A DNA stretch of 64,000 nt, taken from the NCBI GenBank assembly GCA_044369395.1, contig JBIPLZ010000421.1, positions 24,847 to 88,846 on the forward strand, written 5' to 3'. Position numbers and translations under genes: made by a program. Of this stretch, positions 1 to 64,000 are shown piece after piece (the stretch's first letter is position 1; every line of letters begins with the position of its first letter). Under the pieces are notes generated by a model, which was given only the letters and a program-made list of their open reading frames with translations, was not told the origin of the DNA and did not search any database. The DNA is from Flavobacteriales bacterium. Lineage in GTDB: Bacteria; Bacteroidota; Bacteroidia; M30B66.

Positions 1-45
1 ACAATGCACTACTAACTTTAAAAGATGTAGAGTGGTGTAAAAACA

Positions 46-3000
46 TTAGAAGTTTTGTCCGTATACAGTTCCGTAGGTATTTGTACCGTCTTGGAAGAAA
101 GAAAAGATGTCAATCTTTCCAGCAACACTAGTTGCTGTGGGGGTAGTTCCACCTACCCACTTTAAGGTTGAAGGGCTGCTCCATGTTAATGTGTTTACTG
201 CACCGTACACTACTATTACAACAAAGGACTTACCCGCTGTAGAAGCAGGGAGTGTTAGTGTCATGTTTGCATTGGTGGTAAACTTTTGAATGGTTCCGTT
301 AGAAAGGTTTAAGGTGAAGGCAGATCCTGTGCCTGCATCGTAAAGCGTTTCGGTGTAGTTAGTAAAAGTAGGATTAATAAGCGTACCTGTCCATGCGGTT
401 GCGTAATCGGTTGCACTACTTTTTACCAAAAACTGGTTAGTTGTTCCCCCTGCTGGAACTCCCGTAGCAAGCGTTGCTGTAGAACCTTGTACCCACTGGG
501 AGGAAGTACCATCGTTGACATAGGTGTAGATGATGCCTGTGTTGGTGTCGTACCATTGGTTTCCCGCAGTTGGGGAAGCAGGGGCTGTTGCAGAAGTTGT
601 TACCGAACTACCAGCAGTTACAGTAGACCATGAAGGAGCAGATGTTCCATTTGATTGTAATACTTGCCCCGCTGTTCCAGCAGCAAGAAAACTAGTTGCA
701 CCAGATGCTGTGTTGTAAGGAACTTGACCAGCTCCACCGCCAGCGAGACTAGTTGCAGTTGATGCGTTCCCTGTTAACGCTGCGGTGATAGTGCCAGCAG
801 AAAAGTTTCCAGAAGCATCCCTGCGTACTATAGTGCTAACTGTATTTGCAGTAGCCGTGGAATAACTTTCGAGCAAGGAAGCGTTTAAGTTAGCAACCTG
901 TGTGGTTGATGTTACAGTAATCGGTGCTGTGCCAATAGCTACGGTAGAACTTAGAGTTTCGCCAGTAATTTTTTTGTTTGCAGAAAAACTACCATCACCA
1001 GTCAAACTGGCTATATTAGTCGTTCCGCCATAAAATCTAAATGCTCGGTCTGAAGTCGCTGCTGGTATGGAAAACCATAATGAATTAAGTTGAACACCAG
1101 CAGCGTAATCAGTAGATGATGCACCAAGGTCTTTATAAAAAACAACTTTTGTACCAACACTTCGAGTTGTAAATGTTGGTGCACCGTATCCGTTTGTCCC
1201 TAAATCGATCCAGTTATTAGTCGATCCAGAAAAAGTCAATTGGGCCGAAGTGCTTGAACCAGAACCTCCAAGCGTTATTTTACCAGCACTAAAGTCTCCA
1301 GAAGCATCTCGTTGAACTACATAAGAAGCAGTGTTTGCACTTGTTGCGTTTATTCCGATTGTGCCAGTTCCGGTTATTGTCCCACCTGTTATTGGGGAAG
1401 TGGTTGCAATTGATGTAACTGTTCCAGAGCCTGCCGATGACCAGGATAAGACACCGCTTGCGTTGGTAGATAATACTTGGCCCGCTGTTCCATCTGCTGC
1501 GGGGAGTGTCCAAATTACATTTGAATCAATACTATCTGAGGCTTTAAATCCTACATAGTTTTGTCCGTTGGCATATAGTTCTAAAAAACGAAGCTCGTTC
1601 GTTTTACCAGCAGAAGTTCCAGTTGGGCCTAAGAGTACACTTCCGTTACTACTGATTGTAAAAGCATTGAGAAAATTAGAAAAACCATTTGCAAACACTG
1701 GACTTGAGTACACTTGAGCTTGAAATAAATCTCCTGTTTGACCATTTACCCCTAAGACTGTAATTCCATGCCCAGCAGTTGTTCCTGTTAGAACTCTTAA
1801 AGCATAAGAATTACCTATACCTAAAGAAGTTCCAGCAATAGGTGCAGAGTCTATATGTACAGTTGCTGCTCCTGTCATACCACCCATAGTAGAACCAACT
1901 ACACTATATGTTGGAGCCTGTATTCTAATGCCTTTCGCAAATTGTGCTTGTCCCCAAGCAAAAGATACGGTTCTTGCAAGATTAATATCTATATCAATAC
2001 ATTCAGAACCCGAAGTTAGATTAGTGTGTGCAGGGGCTGTTACAGTAAGACATTTAGATGGTGCTGTATTAGATTGACTTAATGGTGCAATAGTAAGGTT
2101 TCTAGTAGTAGCTGAACCAACTGTAGTTATATTTGTTGAACCATTCCAAGTGGACAGTGCTGTGTTTTCAACATTATTAAGGTTTAAACTTGTTCTGCCT
2201 GTCGCTGCTACTAGGTTTGTTGCCCCACCATCCCACTGAAGCCTTTGAGTGTACGCTGAATCCCAATTTGTTTGGGAAGATGTTGTTGGGATTGAATAAC
2301 CCGAAGTTAATGTTACTGCTAATGTTCCAGTTGTTGTAACAGGTGTTCCGCTTACTGATAAACCTGTTGGAACTGTCATTGCAACAGAAGTTACAGTTCC
2401 AGATCCACCAGCGTTATTATAATCAGAAATTAAAACAGGAGTGTTACTTGCATCTCCAATCCATACTTTTTTATCAATTATGTTTGCTGCAAGCTCACCT
2501 TCTAAAAGAGATGTAGGAGTTGCTGTAGTTGTGCTACTTCTTTTTATTCTTATTGTATTTGGGGTAGGAGTAGGAGTAGGTGTGGGTGTGGGAGTAGGTG
2601 TGGTACACGATCCAACTGTTGTTGTTGGTGCAGGGGTTGTTCCATTACCATAAACAAACCATCCAGTTAAAGGTAGTGTAGTAGAATTACCGGATGCGTA
2701 ATAACCCACACCACCAGAATTATAAAAAAGCCATTCGCTATATTCGCTATCAAAAGAAATTGTTGTAGTAGGGGTTCCCGTTTTTTGATAATTTCCGTTA
2801 GCTAAGATTTCATATGTGCCGTTGTAAGTTGTAGTGCCAGCACCTGCCACGCAAACATTATTTAGGTAGGTGTATAAGGAATTTGCAGAACTTGTGCCGT
2901 TTGCCGTCGTAACTTCAACGCTTGCAGTTCCGGTAGTTCCGGCTGGGGTCGTAGCAGTGATACTTGTTGCACTAACCACATTAACATTAGTCGCAGCAGC

Positions 3001-3411
3001 ACCACCAATAGTAACGGAAGTTGCCCCAGTAAATTTGTACCCTGTTATTGTTATTGACCTATTGCCAACAATAGAACCACTAGTAGGGCTAACAGATGTA
3101 ACAAAAGGTGCAGTTGTACAATCACCGCCAGTTATTGTTGGTGCTGGGGATGCACCAGTAATAACAGACCAAGTTGCTAAAAGTGGATTAGCTTGAAAAG
3201 CATTGCCAGCATAAATAGTGACATTATTTTTTTCAAAAACTAAAGTGTCGCCATCGTAATTCCAATAATATCGTGTAGTTGGAGTTCCAACCTTTTCCCA
3301 CGCATTATTTGTACTATTTAAGGTGTAAACCCCATTTACATCTGGTGTACCAGCACCGGAAACGCAATGTGTATCAGCCACTTTAGAAGCTACCTCCGTC
3401 AATATCCACAC
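46..3411 (-). CDS. long tail fibre protein: N-terminal IPT/TIG-like Ig domain, (PT)n linker, then fibre shaft
   Basis: 1121-aa ORF. The N-terminal ~280 aa contain a TIG/IPT-like beta-sandwich signature (PFVTSVSPTSGSIVGNRSITITGYKFTGATSVTIGG...), followed by the linker TPTPTPTPTPTPTP. Residues NTIRIKRSS...LLEGELAANIID then repeat the N-terminal anchor motif of the neighbouring fibre (MANTIRIKRRS...APAELAYN). The rest is Gly/Thr/Ser-rich with ASGxLSWS and QRDASGxFSAG repeats typical of phage fibre shafts. Confidence 0.65.
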   Translation of the reverse strand: MWILTEVASKVADTHCVSGAGTPDVNGVYTLNSTNNAWEKVGTPTTRYYWNYDGDTLVFEKNNVTIYAGNAFQANPLLATWSVITGASPAPTITGGDCTTAPFVTSVSPTSGSIVGNRSITITGYKFTGATSVTIGGAAATNVNVVSATSITATTPAGTTGTASVEVTTANGTSSANSLYTYLNNVCVAGAGTTTYNGTYEILANGNYQKTGTPTTTISFDSEYSEWLFYNSGGVGYYASGNSTTLPLTGWFVYGNGTTPAPTTTVGSCTTPTPTPTPTPTPTPNTIRIKRSSTTTATPTSLLEGELAANIIDKKVWIGDASNTPVLISDYNNAGGSGTVTSVAMTVPTGLSVSGTPVTTTGTLAVTLTSGYSIPTTSSQTNWDSAYTQRLQWDGGATNLVAATGRTSLNLNNVENTALSTWNGSTNITTVGSATTRNLTIAPLSQSNTAPSKCLTVTAPAHTNLTSGSECIDIDINLARTVSFAWGQAQFAKGIRIQAPTYSVVGSTMGGMTGAATVHIDSAPIAGTSLGIGNSYALRVLTGTTAGHGITVLGVNGQTGDLFQAQVYSSPVFANGFSNFLNAFTISSNGSVLLGPTGTSAGKTNELRFLELYANGQNYVGFKASDSIDSNVIWTLPAADGTAGQVLSTNASGVLSWSSAGSGTVTSIATTSPITGGTITGTGTIGINATSANTASYVVQRDASGDFSAGKITLGGSGSSTSAQLTFSGSTNNWIDLGTNGYGAPTFTTRSVGTKVVFYKDLGASSTDYAAGVQLNSLWFSIPAATSDRAFRFYGGTTNIASLTGDGSFSANKKITGETLSSTVAIGTAPITVTSTTQVANLNASLLESYSTATANTVSTIVRRDASGNFSAGTITAALTGNASTATSLAGGGAGQVPYNTASGATSFLAAGTAGQVLQSNGTSAPSWSTVTAGSSVTTSATAPASPTAGNQWYDTNTGIIYTYVNDGTSSQWVQGSTATLATGVPAGGTTNQFLVKSSATDYATAWTGTLINPTFTNYTETLYDAGTGSAFTLNLSNGTIQKFTTNANMTLTLPASTAGKSFVVIVVYGAVNTLTWSSPSTLKWVGGTTPTATSVAGKIDIFSFFQDGTNTYGTVYGQNF

Positions 3412-4579
3412 CGTTGATTGCCGTTGCAGAAAGAACGGTTGTGCCGTTAATCTTTAAAACTTTGCCAGAAGCAAGGTCTAAGTTCTCGCTGCTAGTCCAC
3501 GAAGATGTAGTCGATATCCATGTGAATAACTTATCAGTTAATCCTTTAAGGGTTAAACCCCCATTGTTTGCCCCTGCATCGGTAGTAGACCCTGTTGCAA
3601 GCTCAATGTTTTTATCCGAAACAGTTAATGTGGTTGAGCTAATTGTAGTTATTGAACCTTGAACTTCTAAAGAGCCAGTCACTACTACATTTCCAGATAC
3701 AGTTCCACCAGAACTTGAAAGGTAAGATAAAGGTGGGACATCTGCTGCCGTTAAAGCTCTAAAAGCTGGGATTGCATTTGCACCAGAAGTTGGACCCATA
3801 AGCATGGTATTCATAGCTTGAGCGTTGAATGTAAGACTAATGTTTCCAGAAGTCGTTACGGGCGAAAATCCAACAGTAATGATACTTTGAAGCGGTGCAG
3901 TAATTCCTACGCTAGTTACAGTTCCAGCATTCGGTGTAATATATTCCACATCTGTACCACCGCTATTAACAGCAAGAACTTTGCCACCGTTACTTGTGTA
4001 TGCGGGAAGTAGGTTTGTTCTTGCTGAAGATGCTGTTGTTGCTCCTGTTCCACCTTGTGCTACGGTAAGAGCGGTGGTTAATCCCGTAATAGATGTTATG
4101 TCTGAGTTTGCTCCGCTTGATGCTGCGGATAAGTTTGATCGAGCACCAGATGCAGTTGTAGATCCAGTACCACCTTGAGCTACGCTTAATGCAGTAGTTA
4201 ATCCGGTTAAAGAAGTAATGTCACTGTTAGAACCAGAAGCAGCAGCACCAAGGTTGGTTCTAGCTGACGAAGCTGAAGAAGCTCCCGTACCACCATCAGC
4301 TACAGCAAGGTCAGTGATACCAGAAATAGAACCACCTGTGATGGTGATGTTAGAAAAAGTTTTTGATGCAGAAATTGTTTGAGTAGTTCCCGTGGTCATA
4401 AACGCACCAGAACCAGCTACTGAAACAATAGATGAAGAGTTGCCAGAACCGCCATCACCAAACCCGTAGTAAAGGGTATTGTCGTTTTCGTTATATGCAA
4501 GCTCGGCAGGGGCTAAAGTTGCTGGTGCTCCGGAAGCCCCTGCTGCTGATCTTCTTTTAATGCGAATTGTATTAGCCAT
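3383..4579 (-). CDS. tail fibre protein with tandem ~40-aa AQGGTG...ARSNL repeats
   Basis: 398-aa ORF starting MANTIRIKRRS (conserved fibre N-terminus). It has three tandem copies of ITSLTGLTTALxVAQGGTGxTTASxARxNL. It is adjacent to the collagen-like ORF and the long fibre. Confidence 0.65.
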   Translation of the reverse strand: MANTIRIKRRSAAGASGAPATLAPAELAYNENDNTLYYGFGDGGSGNSSSIVSVAGSGAFMTTGTTQTISASKTFSNITITGGSISGITDLAVADGGTGASSASSARTNLGAAASGSNSDITSLTGLTTALSVAQGGTGSTTASGARSNLSAASSGANSDITSITGLTTALTVAQGGTGATTASSARTNLLPAYTSNGGKVLAVNSGGTDVEYITPNAGTVTSVGITAPLQSIITVGFSPVTTSGNISLTFNAQAMNTMLMGPTSGANAIPAFRALTAADVPPLSYLSSSGGTVSGNVVVTGSLEVQGSITTISSTTLTVSDKNIELATGSTTDAGANNGGLTLKGLTDKLFTWISTTSSWTSSENLDLASGKVLKINGTTVLSATAINGVDIDGGSF

Positions 4580-4603
4580 GGTCAGGAGTCCTTTAGGTTA
4601 AAA

Positions 4604-4843
4604 TTAATAGTTACCGCCGTCAATTGTTTCGGTGTTTACATTAGTCCAAGTCGTACCGTTGTACTTTAAAAATTGGTTGTTAACAGGGCCGATTATATTG
4701 ACATCGCTCATAAGAGCTAGGTTTCCAGAAAGGCCCGGAGGGCCTTGCGGGCCTTGGGTTCCGGTTTGAGATACGGTCAATTGGGTTGTTTGTGTGTTGA
4801 CAGTTACTAGTGTTGTTTGTGGGGTAATAATAATGTCTGGCAT
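4604..4843 (-). CDS. small collagen-like (G-x-y) fibre-associated protein
   Basis: 79-aa ORF with GTQGPQGPPGLSG collagen-type triplets. Its stop overlaps the upstream start as ATGA. It lies within the fibre cluster. Confidence 0.45.
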   Translation of the reverse strand: MPDIIITPQTTLVTVNTQTTQLTVSQTGTQGPQGPPGLSGNLALMSDVNIIGPVNNQFLKYNGTTWTNVNTETIDGGNY

Positions 4844-5190
4844 TAGCGAGTTACCTCCGGTGAAACGACTGCTTCTCCTTGTATCATTCGGGTAACAAAG
4901 CCCGATGCAGATACAGTCTCTAAATCGTAAACATAGGTTTTAGCGATAAGAGCTGCTGTTGTTGATGCGGATAGAAGGAGTCTTACCACACCAGTAAGAG
5001 GGATAATAACTATTCGGCCGTTTTCAGTAGTTAGCTCTACGATAACTTCGGGGGCAGTGTAAGAAGTTCGTAACTGCATACGGGCGGTGTACCCCGTAAG
5101 GTTGACGGGAGTTCCGTCTGCGTTCTTAAAGGCAATCTCTAGAGAAAGATTGGAGCCTTGGTTGATGTTAAGTTCATATATTTCAGCCAT
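4843..5190 (-). CDS. hypothetical virion/tail protein
   Basis: 115-aa ORF in the tail module, translationally coupled to the collagen-like ORF. Confidence 0.3.
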   Translation of the reverse strand: MAEIYELNINQGSNLSLEIAFKNADGTPVNLTGYTARMQLRTSYTAPEVIVELTTENGRIVIIPLTGVVRLLLSASTTAALIAKTYVYDLETVSASGFVTRMIQGEAVVSPEVTR

Positions 5191-5204
5191 AATGCACCTT
5201 TAAG

Positions 5205-5275
5205 GCTAGGATAAGTAGGATTATACATCAAAAAAACGCATGGATCTAGAGTAAAGCGAGAGATTATACAGTTTC
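5205..5275 (-). promoter_or_regulatory. two TGTATAAT extended -10-like boxes between tail genes (minus-strand orientation)
   Basis: Minus strand reads ACTGTATAATCTC and GATGTATAATCCT within 60 nt. Confidence 0.25.
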
Positions 5276-5277
5276 TA

Positions 5278-6534
5278 TTAGGTCATCCAAACGTTAGTTT
5301 TTCCGTCTCTTGACGCATATTCGTAATTTTTAAATAACAAAGAAAAATCTTTGTATTTGTAAACAGTATTTCCGGGTACAGCTCCTGGAGGTAAAATATT
5401 AGTTACGTTGTCGTAAGCTTCTATAGGTGGAAAACCGTTATGGGTTATAAGTTTATAACTTTGACTTCCTTGTAAAACTCTAGCAACAGCACCGGGAAGT
5501 TTTAAATTAGTATCTTTAGAAACTGGAAAATGTTGTAAAAACCAATTATGACCTCTAGGTTCTGTAGTAGGCTGACTTGTATTAACTGCCCCCGGCTCAG
5601 GATCAAAAAACTTCATTTTAAAAGTGATGTCATAAAGACGTTGATCTTCTAACCATCGATAAGGTTTTAACTCTACATTAGTAAGAAGTAATTGACCTTT
5701 TTTTGCACCAAGTGCATCCCAATCATATAAATTTACAGAGCCAATATGTGTTTTAATTGCTGCTGGAATACCGGGAACTTTGTGATGTATTACAACAATT
5801 TCAGAAGCACTTACTATTTTACCCTGAGCTCCTTGAACCATAATACCTACTGGCTCTTTTGTTTTAGCATCTAACAGCGGAAGTCCGTTTTTATCAAACT
5901 CTACCCACTTGTAAGCACCAAAAGGTAAGGATAAAAATTCTGCGGTTGGTTGTTTAAATACAGTAGTAAATTGAGATAATTGATACTCATCTGGTGATAC
6001 AGATTGTGATCCAATAAGTGGTTCTACTCGATAAGTAACTGATTCATAATTAATAGTTATTCTTGCTATGTCATAATAAGATGTTTGTAGTTTTGATCCA
6101 CTGCCTAAACTGTCATATAATATTTGTTGACCTAAACATTCAATGCTTTCTAGTCCAGTAGCAACCATAAAACTTTTTGCTGCTCCACCATTTGGACCAC
6201 CGTTTGATCCGTAGTATACATAATATTGATCGGGTTTTTCTCTTACTATTGTGTTGTCTGTAGGTGTTCCATCAATTGTTGCTGTTCCAAGCATGTATTT
6301 TATAAAAACCCATCTTTGTGGATAAGGAACATCAAAAGTTCTACGAGCACGAAACGTATCACCAGTGTATGACTCTTGTGGAGATCCTGGTCTTTCGTAA
6401 TAAGTTACAGCTTCTGTTCTTGGTTCTGCGGGTGTATTTGGAAAAGCAGAAGCCACTTTATAATTAATAATTGCAACTGACATTTTAAACTCCTTAAGAG
6501 GATGCGCCCATAGGTATTTTGTTTTCTCGAACAC
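5278..6534 (-). CDS. hypothetical distal tail/baseplate protein (probable true start at 6483)
   Basis: 418-aa ORF directly downstream of the tape-measure-like gene. An internal Met (MSVAIINYK) at 6483 is preceded by AAGGAG on the minus strand and removes the overlap with the giant gene. Confidence 0.4.
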   Translation of the reverse strand: MFEKTKYLWAHPLKEFKMSVAIINYKVASAFPNTPAEPRTEAVTYYERPGSPQESYTGDTFRARRTFDVPYPQRWVFIKYMLGTATIDGTPTDNTIVREKPDQYYVYYGSNGGPNGGAAKSFMVATGLESIECLGQQILYDSLGSGSKLQTSYYDIARITINYESVTYRVEPLIGSQSVSPDEYQLSQFTTVFKQPTAEFLSLPFGAYKWVEFDKNGLPLLDAKTKEPVGIMVQGAQGKIVSASEIVVIHHKVPGIPAAIKTHIGSVNLYDWDALGAKKGQLLLTNVELKPYRWLEDQRLYDITFKMKFFDPEPGAVNTSQPTTEPRGHNWFLQHFPVSKDTNLKLPGAVARVLQGSQSYKLITHNGFPPIEAYDNVTNILPPGAVPGNTVYKYKDFSLLFKNYEYASRDGKTNVWMT

Positions 6535-9500
6535 CCTCGTTTACTTTTTCAAGCTCTTTAAGCATGTTTATTAAACCGTGCTCATTCATTTTTTTCAATT
6601 CTGCTGTCATAGGATCATCACCAAGAGCCGATACTTGGATTTTTTTGTATGCTTCTTCTACAGAAGAATAAGAAGATTGTGACTTAGAACTTTGATATGC
6701 CATTGATAATTGTTGTTTAGAATCATTAGCAGGCAATGGTTTTCCGTTAGCATCTTTTTCATTTCTTCGTTTATCACCAAAAGCTAAATTTGAAGTTCCA
6801 CTTGCAATCTTACTTCCACCCCAAGATCCCAGTGCTCCACCTATTAAACCGCCTACAGCACCACCCACCGCAGTTCCAAGAGGTCCTACTAAAGAGCCAA
6901 GTGCAGCACCTGCCCAAGCACCACCCATAGCACCTGCTAAAGCACCACCGCCTGCACCAGCTACTTGAGCTCCTGTGCGTACAACATTTTCTCCACCACT
7001 CATACTTTTAATGTCAGCGTTTTCCATTCCTTCAGAAACACCACCTACAATGCCAGAAAGAATTCCACCTGTCATAGCAGCTCCACCACCTCCAGCTAAT
7101 AGTTTTGCTAAAAACCCAGTAGTTTTTGCACCAGTGGTACTGGCTGCTCCAGCCGTTGCTGCACTTGCCCCCGCTTTAGCAGCTCCCGCTGTAGCAGCAC
7201 CTGCTCCCGCAGTAGCAGCACCTGCACCTGCGGTAGCGGTAGCAGCACCTGCTGCTACTGGAGATACTGGAGGAACGGCTGCTCCTCTTCTTAGCATTAA
7301 AGAACTTGCTAATAAAGCTGCTCGAAAGAATGCAAATCCGTTTATTAAAAGAGATACACCCGATACAAGGGCTCCAAAGAAAGCAATCGCAGGAAGAACG
7401 GCTGCTCCTAAAAGTGCAATGCCTACGCCAAGAGCTAGGAATTTTCCATCTAAAACGCTGTTAACAAGACTGGAAAACATGCTAAACAATCTTCCAGCCG
7501 TTCCCGTACCGTTCATTATTTCCCTTGCCCACGTTTGAATTATTTGTGAAGCTCTAAGAAATACGGGAATTAAAGCCATGCCTACCGCACCCGATAAAAG
7601 CTTAATCGATCCGGTAAACGTAGCAAAAGTATCAGGAGATGCGTTAGCAGTCATACCACTCATGCTTTGACTAAAGCTTTGAATCTTTGCACTAGCTTCG
7701 GTAAGGTTTGATACAAAAGCTCCAAATCTTGTGTTTTTAACAAAATCGTTTAGCTTGTCTTTAAATGGGCCCATTATATCGCCGGAAGAGTAACTACCAC
7801 CAGAAGGTCTGGTAATAGTTGCACTTCCCCCACCAACCACACCGCCCCTTGCCATATGAGAAACACCGCGTTTTTTGTAAGCCCCTAACGCTGCCATCAT
7901 GTAAGGCACATCTTTTTTGGCGGTTATGTATTCTCCCTCTTGTGCCCAAACAGGAGTTTGATCTAAACCTTTAGGCTTTCCAGGAAATGAGTTTTTACCT
8001 CCTACAAATCCACCTAGAAAATGATGTTCTGGCCGTCTTCCACTTCCAGCTTCTGGATCAACAGCAGGTTTGTTTTTTATTAAATCATTTAATATTTCTG
8101 TTAAAGCTTGTAGTTCTTGTTTGAGTTTTTCTATAGCATCTGCACTAGCTTCAATTGCTTTTTTTTGTTTTTCAACTGCTATATCAATGTCTGCATCTGA
8201 AATTTCTGCACCGCTCATTTTTTGAGCTTGCAGTTCTTTTTCTAAATCTTCCGGAGATTTCATATTCTCTAGATCATATTTTTGAGCTTCTTTTATTTCT
8301 ATTTCATTTCTTTTTTCTTTTATTTCGGGAGTGTCTGTAGCATCTTCTTTTTGTTTACTTCTTTCTTTTTGTCGATGTTTTTTTTCTTCTTCTCTTTCCT
8401 CAAATCGTTCAGCTCTTTCAGTATTAAAACGATTAACTAAAAGACCTCCACCTAGTTTACCTAAAAATCCCCCTATAAGAGATCCAATAATTCCTCCTAT
8501 AGGTCCAACTGCTGCTGTACCAAATGAAACACCAACCGCAGCGCCAAAAGCTGCACCCATAACACCTATACTTGTTTCAGCTTGAGGAAGAACTTTTGAA
8601 GGTTTATCATCTGCGGTGTTTTCTATATATTTAATTTCGTACTCAGGGTATTTTTTCTGAATTTGTTGAAAGGCTTCTTCTTCACTACTTGCGTATTCGT
8701 GACCTTCTTTTTCACGAGTAAAATCATTTACGTCTTTATTTGGATTAATTATGTTGTAGTAAAATTCTTTTTCTTTAGAATCATCTTCGGGTTTATTGTT
8801 TTCTAGTTCTTCATATACAGGCGGTTTATTTGATTTAGTTATTTTAGTAAGAGCATATCCTAGTTCTTTAACTTTTTGTTGAGCTTCTTCTTCTGAACTA
8901 GCATTAATAGAATCTTTAACTTCTGTGCCTGTAGAATCCATTGCTTCGTAGTCATATCTAAACTTTGATTTTTTTTCTTTTGTTTCTTCTGTATTAGGAA
9001 TTGCATTAACAATAGAATCTACGTCAATAGTGTCGTGATCTTCGTAAGCATTTCCACTGTAACGGTTAAGAGTTTCGGCTAATACTTCTGCCCAACCTGC
9101 TGGTACTTCTTCTCTAAATCGAGGAATAGCTTGTTTAGATTCTGCATTAATCTTTGTTGTAGCTTCTTCTTTTTTTTCTTCTTGTTTTTCTTCTTTTGTT
9201 ACGTCTGGATTTTTAGTAACTTCTGGTTTTGTATCCTTAGCATCTTCTGTTGTTGCATCACTAGGTTCTGAAATAATTAACGGTTCGTCATCATCTTTTT
9301 TTACTTCGGTAGTTGTTTCAGCGGTGCTGCGTTTAATATCATTAAGTCGGTTTAATTGATTTTGAACAATAACCAGATTGGCTCTAGCGATCTTTTGAAA
9401 GATCGGGTTTGCCATTGTCTTAAGATAAGCTTCTATTTTTTTCTGTTCTTGTTCTAAAGATCCTCTTCCGCTTTCATCTATTCTTTTAACTGCGGTAGGA

Positions 9501-12500
9501 TTTAATGGTTTTACTTCTTTATCTAAATCGCCTCTGTCTGCACCCGTAAAGTTGTCAACTTCTTTTTGAAGTAAATAAGCAACAGTAGCAGGGTCAAAGT
9601 TAGAGGTCTTATCTTTAAATGCTTGATCTCCAGACAAAGAGTGACCCATTAATGCTGCAAGAATCATATGGGAGTTTAATCCCCCAGATCGACCTATCAA
9701 TCCATCAACAGCAGACATACCGTTAAACGCTCCATGATTTTTTTCAAGTTGAGCATTTACTTGTGGAGTTTGCATTAACTCCATAGGTACTTGTATTTGT
9801 GAAGCAGCACTACCGTATAGATCGCCATCTCCCATTTTTCTAGGAACAAATTTAGCTGCTTTATTAGAAGGACGTGCTGGCTCTTTTGTTGGTTCGGAAA
9901 CAATTTCTGGTTCGACTACTGGTGCAGCATTTTCAATGCTTTTGTCATAAGCAGCTTGAGCATTTTTAAGTTCTTCTTCTGCGTTTTCAAAAGCTAAAAT
10001 TTCAGCAGGCGGTTGATTTTCTCTTAATAAAAATGCACGATCTTTTAATTTTTTTTCTTTTTCAAAAGCTATTCGTGCATTAACTAAATCTGCTTTTAAA
10101 TTTTTATTTTTGGGTTTTAAAGGATTTCTATCTGTAGGTTTTATTTTTGGAGTTTCAGCAATGTCGGGGTCAACATCTCCACTTTTAGCGTGTCGAGTAT
10201 CAATTTCATTAGCATTTTCATCGTATCGATAATAACTTCCATTTTCTCCTATATATACTAAATCACTATTTATATTTTTAGATATTGTTCCAGGGATTCC
10301 GGGTTTGAAATTTTTTCTTCTTTCTATTTCAGAATTGATTGTATTTCTTTTTTCTTGTTCTTCTAAAGTATATCCCTCTTCTGATGGCTTCATTTCATCA
10401 AGAACATCCTTGAGTGTTTGAAAACCCCAGTGTTTAATCATTTCTGTAAAATTTGAATATTCGTCAGACTGCTCATTTGTTGGTAAACTTATTGGTTTTT
10501 CTGGTGGTACTACTGGTTTAATAATTGAAGGACGTGGCTCGGGATTTAAATCAATCGGTGGAGTTTTAGGGGTGATACTAATAGTAGGATCAGCGTGTCC
10601 TGTTACACCAAAGCTTGTATGAATTTTGCCATCTTGATAAAGATACTGTAATCCATTCTCTCCAGTATAAACTTCTTCGTTATCTTTATTTTTAGATAAA
10701 GTTCCAGGAATGCCAGGTTTAAAATTGTCTCTTCTTTCTATTTCTTTATCTACGTTAGCGTTATCTTCAATTTCAAAATCTTGCCAATTTGGACTTCCAT
10801 CTGAGTTGTAACCTTTTCTAGGTTCTCGAAATTCTTGCTGTTCTTTTAATTCAGAATACCTATAGTCTAGAAAACGATTTTTCTTTGGTGCTGTTGCTGA
10901 AGAAGTAGTTTCTGGTGCTAATTCTATTTCTAATTCAGCTATAGCTTTATCTATCTCTTTGATTTCGTCTTCGCTTAATGGAGGAGCAGTTGCAACTTTA
11001 GGTTTTGATTTTGCAACATCTTTTGGTGTATTGTTTTCTTTTTCTTTTTTCTTTTTATTTAAAACTCTAAATAACGTTGCTCCCGCTACTCCAGCAGTTC
11101 CTAAAGCAAGAGCTATTAATCTTCCAAAATTTGAACTAGGCTTTTCTTTTGGATTTTCTGAAACCTCTGGGGTTGCTATTTCAGACTCCATTGGAGAAGG
11201 AGTAGGTGCTGGGGATGGAGGTTGGTTTAAAGTGTTGTTTGGAGTTTGTATGTCTCCCGAAGCTTCAACGTCTTTAATGTGTGCTTCTTTTTGAGCACGG
11301 GAAAACTTTCTCCATTTACTAGGATCAATAGATTTTTTAGAAAACAAACCTTTTTTTAAACGAGCAGCTCCTTTCATTAAAGAAAGAGGTTTTTCATTTC
11401 CTTCTATATCTGCAACATGAAGATGACCTTCAGCAGCAAGTTTTTCAGTTAGAGATTCACCGTCTACTAAAATGTCCCCAAGAAGTCGTTGATATTTATC
11501 TAACTTTGGTTTTCCTTCACTATCTACTAAAACTTTTGCTTCAATTTTTTTTGCATTAGCTAATATATTTCTTGCTGCATCTTCTGCTTCTCGTCCACCT
11601 GGCTGATCAAGTTCTCCTGGTCCATGAGCAACTTCCGGAGCATCTCCTTTATTAAGTCTTAATTTACCTTTACCCGTGTCATAAGTATCAGCATCTTTAA
11701 TAAGATTACTAGTAAGAGGATTTTTAACGTTCATTGGAAACGTTACGTATTTTTCTTCTTTTATAGAAGCCGGTTTTTTATTTGTTGAGGTAGGTTTTGA
11801 ATTTACCGGAATAGTAGGTAAAGATAAAGCAGGGGTTGGTTTAGCCGTAGGAGCTGTAGAATAAAACGGAGCTTGTGACCCTGATATAATACTGTCAGGT
11901 GGAACATTTGTTGAGCCTTTAATTCCAACTTTAGGAGCATTAGGATTAGTAGATCGTAACAATGGCGGGTTATTTTTACTGGATTGTTCAATTGCTGATG
12001 GTATAGCTACAATAGTATCTACAACATTTTTAACTATGTTATCAAGATTTTTTTGAGGATCTTCGGGTTTAGGTTCTAAAGGCAGTATTCCACCTTGGCT
12101 GTAAAGACCTCCAGCAGCTAACCAAGCTTGTTCTTTTTTATCTTTTTCTTCTTTTTCTTTTTGATTTTTTTCTTCTAAAGCTGCTGTTTCCTCAGCCGTC
12201 GGTGGAGGGCCTGCAAGTTGTGCTGCTTTTGCATCTTCTTTTTGTTTCTTAAGTGCTGCTACTCTAGCAGCTTCTTTTTCTTTTTCCGCACGGATTTGTT
12301 TAATATCTTCAACAGCAGAAGATGGTTTAGCAGCTTCTTCTGCTTTTCTTTCACGGTCTGCATAAATACTTAACTCTGCTGCATTTGGACTTTTATCTTT
12401 ACGACGATCTTCAATTCCTTTTTGGAAAAAGTTTTCACGGGCTCTTGGGTCGCCTATTACACTTCCTTCAACACCGTTATTTTTATTTACAAATCCCGCG

Positions 12501-15500
12501 GCTCTTTCGTCTTCTAATGTTCCAGCCCCTGCCATAGAAGCCATTAACATTGGAACAATAGCTGCTGCTAACATTGGTCCAGATAAAGAGTTTTTAATTG
12601 CAGCTACAATAGAATATTTAAAATCACCTGCGGGAAGGTTTTGATCTTTTAATCCAGAGACATCATGGCCTGCAATACCTTTTAAAACGGCTGCAAGAAG
12701 TTCTTCAAAAGAAGATAAGTATTTGCCAGAGTCAAAAGCACCTGCTAAATCTCCCGATTTCTGGTTGCTAATTGCTCCGTATGCACCTTGAAGCTCTCCT
12801 CTAGCTTGAGCTAAGTCGGCTCCTTCTGCAAATAAAGCGGGTATCTTATTAGAAAGACCATGAATAAAAGCTTCTTCCATAATTAAAGCTATTACTTTGG
12901 CTCTTGCTTCAGCATCATTTCCTAAAATAGCAGCGTCAGGAATTGCAAGAGTAAGTGATTGTTTTAAGTTATCACCTTCACCTTTTGTTCCTACACGACC
13001 TTGATATTCTCCATCTTTTCCTTTTATGCTTTCACTACGAGATATTTTTATTTTGTCAAATATTTTGTAGATGTTTATGCCCATTTCATTTGAAATGGTT
13101 TTTAATAGGTTTTTTACCCCTTCAACATAAGAAGCATCAGTGACAACTTTATTACCTTTATTTATTCTTAATTCTGCATCGCCTTCTTTTTGATTGATGT
13201 TTTGTATGCTTGAATCTTTTCCGGAATAAAACTTTTTGATAATAGAAGAAACTGTTTCAACAACAGATATTAAATTTTTATCTGGAGTTTTACCAGAGTC
13301 GTTAGCTAGGTTTTTTACTATGCTTGAAACGTTTTCGCTAGGGGGTGTAATTGAACTTTTAAGTTTTTGAAATTGAGAAGCTAACGCTCTAAATATTTGA
13401 TCTTGAATTTCAGTATCAACACTTGCGTCATGTGCTGTACCTTCTGTAATTATTCCAAAAGCTTCTTTTTGAACTTCAATTGTAAATATTGTTTTTCCAT
13501 CTTCAGAAGCTTCTTGTTGTTTTATAGAATCAACAATACCTGATCTGTTTTCTTTTTCTTCTCTTTTTTTTGCTTGATCTAAAGCAATTTTTGTAAGCTT
13601 TGTCTGAAGATCAGAAGTTTTAAAATGTTTTTTTTCTATTTCTATTAATTGTTTAATTATGTAATCAGTGTTTACATTTGCATATGAAGCGGAACCTATT
13701 TCATTTTTTCTTTTATCAACATTTCCAACAATTTTTAACATTGCATTTTTTATTTCGTCATTATTAGCATTAGCTAAATCGTCTTCATATGTTCCTTTTC
13801 GATTAATTGTTGCTGTAGGATCTTTCTCTAACATTTCTGCAATTTTATCTGTTATACGTTTTGCAGCATTTTCTGGAGTTAAAGTATTTCCAGCGTCATC
13901 TTCTTTAAGATACGTTTCATTAAAATCTTTAAATTTTGGGTCTTTGTTTAAATCGAGAGTTTCATCTGCCTTAATAAAAATGTTTAAAGGTTCAACTAAA
14001 TTTTTTCCTAAAGCATCTTTCATAATCATGCTTAATTGAACAATCTGAGCTTCAATTGCATGATTTTCAGAATTAACAGGGGCTGTTGGCGGTGATACTG
14101 TCTCAGCATCTATTGTTATTACATTTTTATTTTTAAACAGATTTCCAATATTGTTTAAATCTAAAAGTATTGAAGATAAGTTTTCATTTGAATCAGAATT
14201 AGAGTCGGAGTCATTATTAGCGTCTATAAGCTTAGTAACTAAATTTTCTGTCTCTAATGTTTTTTGACCTCTTGCTAACGCTTCTTGTGTGCTTTGGGTT
14301 AATGTTGAAACAGGAGCAGATGTATTAGTTGCAGAAGCATCTTTTACTCCATAAACTGAATCTCTTGCATCTTGTTTTTTTTGTCTTCTTGTTTTAAAAA
14401 GATTATCTTTGTTATCAATACCAGCAGCAATTAATGCAAGCTCGGCATCTTTAAACCACTTTTCTATTCCAAGTCGTTCTAAATAATAATTTTTAAGCTG
14501 TTCTAGTTTTTTAAGATACCAGTTATTTTCTTCTGGAGGTTCAATCTTTGCTATTTCTTCTTTAGACAAACCTTTTATTTTTTCTTGATATTCTTTTTCT
14601 GCTACATCATCTTTTTCTTTTTGTCTTTTTTGACGAGGAGAAAGATCCGCATTTTTAATTGCTGCCATAGCTTTTTTATGAGCAGCAGTTACGTTTTCTT
14701 TTTCAGTTAAATAGTTAACATAAGACCGTAAAGGTTTTTGATAATGCTCCCCAAATTTGTTGATGTCTTCAGCTAAAGAGTCGGGTTGATCTAAAAAGCT
14801 TTCGTAAGTTCTCTTATTAAAAGGCTCTAACGGCTTTTCATCATTTTTGTGATTATCTTTGTTAGTTTGCCGTATTGCTTCTAATCTTTCTTGATGGGCT
14901 CGATACTCTATTTCTTTGGCAACTAAATACTCAACGTAGTTGTTTAGAGCACCAGCAGATTCTGTTTGTTCTTTTTTATAAGTATTTACAGCGTTTGCTT
15001 GTTTATAAGCATCAACATTCCCTGGCATGGGAAAGTCTTGTTTTCTTTGTACATCTTTTTCTTCTTTTTTCTTTTCATTTGCTATTCGTTTAGCATCTTG
15101 AAATTTTTCGTATAGCTCAGATTTTGTTTCTAAAAAAGCTTTGTACTTTGCTAAATTTTCTTGATTCCTTTTTACTTCATTAGCATTTCGTTCTGCTACT
15201 ACTTGCTTGCTTTCGTTATAAGATTTTGTCCATTGAGCTTTCTTTTTTAAATATTCAAGGTGTTTTTTTTCACTCTCAGCGTCTTTTGGGCTGGAAACTT
15301 TTGGATCTTCATTAAACGCTTTGGTCCATTGAGCTTTCTTTTTTAAATACTCAATATGATCTCGTTGATCTTGAGTCATACCACTACTGTCAACAGCTTC
15401 TCGTTTAGCTTTTTCTTCTTCGTAAAATTTTGTAGATGCTTCAGATTTCCTTTTAAGCATTTTTACGTAATCAGCTAATATTTCGTCATCGTTAAGAGTG

Positions 15501-15898
15501 GGATCTTTTACGTTGTTTTTTGCAGCGAGTTGTTTACGAATAAGAATCTTTGCGTTTTCACGCATAGCAAAACTTGCAAGAATTTCAGCGTCAGATTTTT
15601 CACCACCACCACTACTACCACTTCTAGCAAAGTGACTAGCAAGACCGCCTCGTTGCCCACCGCCTTGATTGTCGTTACTAAACAGGGATCGAGATGCTCT
15701 CATTTGAAATGCAAGAGCGTGGAATTCTACTGCAATGTGCTTGGCAGAATCTTGAATAGATTCTAATTGAATACTAAAACGGTTTAAAGAAGCGGTCATT
15801 TGAGAGAACTGCTCAAATATTTTTTTGACCGCTTCTGCACCGGTGTAAGGTACTTGTGATAGTTTTGGACGACCGTGTTCTTGTCCTTGACCGATCAT
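6494..15898 (-). CDS. giant tape-measure-like virion protein (3134 aa) with an embedded staphylococcal-nuclease (SNase/thermonuclease) domain
   Basis: It sits after the tail-assembly-chaperone pair and before the distal tail genes. It is highly charged, K/E-rich and coiled-coil-like, with internal tandem repeats. The C-terminal ~500 aa have Gly/Ala-rich hydrophobic segments (GAAVLPAIAFFGALVSGVSLLINGFAFF...; AGAATAGAGAATAGAG). At roughly aa 1270-1400 (about nt 11410-11720) there is an SNase-like signature: DADTYDTGKGKLRLNKGDAPE...KIEAKVLVDSEGKPKLDKYQRLLGDILVDGESLTEKLAAEGHLHV. Confidence 0.6.
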   Translation of the reverse strand: MIGQGQEHGRPKLSQVPYTGAEAVKKIFEQFSQMTASLNRFSIQLESIQDSAKHIAVEFHALAFQMRASRSLFSNDNQGGGQRGGLASHFARSGSSGGGEKSDAEILASFAMRENAKILIRKQLAAKNNVKDPTLNDDEILADYVKMLKRKSEASTKFYEEEKAKREAVDSSGMTQDQRDHIEYLKKKAQWTKAFNEDPKVSSPKDAESEKKHLEYLKKKAQWTKSYNESKQVVAERNANEVKRNQENLAKYKAFLETKSELYEKFQDAKRIANEKKKEEKDVQRKQDFPMPGNVDAYKQANAVNTYKKEQTESAGALNNYVEYLVAKEIEYRAHQERLEAIRQTNKDNHKNDEKPLEPFNKRTYESFLDQPDSLAEDINKFGEHYQKPLRSYVNYLTEKENVTAAHKKAMAAIKNADLSPRQKRQKEKDDVAEKEYQEKIKGLSKEEIAKIEPPEENNWYLKKLEQLKNYYLERLGIEKWFKDAELALIAAGIDNKDNLFKTRRQKKQDARDSVYGVKDASATNTSAPVSTLTQSTQEALARGQKTLETENLVTKLIDANNDSDSNSDSNENLSSILLDLNNIGNLFKNKNVITIDAETVSPPTAPVNSENHAIEAQIVQLSMIMKDALGKNLVEPLNIFIKADETLDLNKDPKFKDFNETYLKEDDAGNTLTPENAAKRITDKIAEMLEKDPTATINRKGTYEDDLANANNDEIKNAMLKIVGNVDKRKNEIGSASYANVNTDYIIKQLIEIEKKHFKTSDLQTKLTKIALDQAKKREEKENRSGIVDSIKQQEASEDGKTIFTIEVQKEAFGIITEGTAHDASVDTEIQDQIFRALASQFQKLKSSITPPSENVSSIVKNLANDSGKTPDKNLISVVETVSSIIKKFYSGKDSSIQNINQKEGDAELRINKGNKVVTDASYVEGVKNLLKTISNEMGINIYKIFDKIKISRSESIKGKDGEYQGRVGTKGEGDNLKQSLTLAIPDAAILGNDAEARAKVIALIMEEAFIHGLSNKIPALFAEGADLAQARGELQGAYGAISNQKSGDLAGAFDSGKYLSSFEELLAAVLKGIAGHDVSGLKDQNLPAGDFKYSIVAAIKNSLSGPMLAAAIVPMLMASMAGAGTLEDERAAGFVNKNNGVEGSVIGDPRARENFFQKGIEDRRKDKSPNAAELSIYADRERKAEEAAKPSSAVEDIKQIRAEKEKEAARVAALKKQKEDAKAAQLAGPPPTAEETAALEEKNQKEKEEKDKKEQAWLAAGGLYSQGGILPLEPKPEDPQKNLDNIVKNVVDTIVAIPSAIEQSSKNNPPLLRSTNPNAPKVGIKGSTNVPPDSIISGSQAPFYSTAPTAKPTPALSLPTIPVNSKPTSTNKKPASIKEEKYVTFPMNVKNPLTSNLIKDADTYDTGKGKLRLNKGDAPEVAHGPGELDQPGGREAEDAARNILANAKKIEAKVLVDSEGKPKLDKYQRLLGDILVDGESLTEKLAAEGHLHVADIEGNEKPLSLMKGAARLKKGLFSKKSIDPSKWRKFSRAQKEAHIKDVEASGDIQTPNNTLNQPPSPAPTPSPMESEIATPEVSENPKEKPSSNFGRLIALALGTAGVAGATLFRVLNKKKKEKENNTPKDVAKSKPKVATAPPLSEDEIKEIDKAIAELEIELAPETTSSATAPKKNRFLDYRYSELKEQQEFREPRKGYNSDGSPNWQDFEIEDNANVDKEIERRDNFKPGIPGTLSKNKDNEEVYTGENGLQYLYQDGKIHTSFGVTGHADPTISITPKTPPIDLNPEPRPSIIKPVVPPEKPISLPTNEQSDEYSNFTEMIKHWGFQTLKDVLDEMKPSEEGYTLEEQEKRNTINSEIERRKNFKPGIPGTISKNINSDLVYIGENGSYYRYDENANEIDTRHAKSGDVDPDIAETPKIKPTDRNPLKPKNKNLKADLVNARIAFEKEKKLKDRAFLLRENQPPAEILAFENAEEELKNAQAAYDKSIENAAPVVEPEIVSEPTKEPARPSNKAAKFVPRKMGDGDLYGSAASQIQVPMELMQTPQVNAQLEKNHGAFNGMSAVDGLIGRSGGLNSHMILAALMGHSLSGDQAFKDKTSNFDPATVAYLLQKEVDNFTGADRGDLDKEVKPLNPTAVKRIDESGRGSLEQEQKKIEAYLKTMANPIFQKIARANLVIVQNQLNRLNDIKRSTAETTTEVKKDDDEPLIISEPSDATTEDAKDTKPEVTKNPDVTKEEKQEEKKEEATTKINAESKQAIPRFREEVPAGWAEVLAETLNRYSGNAYEDHDTIDVDSIVNAIPNTEETKEKKSKFRYDYEAMDSTGTEVKDSINASSEEEAQQKVKELGYALTKITKSNKPPVYEELENNKPEDDSKEKEFYYNIINPNKDVNDFTREKEGHEYASSEEEAFQQIQKKYPEYEIKYIENTADDKPSKVLPQAETSIGVMGAAFGAAVGVSFGTAAVGPIGGIIGSLIGGFLGKLGGGLLVNRFNTERAERFEEREEEKKHRQKERSKQKEDATDTPEIKEKRNEIEIKEAQKYDLENMKSPEDLEKELQAQKMSGAEISDADIDIAVEKQKKAIEASADAIEKLKQELQALTEILNDLIKNKPAVDPEAGSGRRPEHHFLGGFVGGKNSFPGKPKGLDQTPVWAQEGEYITAKKDVPYMMAALGAYKKRGVSHMARGGVVGGGSATITRPSGGSYSSGDIMGPFKDKLNDFVKNTRFGAFVSNLTEASAKIQSFSQSMSGMTANASPDTFATFTGSIKLLSGAVGMALIPVFLRASQIIQTWAREIMNGTGTAGRLFSMFSSLVNSVLDGKFLALGVGIALLGAAVLPAIAFFGALVSGVSLLINGFAFFRAALLASSLMLRRGAAVPPVSPVAAGAATATAGAGAATAGAGAATAGAAKAGASAATAGAASTTGAKTTGFLAKLLAGGGGAAMTGGILSGIVGGVSEGMENADIKSMSGGENVVRTGAQVAGAGGGALAGAMGGAWAGAALGSLVGPLGTAVGGAVGGLIGGALGSWGGSKIASGTSNLAFGDKRRNEKDANGKPLPANDSKQQLSMAYQSSKSQSSYSSVEEAYKKIQVSALGDDPMTAELKKMNEHGLINMLKELEKVNEGVRENKIPMGASS

Positions 15899-15907
15899 AA
15901 GGGCTCC

Positions 15908-16114
15908 TTACAATTTAGGGGAAGGCTCACTATTTTGTTTGTTCCAAAGTTTTTGAGTCTCTTCTTCTGAAAGACCTCTCCAATCTTTGTTAACTTTCCA
16001 AAATAGTTCTTTAGCCGATTGATATTGACCAACTGGTTCGTCTGCCGATTTTGGTCTAAAATACAAGTTTTTAACTTGATAGGGGGTGAGCTTACTTATC
16101 TGCTCAATACTCAA
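15908..16114 (-). CDS. tail assembly chaperone, -1-frame extension (GT-like C-terminal part)
   Basis: A 68-aa ORF is annotated from a TTG, but its frame is open upstream for at least about 50 more codons, overlapping the end of the 147-aa ORF in the -1 frame. Confidence 0.35.
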   Translation of the reverse strand: MSIEQISKLTPYQVKNLYFRPKSADEPVGQYQSAKELFWKVNKDWRGLSEEETQKLWNKQNSEPSPKL

Positions 16115-16158
16115 GTTATATGGGTCACGTAATAACGTCGCAAAGATCTCTGAGATAC

Positions 16159-16602
16159 TTATCCGGCGGCCTGGTTCTGAGCTGCCTCCGGACCACTCGG
16201 GTTTGGGTCGGTGTTCGCCTCTCCAACTTTTTCCATCATTTCTTCTAATCGTGTTTGAACAAGATCATCAATCGTATCAATTTCAATCTCAGGATGATTA
16301 GGAAGAAGACAAATATGAAGAATTTTTTTAAAGTGAGTAAGCGTTTGCATAGCTCTCATACAAGGAGCAGATCCAAATGCGTAATACCCTTCTGCAATAT
16401 CTTTTTGAGTTTGAGCAATTAACTCTGCGTACTCTGTTTGTGTTAAATACTGACGCATTCTTTTTGCAGTCTTAACCGCAGTGTCTTCTAAATACTTTTC
16501 AAAATCACCTTGAATTTTGTATGTCCAAGGAGAGCATGTATACTTTACACCGTTGTGCTCAAAGGTACTACCAAGCCCCAGTGCTTTAGAAATCTCAGCC
16601 AT
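16159..16602 (-). CDS. tail assembly chaperone (G-like, upstream frame)
   Basis: 147-aa ORF immediately upstream of the tape-measure-like gene, in the canonical position. The -1 frame is open across its 3' end and continues into the next ORF. Confidence 0.4.
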   Translation of the reverse strand: MAEISKALGLGSTFEHNGVKYTCSPWTYKIQGDFEKYLEDTAVKTAKRMRQYLTQTEYAELIAQTQKDIAEGYYAFGSAPCMRAMQTLTHFKKILHICLLPNHPEIEIDTIDDLVQTRLEEMMEKVGEANTDPNPSGPEAAQNQAAG

Positions 16603-16611
16603 ATCATTCTC

Positions 16612-17154
16612 CTAAATGTTATAAACTTCATAATCCGGACTATTGTTTTTGCCTGAAAAAGTAATTTTTGTAATGCCTTTAGCTTCAGCAGTCTGAGTAC
16701 ATTGTGTAATTAAAAAGCTGTTAAAAAGCCAATAAGCATTACTACTACCTAAAGCAGGCAACGTTGAAAAATTAGGCGAACTTCGATATTTATCTGGGTA
16801 TAAAGCAAGAGCTATTGTTCTCCCTGCTGTTAATTCAAAGCCACCCGAAAACCAAAATTGAACTCCACCAGAAGTTGAAGCTGTATCATAAAAAGCTTCT
16901 ACATTTACAATAATTTCAGATACAGTTGGAATAGCATACTTAGTGTTTATTTTTTTAGGATTGTTTCGAATACCAGCAGCAATTTGAGCACCTTGAGTGC
17001 TAGTAAGATCTGCTGTTTCAATTGACATGTCAACAGACCATTTATTTGCTTTTATAACTTGCCAAGGTCCGGGAGTTGCTGCTGACGCATGAAGTGGTAA
17101 AGCTGCATAAGTTGCCATAGCAACTCGACCACCCCACCCTGCAATTACTGCCAT
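16612..17154 (-). CDS. hypothetical tail protein
   Basis: 180-aa ORF in the tail module between the tube-like proteins and the chaperones. Confidence 0.3.
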   Translation of the reverse strand: MAVIAGWGGRVAMATYAALPLHASAATPGPWQVIKANKWSVDMSIETADLTSTQGAQIAAGIRNNPKKINTKYAIPTVSEIIVNVEAFYDTASTSGGVQFWFSGGFELTAGRTIALALYPDKYRSSPNFSTLPALGSSNAYWLFNSFLITQCTQTAEAKGITKITFSGKNNSPDYEVYNI

Positions 17155-17214
17155 AATACATTCCTATTTATAAAAGGAGAGCTTAAGTAAGCTCTCCTTC
17201 TATTAAAATTAAAA

Positions 17215-17694
17215 CTAAGCTATTTGAATACCTGTACCACCGGAAACTTTTCCAGCTAAAGTATATTTAATAACTCCGCGAACTTCTGTATCAACGGTAA
17301 GGTTTTCTACAAAAGCATTAAACATAAACTTTTTAGTGTCACCAGCACCTGCGTAGTCAACACCAGAAGCCACGCCTTTGTTAGTAAACAATTGCAATTT
17401 GATATAAGCACCGGGCTTAAGCAGAGGAATAATACCATCAACTGCGTCATAATACGCATCAACGTTAAATTCCAAGTCGGACATAGATTGAACATAACGG
17501 CTAATTGGAGTGTTAGCTCCGTCAGCACCACCAGTTGTTTCTTCAAAAGAAGAAGCATCTTGCAGTTCGGTTTTGTAAGTTACAGACCATTTGGTTGCAA
17601 GTAAAGCAATCGCGTTGCCAACACCTGCACCAGTAGGACCAACAGCTTGAACTAGTACACGACCACGAAAACCGGAAATTGCTGTAGCTGGCAT
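17215..17694 (-). CDS. tail tube-like protein
   Basis: 159-aa ORF with N-terminus MPATAISGFRGRV, similar to the neighbouring 173-aa ORF (MATSLAISGIRAGF). This is the size and position expected for a major tail protein. Confidence 0.35.
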   Translation of the reverse strand: MPATAISGFRGRVLVQAVGPTGAGVGNAIALLATKWSVTYKTELQDASSFEETTGGADGANTPISRYVQSMSDLEFNVDAYYDAVDGIIPLLKPGAYIKLQLFTNKGVASGVDYAGAGDTKKFMFNAFVENLTVDTEVRGVIKYTLAGKVSGGTGIQIA

Positions 17695-17746
17695 TTAGAA
17701 ACTCCTTAATTTTTTATAAACAGGGGGATAAATAAACAACGCTGGA

Positions 17747-18268
17747 TTACTCCCCAGCAAAGCCTACACGAACAATGACAGGGTTTGATCCGTCATTATT
17801 TTGAATTTTAAGTATGTCAGCGGTAGTTAAAGTTACTGGATAACCAGTAGAATCGTTGCAAGAAAGCTGCATACAACCGCCTAAACGAATTCTAATTTTA
17901 TCGGTTGCGTCACCAAAAAAACTTGAAAACGCAGCAGTAGCGTGACCGCCTACATAAATAGATGATCCCGTGCTAAGTGTAGAAGATAGTAATTCAATAT
18001 ACATAAGACGGATTTTAGTAAAAGCAATGCTTGCTCCAAATACGTCTGTAAGTGCTCCAGAAAGATCTAAGTTTGCAGTTGCACCTGCTGCAATAGAAAT
18101 CTCATCTACATAAAATACACTGCACTTACCTTCACCAGTTCCATTTGCAAGAGAACTAGAAAAGTTAAAAGATCCGGAATTAGTGGTGTCAGCTCCTACA
18201 GTAGTAGTTTGGGCTGCACTCCAACCAAAACCTGCTCGAATACCGCTAATTGCTAATGATGTAGCCAT
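17747..18268 (-). CDS. tail tube-like protein (paralog)
   Basis: 173-aa ORF sharing the AISGxRxG N-terminal motif with the 159-aa ORF. Confidence 0.35.
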   Translation of the reverse strand: MATSLAISGIRAGFGWSAAQTTTVGADTTNSGSFNFSSSLANGTGEGKCSVFYVDEISIAAGATANLDLSGALTDVFGASIAFTKIRLMYIELLSSTLSTGSSIYVGGHATAAFSSFFGDATDKIRIRLGGCMQLSCNDSTGYPVTLTTADILKIQNNDGSNPVIVRVGFAGE

Positions 18269-18288
18269 TTAAAAATCTCCTAAGAATG

Positions 18289-18996
18289 TTAAAGAACCCT
18301 CGTTATCATAATATCGTATATTACAGATCCACGAAAGATCAAATTTCCATCTTTATACCGAAAATTTTCACTTCGGACATTTTGTTCAATTGGCTGCATA
18401 GACACGGTTTTGTTGGTTGTTTTTTCAAAAGGCAGGGGTTTCCAGTCAAACGATTCTCTAATTATTTCAAGACATTCATCTATTAAAGCAGCACCCGGAG
18501 CGTAGACTATAAAATCTAAATTAGTGCCTTCAAAATAAGTTGCTTCTGTTGTGAAATTAAAACTACGATCTGAATCTCGAATAATTACATAAGGCATAGA
18601 AAGCGTTTTGCCTTCTATAGATTCAGGAGCTTCATTGGCAAACATTCCTCCAGTAAACTTGCTCATTAAAGAAGGAGTGGAATACCATTTACTTTTAACG
18701 GCTGCTAATATCGAATCGGGATTGTTTAAATCAAGTGATGAAAAAAACGGTAAAGAAATATTATTTTGAGCATCTTTACATACAGCATAAACTTGTTGAA
18801 AACTAAAAGCAGGGCGATTGCTTACACGAAGATCACCAGATTGAAGTAATGATCCGTAATATAAATATTGCTCTGTAAAACTATCAGAACTTTTTGTGTA
18901 AATATCTACAGTGTAGTTTTGTGGAAAAGATGTTCTAACAATAAAAGAAGTAGAGCTTTCTTTTATTAAATCAAAAGAAGGACTTGGTATGCTCAT
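18289..18996 (-). CDS. hypothetical neck/tail-completion protein
   Basis: 235-aa ORF between the head-tail joining genes and the tube proteins. Confidence 0.3.
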   Translation of the reverse strand: MSIPSPSFDLIKESSTSFIVRTSFPQNYTVDIYTKSSDSFTEQYLYYGSLLQSGDLRVSNRPAFSFQQVYAVCKDAQNNISLPFFSSLDLNNPDSILAAVKSKWYSTPSLMSKFTGGMFANEAPESIEGKTLSMPYVIIRDSDRSFNFTTEATYFEGTNLDFIVYAPGAALIDECLEIIRESFDWKPLPFEKTTNKTVSMQPIEQNVRSENFRYKDGNLIFRGSVIYDIMITRVL

Positions 18997-19337
18997 TAAA
19001 GCACCTGTTCCTTTCCTTCAATCATAAATAGTTTGTTTCTACTAGCAATATTCATAAAACCTGTGACTATGTAATAGGTATTAGTTTTTTCTAAACGAAT
19101 CCTGTCACCTCGTTTTGGTTTTAAATCAACATTAGTGTATATCTGATGGGTAATGATTATTTGTCGAGAAGCATACTCTTGTTTTAAAAGAGTTGAAACA
19201 GGTTGAATAGAAGCTGAAATGTTTTCAGAACCTGTTACTGCTTTCCAGTTTTCTCTTTTTGAACCCGCAGAAGCATCTAAGGTTATAACAGACCTTTCTA
19301 ATGTTACCTTTTTGTTTAATAGAAAAGGAGAAAGCAT
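18996..19337 (-). CDS. head-tail joining/head-closure protein
   Basis: 113-aa ORF, translationally coupled and directly after the connector gene. Confidence 0.3.
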   Translation of the reverse strand: MLSPFLLNKKVTLERSVITLDASAGSKRENWKAVTGSENISASIQPVSTLLKQEYASRQIIITHQIYTNVDLKPKRGDRIRLEKTNTYYIVTGFMNIASRNKLFMIEGKEQVL

Positions 19338-20005
19338 TAAAGAGATTGCTCCCTATAGCGAGTTAGTATTTGATCTACTGAAGATAACAATGGATCGTTG
19401 GTTTTTTGTCGAGGATCAAATATTTGATATTCATAATCACCAAGTTTTTCAGATTGAAGAATACTTCCTACTTCTACATTACGTTTCATAAATGATACTA
19501 AAAGGCAAACAGCATACTGAATATCCATAGGTATGATGTTATAACCTGCTGTATAGGTGATTTTTAAATTGCCGTAAGTAGGTCCAATCTCAGAAGCAAG
19601 TTTGCCGGGGTAATAAACCCTGCCTGCTTCCATCCAGACTCCACCAATACGAACAAGAAGGCCAGATTTAGATTCTGTTACACCTGCATCAATGTCTAAG
19701 GTGTAGTGCATACCAGCAGTAAGTAATGTTGCAGGCCCAAAAGAATTTGCGTTATATCCATAATATGCTTGATAGTCTTCGTAAACAGATTGAACAGAAA
19801 TAACAGGGCGGTTACGAAGAATAATTGATCGTTGTGAATTACCTGCATAGTATTCTGTATAAGAAGCAGGCTCCAAATTACGCTTAATTCGATTGCTTAT
19901 AATCGACTCAGCAGCAATTTGGAGCCCTGTTAATTGTGAATTTTGTGTAGCATCAGAACCCGGTATATTGAGAAAGCTCTTTATTTGTGCCAAGCTGGTA
20001 AGCAT
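19337..20005 (-). CDS. head-tail connector protein (gp6-like)
   Basis: N-terminus MLTSLAQIKSFLNIPGSDATQNSQLTGLQIAAESIISNRIKRNL matches the gp6-like head-tail connector pattern (..vK.hL.i..d..d..L..li.aA...i). It lies downstream of the capsid gene. Confidence 0.45.
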   Translation of the reverse strand: MLTSLAQIKSFLNIPGSDATQNSQLTGLQIAAESIISNRIKRNLEPASYTEYYAGNSQRSIILRNRPVISVQSVYEDYQAYYGYNANSFGPATLLTAGMHYTLDIDAGVTESKSGLLVRIGGVWMEAGRVYYPGKLASEIGPTYGNLKITYTAGYNIIPMDIQYAVCLLVSFMKRNVEVGSILQSEKLGDYEYQIFDPRQKTNDPLLSSVDQILTRYREQSL

Positions 20006-20035
20006 GGTATATCCGGGTTCATGGTTTTAATACTA

Positions 20036-20455
20036 CTAAACAACAAGTGCGCCATTACTATCGCCAGCAATTTTCTTGCTTGCAATGATTACAACAGATA
20101 ATGGCAAAGCTACTGGCGAACCTGTTACGGTTGCTACGGCTCTTACATATCGTTTGTTGCGAAGAAGTTTGCCCAAGAACTGGAACTGACCGTTAAGGTC
20201 TGAACCAGAAAGAGTGTCATAACTCTTAAGGTCTACAAAGTTACTGTTGTCATCGCTCTCTTGAACTTTGACAGCAAGGGTTGGGCTTGTTCCACCGGAA
20301 GCAGTTCCGGTTACCAAGAGTGCATTAATAGGGCCATCGGAAAGTTGAAGGTCAATTCCGGTTCCGGTTACTGAAGAAGCAGGAGCTGTTACGGGAGCGA
20401 TTGAAGCTGCACCCATTCCTTGATTCTTTAGATCTGCAATAAAAGTAGCTGGCAT
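20036..20455 (-). CDS. hypothetical head protein
   Basis: 139-aa ORF between the capsid and connector genes. Confidence 0.3.
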   Translation of the reverse strand: MPATFIADLKNQGMGAASIAPVTAPASSVTGTGIDLQLSDGPINALLVTGTASGGTSPTLAVKVQESDDNSNFVDLKSYDTLSGSDLNGQFQFLGKLLRNKRYVRAVATVTGSPVALPLSVVIIASKKIAGDSNGALVV

Positions 20456-20522
20456 GAAAAAATTCCTTATATTTGGGTTTTGAAAACCCAGAGGGGTTTA
20501 GCCTCTGGGCAATTACAACTGA

Positions 20523-21935
20523 CTACGCAATGTTGAGGTTGTCGCAAATTACAAATGATGCTTCATGACGAGGAGCTCCGTCACAATACATGATCCCTCG
20601 ATACCACGTTTGGTCGGTGGTAAACGGTGTATCACCTTGTGTACTGATTTGGAACTCGATAGCACCAGAAAGAGCAATCATATAATCGCTAAAGTCGCCA
20701 CCAAGGATATAGCTCAAGTTAGAAGAGCTACCCTTAGTTCTTGAACCGCTGATCTGGGTAGACTTGTAAACAGGGTTGCCATACAAGTTACCAGGAGTGG
20801 TTCGGCTGTAATCCATGTTCGTGTTTAGTTCACGGAACATGTTGAATACGAATGGACCCTTAGCGTCGTTAGCAACAACAGCATCAGACCTTCTGTTAGC
20901 AATTGCTGCGTAAAGAAGAGGACGCATAAGGAAGGATTTGAACTGTGCGTTCTGTTCTTCCACTTTCGCAATCATGTTTGCAATATCTTCTGGTTGAATG
21001 GTATCACCATTTGTTCCAGTTACCTTTGCAGTGTGACGGCTAATGTTTGCGTAGTTGATAAGACCTTTAGGTTCATTGCTTGAACCAGTTGCTTCCAACA
21101 ACGACTTGTCCAATCGAAGAGCAAGTACACGGCTGATATCCTCTCGCAAGAACATTTCAACCGAGACAGAGCTAAATCGGAAAAGTTCGTTTGGAACTTT
21201 GCACAAGATTCCGAGCTTCTTGGCTTGCAAGAGTACGTCACCAGTTGCAGGTGTTGAATCTTGAACTGCGTTGGATTCACCAACCCAGTAAGCTGTACCA
21301 GCGTTGGTTTGCCTTGGGAAAGTGATTCTGCCGTTTGGTGGCATAGCAATGGTGCGAGCACCAGCACTCATGAACACTTCGTTATTTCTAAGGAGTTCGA
21401 TAAGTTCGCCTTGGATTGGAGGGGCAACTAATGCACCGCCTTGACTTTCGTCAATCCACGACATAGCTTTTTGAACACCCCATTGTTTAGCACGAATGTT
21501 ACGAACTTCTTCACGGTCATAACCAGTAATGCCTGCGGTTACAATATCACGGATATCTTTAGCAAAGCCTTCTTCGCCGGGGATTTCAGCAATGTAATCG
21601 CTGCCAAAAGGAGCCATAATGGTGTTAGTGTGAGCTTTGTTGTAACCAAGACGGTCTACATAAAGCTTTTGAAGAGCTTGAGCGGTTTCCCATTCAACTC
21701 TTGCATTTTCGGGAGAGAGTTCGCCACGAAGAAGACCAAAAAGTTTTACGAAGCTATAGCCTCGCGAACTCATTGAGTTTTCACCTTTGCGAACTTGAGG
21801 AGCGTTAAGTACCGAGCTGTTCCTTGCGGACTTGCTGGTGCTTTCGATTTCACTCAGTTTGTTTTGAAACTTTGCCTGAGTTTCGGTAATGCTATTGATT
21901 GCATCAATAACAGGCTTAATGTTTTTCCCGGCCAT
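20523..21935 (-). CDS. major capsid protein, HK97 fold
   Basis: 470-aa ORF with characteristic HK97-family segments (GGALVAPPIQGELIELLRNNEVFMSAGARTIAMP; WYRGIMYCDG). It is flanked by the prohead protease and connector genes. Confidence 0.8.
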   Translation of the reverse strand: MAGKNIKPVIDAINSITETQAKFQNKLSEIESTSKSARNSSVLNAPQVRKGENSMSSRGYSFVKLFGLLRGELSPENARVEWETAQALQKLYVDRLGYNKAHTNTIMAPFGSDYIAEIPGEEGFAKDIRDIVTAGITGYDREEVRNIRAKQWGVQKAMSWIDESQGGALVAPPIQGELIELLRNNEVFMSAGARTIAMPPNGRITFPRQTNAGTAYWVGESNAVQDSTPATGDVLLQAKKLGILCKVPNELFRFSSVSVEMFLREDISRVLALRLDKSLLEATGSSNEPKGLINYANISRHTAKVTGTNGDTIQPEDIANMIAKVEEQNAQFKSFLMRPLLYAAIANRRSDAVVANDAKGPFVFNMFRELNTNMDYSRTTPGNLYGNPVYKSTQISGSRTKGSSSNLSYILGGDFSDYMIALSGAIEFQISTQGDTPFTTDQTWYRGIMYCDGAPRHEASFVICDNLNIA

Positions 21936-21946
21936 AGTGTTTTCCT

Positions 21947-22165
21947 TTAAACAGGGGATGGGGAGTTTTTAAATTCACCACAAAAAATTTTCGATTCCGT
22001 TTCGGGAAACACACCAAGTGTTCCCCCTTGTAAAAGATGACTTCCTGGCGATGATTGAATCAAAGTCGGAGGGTATCTTCGGCATTGACCATATTCTGTC
22101 TCTGGAACGTTTTTCCAAAAACAACATTGACGACAAGTGCCAGAGATGTCTTTTGACTTTGCCAT
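21947..22165 (-). CDS. small Cys-rich hypothetical protein
   Basis: 72-aa ORF (CRQCC...C) between the protease-scaffold and capsid genes. It has no strong RBS. Confidence 0.25.
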   Translation of the reverse strand: MAKSKDISGTCRQCCFWKNVPETEYGQCRRYPPTLIQSSPGSHLLQGGTLGVFPETESKIFCGEFKNSPSPV

Positions 22166-22170
22166 GGTTG

Positions 22171-24285
22171 TTATCGTTTACCTGTCACTTCAAAAAGACG
22201 CTTGTTTAAGGCATCTTGATTGCTTTTCAAAGCCATCAAAGAATTGATAAGAGTTTTCATCTCATCTTCTTGTTCAGCTTTGTCTTCTTCTTCAGCTTTA
22301 GAAGAAAGAGCGTTGCAGCACTGATCAAGTTTCTCATGGATACCCTTGAGAAGTTCTGTATGAGCAGAACAAGATTCGTGCATAGAGTGTAAAACTTCGG
22401 CCATAGATTTAATAGCAGTATGGGTGGGGTCCTCATTTTCTGCTTTTTCTTCAGATTCATCTTCATCAGAAGCTTCTGCTTTTTCTTCTTCGGAAGCTTC
22501 TTCTTTCTCTTCATCTTCGTCATCGTCTTCAGCAGCTTTTGCTGCTTCTTCAATTTCTTTTTCTTCTTCATCATCTGCTTCGTCAGCATCTTCTGAAGCT
22601 TTTATTTCTTTTTCCTTATCGTCTTCATCTTCTTTTTCATCTTCTTTTTCTTTTTTCTTAGCAGGCTTACCTTGTGCAGGGGGAGGTACAAGATCTTCCA
22701 TTGCACTTTTAAACCAGTTTTTTTCTTTTATGCTCACGGTAGCAAACTCCTTAATGTCTAAATCTGGAAACAACGCTTTAACTTCTTCAAGGCCAGAGAT
22801 ATTGCGATATTCCAGAGGAAGTAAGTATAATACTTTATAAACTTTAGCAAGCTGATTGTAAACCCCTAATTTAAGTTTTTTAGGTATGTCCACACCTTCT
22901 TGCAAAGACAAGAGTACCGCCATGGCCATCTTGACTTCTTTGACACTTGCCTTGACTTTCTCATTTCCTAAACGTTCAAAAATAGAAATGTAAGATTTTT
23001 TCTTTGATCCTTTATTAGGATCGTAAGCCCAATTTTTTAAGGAAATATCTCTTTTAGATATTTTGCACTCTTTAGAAACAGGTTTGCCTTTAGGCATCTT
23101 TCTCATTCTAGAATTAAAGGCAATAGTTTTATTAGCCCATGTAATATGTTTTTTTGTCCAAGATTCTTTCTTAGTTGAAAGGAGTTCTAAGTTTCTTTTA
23201 ATAGGACCTGTACTTAAAGATGCTTTTTTAGAACACTTATTTTCACTCCAAGCTTTTAGCTCTTTGTGTGACATGTTAGTTTCTTTTTTGTACTTAGCAT
23301 AAACTTCGTCACGCTCTTCTTTATCTACTGATTCTTTAGTTTCTTCTTTAATAACTTCTTCAATACCAGGAGTTGGACCTTGAGGTAAAACTCCAATAAT
23401 TTTTACAGTGTCATCTGAAGTTAAAGGCAAGATAGGTGCTTTAAAATAAGAAGATTCTAATGCTGCAAGAGATACAGATTTTTTGACAGACAAGGGAACG
23501 TAAGAAGATAAAGCTTTACGAATAGCAGGCGAAATCTTTTCTCCTTCTACATGACCTCTAGACAAATGAGCTGCAAGAGCTTCTTGATTTGCAGGGATAG
23601 GAACTACAGACCATTCAATCATATCCCACTCTAAAAACCGTAATGCTGGAACACTGTGAGATTGATTGCCACGAAAGTCTAAAATCTCTTCGCCTGTTTC
23701 TAGGTCTACCATATCTTCGCCTTCATCATCCATAATGATAGAAGCTCTAATAGGTAAAAAACCTATAGAAGACGCTTGTAGTTCTTTACGAGCAATAAGA
23801 CGAAATACTATTTCTGACTCACGGGTTTCACCGTGAAAATAAGCGGTAGAATAAATCTTATCGTCAAATATTTCTAAAGTTAAGTTGCCTTCGGGGTCAC
23901 GGGCAGATGCAATAGGAAGCTCTTCGGTTTTGTGTCCAAAAAATACGCGGGGATTTCTGCTGTAGTTTTTAAGATGATTAACGCACCCTCTTGGAATTAC
24001 TATGTCTCCATGACGATCACGGGCAGACGTAGTAATGACAAACCTTGCTGTCATTCGAGAAGTATCAATGACTGGTGGTTCAAGATCGTCAGAGTCAAGG
24101 GCTACAAGGGAAGACGGGGATTCGGATAAACAATGGGCCATGTTTCGGGCATATTGTGCGGAGAAGGGCAATACTCCGGCTTTGGCCATAGAAGAATTAA
24201 AGTGTTTTTTTCGATCTTTAATAAAAGACCGAATTACTTCGGGTGAGGAAACGTCAAGAGATTCGGGAATTTGAAACTTACTCAT
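22171..24285 (-). CDS. prohead protease (HK97/S78 family) fused to an acidic coiled-coil scaffold-like C-terminal region
   Basis: N-terminal region carries the protease signature: RFVITTSARDRHGDIVIPRGCVNHLKNYSRNPRVFFGHK, SSIGF, EWSVVPIPANQEAL. The C-terminal ~250 aa are very acidic with K/E-rich repeats (EDEKEDEDDKEKE...). It lies between the portal and capsid genes. Confidence 0.75.
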   Translation of the reverse strand: MSKFQIPESLDVSSPEVIRSFIKDRKKHFNSSMAKAGVLPFSAQYARNMAHCLSESPSSLVALDSDDLEPPVIDTSRMTARFVITTSARDRHGDIVIPRGCVNHLKNYSRNPRVFFGHKTEELPIASARDPEGNLTLEIFDDKIYSTAYFHGETRESEIVFRLIARKELQASSIGFLPIRASIIMDDEGEDMVDLETGEEILDFRGNQSHSVPALRFLEWDMIEWSVVPIPANQEALAAHLSRGHVEGEKISPAIRKALSSYVPLSVKKSVSLAALESSYFKAPILPLTSDDTVKIIGVLPQGPTPGIEEVIKEETKESVDKEERDEVYAKYKKETNMSHKELKAWSENKCSKKASLSTGPIKRNLELLSTKKESWTKKHITWANKTIAFNSRMRKMPKGKPVSKECKISKRDISLKNWAYDPNKGSKKKSYISIFERLGNEKVKASVKEVKMAMAVLLSLQEGVDIPKKLKLGVYNQLAKVYKVLYLLPLEYRNISGLEEVKALFPDLDIKEFATVSIKEKNWFKSAMEDLVPPPAQGKPAKKKEKEDEKEDEDDKEKEIKASEDADEADDEEEKEIEEAAKAAEDDDEDEEKEEASEEEKAEASDEDESEEKAENEDPTHTAIKSMAEVLHSMHESCSAHTELLKGIHEKLDQCCNALSSKAEEEDKAEQEDEMKTLINSLMALKSNQDALNKRLFEVTGKR

Positions 24286-24287
24286 AG

Positions 24288-25628
24288 TTATCCTCTGTTG
24301 TCATTGGGCGATGATAAAGGTTGGCTAGAAGGAGGGTGTGTACCGCCCATAGGATTACTTGCAATGTTTACTGGAAGTATTGGGCTATCTCCCCAAGCAG
24401 TTGGGAATGGCTCTCTGCCACGCATAACACGAACTTCATTAGGAGTAATCGCACCACACATAAGATCGGTTTGAATTTGTTTTTCAGTAAGCTCTGGATC
24501 GTGCGGGGTAATGTCTTCCCACCAAACTTTTAAAGATTCATCATAACGATGAGCAATCTTTTCAGTAATTACTTGACCAAAGTATCGAAGAATAGGGTTA
24601 ATAGTTTGCTGCATAAATGCAGCTTGTGAAGCCATTACAGAGCCGTAGGTCATTTCTTTGTTAAGACCTGCTGCGGAAGCGGGTACACCAAACAAGGCTA
24701 AAATGTTATCTCGAATTTCTGTAGCGGTTTCACCAAAAAGCATTTCGTTAATCCCTAAAGACAAGGGGTTAACTGAAACTCCTGGAGGTAAAAACATTGG
24801 ACGGTTAGATCGAGTATCACCAGAGTAACGAGACATAAACTTAGCTTCAATACGGCGAAGATCTTCGTCACTAGGGTCTTGAAACTTTCCATCAAACTGT
24901 ACTGCAACAGTTGGAAACGTTCCGTTTTTATAAGAGTGCCAACGAGAGCGATTAATCATTTCAGCGGTATCGCCCCACTGTGCACCTGCCGTTAAAGGAG
25001 CGTAACCATCAATCTTTGAAATTGGGCTCTTATCTTTAAACACTACTATTTCTTCTATTGGAAGAAATTTCCTAAAGTAATTGCCTTCGATAGGACGAAT
25101 TTCATAGCCTTCGATAAGCTTGTCTTTGCCCACAATAGGCCACATCCAATGAGAAGGTACTACCCAGATTGCAGCAGGGAGACCAAGGTCGTTAAGAGGC
25201 ATCCACCAGTAAGCTATGCCAGTAAGGTGATGAAACATGATGGTTTCATACCAAAGGTCATAAGAGGTGTCGGGATCGTTAGGGTCTTTAAGGAGCCGAA
25301 GCAGGGGATGCTTGTTAGGTACTGGCTCAAGGTCTTCGTGAGAAAGCAAGGGAATAAGGGCTTTTTGTTTTAGAAAGTTATGACGGGGTGAGTTCATAGC
25401 GTGATGATAAGTCCACGAAACATTGGGTATTTGAGAAGCTACTTGTCTGGCAATTGCACGAATAGCGATGTAGATCCAATGTTTGAAGTTTCTAACCTGC
25501 TCAATGCGGGAATCTGTCCATGCTGAAACGTAAGGTAAAAAAGAAGGTCCGTAAGACAGCAACGTCGATAGATCCCTGTCTGAAGCTTGGTCAGGAGGGA
25601 GTCGTAATTTGCGTCTACGCTTTGCCAT
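24288..25628 (-). CDS. portal protein (HK97-type)
   Basis: 446-aa ORF immediately upstream of the protease. Its size and position in the portal-protease-capsid order support the call. Confidence 0.7.
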   Translation of the reverse strand: MAKRRRKLRLPPDQASDRDLSTLLSYGPSFLPYVSAWTDSRIEQVRNFKHWIYIAIRAIARQVASQIPNVSWTYHHAMNSPRHNFLKQKALIPLLSHEDLEPVPNKHPLLRLLKDPNDPDTSYDLWYETIMFHHLTGIAYWWMPLNDLGLPAAIWVVPSHWMWPIVGKDKLIEGYEIRPIEGNYFRKFLPIEEIVVFKDKSPISKIDGYAPLTAGAQWGDTAEMINRSRWHSYKNGTFPTVAVQFDGKFQDPSDEDLRRIEAKFMSRYSGDTRSNRPMFLPPGVSVNPLSLGINEMLFGETATEIRDNILALFGVPASAAGLNKEMTYGSVMASQAAFMQQTINPILRYFGQVITEKIAHRYDESLKVWWEDITPHDPELTEKQIQTDLMCGAITPNEVRVMRGREPFPTAWGDSPILPVNIASNPMGGTHPPSSQPLSSPNDNRG

Positions 25629-25655
25629 AGATTTACCCTATAATTAGAATCCTTA

Positions 25656-28382
25656 ATGTATGTATTATGCTTTAAATCTGTAAACGGTTCAATAGGAAAG
25701 GGAAAAGTTATGCTTGAATCTTATATGGAATCACTTTTTACTCCCAAAGACGGTAAAATTAAATCTTCTGATATACATAAAACTTTAACATCTATTATTA
25801 ATCTTCCTTCTAGTTTTACTCCTGAGTCATGGGATAAATGGCTAACTAGTTATGGAGGTAAAGCTAATATACCTAAACCTCTTTTAAAAATACTTGAAGG
25901 GGATCGTAGTGGTAGTAGGTCTGTAGAAATAAGAAAACTAATTACTGAATATGCAGACAGTATAAGAGTTGGAAGTTTTGAACAGGCTCTTGCTATAAAA
26001 AGTTTAAAAGAAGAAATTATTAAAGCTTTTGAAACAACTTTTAATGCAGAAGCTAGTCGCATACAAAGATACACATTAGCTAGAAAAAATAATTTGTTGT
26101 CTATTGCAGAAGAAAATACCATTTTAGGCACTAGTGTAATGCCTGCCTCTAAAGCAGCGGATCAAATTGCATTAATGGTTAAACGTGGTGATAGTTTATC
26201 TAACCTTAAATCATTTATAAATAGAGTAGGAGCAGGCAAAGACTTTATAGTAAATGTTATTAAAAAATTAAAAGATGATAAAAAAGAAGATATCGCAGCT
26301 TTGGTAGGACAAATGGATGCCAAAATAGGAGGTAGTTCTGATTACGAACTTAATCAATTATTAAAATCAATTGAAACAAAAGAAAAAGTAAAGGTTTTTA
26401 TAAGCACCTATTGCAGAACAGAAAGTATTATGAAGCTTATAGAAATGCTTTCTAGTGAGTCATCTTTTAAAGCTAAGACAGGTTTAGACATTTCTATTTT
26501 GCCAGGGATTTTAAATAACAGAAAAACATCTCAAAAAATAAAAGATTTAATATCAGATCAAATTCTTCATAACAATGGTTTTGATAAAGTAATAAAAGAA
26601 ACGGATATGCGTAATTTTATTTTAAACAAACAACAGGAGTTTATAAAAAAGGCAATTGACACCGGAAAACAACCTAGCATTAGAGTTTTAAAAGAAGCAA
26701 TTATTTCAAAAGTTCAATTAAAATTACAAGATAGATATGAAACATTATTGTCAGGGATTGTAGATAAAGGTTTAGTAGGGGCTGAATATTATAGTCAATT
26801 AACTTCAATGATAAACAATCATGTAATAAATGAGCTTTCTTTTATAAATGATTATGTAACTTATCCTACTAGAAAAATATTAGATAAAAATAATAACGAG
26901 ATAACAATTAATTCTCTTCACGTTGATAATGTTGTTTACCCAGAAAGGTTAAAAAGGTTTGGAGCTCCTAAAAAAACCAAAAAGCAAGAAGAGAGAGAAT
27001 CAGATACTGAGTTTTTAAAATTAACTGCTCTTATAAATACCCTGCCCCCAGAAATGAAAGTTGCTCAAAATTTAGTTAAATACAGCATTAAAGCTAAGAC
27101 TTTACAAAAATTACAAAGATTAAAGGCTGAAGGAAAACATTTAAATAAAAACTCAGACGATTTAAAAGAAAGCATTTTTAATGAACACGGACACATTGTA
27201 ATAGGTTCTTTATTTAAAAAAGCTTTAGAAGAGTTAGATGCAAAAACAAGCAGTCCTTATGCAAGCACTGTTTGCTTAAGAGCTATTTTATTTTTAGCTA
27301 AAGGGTCAGGTACTTGGCGGTCTAAACATGCTTATTTATACAAACAAATTTACGAAATGGCCGACAAGCTTCATGCTGCTGCTAAAGAGTCAGGAGTCAC
27401 ACTTGATCAGTTATTAGATCGTCGTCGATTAGAAGATAAAGATCCCGATGAAAATAAAGGACGTAGAAACGACGTAACAAGAGGTCATAGAAAAGATCCA
27501 GATTTTAGTAAAGCAGATTATTTAGACAGGTTACAAATTAGAAATTTGATGAGGGCTATTCCTAAACGGTCAAAAATTATCGGTGAGTATGCTCCACCTT
27601 ATGTTGATTCTAGGGGTAAACCTTTAAGCCCTGCAATTCAAAAACTGTTTGAAAGATACGTTAGTAATATGAAAACTAACGCAGTGTTTCAAAAAATGGT
27701 AGTTGATAACCCTAACGGTATTCATGGACTGTTTATTAATTATTTAACAAGTAAACACGGACAAAGACTGATTAATGATGAAATAGCATTTCGTTTAAAA
27801 GATGTAGATAAAGATCCAGAAGTAAGCAAAGCAATACTTGGGTATGAAAGAGTTTTGTACGGTTTACGCTATGAAAGAATTCAACAAAGTCTTGAAAGTT
27901 CTCTTGGTCATGTAGATAAAAATACTGGATTTTTCATTCCTCAAAAAAGAAGAAATCTGCTAAGTGGTGAAGCAAATAAAGCTGTTAATAAAACTGGACA
28001 ATTTGATGAAGCTAAAAAACAAGAGCTTATGGAAGCAGATAGCTCTGAAGATTATCTTTTTGGTATATCAAAAGTAATTCCACCAAATGTACAAGAAAAG
28101 TTTCAAGGATATTCTTTATTGGGAATGATACATGCTTCAGAATCAGAAGAAGAGCTTTCTATGGTCATGTCTCATATTCATACGTTAATTCCAAAAGATC
28201 ATTTAGATACACTTCAAGAAAACGCATCTGTAAAAATTAGTGATGTTCATTTAGAAAAGCAAACTGAACTAAACAAAAAAACAGAAACAGACCAACAAGA
28301 ATTTTTAAGAAAACAATCTTTAGCAAGGCAACAAGAAATACAGGGGTTAAATAACACTCCCGATGTAACTCGCGGCACTTAA
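25656..28382 (+). CDS. large Lys-rich hypothetical protein (AT-rich island); probable start 25710
   Basis: 908-aa ORF with a markedly lower GC than its neighbours. It has no recognisable motifs. It is followed by a hairpin at CCCCCGTATTAAAGGGG. Confidence 0.5.
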   Translation: MYVLCFKSVNGSIGKGKVMLESYMESLFTPKDGKIKSSDIHKTLTSIINLPSSFTPESWDKWLTSYGGKANIPKPLLKILEGDRSGSRSVEIRKLITEYADSIRVGSFEQALAIKSLKEEIIKAFETTFNAEASRIQRYTLARKNNLLSIAEENTILGTSVMPASKAADQIALMVKRGDSLSNLKSFINRVGAGKDFIVNVIKKLKDDKKEDIAALVGQMDAKIGGSSDYELNQLLKSIETKEKVKVFISTYCRTESIMKLIEMLSSESSFKAKTGLDISILPGILNNRKTSQKIKDLISDQILHNNGFDKVIKETDMRNFILNKQQEFIKKAIDTGKQPSIRVLKEAIISKVQLKLQDRYETLLSGIVDKGLVGAEYYSQLTSMINNHVINELSFINDYVTYPTRKILDKNNNEITINSLHVDNVVYPERLKRFGAPKKTKKQEERESDTEFLKLTALINTLPPEMKVAQNLVKYSIKAKTLQKLQRLKAEGKHLNKNSDDLKESIFNEHGHIVIGSLFKKALEELDAKTSSPYASTVCLRAILFLAKGSGTWRSKHAYLYKQIYEMADKLHAAAKESGVTLDQLLDRRRLEDKDPDENKGRRNDVTRGHRKDPDFSKADYLDRLQIRNLMRAIPKRSKIIGEYAPPYVDSRGKPLSPAIQKLFERYVSNMKTNAVFQKMVVDNPNGIHGLFINYLTSKHGQRLINDEIAFRLKDVDKDPEVSKAILGYERVLYGLRYERIQQSLESSLGHVDKNTGFFIPQKRRNLLSGEANKAVNKTGQFDEAKKQELMEADSSEDYLFGISKVIPPNVQEKFQGYSLLGMIHASESEEELSMVMSHIHTLIPKDHLDTLQENASVKISDVHLEKQTELNKKTETDQQEFLRKQSLARQQEIQGLNNTPDVTRGT

Positions 28383-28564
28383 AAACATTTTAACAACTGC
28401 CATTCTGGCAGAAAACTTTATTAGCCCCCCGTATTAAAGGGGAGCCCCGCCCTATTTGTACTCCTGTTTGTGTGGATGATTTAACACCCCCTACCCCTAT
28501 GTGCGTTATGAGTATGCGTGTTGTGTGCTCAGTGGGGTGTGTTGAATATTTAAAGGAGTCTGAG

Positions 28565-29017
28565 ATGAAGAGTAATGTTATTTTGATTTTGGTTTTATCT
28601 TTCAACATAGCACTCGGCATTTTGGCTGTTCGATACATAAATGAATGTTCAAAAAATATGCCTGAGGTTTGCACTGTTGCTAGTGTTGTAGCTACTGCTG
28701 ATTGGAATGATCAATTTAATGCTCCCGGTTGGACAGTATTTAAAACTACAGAGGGTGAAACAGTATTAAAAATTCACGGAAGTTCGGATGGTTATGTATG
28801 GTTTTATCCTAACAACAGTAGTTGTCCTTTAACTTTAGTGCTTAAAGAGTTAAAAGTAAAAATCACAAAAATTATCTGTTGTCATCCAGCAGTAGTTAAA
28901 GAACGAAGTAATGTTGATGTATCTTTCTTTCAAGAGACTCATCGTTCTTTTGTTTATGCGACTCTTAATATTGTTGAGGGAGAGAATGTTCGGGTTTATA
29001 ACAAAAACCCTAATTAG
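28565..29017 (+). CDS. signal-anchored Cys-containing membrane protein
   Basis: Starts MKSNVILILVLSFNIALGILAV after AAGGAGT. It is the first gene of the repeated promoter-like cassette region. Confidence 0.5.
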   Translation: MKSNVILILVLSFNIALGILAVRYINECSKNMPEVCTVASVVATADWNDQFNAPGWTVFKTTEGETVLKIHGSSDGYVWFYPNNSSCPLTLVLKELKVKITKIICCHPAVVKERSNVDVSFFQETHRSFVYATLNIVEGENVRVYNKNPN

Positions 29018-29150
29018 CAGAGGACACTCCGAAAAGGGTGTAATGCACTACTTAATCTGATCTAGGTTAGGTAACGGTTCCAAGTCCGAGCATATATGGC
29101 TATCTCACTTTGAGGTAGCTGTTTTCGTTTCTAGATCAAGGAGTTTAGTT
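29018..29150 (+). promoter_or_regulatory. repeated intergenic cassette, copy A (post-stop hairpin, conserved AACGGTTCCAAGTCCG box, GCTGTTTT box, AAGGAGT RBS)
   Basis: About 75% identical to copy B at 29293-29419. Confidence 0.5.
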
Positions 29151-29294
29151 ATGGATAATAATATCGTTGGTCAAATTGCATACTTCACAGTTTGTTTTGC
29201 AGTTTTGGTGGTGCTGTTTACTCCTGTTAATGTCTGGTTGTTGGAAAAAATGTTTGCGGTATTAGACAAAGTTTTTATGACTCCAAAAAACTAG
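29151..29294 (+). CDS. small hydrophobic membrane protein (47 aa)
   Basis: MDNNIVGQIAYFTVCFAVLVVLFTPVNVWLLEKMFAVLDKVFMTPKN. Preceded by AAGGAGTTTAGTT-ATG. It is too short for the ORF track. It is flanked by the repeated ~130-bp elements. Confidence 0.45.
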   Translation: MDNNIVGQIAYFTVCFAVLVVLFTPVNVWLLEKMFAVLDKVFMTPKN

Positions 29295-29419
29295 CAGAGG
29301 ACACCTTCGGGTGTAATGCACTATGAAGGCTAGACTTCATAACGGTTCCAAGTCCGGCATATACAGTCATGCTCATGTTGAGTGTGGCTGTTTTTGTTTC
29401 TAGATTAAGGAGTTTTACG
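29293..29419 (+). promoter_or_regulatory. repeated intergenic cassette, copy B (UUCG-tetraloop hairpin GACACC-TTCG-GGTGTA)
   Basis: Shares GCAGAGGACAC, GGTGTAATGCACTA, AACGGTTCCAAGTCCG, GGCTGTTTTTGTTTCTAGAT and AAGGAGTT with copy A. Confidence 0.5.
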
Positions 29420-30034
29420 ATGGCTAATGTTAACTTTTGTGTTGTATGTGGTTCTGAAGTTCTTACCGGTGTTGATGCTGGTGAGGCTTTTGCTATTGGG
29501 TATTGCGAGTGTATCGCAGTGCCAGAAGTTGATGTTTTTGTTTTGGAGGATACTGATATGCCTTGTTGTGTTCCAGATAACAAAACATTCATTTTTTGTA
29601 GCGATTGCGGACATGAGGGAAGTAATCCTTGCAACTGTAAGGGAGTTACAATAGAAGACGAAGAATTCATCTACGTCTATGAAGAAGCAGAGGTTCTTGC
29701 TGCTTCTGTTGGTTGTCAATCATGTAATCAAGCTGCTTGTAAAGGGCCTAATGAACGTGGATACTGTCTTGAGTATTACGACTACGAAAACGAAAAAGCA
29801 CTTCGGAAGTTTCAAGGATTAGAGGAGGATGACCCAGAACCACAGGTAGAAAAAGTTCGCTCCTTTTATGAAGAAGCGTTTTTAATGTTGGCAATCTTGA
29901 CTAGTTTCTTTCGTCTTCTGTATGCCATCTCAACAGGGAAAGTTAATGATCCTTCCTTGGTCATTGCGTGGTATGCGTTTTGCGGTTACTTGATCTTGTC
30001 TTATACCGCAGTCATTCTGTGGTTTGTACTTTAA
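29420..30034 (+). CDS. Cys-rich zinc-binding protein with C-terminal transmembrane anchor
   Basis: MANVNFCVVCGSE...CCVPDNKTFIFCSDCGHEGSNPCNCKG plus C-terminal hydrophobic helices. Preceded by AAGGAGTTTTACG-ATG. Confidence 0.5.
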   Translation: MANVNFCVVCGSEVLTGVDAGEAFAIGYCECIAVPEVDVFVLEDTDMPCCVPDNKTFIFCSDCGHEGSNPCNCKGVTIEDEEFIYVYEEAEVLAASVGCQSCNQAACKGPNERGYCLEYYDYENEKALRKFQGLEEDDPEPQVEKVRSFYEEAFLMLAILTSFFRLLYAISTGKVNDPSLVIAWYAFCGYLILSYTAVILWFVL

Positions 30035-30039
30035 ATAAT

Positions 30040-30177
30040 TTTGACTTAGCTGATAGGCAGCTTGGGAGTTCGACGCTCTCACTAAGTCTTTGATCTGAAC
30101 TATCACGGATCTTGCAGTCATCTACGCTCTTGTAGGTGGCTGTTTTAATTGATAGCTACTCTAAAGGAGTATTGGTT
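30040..30177 (+). promoter_or_regulatory. third upstream element sharing the GGTGGCTGTTTT box and AAGGAGTATTGGTT RBS
   Basis: Partial similarity to copies A and B in the proximal 40 nt. Confidence 0.35.
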
Positions 30178-30444
30178 ATGGCTAATTGTATTTGTGGGTG
30201 TAAACGACCAGTTGAGCAACGGTGCGGTACTGAAGAGTATCTTGATGACGTTGGAGCTTGTAACATTTGCAACGCTCCATGTTTCGGTTACATCTGCACT
30301 CGTTGCGAAACTCTAGAGATAGAGTTGTGTAAAAAACAGGAAGAGGAAATGTTGGAAGTTATGAGAAATGATTTAATTGATCCAATCTTAGATTTTCTTG
30401 ATCCTGACAATATTGAAAATCGTCGAATACAAAATAACGATTAA
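30178..30444 (+). CDS. small Cys-rich zinc-ribbon protein
   Basis: MANCICGCKRPVEQRCG...CNICNAPCFGYICTRCE. Preceded by AAGGAGTATTGGTT-ATG. Confidence 0.5.
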   Translation: MANCICGCKRPVEQRCGTEEYLDDVGACNICNAPCFGYICTRCETLEIELCKKQEEEMLEVMRNDLIDPILDFLDPDNIENRRIQNND

Positions 30445-30470
30445 TAATTAGTTTAGTTGATTTTTCTAAA

Positions 30471-30503
30471 GCTCATGCGTGTTGCATGGGCTTGTTCTGT
30501 TTA
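30471..30503 (+). terminator. intrinsic terminator-like hairpin 1 (GCTCATGC-GTGTT-GCATGGGC then U-rich)
   Basis: 8-bp stem, GTGTT loop, followed by TTGTTCTGTTTA. Confidence 0.5.
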
Positions 30504-30506
30504 TAG

Positions 30507-30538
30507 CCTCTGCGTGTTGCAGGGGTTTGTTCTTTTTA
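30507..30538 (+). terminator. intrinsic terminator-like hairpin 2 (CCTCTGC-GTGTT-GCAGGGG then TTTGTTCTTTTT)
   Basis: Same loop as hairpin 1, with compensatory stem changes. Confidence 0.55.
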
Positions 30539-30554
30539 TACATAGGAGTTTGAT

Positions 30555-33404
30555 ATGTCATTATGGAATTACAGATTGCCAGCAATTGTTTGTTATAAAG
30601 ATAAGCAGCACATTGCTTACCGATTTACCAAGGGAGGAGTGAAAGTAAAGCTCCTTTCTTGGAAAGAAAAGTTTTCGGAGTCGTTCTTCAAAGCTGTTGG
30701 TACTCCTGATAAGAACAGTACCAATGTGATGAATGAACTTGAGGTTAAGACCTTCAACGGTCACGACTACTTCAAAGTAGAAGGCATTGTATTCTCCTGT
30801 TCGACAGGAGATGTAATGAAAGATAACAACATCATTAAGTTGTTTGATGGTGTTGAACTTACCGAAGGTACAGCTCTTAGAGAAGACCCTGAGAACGGGT
30901 TTTATAAGGGTATGTACAACGCTCATGCTCATAAGCGTCATTTAGAAGACAAACAAGCAGGTATTGTGCCTGCTGTTCCAACTACTACAGCACCAGCTTC
31001 GGTGTCTGTGGAGGTGTTTACTCAAGAACCTATAAAGGAGGTAGATAGAGTGAAGCAACATATTCAGCACTTGCTTGATACAGAACGGATCAAGGAGTTG
31101 AGCAGTAACACAAAGGTAAAGGGAGTCTACGGCAGGGATTATCATATGATCCGTGCTGTATCCAAAGGTAGGGCCTATAGGGTCTTCACAATGGACAAGG
31201 GCAAAGATTGCAAAGAAATCCTTCACGCTATGGAGGGCTTCTTAATAATTGCAGTCAACAAACCCGATACCGTATTATTTGCAGTGTCTGAAGAACCCAC
31301 TACGTTCTTAGCGTGGTTCAAGGATTTCGGCTTTGGGATCAAGAAAGGGCCAAAGCTTAGTAAACGGTTATCGCAATTCATTAGACCCTATCTAATGTTT
31401 GCAAGTTTTGGTCCAAAGATTTTTAACATTAAGATCTTAACCAAAGAAAATTGGTCGGGTGATTTCCGCACTGTTGACGGTGCAAATATCATAAGCACAA
31501 GAGCCTTTCGGTTTTTACTCGCAGTAACCGTAGGTAATCTTATAAAAGCCGGTGATCAAGAAGCTGCTGATCTCATTCAGCAGATGGGCGAAGAAAACGT
31601 TGTATTCAACGGCAGGCTTTGGTTGCCAGGATATGGATTCATCAAGGGTCAGTTCTTTGTCTCTCCTTTCATCAAGGAAGATTTTGTTATCCACGAGGGT
31701 AACATCAAGGATGAGATCCGAGTAAATTGTCCATACGCATACCTTGGTATGGACCCACAGCCCGGTAAACTTTCACTCGAGTCAAACGGTCAGGGGTGTA
31801 ACAACTTCCCACCACCGTTTGGGATTGGTCACGGTGTAAAAGTTGCTGATAGCTTGTTGTACAAGAATGTTGTCAAAGCTTGTGATAAAGCTTTAGAACG
31901 TCTTAAGACTGGCAAGCTTGAGACATCTCTCAAAGACCTCTTGATCTTGTTGCAAAACAACTTGATTGAGGAGAGTGAGACTACCAAGGGAAGACTTAAC
32001 CTTGCTCACTGGAGTGAGTTTGATTCTCCTAAATCTAACCCTGCATTGTTTGGCAGGGAAGCTAAAGATGGTCTACGTCGCATGGTTGACTTAGATGAGC
32101 TTAACATCAATGTCAAAGTTGATGGTGGCACATATTGCCAAACAGTTTCAGAGTCAGTAATGGCTTTGATTGGTGTGCCTACTATCATTGAGAAGGGTAC
32201 TGTCCAATACAATTCTCGGTGGATGGTTTACGTCATGAATGACGAGGACTACATTGCTAACCTCCCCAACCATGGTGGTCCTGACATGGACGATAAGTTC
32301 TGTCAGATACTAATGCGACAAGAAGGTTTTGATGGCATTCGATGCTTTATGTATCGGAATCCATCCGACAGGGGTGAGTACAATGTACTTACCTTCAAGG
32401 GTGAGCCACCTGTTAAAATCAGCGAAGTCATCTTACCAGCTAAGATGCCTCTTAAGCTAACCGAGCGGGATTGGAAGTTGCCAGAAGTTCCATCGGCTAC
32501 AAGGCCGAAAGTAGTTTACGTTGATGCAGATTATGCCATCGACGAGTTTTACAAAGAGCTCGATCTAGAGGGTGCAAACCCTGGATTGGGTATCAACGTA
32601 GGCAGCTTGTGGAACGCTTCTAACCCTGACGTGTCGCTTAGAAATAAGCACATGCCTAGCAATGAAGCTCAGGTTGACTCTACCGTTCAGCTTAAAGACG
32701 GTGTTGATATCGTCTTTATCAAAGGCTGCATGGTGAAAACTATGAAGGAGGTTCTTCAATCTACTTGGATGGTCGATCACCGCAGGTTGCGCAACGTCAA
32801 GAAGATGTTCAAGGATGACGCTCACTACAACTCTTGGGTTGCAAAACTCAAGAAGCAAGGCCGTCTTCCCGAAGCTGGCAACTGGTGGACTCGTCTAGTT
32901 ACTGAGTGTGACAAGGTGGTTAAAACCACTATTGAGAAGATTGACCAGACTATCGAGTCAGTCAGACTTCGTAACAATTACAACCTTATCAGCCCTACAC
33001 CTCTTAATGCTTCACAGCTTGAGATGGTTGCTAGGTATGTCTCCAAGATGATGCGTGTTCAAGGTGCGTGTGGTCGCACACCAGAGACTCGCAACACCGG
33101 ACTTAGAAATGCTAAGGACAGCATCACCCAGAAAGGCCACGAATGGATCGCCAAGGGTATGAAAGAACACTTCAACACCCTGTGTGATAAATTCGCAGCA
33201 TGGGGACTGGTTGAGCAAGACGGGGTCAAACTCAGCAGAACTCCTGTTCGTGTTGCTATTGCAATAGCGCACGTAGTTAACAACCACTCCTTCGTAGGTA
33301 GAGAAAACCCAATCGTCACGGATTGGCTAATGGATCGTAAGGAATACTTCAACACCTACTTGAGTATCCTTAAGACCTACAAGAAGGTTACTGCTACTAA
33401 GTAG
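30555..33404 (+). CDS. large hypothetical protein (949 aa)
   Basis: Long ORF with RBS AGGAG. It is preceded by tandem terminator-like hairpins. It contains a KVDGG motif but no convincing family assignment. Confidence 0.5.
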   Translation: MSLWNYRLPAIVCYKDKQHIAYRFTKGGVKVKLLSWKEKFSESFFKAVGTPDKNSTNVMNELEVKTFNGHDYFKVEGIVFSCSTGDVMKDNNIIKLFDGVELTEGTALREDPENGFYKGMYNAHAHKRHLEDKQAGIVPAVPTTTAPASVSVEVFTQEPIKEVDRVKQHIQHLLDTERIKELSSNTKVKGVYGRDYHMIRAVSKGRAYRVFTMDKGKDCKEILHAMEGFLIIAVNKPDTVLFAVSEEPTTFLAWFKDFGFGIKKGPKLSKRLSQFIRPYLMFASFGPKIFNIKILTKENWSGDFRTVDGANIISTRAFRFLLAVTVGNLIKAGDQEAADLIQQMGEENVVFNGRLWLPGYGFIKGQFFVSPFIKEDFVIHEGNIKDEIRVNCPYAYLGMDPQPGKLSLESNGQGCNNFPPPFGIGHGVKVADSLLYKNVVKACDKALERLKTGKLETSLKDLLILLQNNLIEESETTKGRLNLAHWSEFDSPKSNPALFGREAKDGLRRMVDLDELNINVKVDGGTYCQTVSESVMALIGVPTIIEKGTVQYNSRWMVYVMNDEDYIANLPNHGGPDMDDKFCQILMRQEGFDGIRCFMYRNPSDRGEYNVLTFKGEPPVKISEVILPAKMPLKLTERDWKLPEVPSATRPKVVYVDADYAIDEFYKELDLEGANPGLGINVGSLWNASNPDVSLRNKHMPSNEAQVDSTVQLKDGVDIVFIKGCMVKTMKEVLQSTWMVDHRRLRNVKKMFKDDAHYNSWVAKLKKQGRLPEAGNWWTRLVTECDKVVKTTIEKIDQTIESVRLRNNYNLISPTPLNASQLEMVARYVSKMMRVQGACGRTPETRNTGLRNAKDSITQKGHEWIAKGMKEHFNTLCDKFAAWGLVEQDGVKLSRTPVRVAIAIAHVVNNHSFVGRENPIVTDWLMDRKEYFNTYLSILKTYKKVTATK

Positions 33405-33552
33405 CAGATAGTCTCTCTCACTTCTAATCTCCTCGCAAGGCTTCGCGGGATAGTCTTTGGCTCGGAACAAGGCCTTCGCTCGGAAGCCTCGCTCAGTCCA
33501 ACCAAGCAAAACACACGGACAGTAGTAGTCTCTCTAGCATGGTAGCGGTAGT

Positions 33553-33561
33553 GGTGTGGGG
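33553..33561 (+). promoter_or_regulatory. GGTGTGGGG intergenic motif, copy 1 (CGGTAGTGGTGTGGGGA)
   Basis: Exact 9-mer. The 17-mer is shared with copy 2. Confidence 0.4.
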
Positions 33562-33572
33562 AATAGAGGCAT

Positions 33573-33914
33573 ATGGCTTCTATTCAATTATCTACTTATC
33601 AAGGAGTATCTATCGTGCTAGAAAAATTCGCTTTCATTTCCCGTCACATTCCAACCGAAAGCCAAGTTCGCTTGGCCTTGGAAAAAGGAATTGAGCTTGT
33701 TCATGTTGGTGATCGGGACGGGTTCACTATTAACCCGAAAGAATTTATCGCTGCCGATTTTAGAGGAGTCGTGGTCGTTCACGCTCAAGCAGCCCTGACT
33801 TGCTTTAAGTACGGATTCTCTGTCGGCGTGTTTAACAATGTTAACAGGGCTCCTCTTGGTGAGAAGCCAGTGTTCGAGACTACTGAGTTATTCATAACAG
33901 AAAGGAATATCTAA
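33573..33914 (+). CDS. hypothetical protein (alternative GTG start 33615 after AAGGAG)
   Basis: ORF preceded by a GGTGTGGGG motif. The internal GTG at 33615 has the better RBS. Confidence 0.4.
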   Translation: MASIQLSTYQGVSIVLEKFAFISRHIPTESQVRLALEKGIELVHVGDRDGFTINPKEFIAADFRGVVVVHAQAALTCFKYGFSVGVFNNVNRAPLGEKPVFETTELFITERNI

Positions 33915-34150
33915 TGTTCAATTTGTACAAGCCCGTAAGGGCAGGCTCGCATTACGAGTTAGACCTTGATCTTAACTTCATCTGCTTGCATCCATTCGAG
34001 ATGCAAGCACGTGAAGAGGCCGCACGGTCTAATGATGATGAATATCACGGAGGGTACTTCACTCTCCGTGACTTAGTAAAATTCCTCGATCATCACAACA
34101 TGAAACTAGAGGATCTCCGTCACTGGAGTCCACCAAAGAAAGGGGCATAA
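33914..34150 (+). CDS. hypothetical protein
   Basis: 78-aa ORF, ATGA-coupled to the upstream gene. Confidence 0.4.
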   Translation: MFNLYKPVRAGSHYELDLDLNFICLHPFEMQAREEAARSNDDEYHGGYFTLRDLVKFLDHHNMKLEDLRHWSPPKKGA

Positions 34151-34151
34151 T

Positions 34152-34391
34152 ATGGGCATCTACATAGCCCGTTTCCACACAGATTTACTAGTAGAAGACT
34201 ATCCCACTCCTTACGGAGTGGGTGAATACAACGAAGCAGTAGCCTATGTGGAAGACTACTGCAATCGCATAAAAGGAATCGAGCCCCGCTTCGATCTCGT
34301 TCTCTATACCGGAGATGGCAGAGAATATGAACGAGCCAGTATTGAATACTGGAAAAAATACCTTCCTAATCCTCTTCACCCTCAAGGGTGA
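34152..34391 (+). CDS. hypothetical protein
   Basis: 79-aa ORF. Its stop lies inside the intrinsic-terminator hairpin. Confidence 0.4.
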   Translation: MGIYIARFHTDLLVEDYPTPYGVGEYNEAVAYVEDYCNRIKGIEPRFDLVLYTGDGREYERASIEYWKKYLPNPLHPQG

Positions 34392-34406
34392 TGGGGATTT
34401 TTTTTA
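34377..34406 (+). terminator. rho-independent terminator
   Basis: TCACCC-TCAA-GGGTGA stem-loop followed by TGGGGATTTTTTTT. Confidence 0.6.
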
Positions 34407-34517
34407 AAAACCCTGTCGCACTTCGTGCCCACTTTATATTATCCGCTCCCTGTCGCTCGCTCCCTCAGGAGGTAAGCCAATGCTGTTAGTGGTACTTCAA
34501 GTAACCGTGCCGGTAGT

Positions 34518-34526
34518 GGTGTGGGG
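34518..34526 (+). promoter_or_regulatory. GGTGTGGGG motif, copy 2 (CGGTAGTGGTGTGGGGA)
   Basis: Exact 9-mer, upstream of the 34586 gene. Confidence 0.4.
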
Positions 34527-34585
34527 ATACTACCACGCTGTTGTGCGTAAGATCCTATAACTCATCCTATCTAAGGAGTATTCGC

Positions 34586-35131
34586 ATGTTGACTAACGTA
34601 CAAGGACTTATTAACGAACTAACTACCTATCAGATTAATGAAGGGTACAAGCTCGGGGGCAAGGGCCCTGCTATGAAAAAGCTTGCTGGAACTATCAAGG
34701 AGATCTTTCCAAGCTTATCTGATGCAGACAAAGGAATCTTTCTTGCAACAGTAGGAAGAGGCAGGTTCGCAATCAACAAAGACATATGGGATATGTTTTG
34801 CGAAGCTGTAGGCATCGAAGCCCCTGCACCAACACCTACACCAGCTCCTGCTACACTAGCACCGCAGACAAACAAGGTTGCGGGCGAGATCTTGGAGCAT
34901 GTCAAGGGGCACTTGGTAGCCATCAACTTGCTAGACAAGGCTATGGAAGCACAGTTGAATACCATGGATCGTCAAGCTGAAAAACTTGACTCTCACCAAG
35001 CTATCCTACAAAGCTTAGTAGGCATGGTTAGCGACCTACAAAAGCAAGTTGCTGAACTCAAGAAGCCTGCTTCACCCCGAAGAGGAGCAAGAGCTAAAGT
35101 CGAAGACAGTATCGAGCTTGCTTCCGTGTAA
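34586..35131 (+). CDS. hypothetical two-domain protein with APAPTPTPAPA linker
   Basis: Starts MLTNVQGL after AAGGAGTATTCGC. Followed by a strong intrinsic terminator. Confidence 0.45.
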   Translation: MLTNVQGLINELTTYQINEGYKLGGKGPAMKKLAGTIKEIFPSLSDADKGIFLATVGRGRFAINKDIWDMFCEAVGIEAPAPTPTPAPATLAPQTNKVAGEILEHVKGHLVAINLLDKAMEAQLNTMDRQAEKLDSHQAILQSLVGMVSDLQKQVAELKKPASPRRGARAKVEDSIELASV

Positions 35132-35139
35132 ACCAAAAG

Positions 35140-35171
35140 CCTCTACCCGAAAGGGTAGGGGTTTCTTTTTT
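35140..35171 (+). terminator. rho-independent terminator
   Basis: CCTCTACCC-GAAA-GGGTAGGGG then TTTCTTTTTT. Confidence 0.7.
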
Positions 35172-35268
35172 AGAAAACCCTGTCCTCGCTACGCTCGCTC
35201 TGGATTCGTACGCAGTCGTTCCTCCTGCGGGCAATTGGCAAACGCTAGTCGCTGTTACCCCCTGTCTT

Positions 35269-35277
35269 GGTGTGGGG
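35269..35277 (+). promoter_or_regulatory. GGTGTGGGG motif, copy 3 (TTGGTGTGGGGTTTC)
   Basis: Exact 9-mer in a long non-coding region. Confidence 0.35.
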
Positions 35278-35456
35278 TTTCCAACCTTTGGCAAACCACC
35301 ACGGACTTCTAGCGGAAAAAGAAGACAGTATAAAAGGATCTCAATGTCCTTAATGTAACAAGATGGTGGGGAAAAGGTTATGGGGAACTAACTTCATTTC
35401 CTAAATTACCTACTTTATCACATCTTTTACGCTGTTTTTCCGTGTGTGGCGGTTTC

Positions 35457-35465
35457 GGTGTGGGG
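35457..35465 (+). promoter_or_regulatory. GGTGTGGGG motif, copy 4 (TCGGTGTGGGGCTT), next to a GCTGTTTTT box
   Basis: Exact 9-mer, about 60 nt upstream of the 35523 start. Confidence 0.35.
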
Positions 35466-35522
35466 CTTTACGTCGATGCGTACTGCCCTTTTTCGTTTCC
35501 AGTTCTTGTAAAGGAGGTAGTT

Positions 35523-35711
35523 ATGCCACGTAGAAAGTGCCCCGTCAGAGATGTCAGGGTGCAGAGCACAGTGTTGATTGATGTCAGCACCAGTGAGCGA
35601 TTCAAGGTACTCACAAGTGATGAGTACGCATTATTTCTGGAAGGACTTGTTGTCCAATCAGAAGGTCAGAATCAAATGAAAACTACAAAGGAGATTTGCA
35701 ATGTTATTTAG
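35523..35711 (+). CDS. small basic hypothetical protein
   Basis: MPRRKCPVRDVRVQ... after AAAGGAGGTAGTT-ATG. The upstream part of the tracked ORF is probably non-coding. Confidence 0.4.
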   Translation: MPRRKCPVRDVRVQSTVLIDVSTSERFKVLTSDEYALFLEGLVVQSEGQNQMKTTKEICNVI

Positions 35712-36207
35712 TTCCAACAACAGCGTTAACTTTCGTCAAAAACTGGTAGTCCTCGTAGGCTTCCAAGTATGTCTTATACTAATCGCCAATGTGTTTTGTG
35801 CAAACGAAACAGCGGAGGCAATGGTATATGAACTGCAAATGGATGAAATGGCAGACTACTACGAAGGAAAAGAACGAGTCAAAAATAGACTCGCAGAACT
35901 TGATCTACAACGATGCTGCTCAGGCAGAGTTGCAGAAGAAAAAGAGTGCAAAGTAGAACACTGCCACTGCATGGGTATGCCAAATGCTGAGTGCCAAGAG
36001 ATCTGGTGTGACAACCCAGAGATCATAACTGATGAGATATGGTTCATGGATCAAATGGACATCTCACGGATTAATATTGATCGTAAATACAAGGAAGGAA
36101 AATACCTTCTCTTTGTAGATAAGATCGGAAGGGTATTCAGATTTGATTTGTCCTTAGAATCAGAAGAGTATAAACCCCAAAAAATAAAGGAGTTCATACG
36201 TGATTAG
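35701..36207 (+). CDS. secreted/membrane Cys-rich protein
   Basis: N-terminal hydrophobic signal (LVVLVGFQVCLILIANVFCANETAEA) and Cys cluster (CCSGRV...CKVEHCHCMGMPNAECQEIWCD). Confidence 0.45.
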   Translation: MLFSSNNSVNFRQKLVVLVGFQVCLILIANVFCANETAEAMVYELQMDEMADYYEGKERVKNRLAELDLQRCCSGRVAEEKECKVEHCHCMGMPNAECQEIWCDNPEIITDEIWFMDQMDISRINIDRKYKEGKYLLFVDKIGRVFRFDLSLESEEYKPQKIKEFIRD

Positions 36208-36297
36208 TACAACACAAGAAGCGTTCCAATTCTTTGCAATCATACTGTCAGGTTTCATACTCTTTGGAACCTGCATACTATTAGGATATAAATTACT

Positions 36298-36636
36298 ATG
36301 CCTAATCTAAAAGCAAAGTTATTTCTACTACTCACCGGAGGCATACTATTTGTCTCCGGTTGCAGTAAACCCGATGAAAACCTAACTGATTCTTGCTTAT
36401 ACATAACACAAAGAGTTCCAAGCACCAAAGAAGTTTGGGATCAGTTAGAAGAATCTGCAAAGATGGAAAGAAAAATCCGTCGTGCAAACGTAAAAGTAAA
36501 ACAACTCTGGCCTATGCACCCCACAGATATATCCGAATCAAACATACCAACGTTTCTTAGAGATCCGTACAAATGGTATCTATGTAGAGATAACGAGTGG
36601 GAAGTCTATGCCATATCAACCAACAAAGGAAACTAA
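36298..36636 (+). CDS. lipoprotein (lipobox FVSGC)
   Basis: MPNLKAKLFLLLTGGILFVSGCSKPDEN is a classical signal peptidase II signal. Confidence 0.55.
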   Translation: MPNLKAKLFLLLTGGILFVSGCSKPDENLTDSCLYITQRVPSTKEVWDQLEESAKMERKIRRANVKVKQLWPMHPTDISESNIPTFLRDPYKWYLCRDNEWEVYAISTNKGN

Positions 36637-36638
36637 CT

Positions 36639-36809
36639 ATGTATAAAGTTCTAAGCTTGCTTATGATTCCAATCACGTTCTTTACCTTCTTCGGCATAGC
36701 AGACTTCTACGTAGCTAACAACTACACAGAAGGTTCTATGATGGCAGCGTTACTATCTACATTCACTCTAAACTTATGCACACTAGGGTACACCCTTAGT
36801 AGATGCTAA
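36639..36809 (+). CDS. small membrane protein
   Basis: MYKVLSLLMIPITFFTFFGIADFYV... with an RBS-like AAAGGAAA upstream. Confidence 0.4.
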   Translation: MYKVLSLLMIPITFFTFFGIADFYVANNYTEGSMMAALLSTFTLNLCTLGYTLSRC

Positions 36810-36821
36810 TAAGGAGGCTTC

Positions 36822-37097
36822 ATGAGTTTTACCTTAAAAGCAGTGCTAATAACCGCAGCAGTGTCTCTATATTTTTATAACTTCCCTGTCAAAAAATATA
36901 CGGAAGACCCTGTTAGATTAATGTTGATACCTTACAACGTAATGCCAGATCCTAAACATAGGACGGATTCAATCTTAATGGCAGACGAAACAGGTAAGAA
37001 GTATCTACTGAGTTTTAGAGGAATCATAATGGACTGCGAACATTACCTCACACCGCTACGAAACTTAACAAATAAATTAGACCCCTACTACGAATAA
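36822..37097 (+). CDS. small membrane protein
   Basis: MSFTLKAVLITAAVSLYFYNF N-terminal TM helix, after AAGGAGG. Confidence 0.4.
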   Translation: MSFTLKAVLITAAVSLYFYNFPVKKYTEDPVRLMLIPYNVMPDPKHRTDSILMADETGKKYLLSFRGIIMDCEHYLTPLRNLTNKLDPYYE

Positions 37098-37136
37098 GAC
37101 TCCTATCAACCATTAACCCTGCATCACCCTTGAGGT

Positions 37137-37145
37137 GGTGTGGGG
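37137..37145 (+). promoter_or_regulatory. GGTGTGGGG motif, copy 5 (GGTGGTGTGGGGTTTCTTTTT)
   Basis: Exact 9-mer followed by a T-run. It may double as a terminator 3' arm. Confidence 0.35.
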
Positions 37146-37184
37146 TTTCTTTTTGCCCACGGTTTTCCATTTTCGTTTTTCCCC

Positions 37185-37239
37185 TTTTGGTTTGGGGTTT
37201 CGTCATGGGTTCCGGTTTTGGTTTGGGGCTTCGTGGACA
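37185..37239 (+). repeat. two direct copies of TTTTGGTTTGGGG(T/C)TTCGT, 30 nt apart
   Basis: Copies at 37185-37205 and 37215-37235, upstream of the 37287 gene. Confidence 0.4.
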
Positions 37240-37286
37240 CATGCGTGTTCAAGCCCACACTCTAGCATTGAAAGGAGATTGCAGAC

Positions 37287-37508
37287 ATGAGCGTAAGGAT
37301 TCGCATCATCGAAACCGTGCCAACGAAGGCACATAAACGATCACCGCTCTTAGCAAAACTAAGACGCAAGCTGATCAAACTTCAACACCTAAGAGATCAA
37401 GGAACACCAGATCGAATAGGCGAAGAAGACGTTATACAAACCTTAGAACGTAAACCCAAAGTTGCCCGACAATTTTGGCAACAAGGAGGATACCAATGGG
37501 CTGGATAG
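37287..37508 (+). CDS. small basic hypothetical protein
   Basis: RBS AAAGGAG. Preceded by GT-rich direct repeats. Confidence 0.4.
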   Translation: MSVRIRIIETVPTKAHKRSPLLAKLRRKLIKLQHLRDQGTPDRIGEEDVIQTLERKPKVARQFWQQGGYQWAG

Positions 37509-37690
37509 AAATCCTAGCAATCGGACTCATACCCGGAAGCATCAAAGTTTCCCGTGAGTTCGGCAAATTAGACGTGAGCATTACTCCCGCAGTATTTATG
37601 CTCATCGAATTTGTATGCAAAAAAGCAAAAGAACTTTTGACTTCACCGTCGAAGCCAGAAGAACCCACCGAAGTTAAGACGGTTTCTTAA
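37496..37690 (+). CDS. small membrane protein
   Basis: MGWIEILAIGLIPGS... after CAAGGAGG. Confidence 0.35.
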   Translation: MGWIEILAIGLIPGSIKVSREFGKLDVSITPAVFMLIEFVCKKAKELLTSPSKPEEPTEVKTVS

Positions 37691-37719
37691 CACAACAACA
37701 ACAACAAAGGATCATAACA

Positions 37720-38145
37720 ATGGATATCAAAGAAGTAATCGTAAAGTCTAGCCTCAAGCAACGAATCACCGCAGCACTTGTAGCAGGTGCTTTAGGTGGT
37801 GGCTATTACTACAACGCTCACGCAACCGTGTCTCCCCAGCAAGCCGTAACAAGCGGAATGCACAAGGAAAACACAGTTAAGATGACCGTACTTTCCGGCA
37901 AAGATTTCATCGATGGTAAGACTAAAGCACCTAAATCTACAGTGCTTAATGACACAGCAGACTACAAAGCTGCAAGTCTTACTATATACATCGATAGAAC
38001 TCGCTGCCCTAACTTAAATTACGCTAGCCTTCAAGGCAAAACCATTAGCGTAAAAGGATTTGTACAAGAGTGGAAAGGTAAGGACGGCAAATCCAAACCC
38101 GAAATCAAAGTAACTGATCCTTCCCAAATCAGCGTAGTGAATTAA
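37720..38145 (+). CDS. membrane-anchored OB-fold (BOF/YgiW-like) protein
   Basis: N-terminal TM segment, then GKTISVKGFVQEWKGKDGKSKPEIKVTDPSQISVV, which resembles the BOF OB-fold signature. Confidence 0.4.
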   Translation: MDIKEVIVKSSLKQRITAALVAGALGGGYYYNAHATVSPQQAVTSGMHKENTVKMTVLSGKDFIDGKTKAPKSTVLNDTADYKAASLTIYIDRTRCPNLNYASLQGKTISVKGFVQEWKGKDGKSKPEIKVTDPSQISVVN

Positions 38146-38253
38146 TCCCCACTACGAGCACTGAGGAACGAGAGAAGAAGTGCAAGCTAAACCTTCGCTT
38201 CTTCTCTCACACTGTATGACTAACCCAAACACCAAACATTCTAGGAGATTGAT

Positions 38254-38784
38254 ATGAGCAACTTTGAAGCATTTGTAACCGCAAATAGTGCAGCCCAAAT
38301 CCGTGACTCTAAAATCGGAGGAAGGTTTTGGAAAAGGCGAGACAGCTTTACCACTGGTAACACGCTAACACCTTCCAAAACCACACCACCTGAGCTAGAA
38401 GGCAAAACCTTACACATTGCCAAACAAGATGAAGGCTTCACCCTTTACATAGCACACACTGTTGACGCACCCTTTAGTGCAGCAGAAGTATTGTGCCACT
38501 TAAAGGAAACCGAAATCAAAAACAAAGAAGGCCTTGTATCACCAGTCCTTAAAGGGATTGCAATGATCAACGGACAAAGCTCTGAGATTGTTATCAGAGC
38601 CAATAGCCTTCAGCAGAAACAAGACCAAGTAAACAGGGCAATTGCAGATGGTAGAACCAATGCCATCGTAAGCAACCAACCCGATCTTTACATGTCCATT
38701 GCGACATACAGCACTAGCAAAACCAAGCCAGTCGTACCAGCAATGAACAGTAATGAAATGCCAGACGAAGACTTACCGTTCTAG
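38254..38784 (+). CDS. hypothetical protein
   Basis: 176-aa ORF with RBS AGGAG. Followed by an intrinsic terminator. Confidence 0.4.
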   Translation: MSNFEAFVTANSAAQIRDSKIGGRFWKRRDSFTTGNTLTPSKTTPPELEGKTLHIAKQDEGFTLYIAHTVDAPFSAAEVLCHLKETEIKNKEGLVSPVLKGIAMINGQSSEIVIRANSLQQKQDQVNRAIADGRTNAIVSNQPDLYMSIATYSTSKTKPVVPAMNSNEMPDEDLPF

Positions 38785-38802
38785 TATTTGATCGCCCAAA
38801 GA

Positions 38803-38853
38803 TAGCTCTCTAGTGATTCCTGCAAAGGATGAATTAGAGAGCTTCTTTTTTTC
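38803..38853 (+). terminator. rho-independent terminator
   Basis: AGCTCTCTA...TAGAGAGCT inverted repeat followed by TCTTTTTTT. Confidence 0.55.
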
Positions 38854-39003
38854 ATGTGGGCAAGTGAATATAGACAGCACCTTTCTAGTAGTAGTGAGCA
38901 ATCACACCCTACTAGATTGGTGCATTTTTTTGAAAGGTTTCTGTTTGGATTAGGGTTTCTCATATTAAAAACCGCTAAATACTTAACACAAAAGGAGCAT
39001 ACG

Positions 39004-40809
39004 ATGGCAACACTAGTTCATCCATCCGCAATTGAACAAGACGATAAGCTGCTGCATCGGCTAAAAAACTATAGGCTAGCTCCAATAGGAACACCTCTAA
39101 CAAAAGATGACACCTTAATCGTAAGCTGGGATTACAGACACAAGGCTGCAACACTTCTTCCTAGCCGTATGCTAACTGTCATTGTTCTTAATCCCACCAA
39201 CGAAAGCCCAATGATAACTGTCAAAGGTGTGCATGTAGAAAGAAGAAACGGATCTGTAATAATGCAGTCGTATGATAAAAGAGCACAGCAGAATATGTAC
39301 CGGCTCTTTAAAACCATGCCAAACACTTGGGGTGGTAAGACTTGGTTTAACATGGGCAAAGTTTATGACATCTCTAGAACACCATACGCATACCTTCTAG
39401 ATACCCGCCATGCAACTATCATAAACCCTTTCGGAGAAGAATACGAAAAAGATATCACAAGCTATTGTAGACCTATTGACTGCTTACCCTATGTCAGGGA
39501 AGGAAGAACCCCTCGTTACAAACTAACTGCTAACCAGACACCTCTCTTTAAAAGTCTTGCAGATGCTGTAGCAGGCAACGCTGTATCAACCGTAGAGTCT
39601 TTCTATACCACAGAGCTTGGAGAAGTTTCTTTCACTCTTAAGCAATGCTTAGATTACATGCCAAGAGATACAAGCGTAATGGCAGGGATTGCCAACTGGC
39701 CTTATGAGTTAGTACCACGAGCTTACTTAGAGTGGCTTGTAGCAGACGGAGATCTTGGCGACAGTGTAATGTCCACCGCACTACCTGGACCAAACGCTTT
39801 ACGAGATAGCATCTTATCCTTTCTTTCAGAGACTACTATCTTCAAGATGTACAACGGAACACTTGAAGAAGAAGGCAAACTAAAAGTAATCGGAAATACC
39901 AATGACAATCCCATGACTCGAAGCCTGCGTAAACAACACGTCAAGATGGATACAGAAGATAGAGATATGGTACACCGAGACTTCTGTACTTTCGGCTACT
40001 GGATCAAAGACACTTTCGTTCCAGCGGGAACTAGCAGCTACATACCTTTTGAAGCTCACGGGCCTGCAACTTGGCTTGAAGCTCATGATGGTAGAAGAGA
40101 TGCAGAGAGTCTTCCTAAACATCTTAAGACAGGACTTACTGAGTTTGAACGGCAAGAGAAATGGACTCCTACAGAAAAGGAAAACTACGATTGGAAGCCA
40201 GTACAAATAAGCACCAACGTAAACAAAGCATTAGAACATCTCTTTAACCTGCACCAAAGGCTAGATCTCTGGGAACAAAGACATGACTTTCTTCTTAGAA
40301 GAACCGAGCTTGAGATGAGTGAACGAGACAGGGAAGAAATGGACTGGGAGTTTAAAGAGCATGAGCTTGAAATGAAAAGAATCAAAAACGAGTATGTAGG
40401 TATCCTTAGCTTGCACAAAGATTCTATTCCCGCAGCTTGGGGAATCAAAGACCGGATTATTAAGCTTAGAACTGTAGCTAGTTATGATGCTAGGAAGATG
40501 GCAGATCTTATTGAAGACATGCTGGAATATGCAAGCTTAGAAGAAAAGCGTAGCGAAGAAGATCAAATGTACTGGATCTTAGTAACTCAAAAAGTGACAG
40601 AATGGAGAGAGTTTAAGCAAGAGCTAGATAAAGAAAAAGATAAACACTTAGAAGAAGCAAGGCTTATACGACCTGCTATACCTTGGAACATGATGAAAGA
40701 CTTAAACGTAAGCCAGACTGATGACGCTGCATCTTTAAGATGGGCAATTCGATTTGCCAAAACTCAAACCCCTAGCTTATCAAAAAGGAAATCCAAATGC
40801 TTCCAGTAA
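39004..40809 (+). CDS. large hypothetical protein (602 aa)
   Basis: Starts MATLVHPS after AAAAGGAGCATACG. The annotated upstream extension crosses a terminator and is unlikely to be translated. Confidence 0.45.
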   Translation: MATLVHPSAIEQDDKLLHRLKNYRLAPIGTPLTKDDTLIVSWDYRHKAATLLPSRMLTVIVLNPTNESPMITVKGVHVERRNGSVIMQSYDKRAQQNMYRLFKTMPNTWGGKTWFNMGKVYDISRTPYAYLLDTRHATIINPFGEEYEKDITSYCRPIDCLPYVREGRTPRYKLTANQTPLFKSLADAVAGNAVSTVESFYTTELGEVSFTLKQCLDYMPRDTSVMAGIANWPYELVPRAYLEWLVADGDLGDSVMSTALPGPNALRDSILSFLSETTIFKMYNGTLEEEGKLKVIGNTNDNPMTRSLRKQHVKMDTEDRDMVHRDFCTFGYWIKDTFVPAGTSSYIPFEAHGPATWLEAHDGRRDAESLPKHLKTGLTEFERQEKWTPTEKENYDWKPVQISTNVNKALEHLFNLHQRLDLWEQRHDFLLRRTELEMSERDREEMDWEFKEHELEMKRIKNEYVGILSLHKDSIPAAWGIKDRIIKLRTVASYDARKMADLIEDMLEYASLEEKRSEEDQMYWILVTQKVTEWREFKQELDKEKDKHLEEARLIRPAIPWNMMKDLNVSQTDDAASLRWAIRFAKTQTPSLSKRKSKCFQ

Positions 40810-41144
40810 ACCACGGCATCTTTCCACAAGATGAACTCGTTCCGGTAACAACCCTCTGGACATCTAAGAAAGGAACAGGAACTCTCTGGGGCAGACTCAC
40901 AGAAACGATGAGAGTCTTTCTGTTCCCAGGACAAGCTGGAATCAAGAAAGCTAGACTGGCAATCATGGAAAAGACAGACATAGCTTGGTACACGCTTTGC
41001 TCTTTAGAAGATCGTCCTTACGGTTGGTGCGGAGGGTTTGGACTTAGCTATGTAAAGATCAAGCTAAACAACAAAGAAAAACCAACAGACAGTGACAGTT
41101 ATGGCTTGTACTTTTCGCCATACTATAAGGAGAAAGTAGCATGA
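40797..41144 (+). CDS. hypothetical protein
   Basis: 115-aa ORF, translationally coupled. Confidence 0.4.
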   Translation: MLPVNHGIFPQDELVPVTTLWTSKKGTGTLWGRLTETMRVFLFPGQAGIKKARLAIMEKTDIAWYTLCSLEDRPYGWCGGFGLSYVKIKLNNKEKPTDSDSYGLYFSPYYKEKVA

Positions 41145-41410
41145 ACCGTTATAACTATTTCTGGAATGATAGCTACTGGGATATCTACGCAAAGGATATT
41201 GAAGAGGCACAGCAGTTAGTCTTTGACTTGGATAGGATACCTTATGATATAATACATATCCCCACCCTCAATATAAACATGGAGGTAGTTGATGAAGACA
41301 AAAAAGACACGGCAGCAAAAAGCCAAAAGGATATTAAATCTAACAGCAAGAAGAATGCTAGCAAAGCTACTGGCTATGAAACCTATCGACTTAAATCCGC
41401 GAGCATTTGA
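41141..41410 (+). CDS. hypothetical protein
   Basis: ATGA-coupled to the upstream gene. It overlaps the next ORF extensively in another frame. Confidence 0.3.
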   Translation: MNRYNYFWNDSYWDIYAKDIEEAQQLVFDLDRIPYDIIHIPTLNINMEVVDEDKKDTAAKSQKDIKSNSKKNASKATGYETYRLKSASI

Positions 41411-41513
41411 AAGCTATGAATTCTGCGAAGAAGTTAGAGACATGTATGAAAGAAACAGATTCAAAGCAGATAGACTATTAAAGAACTATGACCTAGCAAG
41501 TATCGTGGTGTAA
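41292..41513 (+). CDS. small basic hypothetical protein
   Basis: Strong RBS (GGAGGTAGTTG-ATG). Basic N-terminus. Confidence 0.4.
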   Translation: MKTKKTRQQKAKRILNLTARRMLAKLLAMKPIDLNPRAFESYEFCEEVRDMYERNRFKADRLLKNYDLASIVV

Positions 41514-41515
41514 CC

Positions 41516-41731
41516 ATGTCAAACATGAAATTGATACGAGAAGGACTGGAAGCTGCGGACGATCTATCAGTATTGTTCCGCAGCATATTAGGTGAAGTTA
41601 CTACAGCAAATGATAAGAGAATCAAGAAGCTAGAAAAAATCATCTCTGAAAAAAGAATACTTATTCACATAGCCCTAGCTGAAGCCGTAGCAGCAGAGAA
41701 ATTAACAACCAAGAACAGGACCTCTTTATGA
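41516..41731 (+). CDS. hypothetical protein
   Basis: 71-aa ORF adjacent to the previous gene. Confidence 0.35.
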   Translation: MSNMKLIREGLEAADDLSVLFRSILGEVTTANDKRIKKLEKIISEKRILIHIALAEAVAAEKLTTKNRTSL

Positions 41732-42129
41732 ACGCAATTCTCTCGCATCCATTATTTGCAAGCATGGTATGCGAACATGCAAGAAAAAGTTTAAACAAAC
41801 AAAAACACAAATGTGACTTCTGTTCTTTTACTGGAACAGATTTAGATAACTTTAACGAAGACCTTAGAACCTGTTCTCGCTGCCAAGAGTATATAGAATC
41901 TATGCGGATTTGTGGAATGGACGTAGATGATATAACAAAAAGGTTTGGCTTACTAGGAAGCATACGAGCTATGGAAAACTGCATTGGATCTTGTGCTCCC
42001 ACCAGTGCAATACTTAGTAGTTTTAAAACCTTCTTTAATAAAATGAAAACCATCCCTGAAATACGACAAGCCATTTCAGAAGGAATTGAAAACGAAAAAC
42101 GAAAAAGGGAAAACGGAGCTAGCGATTAA
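41728..42129 (+). CDS. zinc-ribbon hypothetical protein
   Basis: CDFCSF...CSRCQEY Cys pairs. Confidence 0.35.
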   Translation: MNAILSHPLFASMVCEHARKSLNKQKHKCDFCSFTGTDLDNFNEDLRTCSRCQEYIESMRICGMDVDDITKRFGLLGSIRAMENCIGSCAPTSAILSSFKTFFNKMKTIPEIRQAISEGIENEKRKRENGASD

Positions 42130-42481
42130 TTCGGTACTGCTTTATACGGGAAAGATAAAGAGCCGCGTCTTTAACTACGTGAGGGTTATACTGTTTCCAA
42201 TCACGAAGATGACCCCATGTCAAATGACAATTAGGACCGTCCTCGCAAAGAGACAAAAGATTAGAAGGGTCTAACTCTAAATCCGGTCTAAGATGAAACG
42301 GTTCGATATGGTGTACAGAAACGTTCTTACTTTTACCACAAGCCTGACAAGTTGGTTGAGTAAGTAAATGCTTTTTCCTAACACCATCCCACTTAGGTGA
42401 CCGCAAAGAATCCCTTGGAGGTGAGCTTTCAATTTTAGATTTCGCTGCACCAAAAATCATCTCTCTAATTGCTTGAATCAT
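42119..42481 (-). CDS. HNH endonuclease
   Basis: CQACGKSKNVSVHHIEPFH...NLLSLCEDGPNCHLTWGH is an HNH motif with a zinc-binding Cys/His pattern. It lies antisense within the plus-strand block. Confidence 0.7.
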   Translation of the reverse strand: MIQAIREMIFGAAKSKIESSPPRDSLRSPKWDGVRKKHLLTQPTCQACGKSKNVSVHHIEPFHLRPDLELDPSNLLSLCEDGPNCHLTWGHLRDWKQYNPHVVKDAALYLSRIKQYRINR

Positions 42482-42645
42482 AGCTTACTCCTTTAAGTAT
42501 AATTATATAATACTTTAACTATACCTAAAGTCGTTTATTAGTTCCATACTCCGTAAAGGTTTCCTGTTTAATTTTTGATTATTCGGGGATAAATACCTGT
42601 CCACTTCTGTACGCATTTGTATGATCCCAAAACAAAAGGAGCTGT

Positions 42646-43548
42646 ATGAAAGTAGTAGACTTATTTGCAGGAGCTGGAGGCTTTAGCACCGGAGCAGTAC
42701 AAGCTGGGTGTGAAGTTGTATGGGCTGCTAACCACTGGAAAGATGCGGTGCATGTACATGAGTGCAATCACCCCAAGACTTTCCACAGTTGTCAAGACTT
42801 ACAGCAAGCAGACTTTACTACCTTGCCACAGTACGATGTTCTGTTAGCCAGCCCCTCTTGCCAAGGGCATAGCAAAGCTCGGGGAGCGGATCAACCAAGA
42901 CATGATGCAGCAAGGAGTACAGCATGGGCTGTTGTTGCCTGCGTTGAAACCACCAGGCCCAAAGCTTTTGTAGTAGAGAATGTCACAGAGTTTTTAAGCT
43001 GGGAACTATTCCCACAATGGAAAGGCTGCATGGAAAAGCTTGGATATAACTTAGCTTCCAACATATTAAACGCTGCTGACTTTGGTGTGGCTCAATCTAG
43101 GATAAGAGTTTTTATTACCGGATCTAAAGCTCAACCTTTACAAGTTCAAACAAACCCATTTAAAAAACACATACCTTTTAAAGACTTAATTGAAGACGGG
43201 GATTATAAGTGGTCAACCGTTTCTGATAAAGCTGATAGCACTAAAAGAAAATGGGCTAACGGAATTAAAGACCACGGAGATAATTTCTTAATTGCCTACT
43301 ACGGATCTGAACGTGGGGGTAGAAGTATTAAGAAGCCCCTTGGAACAATAACCACGAAGGAAAAGTTTGCTCTTATCAATAGGGATAAGATGCGAATGCT
43401 TTCTTTGAGTGAATACAAAAACGCTATGGGATTCCCAGAAAAATACCTATTGCCTAAAAGCAAGAGCCTAGCACTTCACATGCTGGGCAATGCAGTCTGC
43501 CCTCCCGTTGCAAAAGAGATCCTAACCCAAATGAAAGAGTGTATTTAA
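42646..43548 (+). CDS. DNA (cytosine-5) methyltransferase
   Basis: Motif I DLFAGAGGFSTG, motif IV SPSCQGHS, motif VI ENV, motif VIII QSRIR. Confidence 0.8.
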   Translation: MKVVDLFAGAGGFSTGAVQAGCEVVWAANHWKDAVHVHECNHPKTFHSCQDLQQADFTTLPQYDVLLASPSCQGHSKARGADQPRHDAARSTAWAVVACVETTRPKAFVVENVTEFLSWELFPQWKGCMEKLGYNLASNILNAADFGVAQSRIRVFITGSKAQPLQVQTNPFKKHIPFKDLIEDGDYKWSTVSDKADSTKRKWANGIKDHGDNFLIAYYGSERGGRSIKKPLGTITTKEKFALINRDKMRMLSLSEYKNAMGFPEKYLLPKSKSLALHMLGNAVCPPVAKEILTQMKECI

Positions 43549-43805
43549 TGTCACGACACAACGTTACAGCACACGGTAAAACTTACACCTACGGATACGA
43601 CAATTGCGTTCCCGAATATTATTTGATGAGTATAGATGATAAAGGACAACGGGAGTTTTTAGTTGGAGGTATGGCAAGCTTTGCTGGAACAGCAGGCAAT
43701 CTTTTACAAGAGTTTAAAAGGCAAAAGCTTTTAGGAATCATTCATCCCGAACACATAACCCTTGCAGCACTGGATCTTCCTATTCCCCAAAAGGAGTTTG
43801 TATGA
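43539..43805 (+). CDS. hypothetical protein
   Basis: 88-aa ORF overlapping the MTase stop and the next start. Confidence 0.4.
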   Translation: MYLMSRHNVTAHGKTYTYGYDNCVPEYYLMSIDDKGQREFLVGGMASFAGTAGNLLQEFKRQKLLGIIHPEHITLAALDLPIPQKEFV

Positions 43806-44368
43806 AAATACTTACGCAGATATCACCAGCAAAAGTCCAAAACTTAGTAAGACTTCTATCCGAAAGACTCAAGCTAACCACAGATGTATCCAACTATGCG
43901 CCAGGTAGAAGAAGGTCTTGGCTACAATACGAAGCACCGCTGGGAGCAAGTATGCCTTGGAGAAAAGCTAACAACGACCAAGAGCTATGGGGCGAAATCC
44001 TAGAGATAGGAAAAGAGATAGGCTTCATTCCTGAGCTTGGACTAGCTTCTCTTGGAGGAACTATTAAGCCTCATCGAGATGCGTCTTACGCTGACTACAA
44101 AGCCGTAGGCATTAACTTAGGAGGTACGACTTTTGGATATGAAAAGTCTTATCCAGAATACAAATGGGCTCCTCAAGAACGATTAGTAACACCAGCAGAA
44201 GTAAGTGAGACAGATTTAATAGGCGGGGAAGTGTACGAGTTCAACTGCAAGAACCTACACTGGACAACCAACGTATCGCCCACCCGATGGGCAATTAATC
44301 TTTGGCAAGTATCAAACAAACAAAGAACCCAATACGAAACTTTTAAGGAGATTCACAATGGAAACTAG
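43802..44368 (+). CDS. AlkB-like 2OG-Fe(II) dioxygenase (candidate)
   Basis: GGTIKPHRDASYADY (HxD), then GGEVYEFNCKNLHWT (second His, 62 aa later), then SPTRWAINLWQV (R..N/L..RQ-like 2OG-binding strand). This parallels E. coli AlkB at LSLHQDKDE / GGESRLFYHGI / CRYNLTFRQ. Confidence 0.5.
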   Translation: MKILTQISPAKVQNLVRLLSERLKLTTDVSNYAPGRRRSWLQYEAPLGASMPWRKANNDQELWGEILEIGKEIGFIPELGLASLGGTIKPHRDASYADYKAVGINLGGTTFGYEKSYPEYKWAPQERLVTPAEVSETDLIGGEVYEFNCKNLHWTTNVSPTRWAINLWQVSNKQRTQYETFKEIHNGN

Positions 44369-44603
44369 CCGTCTTGAAAACCCATGGCCAAACGTACCGT
44401 TTTCTTCTAATGGAGCTGCACACTCTAAAGAAACAGTAAACAGTGTGAACGCAATCTTATTGAGGTTAGCGTTTCAAGCAGCAGAAGAACACATCAACCA
44501 AACAAGAATTGGAAATGGGTCAAAATCTTTTGAGAAGTTTAAATTGCAAGCAGAAGAACTAGAAAAAATTTTAGCGTTTTTTAACCCTTCTTGGAAAAAG
44601 TAA
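44358..44603 (+). CDS. hypothetical protein
   Basis: 81-aa ORF overlapping the upstream gene (same operon). Confidence 0.35.
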   Translation: METSRLENPWPNVPFSSNGAAHSKETVNSVNAILLRLAFQAAEEHINQTRIGNGSKSFEKFKLQAEELEKILAFFNPSWKK

Positions 44604-44625
44604 TCTTAACAAACAGGAGTTTGTC

Positions 44626-45180
44626 ATGCCCTACTGGTGTATCAATGCAGTAACACTAAAGCACAAAGACAAAGAGCACCTAGCATTTATTGCAAATGCT
44701 TATAACAACGGCAAGCTGCTTAGTTCTATTCTTAAAGATTCAACAGAAGCAGATCCTAAATTAATAACCGCGTGGCGGTTTGATAACTGGGGAACGTCAA
44801 AAGAAATTCAAAGACCTCACGAAGATGATGTAGAACCACACCAAGAAAAAGATGATGAAGAATGGTTCTTAGATCTAAACTTTGAAACCGCATGGACTCC
44901 ACCACTAAAGCTGTATTCACTGTTAAGTCTTGAAGGCTATAAAGTACAAGCTTATTTTTGGGAATCCGTCAAAGGCTATTGTGGAAGATTCTTAAATAAC
45001 AATGAAGCGTTCTATCCAATTGAGGTACTTGACTCTCAATGGACTTCAGCAAACCTCCCAGCAGATATCGACTTTGCATTAGGAATAACAGAAAGGTTAG
45101 TAGAGTGGGAAGATTATGAATATGAACTTGAACAACAAGATAAAGAAACCTCTGCCTTGTTTCAAGAGAGTTCAAAATGA
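44626..45180 (+). CDS. hypothetical protein, paralog of 46578..47237 (MPxxCxN / NWGT / TAWxPP family)
   Basis: MPYWCINAV..., FDNWGTSKE, FETAWTPPLKLYSL, AYFWESVKGYCGRF match the second copy. Confidence 0.45.
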   Translation: MPYWCINAVTLKHKDKEHLAFIANAYNNGKLLSSILKDSTEADPKLITAWRFDNWGTSKEIQRPHEDDVEPHQEKDDEEWFLDLNFETAWTPPLKLYSLLSLEGYKVQAYFWESVKGYCGRFLNNNEAFYPIEVLDSQWTSANLPADIDFALGITERLVEWEDYEYELEQQDKETSALFQESSK

Positions 45181-45473
45181 TACCAGACTTTGCAAAACCT
45201 AAATTTGAAATAGGTAATACCAGACTGTCTCCCAAGATATCCAAGCTTGCAAAGACTGTTCTGTTAGTAGAGTTGTATCTTGACCGCCATCAACTAGGAG
45301 ACTGGGATAACTCGGAAGAAGATACACAAGCTTTAAACAAAAGTGCTATTGAAACTAACGACTTAGTGATCTCACGGTTCAATACAACTTTTGGTTTGAT
45401 AAAAGTTATGACAAACAAAGATAGAAATAAAACTATCGTGCTGTTTGAAGATGAATATTCACCTGACATTTAA
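45177..45473 (+). CDS. hypothetical protein
   Basis: 98-aa ORF, ATGA-coupled. Confidence 0.35.
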   Translation: MIPDFAKPKFEIGNTRLSPKISKLAKTVLLVELYLDRHQLGDWDNSEEDTQALNKSAIETNDLVISRFNTTFGLIKVMTNKDRNKTIVLFEDEYSPDI

Positions 45474-45485
45474 TGGAGCTTAGTT

Positions 45486-45722
45486 ATGGATGACGAGAAA
45501 ATACAAATGCTTCCGTTTCAATTACCAGAACTTCTAACCTTTATGCTTCTATTTAGAATCCTCACTCATAGAGATGATGGACTAGCTAAAGTAGCAGAGC
45601 TCTTAGACGCAGATGAAATGACTGTTAAAAAACTAAAGATAAGAGTTCACGATTACCTAGAAACACATACAAACAAAGAACTAGACTTTGAACCATTAGA
45701 CTTTAATAAAGGAGAATTATAA
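45486..45722 (+). CDS. hypothetical protein
   Basis: 78-aa ORF. Confidence 0.35.
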   Translation: MDDEKIQMLPFQLPELLTFMLLFRILTHRDDGLAKVAELLDADEMTVKKLKIRVHDYLETHTNKELDFEPLDFNKGEL

Positions 45723-45959
45723 ATGGTAAACATTAAAGACACCATGATTATCAAGAAAATGCAGGAGGCTCTTCATTCATTCAATAAGATGCTCAATCGC
45801 TTTAACCGAAGAGTGTAGACAAGCAGCAGAAACTGCAAACATGTTTCTTATTGTCTACATGCAGATAGTAAAGCTTAGCTAGACAGAAGACATCTCTGAG
45901 CTAAATGATTCCGCTGTCGAACTACACCAAGAGATAGGCAAACTAAGGGAGCTAGTACA

Positions 45960-46304
45960 ATGAGCCACACACCAAGACCGTGGAAGCCAAGCCTCTTTAA
46001 TATTGTTACCAATGTTACCGGACTTATACAAGAAAAACCAAAGGCAACACCACTCAAAGTAGACAAGGGGTTGCTAGAAATACTCGATGATAATGAAAAC
46101 ACTGTTGCTTTCGTAAACCTAGAAGACACATCCCTAAGTGAAAACGATCTTGCCAACGCTAACCTCCTCGCAGCAGCACCAGAGTTGTTAGCAGCGTTAC
46201 GAGAATTGCTTTACGTAACAGAACCAACTTTCGACAACCGGCACGAAAGAGAAGCTGCTATCGATGCTATCAACAAAGCAACAGGAGAAGAAGATGCCCC
46301 TTGA
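45960..46304 (+). CDS. hypothetical protein
   Basis: 114-aa ORF. Confidence 0.35.
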   Translation: MSHTPRPWKPSLFNIVTNVTGLIQEKPKATPLKVDKGLLEILDDNENTVAFVNLEDTSLSENDLANANLLAAAPELLAALRELLYVTEPTFDNRHEREAAIDAINKATGEEDAP

Positions 46305-46560
46305 ACCTTTAACAAATCCAATAGATCTTGAACCTAATGTGCAAGACTTAATGAATAACTTTACAGCTGTAATTGAAAACGCTCGTATAGATGCTATGTG
46401 TTTATACCTTAGACTTAATAAAGAAACAGGGGATCAACAATGGGCTCTAAATGTATTAGATCCTTTAGACGAAATAGAAAACCTACTTAGACGTATTTAC
46501 AAAGCAAAAGCTTGTGCGTGGAAAAGAGGTTCAGATGGTGGAATTATTATATCAGATTAA
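46264..46560 (+). CDS. hypothetical protein
   Basis: 98-aa ORF overlapping the upstream gene. Confidence 0.3.
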   Translation: MLSTKQQEKKMPLEPLTNPIDLEPNVQDLMNNFTAVIENARIDAMCLYLRLNKETGDQQWALNVLDPLDEIENLLRRIYKAKACAWKRGSDGGIIISD

Positions 46561-46577
46561 CTAACAGGAGAATAATC

Positions 46578-47237
46578 ATGCCTAATTATTGCGAGAATGA
46601 ATTAAGAATACGTGGTAATAAAAAAGATGCTTTGGATTTTGTGGAAAAAATTAAACTAAAAGATAGACCTTTTTGTTACTCAGCGTTGTTTCCTATCCCA
46701 AAACCTTTGCAAGAAGTTACCTCAGGAAGCGAAGAAATTTATTATGAAGTCGTATATGGTAAACCACCAGACTGGGTTTTAACTCAAATGAAAGAAGCAG
46801 GGTTTGAAAATCCAGATAAAGAAACAATTATAACTTGGTATGCAAAAAGAAGCTTGTCAGCAAGCGATGCCGTAGAAAAAGTAAAAGCTATTGCAAATAA
46901 GTATAAACAAAACAAAGAAACCTACGGACATTTAAGTTGGTATGGTTGGTGCATATCTAACTGGGGAACTAAATGGGGTGCTTGTGATAGCGAACTGTTG
47001 TGCTCAGAAGAAATAAAACTTAAAGGTAAAGAATCTTGGGAAGTAGAATATAGATTTAATACTGCATGGAGTCCACCTAAAGAAGCTTTGTTGCATATCA
47101 GTGAGATGTTTCCAAACCTAAGTTTTGTTTTGAAATACTGGGAAGGTGGTTGCTGCTTTAAAGGAGTCTTCAAATTTGAGAACGGTGAAGTCTTTAAAGA
47201 TATAACTAAAGAATATACCGGCCACCGTGGTGGTTAA
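46578..47237 (+). CDS. hypothetical protein, paralog of 44626..45180
   Basis: MPNYCENELRIRG, SNWGTKWG, FNTAWSPPKEALLHIS, YWEGGCCFKGVF. RBS ACAGGAG. Confidence 0.45.
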   Translation: MPNYCENELRIRGNKKDALDFVEKIKLKDRPFCYSALFPIPKPLQEVTSGSEEIYYEVVYGKPPDWVLTQMKEAGFENPDKETIITWYAKRSLSASDAVEKVKAIANKYKQNKETYGHLSWYGWCISNWGTKWGACDSELLCSEEIKLKGKESWEVEYRFNTAWSPPKEALLHISEMFPNLSFVLKYWEGGCCFKGVFKFENGEVFKDITKEYTGHRGG

Positions 47238-47260
47238 ACAACTTATATTAAAGGAAACCT

Positions 47261-47548
47261 ATGAGCCCCTACCTAGATTTAATAGATAAGATTTTTCTAA
47301 ACCTAGGGCCTAATTCAATACAGCATAAAGAAATGCAGGCTAACGCTTTAGAAACAGTAATACTATTAGTAAAAGTTATGAAAGAACCTTACTTAGAAAT
47401 ATGTGATATCTTAAAAGAAAACATTTTAGATCATCTAGCTTCTGTGACTGGTATTGAAAAAAAAGAGTTAAAAACCCGTTTGGAATATTGTGTTGAAGAA
47501 TCTATAGAAGACATTGCAGATCAATCTATAAGACACATGTACGATTAG
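47261..47548 (+). CDS. hypothetical protein
   Basis: 95-aa ORF. Confidence 0.35.
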   Translation: MSPYLDLIDKIFLNLGPNSIQHKEMQANALETVILLVKVMKEPYLEICDILKENILDHLASVTGIEKKELKTRLEYCVEESIEDIADQSIRHMYD

Positions 47549-47571
47549 GATTGTATACTATACGCATCTTG

Positions 47572-47630
47572 TTTAACCTTAACTAAGGACTTGTCTTAGT
47601 TCACGCAAACGCTTTAACCTTAACTAAGGA
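47572..47630 (+). repeat. 18-bp direct repeat TTTAACCTTAACTAAGGA x2, the second copy overlapping the RBS of 47639
   Basis: Exact copies at 47572-47589 and 47613-47630. Confidence 0.5.
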
Positions 47631-47638
47631 GAATCCTA

Positions 47639-47911
47639 ATGACATCTACAACCCCTGCACCTACTAAAACCAAAACAAAAAATAAACCAGAAGATGTTCT
47701 TCAAGCTCTTATGGATTTACCAAAGGTTAAAGAAGACCTTTTTGGAAACCTTCCGCTTATGAAAGAAAGTGTTGTCAATGTTTTTGATGACAAGTGGAGA
47801 ATTAATCTTTGGGTTAGCATTCATAATCCAGTAGTTCCAAACGCGGGTCGTATCTTAAAAAGTTATTTTGTTAAATTTGGTAATGGCAGGTTGGAAATTT
47901 TGGAGGATTGA
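47639..47911 (+). CDS. hypothetical protein
   Basis: 90-aa ORF preceded by a duplicated 18-bp element containing the RBS. Confidence 0.4.
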   Translation: MTSTTPAPTKTKTKNKPEDVLQALMDLPKVKEDLFGNLPLMKESVVNVFDDKWRINLWVSIHNPVVPNAGRILKSYFVKFGNGRLEILED

Positions 47912-47913
47912 GT

Positions 47914-48057
47914 ATGAAGATGTTGGCTATTTTGTTGATCGGTTGTGCAGGGTGTACAAAAACATTGGAGTCAAATGCCAACACTGATGTATATCCTCAT
48001 GACCCTAACGTAATTCAAAAGGTTAACCTTGGTATGTCCTTTAAAACGCAATGGTAA
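47914..48057 (+). CDS. small lipoprotein (47 aa)
   Basis: MKMLAILLIGCAGCTK has an LIGC lipobox. RBS GGAGG. Not in the ORF track because it is short. Confidence 0.4.
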   Translation: MKMLAILLIGCAGCTKTLESNANTDVYPHDPNVIQKVNLGMSFKTQW

Positions 48058-48079
48058 ACCCTCAACCACTGGAGATTTT

Positions 48080-48187
48080 ATGTACACATTTATAGCCGGA
48101 GTATTGTTTGGAATATCGTTAGTGATTTACATGGCTAAAGAAAATGCAAAGCATAGTTTTGAACAGAGCTTTGGTCGAAGAAAATAA
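48080..48187 (+). CDS. small single-TM protein (35 aa)
   Basis: MYTFIAGVLFGISLVIYMAKEN... after GGAG. Confidence 0.3.
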   Translation: MYTFIAGVLFGISLVIYMAKENAKHSFEQSFGRRK

Positions 48188-48285
48188 AGGAAGCATAAGG
48201 CCAGCACTAAGAAGCAGGCAGTTCTTTTTCGATGTGGACTGTCTCTTGAGATCCGGTGCTGGTTTTATTACAAGGGAGGAAACCC

Positions 48286-48750
48286 ATGCCACACGTATCG
48301 TTAAGATTAATGCGACAAGATGATATTCCCGCAGTATCTGATATAGGAGCTAGATGTTATAACTCATCCTACTACGAGAGCGACGAATCATTTTTATCTA
48401 AGTGGTGTGGGTATCCTAAAGGTTGTTATGTTGTAGCGGTCAGGGGAAAAGTAATTGCTTATGCGATTACATTCCCCTATTTCAAAGAAGAAGTATTCCC
48501 TTTAAATAGTATGTACACTCCTTTCTTTGCACCTACAGGACATTACTTCCACGACATCAGCGTTTGCCCTGGCTATCGTAAACAAGGATATGCAGGGATG
48601 CTAATAAACAAAGTATGGAATAGCTCTCCTCTTCCCAAGTCCTTGGTAGCTGTAAACAACAGTCAAGAGTTCTGGGAAAGGTATGGGTTTGTGCTAACCC
48701 GCTATGTCAAGTACGGTAAAAGTAAAGCCTCTTACATGCAGTGTTTGTAA
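48286..48750 (+). CDS. GNAT family N-acetyltransferase
   Basis: RKQGYAGMLI (acetyl-CoA binding motif A) and FWERYGF. Confidence 0.55.
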   Translation: MPHVSLRLMRQDDIPAVSDIGARCYNSSYYESDESFLSKWCGYPKGCYVVAVRGKVIAYAITFPYFKEEVFPLNSMYTPFFAPTGHYFHDISVCPGYRKQGYAGMLINKVWNSSPLPKSLVAVNNSQEFWERYGFVLTRYVKYGKSKASYMQCL

Positions 48751-48806
48751 GAAAAACGTATACATATTTCTGACAAAAAAAACTTCTTAAGAAAGGAGGC
48801 ACGGAG

Positions 48807-49871
48807 ATGCCCTATTCAGAACTTCCAACTTCTTATACTCTTTACAAGCTATGGATAGAAGAAAAGAAAAAAGAAGGTAAAGCTAATCATTTAAAAAAGT
48901 TACAAGCCTGTTGTTCCAACCCTATTGATTTTTATACATTTTTTATTAAAGAGTTTACAGGTATGGACTCTATTATGGCTTCTCGTTGTTATGCAGAAAA
49001 AGCATGGTATAAAGTTGGATGTCCATACTATAACATTCATCCAAATTTTATATCCAAGTTATGCAACTGCAACCTATCAAAAATACCAGCTTCCCTTTTT
49101 AAAATGCCACACGAGTTAGAATCTATTCATGTAAGATTTAAAGATTTTCATTCTGAATTCGCATACAGTAGTTCAAAAACAAATAATCTTCGATGGGCAA
49201 CTTCTATATTGGTTTATGAAATACCTGAAAATGAATATAGTAAACGAACAATATCTATTAGTTTAGATATGTTAATGAATCAAAACGACATAGGTAAAAG
49301 TTTAAATATTTATGAACTAAGAACACAAAAAAAAGACGATAGATCTTTATGCATATTTAATATTGTACTTGAAAAAAATCAAAGTTTACAAGACGCTATC
49401 AAAATAGCTATTAGTAAACAGTGTGATAAAAAAGGAATGTCGCTGCCAAGTGATTCTAAGTATGAGATATTAATTAAAAACGTATTAAGCCTTTGCAGCA
49501 CTATTGGATTTCTTTCTGACAATCCTACTATTTGTGAGCCAGATATTCTTGCTGCGGATAGACACCTAATTGAAAAGTCTAACCCTCAAGAACTAGAAGC
49601 TCTGCACCAGAAAGCAAAGAACAAAAGAAAATACGGTTGGAACATTGGTACTGATCGTATGTTTGTAGGACCGCAACCTTTTCAGTTAGCAAACAAATCC
49701 CAAGCTGCTGAAGGAAAAGAACGGGAGTATGCACACATTAGAGCAGGGCATCCTCACGCTGTTCGGTATGGCAAAGGCAAAGAGCTAGTAAAGATTATGT
49801 GGTTTGTACCACTTACTGTAAGACCAGACCTTCCTTTTAAGATAGAACAACAGACCCAAACCACTTTGTAA
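48807..49871 (+). CDS. hypothetical protein (354 aa, AT-rich)
   Basis: Long ORF with RBS AAGGAGG and low GC. No recognisable motif. Confidence 0.45.
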   Translation: MPYSELPTSYTLYKLWIEEKKKEGKANHLKKLQACCSNPIDFYTFFIKEFTGMDSIMASRCYAEKAWYKVGCPYYNIHPNFISKLCNCNLSKIPASLFKMPHELESIHVRFKDFHSEFAYSSSKTNNLRWATSILVYEIPENEYSKRTISISLDMLMNQNDIGKSLNIYELRTQKKDDRSLCIFNIVLEKNQSLQDAIKIAISKQCDKKGMSLPSDSKYEILIKNVLSLCSTIGFLSDNPTICEPDILAADRHLIEKSNPQELEALHQKAKNKRKYGWNIGTDRMFVGPQPFQLANKSQAAEGKEREYAHIRAGHPHAVRYGKGKELVKIMWFVPLTVRPDLPFKIEQQTQTTL

Positions 49872-49883
49872 CAGGAGATAAAG

Positions 49884-50048
49884 ATGAATGAAAATGATGC
49901 TTTTGAAAAATATAAAAAACTTTTTGATGACCCTTCTATAGCTGCTGGATATGAAGCAATATTTAAAGAAGGTTATAAAGCAGGGGTGCGAGATACTTTG
50001 TCTTATCAAGACTTTATAAAAAACATAAAGGTTAAAAATGATAATTAA
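49884..50048 (+). CDS. small hypothetical protein (54 aa)
   Basis: ATG after ACAGGAGATAAAG. Verified to end at TAA 50046-50048. Confidence 0.35.
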   Translation: MNENDAFEKYKKLFDDPSIAAGYEAIFKEGYKAGVRDTLSYQDFIKNIKVKNDN

Positions 50049-50415
50049 AACCTGCGACCTTATAGGTATAGAGCTAGACTTTGTAGTAGCCCAACTTGAA
50101 GCAGTTGATGTAGATGAAGATTGCTATACCTTTGATTGTAACTACAACCCACATAGTAGGTACAGTCCTTCAACAAACTGGGAAGAAGCAGGGGGTATTA
50201 TTGAACGAGAGAACATTGCACTCACTGGTATCTCCTTCCCTTGGTTTGCTACGGAACTAGGCTGGTGGGGACACATCAAAGACGTACGTAACGTTGGAGC
50301 TACTCCTCTTGTTGCAGCAATGCGATGCTATGTGCAAAGCAAATGGGGAAAAGAAGTAAACATGAAAACGGTTTATGAAGCACTTCAAATTGAAAAGGAT
50401 TGGAACAATGTTTAA
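50038..50415 (+). CDS. hypothetical protein
   Basis: 125-aa ORF. Confidence 0.4.
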   Translation: MIIKTCDLIGIELDFVVAQLEAVDVDEDCYTFDCNYNPHSRYSPSTNWEEAGGIIERENIALTGISFPWFATELGWWGHIKDVRNVGATPLVAAMRCYVQSKWGKEVNMKTVYEALQIEKDWNNV

Positions 50416-50583
50416 CAATCCTAATTTAAAACTATCATCCCGAAATCTGTTTCGTGATCATAGAGCAAAGCCAATGTTTATAGGGGTTTGCCATGCGGTT
50501 TTTTGCTATGCTTGCATTGGCTTTTGAATATGGTAGTCTAGTTGAGTCTTGTAGTTACAAACTCTTAAGGGGTATTTAAAAAG

Positions 50584-50880
50584 ATGACTGAGTTTACACC
50601 AGAAGAAAAGATTAATTTTTTAATGGCAATAGATATTATAAATATTCAAGACAGTATAAAAAATACTAATTACGAATTTGTTTGTTCTGTACTTAGCGGA
50701 AAGAATCCTAATTATACACCGTATTCAAGAATGTCAACTGAAGCTTTAAATGAAAGGTTTGATATCATTTATAACAACAGAAATCATTTTAAAAATACTG
50801 TTAAGATTCATAAGCTAACCAGAGATTTAAATTTACTTTGTAAGCCTAAAGGGGATGTAAGCAATGAAACCAAAGCCTAA
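50584..50880 (+). CDS. hypothetical protein (AT-rich)
   Basis: 98-aa ORF overlapping the RHH gene by 17 nt. Confidence 0.35.
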   Translation: MTEFTPEEKINFLMAIDIINIQDSIKNTNYEFVCSVLSGKNPNYTPYSRMSTEALNERFDIIYNNRNHFKNTVKIHKLTRDLNLLCKPKGDVSNETKA

Positions 50881-51103
50881 AAGTAAGACTCCAAAAGAGC
50901 CAATTAGATTAACAAAAGATGACAACCTTTTAATTGGTGTCATACTACATAACAACAAACAAGCAACTAGAACCGAAGCTGTTAGGATGGGTTTAATTTT
51001 AGCTGCCCAACAATACGGAAATGTTAATTGCCTTATTATGCCTGCAATTAAAAAAAAGATTAGAAAAGAAAAACTTGAAGAATCTAAAAAAAATAAAAAG
51101 TAA
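50864..51103 (+). CDS. ribbon-helix-helix (CopG/Arc-like) DNA-binding protein
   Basis: PIRLTKDDNLLIGVILHNNKQATRTEAVRMGLILA follows the beta-strand plus two-helix RHH pattern. Lys-rich tails. Confidence 0.4.
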   Translation: MKPKPKSKTPKEPIRLTKDDNLLIGVILHNNKQATRTEAVRMGLILAAQQYGNVNCLIMPAIKKKIRKEKLEESKKNKK

Positions 51104-51195
51104 TAATATTTTTTTTTATTAATAATTGATTCCTATTTAAGATGAAGTATAGTCATATTGCTGCTTGAAGATTGGCGTCCTCCGGCAGTAATAAA

Positions 51196-51240
51196 CCTCA
51201 GGGGGGCAACCTTGAGGTTTATTTATTTAGATACAATATT
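51196..51240 (+). terminator. rho-independent terminator ending the plus-strand block
   Basis: AAACCTCA-GGGGGGCAACC-TTGAGGTTT followed by ATTTATTT. Confidence 0.55.
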
Positions 51241-51254
51241 AAAAGGATATACTA

Positions 51255-51533
51255 GTGGGACATTTTATTTTTGTTGTACTTCATATTTTGGCTTTCTTGT
51301 GCGGGTTCTTTGGCTTGTTTATTACTATACCACTTCATCTTATATACGCAGTTATGCTTACTCAAGCTAACAACTCGAGAACAAATGTTGTTAAAAAATC
51401 AGAACCGCAAAATATGGGTAGGTTGATAGGATTGTGTATCCGTGTATTAATGATTTTCATTGTTGGAATTGTAGTGTTTGTTTTGTTCTTAGGACTTTAT
51501 TACAGAATAAATGGTCGTGCTCCTTGGCATTAA
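51255..51533 (+). CDS. small membrane protein (GTG start)
   Basis: Three hydrophobic helices. Follows the plus-strand terminator. Confidence 0.3.
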   Translation: MGHFIFVVLHILAFLCGFFGLFITIPLHLIYAVMLTQANNSRTNVVKKSEPQNMGRLIGLCIRVLMIFIVGIVVFVLFLGLYYRINGRAPWH

Positions 51534-51584
51534 GATTTGTATTAAAGTAACCAAAGCTTATTTTTACAAGGGTTTGCTACACGA

Positions 51585-51836
51585 TTACTTTGGTATACGG
51601 CTTTGCATTAAAGTAAGAACCAAGAAGGTTGCGGTAGCTGCACCCGTTGCGTAGGCTATCACTTCAAAGATATCATCTTGCTTACTGTAATACTTGAATA
51701 GGAATACAGATAACACGGCAATAATAAAGCCACACAGGGAAGCGTATACTATCTTGTTATTAAAGATAAAATGCTTTTCCATAGTAAGGAACATTGTCCA
51801 TAGCGCACCACATAAGAAGCATAGTATGTATCTCAT
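51585..51836 (-). CDS. holin-like small membrane protein
   Basis: 83 aa with 3 predicted TM helices. It is the last gene of the minus-strand block. Confidence 0.3.
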   Translation of the reverse strand: MRYILCFLCGALWTMFLTMEKHFIFNNKIVYASLCGFIIAVLSVFLFKYYSKQDDIFEVIAYATGAATATFLVLTLMQSRIPK

Positions 51837-51980
51837 AGCTAATACCCTAGCTCTCTTAAAATGTGAATAAGGTTTGTTACGCTCCTAAGAAAGCCATGAA
51901 CCTCTATTCCAAAGGTCATGAGTTTAATAAGCCCCTGCAATAGTTCGCTCATAGTGTAGCCAGCCTATAACATGGGAAGG

Positions 51981-52175
51981 TTACAAAGCTATACCTCTCT
52001 CTGGTGGAGATGTAGGATCTCCGGTACGAGGATCAAAAGGCCAATCTTCAATGTCAGGACAGATACATTCCCTTGCATGTTCGTCATGGATAGAACAGTA
52101 CCATTCTTCGCAAGACTCACAAATAAACCACACAGGCTCCCCACGATGGGGAGTCTTTTTTTTTTGATCTTTCAT
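51981..52175 (-). CDS. small Cys-rich zinc-ribbon protein
   Basis: CESCEEWYCSIHDEHARECICPD. Its ATG overlaps the PhoH stop (ATGA). Confidence 0.4.
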   Translation of the reverse strand: MKDQKKKTPHRGEPVWFICESCEEWYCSIHDEHARECICPDIEDWPFDPRTGDPTSPPERGIAL

Positions 52176-52831
52176 AACCGTTTAAGAACTTCTCTCACCA
52201 AGGGGTGACGAAGAGACTCTTCCTCCGTGAATGTATGTGTGCAAGCCGTTGCTAAAGAAGACAAGCGTTTCATTACGCTAAGTATGTCACAAGATGTTTT
52301 GTCAGGGTTGTGTGGTTTTACATCAGTTTGATCAGGGTCACATGAGATAAGGACTTTGCTGTTGTTGCCTACACGGGTAAGAAACATTTTGAGTTGAGCG
52401 TAAGTTGCGTTTTGAGCTTCGTCTAAAAAGAGTACGCAGTCTTCAAAAGTGTCGCCACGCATGTAGGCTAAGGGCTGAAAGAGCACGGCTTCTTCCGGCA
52501 ATTTGTAGGTTAATCTTTTTATTAACCGACGTATTGGATCAAAGTACGGGCTGATTTTTTCGTCTACAGTACCAGGCAAAAAGCCTAGAGTGTCACCAAC
52601 CTCTACGATAGGTCGAACTACTAAGATTTGTTTTTTGTTTCCAGATAAAAGTTCTTGGATAGCACAAGCTAAGGCACAGTGCGTCTTGCCACAACCAGCA
52701 GGGCCAGTCAGAAAGATGAGGTCGTGAGTTGGGTAGTCTTTGGCTACTTTAATTTGGGTTGGGTTGGCGGGTTTGAAATGAAATACCGTTTCGTTGAGGG
52801 ATGCAGAGGTATTAGGTTTCTTTTTTGCCAT
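52172..52831 (-). CDS. phoH: PhoH-like ATPase
   Basis: Walker A GPAGCGKTH, LFLDEAQN, and the characteristic GxxxxVVRP / DxxQxD PhoH core. Confidence 0.8.
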   Translation of the reverse strand: MAKKKPNTSASLNETVFHFKPANPTQIKVAKDYPTHDLIFLTGPAGCGKTHCALACAIQELLSGNKKQILVVRPIVEVGDTLGFLPGTVDEKISPYFDPIRRLIKRLTYKLPEEAVLFQPLAYMRGDTFEDCVLFLDEAQNATYAQLKMFLTRVGNNSKVLISCDPDQTDVKPHNPDKTSCDILSVMKRLSSLATACTHTFTEEESLRHPLVREVLKRL

Positions 52832-52845
52832 GATGCTTTCCTTTA

Positions 52846-54387
52846 TTAAAAGTATTCGCCTTCAAGAAAGAGTTTCTTTTTGGGTCTAACACGGAGAGCT
52901 TCTAAGCAGGCCATCCCTAAAGAGATAGCACGGTCATCATGTCGATTAGGTAGATGATCAATCCTAAAACCATAAGACATTACTTTGGTAATGAGTTCGC
53001 AAAACTCATCAACTAAAGTGTGCTTTCCACCGCCTTGTATAAAGATTGTTCCGCAATCGGGATACCAGAAAAGCTTTTTATTAACGACTAAAGATCTTAC
53101 TGTTTGAGCCATCTCATAGTTAGACTTGCCACCGCGAGCTTCAAACTTATGAACAGGAAGCGTTCCTGTAAACTTCTGAAACGTGGATTCCATTTGGTAA
53201 GGGTCAATTACTAAAGAGGTAAGTTCATACTTAGATCGAATGTCATCTATCCAGCGTTCAACGGCTTCAATCTTAACAGGGTTTTCTCGAGAACCCTGCA
53301 TAACGTCCATGCGATCTACATGAAGGGTGTCATCTTCATTGCGGTGTATAAGGGTGCATACAGTTCGATCACGTACTGGACCGTAGTCAATTGAGGCAAT
53401 ATAGGAGACTCCGCTTTGTCCAATAACGTGGGGTGTATAGTCATTAGATACACACTCATCAACTTCTTTACGTGTAAGAAAGTTGCAACCATCAGACGGA
53501 TCAACCCACTCATTATCAAATAAACGGCGAGCTAACTGAGGCGGTACGGTTCGACGAAGGTCATCCATAGCTGCGGAGTCCATCCATGAAGCTAGCTTGC
53601 CCGGTGCTTCGTAAACAAACCAGCGGGGGGAAGACTTAAAAGTTTCAAGCGTGTCATGTTGCCATGTGTACTTAAGGCCTGCGTTGGTGATAACTATAAG
53701 GACTGAGCCTGGTCGTTTCTCTCTACCGGAAAGAAGAGCGTTCCATAGGTCTGGTTTATGCCAATGGGTTAGCTCATCCACAATGAGAAGGTCACCACGA
53801 ATACCGTGAGAAGAAGCAGCGTCTGCTGCAAGGATCTCAATAGAGGAGCCGTTAATGCCGTGGATCTTCCAATTGCGAAAGTCCAGTCGTTTAGCAAGCC
53901 AAGGATTAAGGCGGGATTCATCTTGCATGGCTTTAGCTAATAAGCCTGCTTGCTCTTTGTCGGCTGCTGCAACGTATCCGGTAAAGGAGCGGGTGTTAAA
54001 GGCTAAGGCCCAGTTGATAAGCCTTGCTATGAGAGAAGATTTGTCGTGACCTTTGGGAAGAGTAAGCCAAAAGTTTCGGTGGGCTGCATAGTCTGGTCGT
54101 ATGTTCGCTACGTGCTCTATTGCAGGGAGGATCTTGTTAACAAGAGCCCATTGCCATGGTTCTGCAATTTCTCGAAACAAAGTAGGATCTGGACGTGAGT
54201 CAATGATGACGTGATTGAGATAACGAAAACAAGAAGTTGAAGAAGCTGACTCTGCTAAGAGGTATGCTTGTTGCAATCCTCTACGCAGCTCAAATGTCGT
54301 CTTCGAGTTTTGTATTGCTCGTATGTCGTTTGATGAGTTCTTTTGCATCTTTGTCGGGGAGTTGATAGGAAAGGATTTCTGTTTCAT
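52846..54387 (-). CDS. terL: terminase large subunit
   Basis: P-loop-like LPKGHDKSS, Walker B LLIVDE, and a C-terminal RNaseH-like nuclease segment (ASIDYG...DHLPNRHDDRAISLGMA). Confidence 0.75.
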   Translation of the reverse strand: MKQKSFPINSPTKMQKNSSNDIRAIQNSKTTFELRRGLQQAYLLAESASSTSCFRYLNHVIIDSRPDPTLFREIAEPWQWALVNKILPAIEHVANIRPDYAAHRNFWLTLPKGHDKSSLIARLINWALAFNTRSFTGYVAAADKEQAGLLAKAMQDESRLNPWLAKRLDFRNWKIHGINGSSIEILAADAASSHGIRGDLLIVDELTHWHKPDLWNALLSGREKRPGSVLIVITNAGLKYTWQHDTLETFKSSPRWFVYEAPGKLASWMDSAAMDDLRRTVPPQLARRLFDNEWVDPSDGCNFLTRKEVDECVSNDYTPHVIGQSGVSYIASIDYGPVRDRTVCTLIHRNEDDTLHVDRMDVMQGSRENPVKIEAVERWIDDIRSKYELTSLVIDPYQMESTFQKFTGTLPVHKFEARGGKSNYEMAQTVRSLVVNKKLFWYPDCGTIFIQGGGKHTLVDEFCELITKVMSYGFRIDHLPNRHDDRAISLGMACLEALRVRPKKKLFLEGEYF

Positions 54388-54832
54388 TGTAAAGTGGTAA
54401 TCCTAATCGGGTGTACTCCGCAACAAGCTCGTTGTGGTTGAGGGTTTGTACCGAAGCGTCTAGAGTTACTTCACGCTTTTCGGGAGCGTCAAGGCCCATA
54501 AGCTTTGCACGTCGCTCAGAAACTTTTAAAGCGGTTTCAATTGCACGGGGATTACCTAATTGACATTTAGGCCAAAGGGCGCGGAGAAATTCATCAAGTC
54601 GTTGTAGCTCTAACTCACGGAGTTCTGTAGACATCTCCTGAGTCATGTCACGCCAAGTTGTAAGTTGCTCCACGATTTGATTGTGGATTGTAGGAGTGCT
54701 TACTCCTAAGTGATCTGCTATCTGCCACACCGACCAGCCTGCAACACGAAGCTGCATTATCTGCATGGTTTGTTGGGCATCAATAATCGCATTTGGGTAA
54801 GGATGCGTTTCCGTTATCTGTTTCTTAGACAC
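54290..54832 (-). CDS. terS: terminase small subunit (HTH)
   Basis: N-terminal HTH (VAGWSVWQIADHLGVSTPTIHNQI). Sits immediately upstream of TerL and overlaps it. Confidence 0.55.
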   Translation of the reverse strand: MSKKQITETHPYPNAIIDAQQTMQIMQLRVAGWSVWQIADHLGVSTPTIHNQIVEQLTTWRDMTQEMSTELRELELQRLDEFLRALWPKCQLGNPRAIETALKVSERRAKLMGLDAPEKREVTLDASVQTLNHNELVAEYTRLGLPLYNETEILSYQLPDKDAKELIKRHTSNTKLEDDI

Positions 54833-54907
54833 AAATAATCTCCCTCTTCAGTACCTATAAGGTACGAACTGGTGATTTATCTAGGATAATCGGAGTACAA
54901 AGATATG

Positions 54908-55399
54908 TCAAGTCGTGTATTCAAACAAGTATCCATTTTCTGTTGGACACTCGTATATATTTTTTAAAATCTTAACGCACTTAAAAGCGTTTTCTTTTAA
55001 AAACAAATGGGCAACTAAATCGGATTCTCTAACTACAGAAGTTATTTTGCAGGGATCGTATTGAGTCTTTGAAAAGTCTTTAGCCCATTTAAGCATAGCT
55101 GAACCGTTACCACGTCTACGCATTTTTGGGTGTACAGTCATAGACCAGATAACAACTTCTTTTTTCTTTTCGTTTATCTCTAAAGCGATATAACATATAG
55201 GGGATTTGTCATACTCGAGAAGGACTATCTTAAGTTCATTCTTTTTAAATAGGTTTTCAAAATCTTCATATGTCCAAAGGTCTTCAGAGCCAGAAGCCAT
55301 TTCAAGAAGAAGAAGTTTGTCGATGTCCGCTACCTTTGCTATTACAGCCACGGCAATCTTATCCGAAATCTCAGGTGATAGGTTGTCAGGGGGTAACAT
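54908..55399 (-). CDS. GNAT family N-acetyltransferase
   Basis: VHPKMRRRGNGSAMLKWA (motif A). Confidence 0.5.
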   Translation of the reverse strand: MLPPDNLSPEISDKIAVAVIAKVADIDKLLLLEMASGSEDLWTYEDFENLFKKNELKIVLLEYDKSPICYIALEINEKKKEVVIWSMTVHPKMRRRGNGSAMLKWAKDFSKTQYDPCKITSVVRESDLVAHLFLKENAFKCVKILKNIYECPTENGYLFEYTT

Positions 55400-55484
55400 T
55401 GGACCTACTCCTTTTTAACGGGGGGAGTCAGGTCAGGCCTGACGGTATATCAAAAAGATATTAGCCGTCTGTAATATACTAAAT

Positions 55485-55844
55485 TTATCGAAGCGTTAAT
55501 AGATAACTTAAATGATTAAGTTCTGAAAGCATCTCATCTCTTATTGTTAGTAAGTCGGTGTCTTGTGTTTTATCTATGTCTTGAACAAGATCAATCATAA
55601 GGTAAGACTTAAACCACAAGATTTGCTCAGGGCAACTATTAACGTTTCCGTAAGATGGGCATTGTTCAAAATCTGGTAAAGCTAACCTTGGATTTTTTCC
55701 TTGGTACACTTCTATGTATTTATCTATTAACTTTTTAAAAGATTTGTAAGCGTTATCAAAAGCTACATGTTGTGCATAGCTTTGAGTTTCCCAATGCCAA
55801 ATTAATAATTGAGTTATCCAATGTAAAAAGCAATCACTTTTCAT
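55485..55844 (-). CDS. hypothetical protein
   Basis: 119-aa ORF. Confidence 0.35.
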   Translation of the reverse strand: MKSDCFLHWITQLLIWHWETQSYAQHVAFDNAYKSFKKLIDKYIEVYQGKNPRLALPDFEQCPSYGNVNSCPEQILWFKSYLMIDLVQDIDKTQDTDLLTIRDEMLSELNHLSYLLTLR

Positions 55845-55853
55845 AAAGGCTCC

Positions 55854-56147
55854 TTATAATTTCCAGCGTTCATCACTGTCACTATCACTGTCACTACTAT
55901 CATCGTCGTCCATATCTACTTCATCACCATCGTCGTTATCGGGTCTTCCCATAGCGGTGTTGGTTAGTATCATCTCAAAATACTTTCCAACTAGACTCAT
56001 ACACTGGTCAGGAGTAAAACCTTCAGAAAAACATTTAGAATAAAATATTCGTAAAGCTCTTGGATAGTTGTCTGCAATAAATCCAGACGCTTCGTCAAAC
56101 ATACGAACTCGATCTGGCTCGTCTAAAGGCTCATCATTATTCGACAT
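55854..56147 (-). CDS. acidic protein with poly-Asp/Ser C-terminal tail
   Basis: Ends DDGDEVDMDDDDSSDSDSDSDERWKL. Probable start at MSNNDEP. Confidence 0.35.
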   Translation of the reverse strand: MSNNDEPLDEPDRVRMFDEASGFIADNYPRALRIFYSKCFSEGFTPDQCMSLVGKYFEMILTNTAMGRPDNDDGDEVDMDDDDSSDSDSDSDERWKL

Positions 56148-56649
56148 GTTGTTTACCTTTGATTGTAATAAGACGGCAGTATTCAGCCAAGCATATGGCA
56201 TCAGCAACACCGTCGTGTTCTGTTCTTCTTCTTTCTGGGATCAAATACTTTGAACCATTTTCAAGAGACTTAGCAAACTCAATACTTTTCTTTTTGTCAG
56301 GGGTCGTATAACCAAAAAGTTTTCGTTTCCATCTTTGAGATGTGACTTGTTCAAATGGAATGTATAAAACATCTAACAAACAAATGAGTGATCCAAAACC
56401 ACGTCCAAAAGAAAAAGTTGATACTACACCTTGTTTAGGCATAGCATGAACCTGTTCTATTGCACAGGTATTAATTCGAGATGTAAATCTTGTTATTTGA
56501 AGATACAAATCTTTACAGTCTAAAACCTTTTTATGGTTTTCAACAAGTAATGAGAAGGGGGAGGCATAGCGGACCCCACCTGATATATCCACTATAGCAA
56601 ACGCTCCCCCCAATCCCGGATCTATTCCTAAGAACAGATCTTGGTTCAT
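56137..56649 (-). CDS. RuvC-family Holliday junction resolvase
   Basis: N-terminal LGIDPGLGGAFAIVD motif. Confidence 0.6.
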   Translation of the reverse strand: MNQDLFLGIDPGLGGAFAIVDISGGVRYASPFSLLVENHKKVLDCKDLYLQITRFTSRINTCAIEQVHAMPKQGVVSTFSFGRGFGSLICLLDVLYIPFEQVTSQRWKRKLFGYTTPDKKKSIEFAKSLENGSKYLIPERRRTEHDGVADAICLAEYCRLITIKGKQHVE

Positions 56650-56918
56650 ACAGACCTCTGTGTAATTTGACGTGAGATTTCATATTCAAGAGCTGCAACA
56701 GAATCTCGCAAAGATTTAATTACAGCTTCTTTAGTCATTTGCTTTTCGGGTTTAAAATAAACAGGTTCTTGAAATTGCATACCACCGCCATCTTCAAATT
56801 GAAGAACTGCTCCAAGAACAAGACTTACATTTCCACCTGTTGGTGGCAACGTTTGTTTAGATGCTGTCTTCTTTTCAAGGTTTTGTTTGATTGCAGACTT
56901 TTTACTTTTGGACTTCAT
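56646..56918 (-). CDS. hypothetical protein
   Basis: 90-aa ORF coupled to the resolvase gene. Confidence 0.35.
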   Translation of the reverse strand: MKSKSKKSAIKQNLEKKTASKQTLPPTGGNVSLVLGAVLQFEDGGGMQFQEPVYFKPEKQMTKEAVIKSLRDSVAALEYEISRQITQRSV

Positions 56919-56972
56919 AGCATTCCTTTACTAGGGGTTAAAAACTAAAACAACTGTACCAATAACAATTAT

Positions 56973-57578
56973 TTATTTGGTTGTGGTTGCAGGGGTTGCA
57001 GATCCAGTTGATCCAAATCCTCCGGCTGCACGAGCAGTAGTATCAAGCGTTGCAGCATCTACAAAGTTAAAGAAGCCGCAGGGCAAAATTATTACCTGTG
57101 CAATACGATCACCAGCTTTATAGGTGAAGGGTTCTTTACCCATGTTGGTAAGCATGATTACAATTTCACCACGGTAATCAGTATCAATCACACCGCCAGT
57201 AATAACTAAGCCTTGTGCAGCAAGAGAAGATCTATCACGAATTAAACCAAAGAGTCCTGTAGGGAGTTCAAACCCTACTCCCGTATTTATTTTTTTAGCA
57301 ATTTCTCCGGGCTGAATAACACCATCTTCACAAGAAGAAAGATCAAAGCCTGCATCTGAAGCATACGTTTTAAATGGAGCTTTAGCTGTTAATGAAAACA
57401 GTTTGTATTTAAGAGGAGGCGGTCCTTGGTTTTGTCCACTTTGCATATTAGGATTCATTCCCGGCATCATAGGGTTCATACCCTGCATGTTAGGATTCAT
57501 CCCGCCCATCATCGGATTAAAGTTTGGATTCATATTAGGGTTCATATTAGGGTTCATACCACCAGTAAATGCACTCAT
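56973..57578 (-). CDS. dut: dUTPase (trimeric) with MNPN-repeat N-terminal extension
   Basis: Motifs ASDAGFDL, RDRSSLAAQG, GVIDTDYRGEI, GDRIAQVIILP. The N-terminal ~45 aa are (MNPN)n / GMNPNMQ repeats. Confidence 0.85.
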   Translation of the reverse strand: MSAFTGGMNPNMNPNMNPNFNPMMGGMNPNMQGMNPMMPGMNPNMQSGQNQGPPPLKYKLFSLTAKAPFKTYASDAGFDLSSCEDGVIQPGEIAKKINTGVGFELPTGLFGLIRDRSSLAAQGLVITGGVIDTDYRGEIVIMLTNMGKEPFTYKAGDRIAQVIILPCGFFNFVDAATLDTTARAAGGFGSTGSATPATTTK

Positions 57579-59542
57579 ACTTTTAGTTCCTCTTTTTGTG
57601 CTGTTATTTCGCAAGCTATTCCATCGCAACCAACGTCGTTCATGTCATGTGATTTTTGTTCTGGCCATTGAATTGGTTTTAAATCTTTGGTCATCTCTAA
57701 ATATTGCTCAGGGGTTATGCTCTCATACGGCATCTGAGGGTAAGCTCCTTCTTCTAAAGCGGGTAAAAATGATACCGCTTTAAGTTGTGATTCAAACTCT
57801 TTCAAAAGAGCGTTAAGATTAGGACCTTCTGTAACAGGATCAAAAGTTACTGTTACTGATACGGAGTTATCTGCCCAGTGTTTTTGTAACAAGACTGCAA
57901 GCTCTAGCTGTTCTCTTGCAGAGATGTGTTCTACAGTAGCTACACGTACATCACCCATAACAGGAAACTCTACCACTGTTGTGTGTGGATCTTCTCGATC
58001 TCCCATTTTCATTAGCTCGGTTTTGTAGCCAGCTTCTTTAATAGCTTTTAAATCTGCAAGGTGTGTGGAATATCGAACCCTCCGGATATAGCAATTTCTC
58101 AAGGGATAATGACACCCAGGAGTGCAACCAGCAAGGAGTGAAACTGTTCCAGAGGGTTTGATCGAGGTCTTACGAATACTTTCTCTTACACCTAACCATT
58201 CAGAATAAATACGGTCATAGGTAGATACTGTTTCATAGCCAGCTTCACACCAATCTATAAGAGTCTTTTTAGAGTTGTACGCTAAGAACTGAGCTACACC
58301 AGAAAGAGATGTACCAATTCTACGATTGCGAAGTTGTACAGCATTGGTTTCAGACCAGTGCGTAGGTAATAAAGTAATAGCTTTTGAATACAAGAATGCG
58401 TATTTAAGCGTGTTCAAAAACTCGGGAAGTGTTTTGTGATGCGGAAGATATGTTTCGTTAAGGTTACATACTTCATAAGGTTCTAATAGTTGTTCAACAC
58501 AAGGATTAGATCCTTTAACACGGTAGTCTTTGTTGTCAGGAGTTCCTTGTATTCTTCCCCACTGTTGTGCATTTTGAAGCCAAAAATATCCAGGCTCTCC
58601 ATTAATGCGGGTGCGTTCTGCAATAGCTGAGTAGTCCATACCTAAGCGAGCGTAAACAGAGTTGTTACTAGTCCAGCCGTAAGAAGCTCTCTCAGGGTTC
58701 TTAGAGTAATCTTTTAAATCTAAGTACTCTGGGTCGTCAGGAGACCCAAAGCTTATCTCTGCCGTACGGCGTATATTACCTGCAACTACGCAACGCCCTA
58801 CAAGATTCATAATGTCTACGATATTACGGACAGAAATAGTCTTTCCAGCAGACAAAAGAATAAGAGTTTCAATGTCTTTGAGTAAAGACTTAAGAGGCTC
58901 AGGCCCTTCTGCTACCCCACCAAATCCACGGATAGGAGTACCTTTGGGCCGTATCAAAGAATAGTCAAAGAGGGGTTTTGGATACAAACCGAATCCCCAA
59001 AGTAAAAGCTTGCCCAGAGCTTCTACCCACCCCTCCCTTGAATCGGGTATAAGAAAAGCTTGTGATGATGTAGTTGGAGTCCAAGTTGTTTTGCCTGCAC
59101 CATCGGTGTCAAAGCCACAACCAACTCCCAACATACTAACATCCATTAGAAAACAAAAAGGCTTTTCACGGTCTTCTGCAATGTTTGCAGTGCTTACAAA
59201 AGCACAATTCATTAAAGGCATCGACCCAACTTTATCTACAATGGGAGTACCGTGTACCCACAAGCCTCTACCGGGAGGTGTAAATTTAAAGTTGTAGATT
59301 AATCGAGCCATTTCACCTGCTTCTTTTAAAGCAAGCGTGTGATCAAACGGAAGGTTGTAATGCTTGCAATGATTTTGCAAAATATCAAAAGTTCCATTTA
59401 CGCATCTAGATACCGTGTCAGCCCATGTCTCTTCTTCACGACGGTAGGTTCTTCGGTAAACTAGCTCTCCCAAAGAATTGGGGCCAGACATGAAACCCCA
59501 CTTAGGGGTAGAATTATTAAAAATATCAGGCCTGATAAACAT
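57575..59542 (-). CDS. ribonucleotide reductase, monomeric class II-like (RTPR-like)
   Basis: ~650-aa protein with an NPC.E active-site-like loop (KGSNPCVEQLL) and C-terminal Cys pair CDGIACE. Start taken at MFIRPDIF, since the upstream part is low-complexity and AT-rich. Confidence 0.5.
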   Translation of the reverse strand: MFIRPDIFNNSTPKWGFMSGPNSLGELVYRRTYRREEETWADTVSRCVNGTFDILQNHCKHYNLPFDHTLALKEAGEMARLIYNFKFTPPGRGLWVHGTPIVDKVGSMPLMNCAFVSTANIAEDREKPFCFLMDVSMLGVGCGFDTDGAGKTTWTPTTSSQAFLIPDSREGWVEALGKLLLWGFGLYPKPLFDYSLIRPKGTPIRGFGGVAEGPEPLKSLLKDIETLILLSAGKTISVRNIVDIMNLVGRCVVAGNIRRTAEISFGSPDDPEYLDLKDYSKNPERASYGWTSNNSVYARLGMDYSAIAERTRINGEPGYFWLQNAQQWGRIQGTPDNKDYRVKGSNPCVEQLLEPYEVCNLNETYLPHHKTLPEFLNTLKYAFLYSKAITLLPTHWSETNAVQLRNRRIGTSLSGVAQFLAYNSKKTLIDWCEAGYETVSTYDRIYSEWLGVRESIRKTSIKPSGTVSLLAGCTPGCHYPLRNCYIRRVRYSTHLADLKAIKEAGYKTELMKMGDREDPHTTVVEFPVMGDVRVATVEHISAREQLELAVLLQKHWADNSVSVTVTFDPVTEGPNLNALLKEFESQLKAVSFLPALEEGAYPQMPYESITPEQYLEMTKDLKPIQWPEQKSHDMNDVGCDGIACEITAQKEELKV

Positions 59543-59559
59543 AGGATTCCTTCCTGTTG

Positions 59560-59600
59560 TATTATCATTAAATAATGATTTGTATGATTTGTCAATCTTA
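59560..59600 (-). promoter_or_regulatory. sigma70-like promoter upstream of the RNR gene (TTGACA-17-TTTAAT on the minus strand)
   Basis: Minus strand: TTGACAAATCATACAAATCATTATTTAATG in an AT-rich gap between the polymerase and RNR genes. Confidence 0.3.
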
Positions 59601-59630
59601 TTTTCGGAATTGTTCTTATTTTTATTTGAA

Positions 59631-61805
59631 TTACTTTTCCCAGTAATCACAAAGGGAGAGAGAGCATTCCACGGGAACTTTTTTATCCATTGCGAAGAAC
59701 ATTTCTTCTTCCATAATAAACTTTGCATGATTAGCCTCTTCCGTGTTGGAAACTTCTAGAACAATTTCATCGTGAACAAATGCCACGGGATAAAACTTTT
59801 CACGAACTAGTCTCCAAAGAGCTCTCTTAGCTCCATCGGCTGCAAGGCTTTGAAAAGGTGTGTTACGAGCTTGAGTGTAAGTGCATCCTCCTCGAACTCT
59901 TCCTGTCATGGTAATTGCGTTAGTAGAGAAAAGTTCGTAATGAAAATCCATGCCACCTGTTTTGAGTTTGCTGTTTTCTAATAGATGGTCAAAGTTTTTA
60001 AAACTTAGTTTTAAAAGATCTGTCATTACTTCCCAGCAAGTATCCCACATCTTAGGTTCATATCGAAACTCGTTTTTGTTTTTTAACCTTGCTGCATTTG
60101 AAAGCATGATTGCTGCCATTGGAATGTTTTTACTTATCTTAAGTAAAGGCCCTTCTAAAACTTCTACTGGAACCATAAGGTTATAGGCAAGGTCTTCTAA
60201 AATAGAGTCTGAAAGATACTTTCCAATCTCAGGGTAAATCTGATAGATCAGTTTTTTTCTAAACGCGGAAGCTTCTTCTTTTGTCATGCTTACACCGTAA
60301 GAAGCTTTAGCGTAATCAGCTAAAGAGGCTGCTCCTAAACCTCCTGGGATTCCAAAATTTAGAGCCTTGGCTGCTTGACGAAATGTTTTAAAACTTACGG
60401 GATTTGTTTCTTTTAACTTTTGAAACTCTTCAAGAGTTATCCCTTGAATCATTGCAGCAGTATATACGTGAGGGTCTATGCCTTTACGAATTGTATCTGC
60501 AAGAACAGACGTTCCGAAACGATCTTCACAAATAGCTGCAAGTGTTCGTAGCTCAATAAATGCGTAGTCAATCACTGCAAACTTTTTTCCACTGCGGGGA
60601 ACAAACAAAGATCTGAAAGATTTATCTCCAGGCATTTGTTGAATGTTAGGTTTAGAAGAACTGGTTCTTCCAGTACGCATAAGCACTTGATAGCTGGGGT
60701 GTATTCTTTCTGTAGTGCTTTCTTGAAAGATGTTAAAAAACGATAATAACTTAGAAGTGCTATTAAGACCTAAGAATTTTTTAATAAGTGGATTGTATTC
60801 TTTATAAGGTTCCCAGTCTGAAGTTGAAAGAGAAACAAGACCTGAAGTTTTACCTTCTGATAAAGGTAAAGGAATACCATTATTTAAACATACTTCAGAA
60901 AGAAGACCACGAAGAACTTTTGTACTCATAGAAGGGAGATGAGATTTTTCTGTATACTTTAATCCACCTCCCATTCTCTTAGAGTATCTTTGAAAAAGAG
61001 TAGGGTACTCTTGATCTAAAGATGCAATGTCGTTTTTAATTCCTTCCCTAATAGATAGTTCTTGAAGATTAACTTTACCGGGGTTAAAACCTATTCCATT
61101 GCGAGTGATTTTTAAAAGAGCTATAGCTGCTTTAACTTGAATGTGATGAGTTAAAGGTCCGTACTCTTTTATTTTACTATCCGATATTCCAAACTCATGA
61201 GATAAGTCTAAAGCCTTTTGATACAAAAGTTTGTATATCTTTTGAGTTGCTGCGGAGTCTGATGCAGCGTAATCAAAAAATCCTTGGTCAACTTTAGTCC
61301 AATCTTCGACTTCTAAAAGTTCTCCAAACCTAAGTCGGTAAGGAGATTCTTTGTCTACTGTAAAAGATATGTTTAATTCTTTAGCGTATTGAGAACAAAG
61401 CTTTCCTAAGTTTTGAGGAAAAAGCATACCTTCAGAAGAGCCTGCTTTAGATTCTCCTAAGCCAGTAGCTAGACGAATAAGCATGTCTAAAAACATAGTG
61501 TCATGCAAACGGTTAGATTCTACAAGATTCCAAACGCGAGGGGTTACTTGTTCTAAAACCCAAAAGTCAAAAGCAGCGTTGTGGCAAACAAAAGTGTGGC
61601 TGGTATGAGCTGCAAAAAAAGAGTCTACTTCATAAGGACGAAGTATTATTGTAGACTTTCCATCAGAAACTGTAGCTAAGACAATCTTTGGGTTATCTTC
61701 TTTAGATTGAATTAAAACTGTTTCAGTATCTAAACCTAAAATCTTTTCTTCAAGAATTTTCCCATTCCATCCAAAAGTATAAGGGGTGTTAAATAGTTCT
61801 TGCAT
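59631..61805 (-). CDS. DNA polymerase, family A, with 3'-5' exonuclease domain
   Basis: Exo I LGLDTETV, motif A DYAFIELR, motif B RQAAKALNFGIPGG, motif C VAFVHDEIVLEV. Confidence 0.85.
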   Translation of the reverse strand: MQELFNTPYTFGWNGKILEEKILGLDTETVLIQSKEDNPKIVLATVSDGKSTIILRPYEVDSFFAAHTSHTFVCHNAAFDFWVLEQVTPRVWNLVESNRLHDTMFLDMLIRLATGLGESKAGSSEGMLFPQNLGKLCSQYAKELNISFTVDKESPYRLRFGELLEVEDWTKVDQGFFDYAASDSAATQKIYKLLYQKALDLSHEFGISDSKIKEYGPLTHHIQVKAAIALLKITRNGIGFNPGKVNLQELSIREGIKNDIASLDQEYPTLFQRYSKRMGGGLKYTEKSHLPSMSTKVLRGLLSEVCLNNGIPLPLSEGKTSGLVSLSTSDWEPYKEYNPLIKKFLGLNSTSKLLSFFNIFQESTTERIHPSYQVLMRTGRTSSSKPNIQQMPGDKSFRSLFVPRSGKKFAVIDYAFIELRTLAAICEDRFGTSVLADTIRKGIDPHVYTAAMIQGITLEEFQKLKETNPVSFKTFRQAAKALNFGIPGGLGAASLADYAKASYGVSMTKEEASAFRKKLIYQIYPEIGKYLSDSILEDLAYNLMVPVEVLEGPLLKISKNIPMAAIMLSNAARLKNKNEFRYEPKMWDTCWEVMTDLLKLSFKNFDHLLENSKLKTGGMDFHYELFSTNAITMTGRVRGGCTYTQARNTPFQSLAADGAKRALWRLVREKFYPVAFVHDEIVLEVSNTEEANHAKFIMEEEMFFAMDKKVPVECSLSLCDYWEK

Positions 61806-61813
61806 AAGCTCTC

Positions 61814-63952
61814 CTAGCTATTTTGTACAATGAAAACGTAAGTAGGTGTACCACCAAGTGTTCTGCTAATTTTTTCAATCATTCCAAATCCACGATCTAC
61901 AGCAAGCTTGCAAAGATCTTCAGCATCTTCACGTCCTTTACATTCAAACAATCTTTGTCGATAGATGTCTCTGTAAGAAATGCAACCTTTATGATGAGTA
62001 ATTACATGCTTAATAAAGTTTTCTAACTTGCGTTCATTCGGAGTGTAATTAATTCTTTTTAAAACCCTTTGATAATGTGACCTAAAATAATCTAAAACTT
62101 TTATGGCGCACTGCATTGCAGGGGCTGTAATAGGTTGGTCGATATCATAATCACCAACAGGAAGAGATGCTCCGTGTAAGTAGTGCATTACTAACGCAAA
62201 CCTAGCTAAGATAGCTCTATGTTTTCCCCACGCACTTAAATACTGCGGTGGAAAATTTGGATTACGTATAAGAGCATTTTCTTGTTGATGCCACTGATTC
62301 CAAACCTGTCTTGCTTCTGGAGAAAGCGGTATAGCTTTTGGTTGATATAACTTTGTAATAGCATCTGGACTTTGATTAGGAGCTTCTATTGGGCACAAAG
62401 ATAACAACCGCCTGCTTACTGTTTCCCAAGCTTCTTCTAAATCGTTGTCTGGATTAAAAGAAGAGACGGGGTCAAAACCAAGCATTGTGTTAGGGAAGGA
62501 GAACAAAAGCCTAGCAAAGAACCCGTCATCTTTTCCGCAGTCGTTAGTAAGCTCTGAAAGTAAGTCGGGCTGAATACCTCCTAATACTGTAAGAGCTGGA
62601 CAAGATATTATAAGAGTTTCATTATCTGTTTTACGATCTACTTTAACGTCTTCATTCGACCATGTAGAAAGAAAGAATTCTTTGTCACCACCTTTACCAC
62701 CACGGTATTGATTTAGACTTTTAATCCAAGCTAAGATTTCATCTCTAAAGTACAACATCGATGGATCGTTACGGGTGTTATGACCGTTGTCATGTAGACG
62801 TTTTGCTACAGTTTCAACCGTAATATCTGAAACCCAGTAATGAGTAATAGGCCTAGGGCGTGAAGGAGCGTCTGGGATTTCTGTTCCGTTACGCCTAGCT
62901 TGTTTAACTTCTTCTCTCCAATCAACAAGATCTCTTCCAAATAAAGACATTTCGTTTTCGTAACGGTTAGCATCTTCTTTTTGCATCCTTCTTATCGGGG
63001 AGAGTACACGCTTTGCTGCAGGAGACTTTCCAGAAGACGGAGGTGCTACAATGCAAAAGTATTGATTAGCAAGCTCTGTCCATTTGCTATCTAACTGAAT
63101 AGACCTTGAAGTTCCAAGACATCGAGCTGCTACAGCAAGCATAGCCGTCGCCATAAAGTCTTCGGGGCATTGAATAGATTGTGAGTGTTGATTAATAAAC
63201 TCTCTAAGAATAGGCGGGAACACGTCCATTGGAAATGGTTCTGGTTCCCCTGGATCGAAAAAATTTAGAGGTAAAGACTCCCCAGAATGAATTTCACGGA
63301 TTTTAGATATAGCTTCCTCACCCCAAAAAACGGTGGGGGTTAAGCCTGCTACTAAAATATCATCAATTCCTTTATTTGCGGGATCAAGAGTATCCCACGT
63401 TTCAAACCCAATTTCATATCCTTTAGAAAGAAGCGTTTCTGCAAAAAGTCTTAAAAGTCTAGCTACTCCATTCTTTGAAACTACGTCAGGGTAATCAAAA
63501 GAAAGGAGTGCTTTTTTAACATTAAGGTTTTCTAAAACAGGAAGAGCTGAAAGCCACGCTCCTACACCGGGAATAGATATAGTGTAAACTCCGCTTTTCC
63601 TCCAAGCTAAGTCAGATTTAATTTCCCCTTCAGTGATTCTTACAGTTGTGGTGTTTGTTGGTGGTGACAGGGGGCAATGTACGGGTGTTCCCGCACTTAC
63701 ACCTTCTCTACTTGACCAAATAATATACTTGGGAGCAAACGGCCTGCGGGTTTTCATGCCCATGATGTTGCCGTTAAGATCTCGAATAGGAATAAGCAAG
63801 CCTTTGGGATTAATAGCAAACTGACAATACCCTTCATTTTCTTTGCACGAGCGAAATCCTGGTACTTGTAAAAGGCTTGTACCGTACTTTTTGTTTAGTT
63901 TGTTAAGTAAAGAAGTTTCGTCGTATGTTGTAAGCAAAGATCTGTATTGCAA
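61814..63952 (-). CDS. primase/helicase (Toprim-like N-terminal region plus P-loop NTPase, DUF3987-type)
   Basis: P-loop IVAPPSSGKSPAAK. Architecture resembles plasmid/phage primase-helicases. The N-terminus may extend beyond the window edge. Confidence 0.5.
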   Translation of the reverse strand: MQYRSLLTTYDETSLLNKLNKKYGTSLLQVPGFRSCKENEGYCQFAINPKGLLIPIRDLNGNIMGMKTRRPFAPKYIIWSSREGVSAGTPVHCPLSPPTNTTTVRITEGEIKSDLAWRKSGVYTISIPGVGAWLSALPVLENLNVKKALLSFDYPDVVSKNGVARLLRLFAETLLSKGYEIGFETWDTLDPANKGIDDILVAGLTPTVFWGEEAISKIREIHSGESLPLNFFDPGEPEPFPMDVFPPILREFINQHSQSIQCPEDFMATAMLAVAARCLGTSRSIQLDSKWTELANQYFCIVAPPSSGKSPAAKRVLSPIRRMQKEDANRYENEMSLFGRDLVDWREEVKQARRNGTEIPDAPSRPRPITHYWVSDITVETVAKRLHDNGHNTRNDPSMLYFRDEILAWIKSLNQYRGGKGGDKEFFLSTWSNEDVKVDRKTDNETLIISCPALTVLGGIQPDLLSELTNDCGKDDGFFARLLFSFPNTMLGFDPVSSFNPDNDLEEAWETVSRRLLSLCPIEAPNQSPDAITKLYQPKAIPLSPEARQVWNQWHQQENALIRNPNFPPQYLSAWGKHRAILARFALVMHYLHGASLPVGDYDIDQPITAPAMQCAIKVLDYFRSHYQRVLKRINYTPNERKLENFIKHVITHHKGCISYRDIYRQRLFECKGREDAEDLCKLAVDRGFGMIEKISRTLGGTPTYVFIVQNS

Positions 63953-64000
63953 ACCTTGAGCTAATGAAAGATCAATGCCACGTTTTCCTAAATCTTCTGC

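What the first reader, a model, noticed from the sequence alone, without database searches (positions are those of the whole stretch)
42646..44603. C5-cytosine methyltransferase operonically coupled to an AlkB-like 2OG-Fe(II) dioxygenase
The ORF at 42646-43548 has the C5-MTase motifs FAGAGG, PSCQ, ENV and QSRIR. Two overlapping genes downstream, the 188-aa ORF at 43802-44368 carries an HxD...H...R arrangement with AlkB-like context. GGTIKPHRDASY parallels LSLHQDKDE, GGEVYEFNCKNLHW parallels GGESRLFYHGI, and RWAINLWQV parallels RYNLTFRQA. The four genes overlap start to stop, which indicates one transcript. C5-MTases are known to generate 3-methylcytosine as an off-target lesion, and AlkB-family enzymes repair it, so the phage may carry a self-contained methylate-and-repair module. 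Alternatively the dioxygenase may oxidise 5mC, as phage TET/JBP-like enzymes do, giving a hypermodification pathway. Either way this is an uncommon, coherent DNA-modification island that includes an antisense HNH endonuclease at 42119-42481.
Basis: partly seen in the sequence, partly recalled or inferred. Interest (0 to 1): 0.7.

Follow-up and report, generated by a model that had tools for sequence, protein, structure and literature searches.

The report
Phage AlkB-like dioxygenase beside methyltransferase cassette
Both enzymes are real, but the methyltransferase is a swappable single-gene insert, and the small dioxygenase belongs to an unannotated phage family whose usual partner in other phages is the phage's own RNA polymerase, so this is probably not a dedicated "methylate-and-repair" pair.

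Summary

A C5-MTase lies near the dioxygenase only in the closest clade (at least 81% identity; 5 of 37 loci). The most syntenic relative (L014) lacks it cleanly, so the MTase is an exact one-ORF insertion and the HNH a separate one. No MTase domain is fused to the dioxygenase in 21 large family members scanned.

The recurrent partners are different. The main one is an ~850-aa module that I identify by fold as a single-chain two-barrel RNA polymerase. It is fused in 11 of 27 multidomain representatives, lies within 6 kb in 17 loci, and is present in this window at 30555-33404. The others are PIF1 helicase, NADAR, DUF4326 and YpsA-type SLOG domains.

Most likely the protein is a nucleic-acid base de-adductase working with phage transcription or counter-defence. 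Repair of MTase-made 3mC is possible but incidental. A TET-like role is unlikely.

The parts
43802..44368 (+). 188-aa Fe(II)/2-oxoglutarate dioxygenase with an AlkB-like fold; member of an unannotated phage-restricted family
44072..44080 (+). H91-R92-D93, the first two ligands of the predicted Fe(II) facial triad
   Evidence: H91 and D93 are invariant in 86 homologs and align to AlkB H131/D133. Coordinates.
44249..44305 (+). K150-N-L-H153 ... R162-W-A-I-N-L-W168: the distal His ligand and the predicted 2OG-binding Arg
   Evidence: K150, H153, R162 and W168 are invariant. The H-to-R spacing of +9 is the generic 2OG-oxygenase spacing. AlkB's second Arg (RxxxxxR, from my own knowledge of AlkB) is replaced by the invariant W168.
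43883..43921 (+). Family-specific N-terminal motif DVSNYAPGRRRSW (Y32, A33, R36, W40); candidate substrate-binding lid
   Evidence: R36 and W40 are invariant, and Y32 and A33 are at least 90% conserved, across 86 homologs. The lid role is inference only.
42646..43548 (+). C5-cytosine DNA methyltransferase, carried as an exact one-ORF cassette
   Evidence: PF00145 2.6e-52. Motifs I, IV, VI and VIII. Absent from L014, with junctions at the shared RBS and at the next gene's ATG. 93% aa identity to L011/L015 while the flanks are 33-66%.
42636..42641 (+). Ribosome-binding site AAGGAG. In the relative L014 the same site drives the 85-aa gene directly
   Evidence: Sequence comparison of the junctions. 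Window 42551-42641 matches L014 3335-3424 at 84.6%.
42119..42481 (-). Free-standing HNH endonuclease, within a separate ~420-bp insertion (42130-42550) relative to L014
   Evidence: PF01844 8e-6 and phrog_144 4e-12. Absent from L011, L012, L014 and L015.
43548..43805 (+). 85-aa protein of unknown function (start revised from GTG 43539). Conserved immediately upstream of the dioxygenase only in the close clade
   Evidence: TAATG and ATGA overlaps. 66-76% identity in L011, L012, L014 and L015, with an 85-aa ORF at the same position in L038. Absent from distant loci. No Pfam or PHROG hit.
44358..44603 (+). 81-aa protein of unknown function, overlapping the dioxygenase stop by 11 nt
   Evidence: Weakly conserved in L014 only (40%). 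No family hit.
30555..33404 (+). 949-aa single-chain two-barrel RNA-polymerase-like protein; the family-wide partner of the AlkB-like domain, here a separate gene 10 kb upstream in the same gene array

Best explanation
The region holds two unrelated acquisitions placed next to an older gene.

(1) The C5-cytosine methyltransferase is a single-ORF cassette slotted behind a pre-existing ribosome-binding site. Most likely it methylates phage DNA to evade host restriction. The antisense HNH is a separate selfish insertion.

(2) The 188-aa protein is an active Fe(II)/2-oxoglutarate dioxygenase of a previously unannotated, phage-restricted family whose fold is closest to AlkB. Shown: the fold, the invariant HxD...H...R residues, and the family's distribution and partners. 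Inferred: it binds a nucleic-acid base, or a nucleotide-linked adduct, under an N-terminal lid (invariant Y32/R36/W40). It hydroxylates the carbon attached to a ring or exocyclic nitrogen, so that the adduct leaves and the base is restored, which is AlkB chemistry.

The domain is repeatedly fused to, or encoded beside, the phage's own single-chain RNA polymerase. It also occurs with a PIF1 helicase and with NADAR, DUF4326 and SLOG domains that process ADP-ribose adducts or signals. Its most likely job is therefore to keep single-stranded template DNA (or transcripts) free of blocking base adducts, whether spontaneous or inflicted by the host, during early phage gene expression.

In this phage, 3-methylcytosine made by the neighbouring methyltransferase may be one of its substrates. 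That pairing is not what the family exists for.
For: Dioxygenase identity.

Phage restriction: all 20 close homologs are metagenomic, there are 18 IMG/VR loci and 9 Nodularia cyanophage genomes, and a pattern-based scan of the reference bacterial genome collection returned no relative.

Partner evidence:
- Giant proteins: L028 is DUF4326-YpsA-AlkBlike-RNAPlike. L031 is SLOG-AlkBlike-NADAR-PIF1-RNAPlike. L023 is AlkBlike-SLOG-Zn ribbon-RNAPlike.
- 11 of 27 multidomain representatives carry the RNAP-like module C-terminal to the AlkB-like domain.
- PIF1, NADAR, DUF4326, cpYpsA or RNase H occur in others.
- As separate genes: YpsA two genes upstream in L007-L010; DUF4326 two genes upstream in L040; the ~846-aa gene within 6 kb in 17 loci.
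- The RNAP identification is by fold.
- The window holds both genes in one co-directional array.

MTase is an independent cassette.

Precedents: phage NADAR (T4 gp30.3/AdfN) removes ADP-ribose from phage DNA to defeat DarT1 (PMC11257639). AlkB domains sit inside plant-virus genomes, mainly Flexiviridae (PMC544882). ALKBH3 partners with the ASCC3 helicase (PMC8254245). E. coli AlkB dealkylates N2-alkylguanines in vitro (PMC3986394 abstract).
Against: - AlkB's second 2OG-contacting Arg is not conserved (W168).
- Sequence-profile support is modest (hhalign 67%), and the Pfam AlkB model does not match.
- In this window the dioxygenase is 10 kb from the RNAP-like gene, and no SLOG, NADAR or PIF1 relative of the fusion proteins was detected in the 64 kb by tblastn. 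So the partner argument is by family, not by local context.
- The RNAP-like module has an invariant DxDD instead of the canonical DxDxD, and its activity is untested.
- Within the close clade the MTase pairing is conserved in 4 of 5 lineages, with equal dS against L015. That is what a real functional link would also produce.
Confidence: 0.5

Rival explanations
1. One reading: a dedicated methylate-and-repair module. The C5-MTase makes 5mC plus occasional 3mC, and the co-transcribed AlkB-like enzyme removes the 3mC from phage DNA.
For: - The two genes are one gene apart and translationally chained.
- The pairing is kept in 4 of 5 lineages of the close clade, with equal synonymous divergence of the two genes against L015 (dS 0.70 vs 0.72).
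- The fold is closest to AlkB-family enzymes, including ALKBH2/3 and AlkB, which repair 3mC.
- M.SssI raises the mutation rate more in E. coli lacking alkB (bioRxiv 10.64898/2026.01.24.701492).
- Nodularia phage 2AV2 carries both a family member and a C5-MTase.
Against: - The MTase is cleanly absent in the most syntenic relative, L014, which keeps the 85-aa gene and the dioxygenase.
- 32 of 37 loci have no C5-MTase within 6 kb, using a screen validated on two positive controls plus Pfam annotation of the neighbours.
- There are no MTase fusions in 21 large family members.
- The next-closest clade (64% identity) pairs with YpsA instead.
- In the Nodularia phage the C5-MTase is 55 kb away.
Confidence: 0.15
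2. TET/JBP-like 5-methylpyrimidine dioxygenase: it oxidises the 5mC laid down by the neighbouring MTase (or thymine) as the first step of DNA hypermodification.
For: - The protein is a 2OG dioxygenase next to a C5-MTase.
- Phage 5mC- and T-dioxygenases exist (PMC8256090; PMC13229309).
Against: - No Tet_JBP Pfam match for any of 21 members at E<=10.
- TET ranks below the AlkB family and prolyl hydroxylases.
- In genuine phage TET systems the MTase and TET trees co-segregate and a glycosyltransferase or kinase follows. Here the MTase link is confined to one small clade and no such downstream gene exists.
- Most family members have no MTase nearby.
Confidence: 0.07
3. Not a nucleic-acid enzyme. 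It hydroxylates a protein (for example the phage RNA polymerase or a host factor), or it destroys a small nucleotide-derived immune signal alongside the SLOG, NADAR and DUF4326 domains.
For: - The H-to-R spacing (+9) and the weak profile hits are PHD2-like.
- The AlkB-specific second Arg is missing.
- SLOG, NADAR and DUF4326 fusions in phages have been interpreted as processors of soluble ADP-ribose derivatives (PMC9503650).
- ALKBH4/NMAD-1 and ALKBH7, which are among the top hits, include members reported to act on proteins (my own knowledge).
Against: - The fusions to PIF1 helicase, RNase H and an RNA polymerase point to nucleic acid.
- The family is mildly basic (median pI 8.7).
Confidence: 0.2

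Closest known systems
AlkB / ALKBH family of Fe(II)/2OG nucleic-acid dioxygenases (E. coli AlkB, ALKBH1-8, NMAD-1)
   Different: 10-18% identity. It is invisible to Pfam 2OG-FeII_Oxy_2 and to PHROGs. AlkB's RxxxxxR second Arg is replaced by an invariant Trp, and the H-to-R spacing is +9 rather than +17. It has its own invariant N-terminal motif (R36, W40) and K150. It is restricted to phages. The substrate is unknown.
AlkB domains in plant RNA viruses, mainly Flexiviridae (PMC544882)
   Same: A viral AlkB-type domain. From my own knowledge, these sit in one replicase polypeptide with an SF1 helicase and the virus's own RNA polymerase, which would be the same architectural logic as the phage giants (AlkB-like + PIF1 + RNAP-like). 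The paper interprets the domain as protecting the viral genome from methylation damage.
   Different: Those are bona fide Pfam-detectable AlkB domains in RNA viruses with RdRp of the palm type. Here the viruses are DNA phages, the polymerase is of the two-barrel type, and there are extra ADP-ribose-processing domains. In this window the domain is a stand-alone gene.
Phage NAD+/ADP-ribose counter-defence fusions (SLOG-NADAR-DUF4326-Macro; PMC9503650) and anti-DarT NADAR AdfN (PMC11257639)
   Same: The same partner domains (YpsA/YAcAr/cpYpsA SLOG, NADAR including a Phage_30_3 match, DUF4326) occur in the same polypeptides or as neighbouring genes.
   Different: The terms 'dioxygenase' and '2OGFeDO' do not occur in that survey (0 hits), and 'dioxygenase', 'AlkB' and 'SLOG' do not occur in the polyvalent-protein paper. 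The window itself has no detected relative of those partner domains.
Phage C5-MT + TET/5mYOX hypermodification cassettes (PMC8256090)
   Same: A C5-cytosine MTase near a 2OG dioxygenase in a phage early region.
   Different: The dioxygenase is not a Tet_JBP member. The MTase and dioxygenase do not co-segregate across the family. There is no glycosyltransferase or kinase.
Single-chain two-barrel RNA polymerases (QDE-1/RDR2, P23-45 gp64/P74-26 gp62, crAss-like phi14:2 gp66); this row concerns the 949-aa partner
   Different: The invariant motif is DxDD, not DxDxD. There is no sequence-level match to any PDB chain, Pfam, PHROG or deposited phage genome.

Membership tests
C5-cytosine DNA methyltransferase (PF00145) | Full-length match to the family profile above the curated cut-off | tested here: met
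   178.7 bits against a cut-off of 22; residues 1-297 on profile positions 1-323 of 324.
C5-cytosine DNA methyltransferase (PF00145) | Motif I FxGxG (AdoMet), motif IV P-C-Q with the catalytic Cys, motif VI ENV, motif VIII QxRxR | tested here: met
   FAGAGG at aa 7-12, PSCQ at 70-73, ENV at 111-113, QSRIR at 150-154.
C5-cytosine DNA methyltransferase (PF00145) | Methylates C5 of cytosine in a defined DNA sequence | not testable with these tools
   Needs bisulfite, EM-seq or nanopore sequencing of DNA from cells expressing the gene.
2OG/Fe(II) dioxygenase superfamily (double-stranded beta-helix) | DSBH fold with an HxD/E...H facial triad and a basic residue binding the 2OG C5 carboxylate | tested here: met
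AlkB family (Pfam 2OG-FeII_Oxy_2, PF13532) | Match to the family's sequence profile | tested here: not met
   No hit for the window protein at E<=1, nor for any of 21 members at E<=10. A profile of 86 members finds no AlkB chain in the PDB.
AlkB family (Pfam 2OG-FeII_Oxy_2, PF13532) | Closer in structure to AlkB-family enzymes than to other 2OG oxygenases | tested here: met
AlkB family (Pfam 2OG-FeII_Oxy_2, PF13532) | Profile-profile homology to E. coli AlkB in the catalytic register | tested here: inconclusive
   hhalign gives 67% probability, E 5e-5, over 78 columns, with H91/D93 on H131/D133. With the shallow alignment it gives only 1%.
AlkB family (Pfam 2OG-FeII_Oxy_2, PF13532) | RxxxxxR pair after the distal His (R204/R210 in E. 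coli AlkB; from my own knowledge) | tested here: not met
   R162 is invariant, but position +6 is the invariant W168. Position +7 is Q in the window protein.
AlkB family (Pfam 2OG-FeII_Oxy_2, PF13532) | Oxidative dealkylation of N-alkylated bases in DNA or RNA; nucleotide-recognition lid | not testable with these tools
   Needs enzymology. The conserved N-terminal motif (R36, W40, Y32) is only a candidate lid.
TET/JBP 5-methylpyrimidine dioxygenases (PF12851) and phage C5-MT/TET cassettes | Match to the Tet_JBP profile | tested here: not met
   No hit at E<=10 in 21 members.
TET/JBP 5-methylpyrimidine dioxygenases (PF12851) and phage C5-MT/TET cassettes | The dioxygenase and the C5-MTase co-segregate across the family, and a glycosyltransferase or kinase lies downstream (PMC8256090) | tested here: not met
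   A C5-MTase lies within 6 kb in only 5 of 37 loci, all in one clade. No GT or kinase family appears among the neighbours.
Single-chain two-barrel RNA polymerase (for the partner gene 30555-33404) | Two double-psi beta-barrel fold resembling QDE-1, gp64 or gp66 | tested here: met
Single-chain two-barrel RNA polymerase (for the partner gene 30555-33404) | Metal-binding DxDxD motif | tested here: not met
   The invariant motif is GG-x-D-x-D-D (D577, D579, D580): HGGPDMDDK in the window and GGHDADDF in L003. That this loop corresponds to the catalytic loop is inferred, not shown.
Polyvalent proteins (PMC5512222) | One polypeptide combining several disparate enzymatic domains, delivered early in infection | tested here: inconclusive
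   Relatives meet the architectural criterion. The window's protein is a single-domain stand-alone gene. Virion packaging is not testable here.

The most novel reading that the evidence does not exclude
The AlkB-like family is a phage counter-defence enzyme that works on the template of the phage's own RNA polymerase. It would oxidatively strip host-inflicted N-linked base adducts from single-stranded phage DNA: alkyl groups or ADP-ribose placed by DarT-type toxins. That would complement the hydrolytic NADAR, SLOG and DUF4326 domains it is fused to, giving a 'self-cleaning' transcription machine. Oxidative de-ADP-ribosylation of DNA would be a new reaction for a 2OG oxygenase.
Probability: 0.15. 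Interest if true: 0.85.

Novelty: new variant of a known kind. Interest (0 to 1): 0.55.

Why it matters
If the best reading holds, several things follow.
- A widespread phage protein family currently labelled 'hypothetical' (215 clusters at 50% identity, including cultured Nodularia cyanophages) becomes a recognisable Fe/2OG enzyme.
- It would be a second, independent case of viruses wiring an AlkB-type domain to their own polymerase and helicase.
- It links oxidative base repair to the ADP-ribose counter-defence toolkit, which gives a concrete and cheap biochemical test.
- It also uncovers, in this window and its relatives, a sequence-orphan single-chain two-barrel RNA-polymerase family.

The comparative evidence makes it at best a local, opportunistic arrangement.

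Tried and rejected
- **Library scans of the 188-aa protein and its small neighbours:** Pfam and PHROG found nothing.
- **Sequence searches of the PDB** with the single protein and with two profiles: no oxygenase found. The only 'significant' hit was ribosomal protein eL39 over one short strand, which I judge spurious.
- **blastn of the region against deposited phages:** no match. The terminase has only 23-33% matches, so there is no cultured relative of the phage itself.
- **Reference bacterial genomes:** no family member found with the two peptide patterns used.
- **My first two motif screens for C5-MTases were faulty.** The first missed the window's own PSCQ. The second missed an SPCQ-type enzyme, Nodularia gp160, which tblastn also missed. 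The final screen passes both controls.
- **Block-transfer idea:** I considered that the 1.7-kb block shared with L015 means MTase, the 85-aa gene and the dioxygenase move as one unit. Per-gene dS shows the middle gene has a different history, so the block is mosaic.
- **Nodularia gp073 (1,526 aa)** beside the homolog was tested for the RNAP-like module and has none.
- **The RNAP-like module** has no Pfam, PHROG, PDB-sequence or deposited-phage match. Only the fold search identified it.
- **One call failed on coordinates and one on frame.**
- **Not done:** the last protein-homology search was not used, and I did not analyse the 85-aa and 81-aa proteins further.
Full report
**1. What is in the sequence**

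The window is a tailed phage with no close cultured relative. It has a major head protein, portal, large terminase, tail fibre and ribonucleotide reductase, and its terminase is only 23-33% identical to anything deposited.

The ORFs named in the finding exist as stated.
- 42646-43548 is a full-length C5-cytosine DNA methyltransferase. It matches PF00145 at 2.6e-52 and has motifs I (FAGAGG), IV (PSCQ), VI (ENV) and VIII (QSRIR).
- 42119-42481 on the minus strand is an HNH endonuclease.
- The genes are chained. The MTase stop overlaps the next start as TAATG. Comparison with relatives shows that the 'GTG 43539' start is almost certainly the ATG at 43548, giving an 85-aa protein. That gene overlaps the 188-aa ORF by ATGA, and the 188-aa ORF overlaps the 81-aa ORF by 11 nt.
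- This chaining is not special to the four genes. They sit in a ~26-kb co-directional array of about 40 ORFs. The promoter/terminator scan found nothing beyond chance.

**2. The 188-aa protein is a 2OG/Fe(II) dioxygenase with an AlkB-like fold**

No Pfam or PHROG model recognises it or any of 21 relatives, even at E<=10. Sequence searches of the PDB are also empty.

It has 20 close metagenomic homologs. A profile search over 1.84 billion representatives finds 215 clusters.

An AlphaFold model built on the homolog alignment is confident (pLDDT 93, pTM 0.89).
- Foldseek against the PDB returns only AlkB-family enzymes in its top 50: ABH2, ALKBH3, AlkB, ALKBH1/5/6/7 and NMAD-1, with TM about 0.6 and 10-18% identity.

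In an alignment of 86 members reaching down to 26% identity, H91, D93, H153 and R162 are strictly invariant, as are R36, W40, K150 and W168.

A profile-profile comparison with E. coli AlkB gives 67% probability (E 5e-5), with H91/D93 on AlkB H131/D133.

The protein is not a conventional AlkB, however.
- The Pfam AlkB model fails to match.
- AlkB's second arginine is an invariant tryptophan here.
- The family has its own invariant N-terminal motif (DVSxYAxGRxRxW).

**3. Is it coupled to the methyltransferase?**

I collected 37 loci that carry a family member: the window, L001-L032, the Nodularia phage locus and L038-L040.

A C5-MTase lies within 6 kb in five of them: the window, L011, L012, L015 and L038. 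All belong to the clade whose dioxygenase is at least 81% identical. The screen behind this count combines three parts:
- precomputed Pfam annotation of the neighbours;
- extra Pfam scans of unannotated neighbours;
- a motif and HMM screen that passes two positive controls, after two faulty earlier versions.

The most telling locus is L014, whose flanking genes are the best conserved with the window (55-92% aa).
- At DNA level, window 38824-42129 aligns to L014 1-3303.
- Window 42551-42641 aligns to L014 3335-3424.
- Window 43527-44351 aligns to L014 3410-4234.
- The window therefore has two separate insertions: the HNH cassette (42130-42550) and exactly the MTase ORF (42642-43526).
- In L014 the same AAAGGAG site leads straight into ATG TCA CGA CAC, the start of the 85-aa gene.

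So the dioxygenase and its small upstream partner exist without the MTase.

The other direction deserves a fair hearing.
- Within the close clade the pairing holds in four of five lineages.
- Against L015 the MTase and the dioxygenase have the same synonymous divergence (dS 0.70 and 0.72), while the gene between them is saturated.
- The cultured carrier Nodularia phage 2AV2 does have a divergent C5-MTase (gp160), although it is 55 kb from the family member gp072.

The methylate-and-repair idea is therefore not excluded as a local benefit. Experimental work shows that M.SssI is more mutagenic in E. coli lacking alkB. It does not, however, explain the family.

**4. What the family is associated with**

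Clustering the neighbours and comparing proteins revealed a gene-fusion pattern.
- In L028 a 1,468-aa protein reads DUF4326, YpsA-type SLOG, AlkB-like, then a ~700-aa C-terminal module.
- In L031 a 2,122-aa protein reads SLOG, AlkB-like, NADAR, PIF1 helicase, then the same module.
- In L023 a 1,472-aa protein reads AlkB-like, SLOG, Zn ribbon, then the module.
- Among 27 multidomain representatives, 11 have that module C-terminal to the AlkB-like domain.
- Others carry PIF1, NADAR, DUF4326, cpYpsA or RNase H.
- None of the 21 scanned has a methyltransferase domain.

The same parts also occur as separate neighbouring genes.
- YpsA lies two genes upstream in L007-L010.
- DUF4326 lies two genes upstream in L040.
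- An ~846-aa version of the module lies within 6 kb in 17 loci.

The window has its own copy of the module, the 949-aa ORF at 30555-33404 (tblastn 1e-20 to 1e-24). It lies 10 kb upstream in the same gene array.

**5. Identity of the partner module**

It has no Pfam, PHROG, PDB-sequence or deposited-phage match.

Everything else scores <=5.2.

The family has an invariant GG-x-D-x-D-D loop (HGGPDMDDK, 32271-32297) rather than the canonical DxDxD. That this loop is the metal site is my inference.

**6. Mechanism proposed**

Shown: an intact 2OG/Fe(II) active site in an AlkB-like fold; restriction to phages; recurrent physical fusion or adjacency to a phage RNA-polymerase-like protein, an SF1 helicase, and domains known or predicted to process ADP-ribose on DNA or as signals.

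Inferred: the enzyme removes N-linked adducts from bases in single-stranded nucleic acid exposed by the helicase or polymerase, early in infection.

Precedents:
- AlkB domains in plant RNA viruses, mainly Flexiviridae (PMC544882).
- The ALKBH3-ASCC3 helicase partnership (PMC8254245).
- Phage NADAR AdfN stripping ADP-ribose from DNA to defeat DarT1 (PMC11257639).

Surveys from the group that described SLOG-NADAR-DUF4326 fusions do not contain the term dioxygenase. They note only sporadic conventional AlkB-like genes in a few jumbo phages (PMC7824862). So this association appears undescribed in the literature I could search.

The MTase is best read as an anti-restriction cassette, and the HNH as a selfish endonuclease.

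**7. Weak points**

- No substrate is known, and the fold margin over prolyl hydroxylases is moderate.
- The partner argument is family-wide rather than local. The window lacks detectable relatives of the SLOG, NADAR and PIF1 parts of the fusion proteins, and the RNAP-like gene is 10 kb away.
- I could inspect only +/-6 kb around most homologs, so genome-level co-occurrence with MTases is untested.
- The RNAP-like assignment rests on one moderate-confidence model.

**8. Verdict**

What is new is a Pfam-invisible AlkB-like family in phages and its link to a sequence-orphan two-barrel RNA-polymerase family and to ADP-ribose-processing domains. That makes it a new variant of a known kind.

Interest is 0.55. 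It would be higher if the enzyme proves to reverse host-inflicted DNA adducts.

Noticed in passing
window 30555-33404 (+): A 949-aa ORF with no Pfam, PHROG, PDB-sequence or deposited-phage match. Its model's only strong fold matches are single-chain two-barrel RNA polymerases (RDR2, QDE-1, P74-26 gp62, P23-45 gp96, crAss-like gp66). It has an invariant DxDD loop instead of DxDxD.
   Followed up: yes
window 42130-42550 and 42642-43526: Two clean, independent insertions relative to the syntenic relative L014: an HNH cassette and an exact one-ORF MTase cassette that re-uses the downstream gene's ribosome-binding site. The MTase is 93% identical to those in L011 and L015, while the flanking genes are 33-66% identical.
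   Followed up: yes
window 43539-43805: The mechanical ORF start (GTG 43539) is probably wrong. Relatives start at the ATG at 43548, which overlaps the MTase stop (TAATG), giving 85 aa. This gene has a saturated synonymous distance to L015, although both of its neighbours are at dS 0.7.
   Followed up: partly
window 44626-45180 and 46512-47237 (+): Two paralogous proteins with a DUF1281_C / Api92-like ferredoxin-like domain (phrog_20518, phrog_12644), just downstream of the cluster. Their function is unknown.
   Followed up: no
window 6494-15898 (-): A 3,134-aa ORF in a low-GC (0.34) stretch with strongly negative AT skew (about -0.25) between 8 and 16 kb. It is presumably a giant structural or tail protein.
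   Followed up: no
L011 7126-7635, L012 3795-4304, L038 1506-2054: A DUF7831 gene changes position around the AlkB-like gene in close relatives. It lies between the 85-aa gene and the dioxygenase in L011 and L012, and downstream of the dioxygenase in L038. It was not called next to the gene in L014, and nothing in the window or L015 clustered with it.
   Followed up: no
profile of alignment A4, positions 113-155 (window 188-aa protein, about residues 126-155): The family profile matches eukaryotic ribosomal protein eL39 (E 0.0025 for a single chain, 1.9e-7 for a tandem chain) over the strand 'GGEV.FNCKN.HW'. This is most likely a chance or compositional resemblance.
   Followed up: partly
L002-L010, L039 (distant family loci); NC_048637.1 55085-55675: Distant family members sit next to WhiB genes, which suggests phages of actinobacteria. 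The only cultured carriers found are nine Nodularia cyanophage genome records, where the gene (gp072) is annotated as hypothetical.
   Followed up: partly
L003 4700-5557 and equivalents (cluster c2, about 285 aa): A protein that matches phrog_4285 'transposase' is conserved just upstream of the AlkB-like gene in the RNAP/helicase module of many distant loci. The transposase label looks doubtful in that context.
   Followed up: no

What the first reader, a model, noticed from the sequence alone, without database searches (positions are those of the whole stretch)
48286..51103. AT-rich accessory island with GNAT acetyltransferase, 354-aa unknown, and an overlapping gene pair ending in an RHH DNA-binding protein
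GC drops sharply across about 48.8-51.1 kb (and also across the 908-aa gene at 25656-28382), suggesting recent horizontal acquisition. The island encodes a GNAT (motif A RKQGYAGML), a 354-aa protein without recognisable motifs, and 50584-50880 overlapping by 17 nt with a ribbon-helix-helix protein (IRLTKDD...TRTEAVRMGL). The GNAT/RHH combination and the overlapping small gene pair are typical ingredients of toxin-antitoxin or abortive-infection-like cargo, or of their phage-borne counter-measures. A 10-bp inverted repeat (50467-50476 and 50515-50524) lies just upstream as a possible operator.
Basis: partly seen in the sequence, partly recalled or inferred. Interest (0 to 1): 0.55.

Follow-up and report, generated by a model that had tools for sequence, protein, structure and literature searches.

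The report
Phage accessory genes with AcrVA2-like protein
This stretch is the variable accessory end of the early-gene block of an uncultured ~95-kb phage: its "unknown" 354-aa protein is a distant relative of the anti-CRISPR AcrVA2, and the small overlapping gene pair looks like a self-regulated accessory mini-operon rather than a toxin-antitoxin system.

Summary
The ORFs, the 17-nt overlap and the 10-bp inverted repeat are at the stated coordinates. The GC drop is real but modest and patchy: 0.34-0.35 against a window mean of 0.39, the 6th-11th percentile.

GNAT and RHH are not a toxin-antitoxin pair: four genes separate them here and ten in a relative.

The 79-aa protein is plausibly a ribbon-helix-helix protein, by its model and sequence pattern, but no family match is significant. 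It is always the last gene of a short unit that begins with a highly conserved non-coding block and ends at a strong terminator. The cargo between them is swapped in relatives. The 98-aa family also occurs without any RHH gene.

My best reading is a phage counter-defence/accessory region with an acr-aca-like, RHH-regulated mini-operon. It is a new member of known kinds. Targets and host are unknown.

The parts
48286..48750 (+). GNAT-family N-acetyltransferase (154 aa), first gene of a GNAT/AcrVA2-like pair
   Evidence: Pfam Acetyltransf_7 E 2e-7 and Acetyltransf_1 E 2.8e-7, both above gathering score. The closest NCBIfam model is YlbP-like PRK13688, far below its cutoff. No AcrVA5 or toxin-type GNAT appears among the PDB sequence hits. 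It is adjacent to the AcrVA2-like gene in the window and in L001-L004. GC 0.41, the window average.
48807..49871 (+). AcrVA2/FinQ-superfamily protein (354 aa)
49884..50048 (+). 54-aa ORF; in relatives it is the in-frame N-terminal extension of the NinX-like protein
   Evidence: It belongs to a cluster whose representative, P0019, is a 176-aa fusion of this ORF with the NinX-like protein. It overlaps the next gene by 11 nt.
50038..50415 (+). NinX-like small early protein (125 aa)
   Evidence: Pfam PF10765 Phage_P22_NinX E 1.4e-15; phrog_4389 E 2e-19.
50436..50458 (.). Conserved inverted repeat / hairpin ATCCCGAAA-TCTG-TTTCGTGAT at the start of the regulatory region
   Evidence: Present in the window, L011/L013, L006 and twice in L005. 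Its single mismatch is repaired on different sides in L005 copy 1 and in L006. RNA fold -7.7 kcal/mol, z -2.6. Unique in the window. Absent from L003.
50467..50524 (.).
   Evidence: A perfect inverted repeat; 1.9% of spacer shuffles give one. The left arm is not conserved or compensated in L003, L005 or L006; the right arm lies inside the conserved core. It is probably not a functional pair.
50498..50575 (+). Conserved non-coding core directly upstream of the 98-aa gene: candidate promoter/operator or 5' UTR. It contains TGCyATGC direct repeats, TATGGTAGTCTAG and the palindrome TTGTA-GT-TACAA.
   Evidence: Near-invariant in all relatives. In L006 (positions about 380-425) it is 42/45 identical although the downstream genes are unrelated, and there it follows a terminator. 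The motifs are unique in the window. Function is inferred.
50584..50880 (+). 98-aa protein, member of a small phage-restricted family of 80-98-aa proteins; variable 'cargo' of the mini-operon
   Evidence: Only 4 clusters in the word-indexed search. 14 representatives among 1.84 billion proteins with a profile. The family alignment shows a conserved N-terminal motif EEKxxxLMAxDI...GDY..C.IL.G..Y. Remote members are acidic, pI 4-5. No Pfam, PHROG, NCBIfam, PADLOC or PDB match.
50864..51103 (+). 79-aa basic protein (pI 10.3), probable ribbon-helix-helix DNA-binding regulator; conserved last gene of the + strand block
   Evidence: The AF2 model shows an extended N-terminus, then helices 18-30, 36-51 and 60-77. 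The Foldseek top list includes the RHH proteins NikR, ParD2, MazE-mt1 and SegB, but none is significant. The sequence pattern IRLTKDD...TRTEAVRMGL fits strand, helix A and the N-cap of helix B (direct reading). There are 6 homologous clusters, all in this phage group. It holds the same terminal position in L003, L006 and L011.
51190..51223 (+). Intrinsic-terminator-like hairpin ending the + strand block
   Evidence: A 14-bp stem, -20.3 kcal/mol, z -4.0, with 0 of 200 shuffles as stable, followed by UUUAUUUAUUU. The equivalent hairpin is present in L006 (I6, 101).

Best explanation
The region is the plastic, accessory end of the long + strand (early/middle) gene block of an uncultured ~95-kb tailed phage. 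It faces the convergent packaging module (PhoH, TerL). It holds two functional units.

(1) A co-oriented GNAT acetyltransferase plus a 354-aa AcrVA2/FinQ-superfamily protein. By analogy with AcrVA2, the 354-aa protein most likely recognises a specific target protein through its variable N-terminal and middle parts. Through its near-invariant C-terminal H-x-R-x-x-H domain it would then shut down that target's expression (translation-dependent loss of its mRNA). This would serve the phage against a host defence or a competing mobile element. The target here is unknown and need not be Cas12a. The fold and motif relationship is shown; the activity is inferred.

(2) A self-contained mini-operon. 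It consists of a conserved about 140-nt regulatory region (50436-50575), a variable cargo gene (here the 98-aa protein), a conserved 79-aa RHH-type DNA-binding protein translationally coupled to it, and a strong terminator (51190-51223). I infer that the RHH protein is the autoregulator of this unit, as Aca proteins are for acr operons (including the recently described RHH-type Aca14). I infer that the 98-aa protein is an early accessory, possibly anti-defence, protein.

A 54-aa ORF and a NinX-like gene fill the variable slot between the two units. The region is not a toxin-antitoxin or abortive-infection module.
For: Phage context: portal, TerL and PhoH are present; the same proteins occur on contigs of 83-108 kb; no cultured relative was found.

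AcrVA2 relationship:
- PF26125 is recorded on all 39 homologues.
- Foldseek's only significant PDB hits are AcrVA2.
- Collinear anchors W67~W79, EPDI~EPDI, HIRAGHPH~HIRRGHWH, with 53/260 aligned positions identical.
- H286/R288/H291 are essential for AcrVA2 activity and W79 is important (bioRxiv 10.1101/2022.11.29.518452).
- Within the family the C-terminus (305-345) is 0.85 conserved, against 0.29-0.33 for residues 1-60 and 113-215. This matches the published picture of a conserved C-terminus and a divergent N-terminus.
- The low-confidence C-terminal part of the model matches the flexible C-terminal domain of the crystal structure.
- Another homologue sits next to an ArdC-like antirestriction gene.

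Accessory character: gene content between conserved flanks differs in L003 and L011-L013.

Mini-operon:
- The conserved non-coding block lies upstream of the unit in all variants, including L006 where the cargo is three unrelated genes and the block follows a terminator.
- The RHH is always the last gene.
- There is a strong terminator.
- The cargo and RHH genes recombine independently: L003 is 95% / 87.5% nt identical to the window for the two genes, L011 is 75% / 96%.
- An RHH-type Aca (Aca14) in the same operon position, binding an inverted repeat in the promoter, is documented (bioRxiv 10.64898/2026.07.27.740549).
Against: - No activity has been measured for any gene.
- Identity to AcrVA2 is only 14-20%.
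- D89 of AcrVA2 aligns with H78.
- The local Pfam library gave no hit for any of the 39 family members, and profile searches of PDB sequences missed AcrVA2. The relationship therefore rests on structure, motifs and a precomputed annotation.
- The RHH fold has no statistically significant sequence or structure match.
- The promoter and operator are inferred from conservation only; the sigma-70-type scan found no site inside the core.
- Nothing links the 98-aa protein to defence inhibition except position and family traits.
- The host, and thus any defence target, is unknown.
Confidence: 0.6

Rival explanations
1. The 98-aa/79-aa overlapping pair is a type II toxin-antitoxin (or abortive-infection) module. 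The 98-aa protein would be the toxin and the RHH protein the antitoxin and autorepressor. Alternatively the GNAT would be a TacT/AtaT-like toxin neutralised by the RHH.
For: The pair consists of two small genes, translationally coupled through a 17-nt overlap that is conserved in L003 and L011. The second gene has an RHH-like fold of the kind common in antitoxins; ParD2 and MazE are among the top structural neighbours. A GNAT gene lies in the same block.
Against: - GNAT and RHH are not adjacent: four genes apart here, ten in L003, and the RHH occurs without the GNAT in L011 and L006.
- The RHH shows no DUF1778 or other antitoxin family match, and the 98-aa protein shows no toxin family match.
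- The RHH occurs with entirely different upstream genes in L006.
- 98-aa homologues occur without any RHH in L014-L016.
- The two genes have discordant divergence, which implies independent exchange.
- The remote 98-aa relatives are small acidic proteins in arrays of phage early genes.
Confidence: 0.07
2. The 79-aa RHH protein is a general phage transcription regulator rather than a local autoregulator. It could be an early-to-late switch factor or a repressor of early promoters, made at the end of the early block. The 98-aa gene would then be an unrelated early gene that happens to precede it.
For: The RHH gene is the conserved last gene of the early-oriented block in all relatives, whatever precedes it. 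It is far more widely kept in the group than the GNAT/AcrVA2-like genes. L006 carries a second, minimal 48-aa RHH-like ORF just upstream, which suggests RHH-based regulation is used repeatedly in these phages.
Against: The motifs of the conserved upstream block occur only once in the 64-kb window, so no regulon of similar sites is visible. The conserved block travels with the RHH-terminated unit even when the cargo is replaced, which fits local control. About a third of the genome lies outside the window and could not be searched.
Confidence: 0.2
3. The whole stretch is a recently acquired foreign island, recognisable by its low GC, and has no functional coherence.
For: GC of 48800-51103 is at the 6.5th percentile of same-length windows. 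Gene content at this site differs between related phages.
Against: Composition is patchy: the GNAT and NinX-like genes are at the window average. Long genes elsewhere, including the 3134-aa gene, are equally AT-rich at third positions. The 98-aa/RHH unit and its regulatory block are conserved across all relatives examined, so they are old residents rather than a recent import. No integrase, transposase or flanking direct repeats were seen.
Confidence: 0.1

Closest known systems
AcrVA2 (Moraxella bovoculi prophage anti-CRISPR; PDB 7CI1/7CI2) and its superfamily, including FinQ of IncI/F-like plasmids (Pfam PF26125 AcrVA2-like)
   Different: Identity is only 14-20%. D89 is replaced by an invariant His (H78). 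The N-terminal and middle regions, which recognise the target in AcrVA2, are not alignable in detail, so the target is probably different. No AcrVA1-like partner is present. The host and any Cas12a are unknown. This subfamily was found only in metagenomic and viral contigs, not in GTDB representative genomes or in the plasmid and phage collections searched.
acr-aca operons, in particular those with the RHH-type regulator Aca14 (bioRxiv 10.64898/2026.07.27.740549)
   Same: The architecture matches: a conserved promoter region with repeats, variable small cargo gene(s), and a conserved small DNA-binding protein as last gene. The regulator has an RHH-like core plus an extra C-terminal helix. An anti-defence-type gene (AcrVA2-like) lies in the neighbourhood.
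   Different: No sequence relationship to Aca14 was tested or shown. The cargo matches no known Acr. Binding and repression have not been demonstrated. The conserved element is longer (about 140 nt) and more complex than a single inverted repeat over the -10 element.
GNAT/RHH type II toxin-antitoxin systems (TacAT, AtaRT, KacAT, ItaRT)
   Same: A GNAT acetyltransferase and an RHH-like protein are encoded in the same gene block.
   Different: In those systems the RHH (DUF1778) antitoxin gene lies directly upstream of the GNAT toxin gene and is co-transcribed with it. Here the two are 2.1 kb and four genes apart, in the opposite order, and occur independently in relatives. There is no DUF1778 match.
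nin region of lambdoid phages such as P22 (NinX and Y8K6-like small early genes)
   Same: The region is a run of small, co-oriented, often overlapping accessory early genes between the replication-type genes and the late genes. It includes a NinX homologue here and Y8K6-like and DUF1281_C genes just upstream. Gene content varies between related phages.
   Different: The genome is much larger (about 95 kb) and unrelated to lambdoid phages in its core genes. The region additionally carries the AcrVA2-like gene, the GNAT gene and the RHH-terminated unit.

Membership tests
AcrVA2/FinQ superfamily (PF26125) | Three-domain AcrVA2 fold | tested here: met
AcrVA2/FinQ superfamily (PF26125) | Conserved C-terminal HxR(xxH) motif: H286, R288 and H291 are essential for activity | tested here: met
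   Window H310-I-R312-A-G-H315-P-H aligns with AcrVA2 H-I-R-R-G-H-W-H. R312, G314, H315, P316 and H317 are invariant and H310 is near-invariant in 39 homologues. Residue roles are taken from bioRxiv 10.1101/2022.11.29.518452.
AcrVA2/FinQ superfamily (PF26125) | Conserved N-proximal W79 and D89 | tested here: inconclusive
   W67 aligns with W79 and is near-invariant. D89 aligns with H78, which is invariant in this subfamily, so that residue is not kept.
AcrVA2/FinQ superfamily (PF26125) | Match to the Pfam model at its threshold | tested here: inconclusive
   The precomputed annotation lists PF26125 for all 39 homologues ('weak' for the window protein). The Pfam copy available for scanning returned no hit for any of the 39, so the score could not be reproduced.
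AcrVA2/FinQ superfamily (PF26125) | Activity: binds a target's N-terminal polypeptide and lowers its mRNA; inhibits Cas12a | not testable with these tools
   This needs expression, RNA-seq and pull-down experiments. The host and its defence systems are unknown.
GNAT superfamily | GNAT domain with acetyl-CoA-binding motif A (R/Q-x-x-G-x-G/A) | tested here: met
   Acetyltransf_7 31.8 bits (cutoff 27) and Acetyltransf_1 31.3 bits (cutoff 20.7). R-K-Q-G-Y-A is present in the sequence.
GNAT/RHH type II TA (TacAT/AtaRT-like) | RHH (DUF1778) antitoxin gene directly adjacent to and co-transcribed with the GNAT toxin gene | tested here: not met
   Four genes and 2.1 kb separate them in the window, ten genes in L003, and the RHH is present without the GNAT in L006 and L011. 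There is no DUF1778 or other Pfam/NCBIfam hit on the 79-aa protein.
Type II toxin-antitoxin pair (98-aa + 79-aa) | Two small co-transcribed genes, often overlapping | tested here: met
   The 17-nt overlap is conserved in L003 and L011.
Type II toxin-antitoxin pair (98-aa + 79-aa) | The partners co-occur as a unit, and the toxin belongs to a recognisable toxin family | tested here: not met
   In L006 the RHH follows unrelated genes. 98-aa homologues occur without an RHH. The two genes diverge discordantly. No Pfam, NCBIfam, PADLOC, PHROG or PDB match was found for the 98-aa family.
Type II toxin-antitoxin pair (98-aa + 79-aa) | Toxicity of one partner, neutralised by the other | not testable with these tools
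   This requires expression assays.
Ribbon-helix-helix (RHH/MetJ-Arc) superfamily (79-aa protein) | N-terminal strand followed by two helices (beta-alpha-alpha), forming a dimer | tested here: inconclusive
   The monomer AF2 model (pLDDT 73.6) shows extended residues 1-17 and helices 18-30 and 36-51, plus an extra helix 60-77. The RHH proteins NikR, ParD2, MazE-mt1 and SegB are among the top Foldseek hits, but all have E of 2.3 or more. The dimer was not modelled.
Ribbon-helix-helix (RHH/MetJ-Arc) superfamily (79-aa protein) | Significant sequence or profile match to an RHH family | tested here: not met
   There are no RHH hits in Pfam, NCBIfam, PHROGs or PDB sequences. hhalign against CopG and Arc, whose sequences were recalled from memory, was uninformative.
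acr-aca operon (Aca14-like, RHH regulator) | Regulator gene is the conserved last gene of a short operon whose upstream cargo varies | tested here: met
   The cargo is the 98-aa gene in the window, L003 and L011, and 104/137/93-aa genes in L006. The RHH is last in all, followed by a terminator.
acr-aca operon (Aca14-like, RHH regulator) | Conserved inverted repeat or operator in the operon's promoter | tested here: inconclusive
   There is a conserved about 75-nt core with the palindrome TTGTA-GT-TACAA and TGCyATGC repeats, plus an upstream inverted repeat at 50436-50458. No promoter was mapped, and the sigma-70-type scan found none in the core.
acr-aca operon (Aca14-like, RHH regulator) | Sequence homology to Aca14, and cargo that is a known Acr or anti-defence protein | not tested
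   The Aca14 sequence (WP_005725436.1) was not available in the tools. The cargo has no match in the libraries searched.

The most novel reading that the evidence does not exclude
The conserved-leader / swappable-cargo / RHH / terminator cassette is a new RHH-regulated anti-defence locus, an Aca-like family unrelated in sequence to known Aca proteins. Its 98-aa cargo would found a new family of small phage anti-defence proteins. In parallel, the conserved GNAT + AcrVA2-like pair would act together on one host target: target recognition by the AcrVA2-like protein, coupled to acetylation and mRNA loss.
Probability: 0.15. Interest if true: 0.65.

Novelty: new member of a known kind. Interest (0 to 1): 0.35.

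Why it matters
AcrVA2 is so far the only bacterial example of a protein that recognises a nascent polypeptide and triggers loss of that polypeptide's mRNA. Its homologues are widespread on mobile elements, mostly without Cas12a, and their targets are unknown. This phage lineage adds a divergent, metagenome-only subfamily with an intact catalytic-type motif and a hypervariable recognition part. That makes it a usable test case for asking what else the family targets.

The RHH-terminated mini-operon, with its highly conserved leader and exchangeable cargo, is a ready 'guilt-by-association' handle for finding new accessory or anti-defence genes in this group of uncultured phages.

Neither point is surprising to a specialist. 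The main value is a corrected annotation: this is counter-defence-type cargo, not a toxin-antitoxin system.

Tried and rejected
- Sequence searches of the 354-aa protein and of its 39-member profile against PDB sequences found nothing relevant. Only structure comparison recovered AcrVA2.
- The local Pfam library gave no PF26125 hit for any of the 39 homologues, so the precomputed annotation could not be reproduced.
- tblastn of the protein and of the family's C-terminal consensus against the plasmid and phage collections gave no match, so FinQ could not be compared directly.
- A bridge through Shewanella phage Y11 ORF43 (annotated AcrVA2) gave only weak hhalign scores: E 0.003-0.005, probability 7-11%.
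- Scans of GTDB genomes with TerL and with the AcrVA2-like profile found no relatives, so the host remains unknown.
- There was no DNA similarity to deposited phages, and TerL has only remote protein matches.
- No tRNA or Rfam family is present in the window.
- Folding the whole 168-nt spacer as RNA is not exceptional (z -1.4).
- RHH: hhalign against CopG and Arc sequences recalled from memory was uninformative, and a profile search of PDB sequences returned an irrelevant hit.
- 98-aa family: a weak match to the Cpl-7 cell-wall-binding repeat (5i8l, E 0.047, per-domain E about 50) was rejected as chance.
- PADLOC found no defence-system hits.
- A specific link of the GNAT to the acetyltransferase anti-CRISPR AcrVA5 was considered, but AcrVA5 is not among the PDB sequence hits. 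The link is unsupported.
- A pattern search of IMG/VR for the conserved leader found only one further contig, of the L011 type.
- A possible small RHH ORF near 43.56 kb, suggested by a tblastn hit, was checked and rejected.

Full report
**Context.** The window is part of an uncultured tailed phage.
- A portal gene (24288-25628, minus strand), TerL (52846-54387, minus strand) and PhoH (52172-52831, minus strand) are present.
- The same proteins occur on metagenomic contigs of 83-108 kb.
- There is no DNA similarity to any deposited phage, and TerL has only remote matches.
- A long run of + strand genes (25656 to 51103) converges on the minus-strand packaging genes. The finding is the last 2.8 kb of that + strand block.

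**Check of the observation.**
- Two genes between the 354-aa and 98-aa genes were not mentioned. One is a 54-aa ORF (49884-50048). The other is a NinX-like gene (50038-50415; PF10765, E 1.4e-15; phrog_4389, E 2e-19).
- Composition: the window mean GC is 0.392. The finding region is 0.348, and 48800-51103 is 0.337, i.e. the 11th and 6.5th percentiles of same-length windows.
- The drop is two dips separated by a stretch at the window average.
- By gene, GNAT and NinX are average (0.41). The 354-aa, 54-aa, 98-aa and RHH genes are low (0.27-0.34).
- Third-position GC of the low genes (0.15-0.24) is matched by the 3134-aa gene (0.17) and the 908-aa gene (0.17). Low GC therefore does not single out an island.

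**The 354-aa protein is an AcrVA2/FinQ-superfamily member.**
- Thirty-nine homologues, down to 28% identity, were found, and all carry precomputed PF26125 'AcrVA2-like'.
- The family has a nearly invariant C-terminus...ELEYAHIRxGHPHAVRYGxGKxLVKIMWxVPxTVRxDLPFK. Mean conservation is 0.85 for residues 305-345, against 0.29-0.33 for residues 1-60 and 113-215.
- An AlphaFold2 model built on this alignment has pLDDT 78, with low confidence only in the C-terminal 65 residues.
- Foldseek against PDB gave three significant hits, all AcrVA2 (7ci2_A E 5.6e-5; 7ci1 E 1.3e-4 and 2.8e-4). The next hit had E 0.4.
- I recovered the AcrVA2 sequence from an alignment with the annotated AcrVA2 of Shewanella phage Y11. 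Adding it to the family alignment gives collinear anchors: W67~W79, YYNIH~IYQLD, IPASLF~TPTSIF, ICEPDIL~VAEPDIT, KYG...NIGTD~KTG...QIGER and HIRAGHPH~HIRRGHWH. In total 53 of 260 aligned positions are identical.
- Marino et al. (bioRxiv 10.1101/2022.11.29.518452) showed that H286, R288 and H291 are required for AcrVA2 to lower Cas12a mRNA. They also showed that W79 is important, that the C-terminus is the conserved part of the family and the N-terminus diverges, and that homologues (including FinQ) are widespread on mobile elements, mostly without Cas12a.
- All three essential residues are present here as H310, R312 and H315. D89 is not kept and aligns with H78.
- The flexible, loosely packed C-terminal domain described for the crystal structure fits the low-confidence C-terminus of the model.
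- Caveats: sequence-only searches of PDB missed AcrVA2. The Pfam copy I could scan returned nothing for any family member. hhalign scores are weak.
- I rate superfamily membership at about 0.9. That the protein lowers expression of a specific target by the AcrVA2 mechanism is inference, at about 0.5. The target is unknown.

**GNAT.**
- The domain and motif A are confirmed.
- There is no specific similarity to toxin-type GNATs, to AcrVA5 or to any equivalog.
- The GNAT gene is directly upstream of the AcrVA2-like gene (56-nt spacer, with no terminator predicted between them) in the window and in relatives L001-L004.
- Other AcrVA2-like genes have no GNAT neighbour. One sits next to an ArdC-like antirestriction gene.
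- A functional link between the two genes is possible but unsupported.

**Accessory character from comparative genomics.**
- In L003 (a 99-kb relative) the GNAT/AcrVA2-like pair is followed by eight other genes (a WGR-domain ligase and others) instead of the 54-aa/NinX genes.
- In the L011-L013 and L017 group, the GNAT and AcrVA2-like genes are absent from the 6 kb upstream of the 98-aa gene.
- The region is therefore a variable slot between conserved flanks. This supports 'accessory' much better than composition does.

**The 98-aa/79-aa pair.**
- The 79-aa protein is very basic (pI 10.3).
- Its model shows an extended N-terminus followed by helices 18-30 and 36-51, plus a C-terminal helix 60-77.
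- The segment IRLTKDD-NLLIGVILHNN-KQA-TRTEAVRMGLILAAQ fits the strand, helix A and helix B pattern of RHH proteins, including the T-R-T-E cap of helix B. This is a direct reading of the sequence.
- RHH proteins (NikR, ParD2, MazE-mt1, SegB) are among the top Foldseek neighbours, but no hit is significant. No sequence library recognises the protein.
- I rate RHH as probable, about 0.75.
- Its homologues are confined to this phage group.
- The 98-aa protein has four close clusters. With a profile it has 14 representatives among 1.84 billion proteins. These are 80-98-aa, mostly acidic proteins sharing an N-terminal motif. They are encoded in arrays of small phage early genes next to Y8K6- and NinX-like genes, without an RHH.
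- In L006/L007 the RHH homologue (68% identical) is preceded by three unrelated genes of 104, 137 and 93 aa.
- Divergence is discordant. Against L003 the 98-aa gene is 95% identical in nucleotides and the RHH gene 87.5%. Against L011 the figures are 75% and 96%.
- Neither partner needs the other, no toxin or antitoxin family is hit, and GNAT and RHH are never adjacent. I therefore reject the toxin-antitoxin reading (about 0.07).

**The upstream element.**
- Its left arm is not conserved or compensated in L003, L005 or L006.
- What is conserved is a core of about 75 nt immediately upstream of the start codon (about 50498-50575). It contains TGCyATGC direct repeats, TATGGTAGTCTAG and the palindrome TTGTA-GT-TACAA.
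- In most relatives there is also an upstream inverted repeat, ATCCCGAAA-TCTG-TTTCGTGAT (50436-50458). Its one mismatch is repaired on opposite sides in two relatives, and it is duplicated in L005.
- In L006 the same block (42/45 identical in the core) precedes a different set of cargo genes and follows a canonical terminator. It therefore behaves as the start of a separate transcription unit.
- These motifs occur once in the window.
- The unit ends at a strong hairpin with a U-rich tail at 51190-51223 (-20.3 kcal/mol, z -4.0), which is conserved in L006.
- A conserved leader, exchangeable cargo, a conserved small DNA-binding protein as last gene and a terminator make up the architecture of acr-aca operons.
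- An RHH-type Aca (Aca14), with an additional helix contacting DNA and binding inverted repeats in its promoter, was described in July 2026 (bioRxiv 10.64898/2026.07.27.740549).
- I therefore propose that the 79-aa protein autoregulates this unit (about 0.5) and that the 98-aa protein is an early accessory, possibly anti-defence, protein (about 0.25).
- The promoter itself is not mapped, and the sigma-70-type scan found no site in the core.

**Verdict.**
The region is accessory and is counter-measure-type cargo; it is not a toxin-antitoxin or abortive-infection module.
- The main gain is the identification of the 354-aa 'unknown' as a divergent AcrVA2/FinQ-family protein with an intact H-x-R-x-x-H motif.
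- A second gain is the recognition of a conserved-leader/RHH cassette that can serve as a handle for gene discovery in this phage group.
- Both are new members of known kinds.
- The host and the targets remain unknown.

Noticed in passing
window 49884-50415: The 54-aa ORF and the NinX-like gene overlap by 11 nt in different frames here. In related contigs they form one 176-180-aa protein (P0019, P0021) with a different junction sequence. The gene is either split here or fused there.
   Followed up: partly
window 54908-55399 (- strand): A second GNAT acetyltransferase (163 aa; RimI-like, TIGR01575 E 3.6e-13, below cutoff) lies next to the probable small terminase and TerL. It is conserved at this position in all relatives (L001, L003, L006).
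   Followed up: partly
window 51255-51533 (+) and 51585-51836 (-): Two small predicted membrane proteins (92 and 83 aa) lie in the convergent junction between the early block and the packaging genes. They have weak holin-like hits only. The 83-aa protein has 38 cluster members.
   Followed up: no
L006 42-238: In this relative a minimal 48-aa RHH-like ORF (SFRLLPADLEMITKVQKLYSLPTKIAALRLALAILLKK) followed by a canonical terminator lies just upstream of the conserved leader. No counterpart was found in the window by tblastn.
   Followed up: partly
L005 355-640; L011 5815-6000: The leader is modular. The unit containing the inverted repeat is tandemly duplicated in L005. A 57-nt segment carrying a second GGGGTTTG...GGTAGTCT motif is present in L005 and L011 but absent from the window.
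   Followed up: partly
window 50584-51103 vs L003 and L011: The two genes of the pair have discordant identity to relatives (95% / 87.5% against L003; 75% / 96% against L011). This indicates recombination between them. The 98-aa gene shows little third-position excess of differences (25/18/31), which suggests fast protein evolution.
   Followed up: partly
window 25656-28382, 6494-15898, 30555-33404, 38854-40809: Several very large genes (908, 3134, 949 and 651 aa) have no Pfam match at E of 1e-3 or better. The 908-aa and 3134-aa genes have GC3 of about 0.17, as low as the 'island' genes.
   Followed up: no
window 42646-43548: A C-5 cytosine DNA methyltransferase (PF00145, E 2.6e-52) lies in the same early block. 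It is a likely anti-restriction function. A relative (L006) has another DNA methylase inserted between PhoH and TerL.
   Followed up: no
window 51981-52175 (- strand): A 64-aa Cys/His-rich ORF (weak treble-clef zinc-finger hit) overlaps the end of PhoH by 4 nt. It is conserved in all relatives.
   Followed up: no
window 46264-47237: Just upstream of the finding lie a DUF1281_C (Api92-like ferredoxin-like domain) protein and, according to precomputed hits in L001, a P22 Y8K6-like gene. Together with NinX they give the region a 'nin-region' flavour.
   Followed up: no
tools (vs 23): Precomputed annotations list PF26125 for all 39 homologues. The Pfam library available for scanning returns no hit for any of them, so the model seems to be missing from that copy.
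   Followed up: yes
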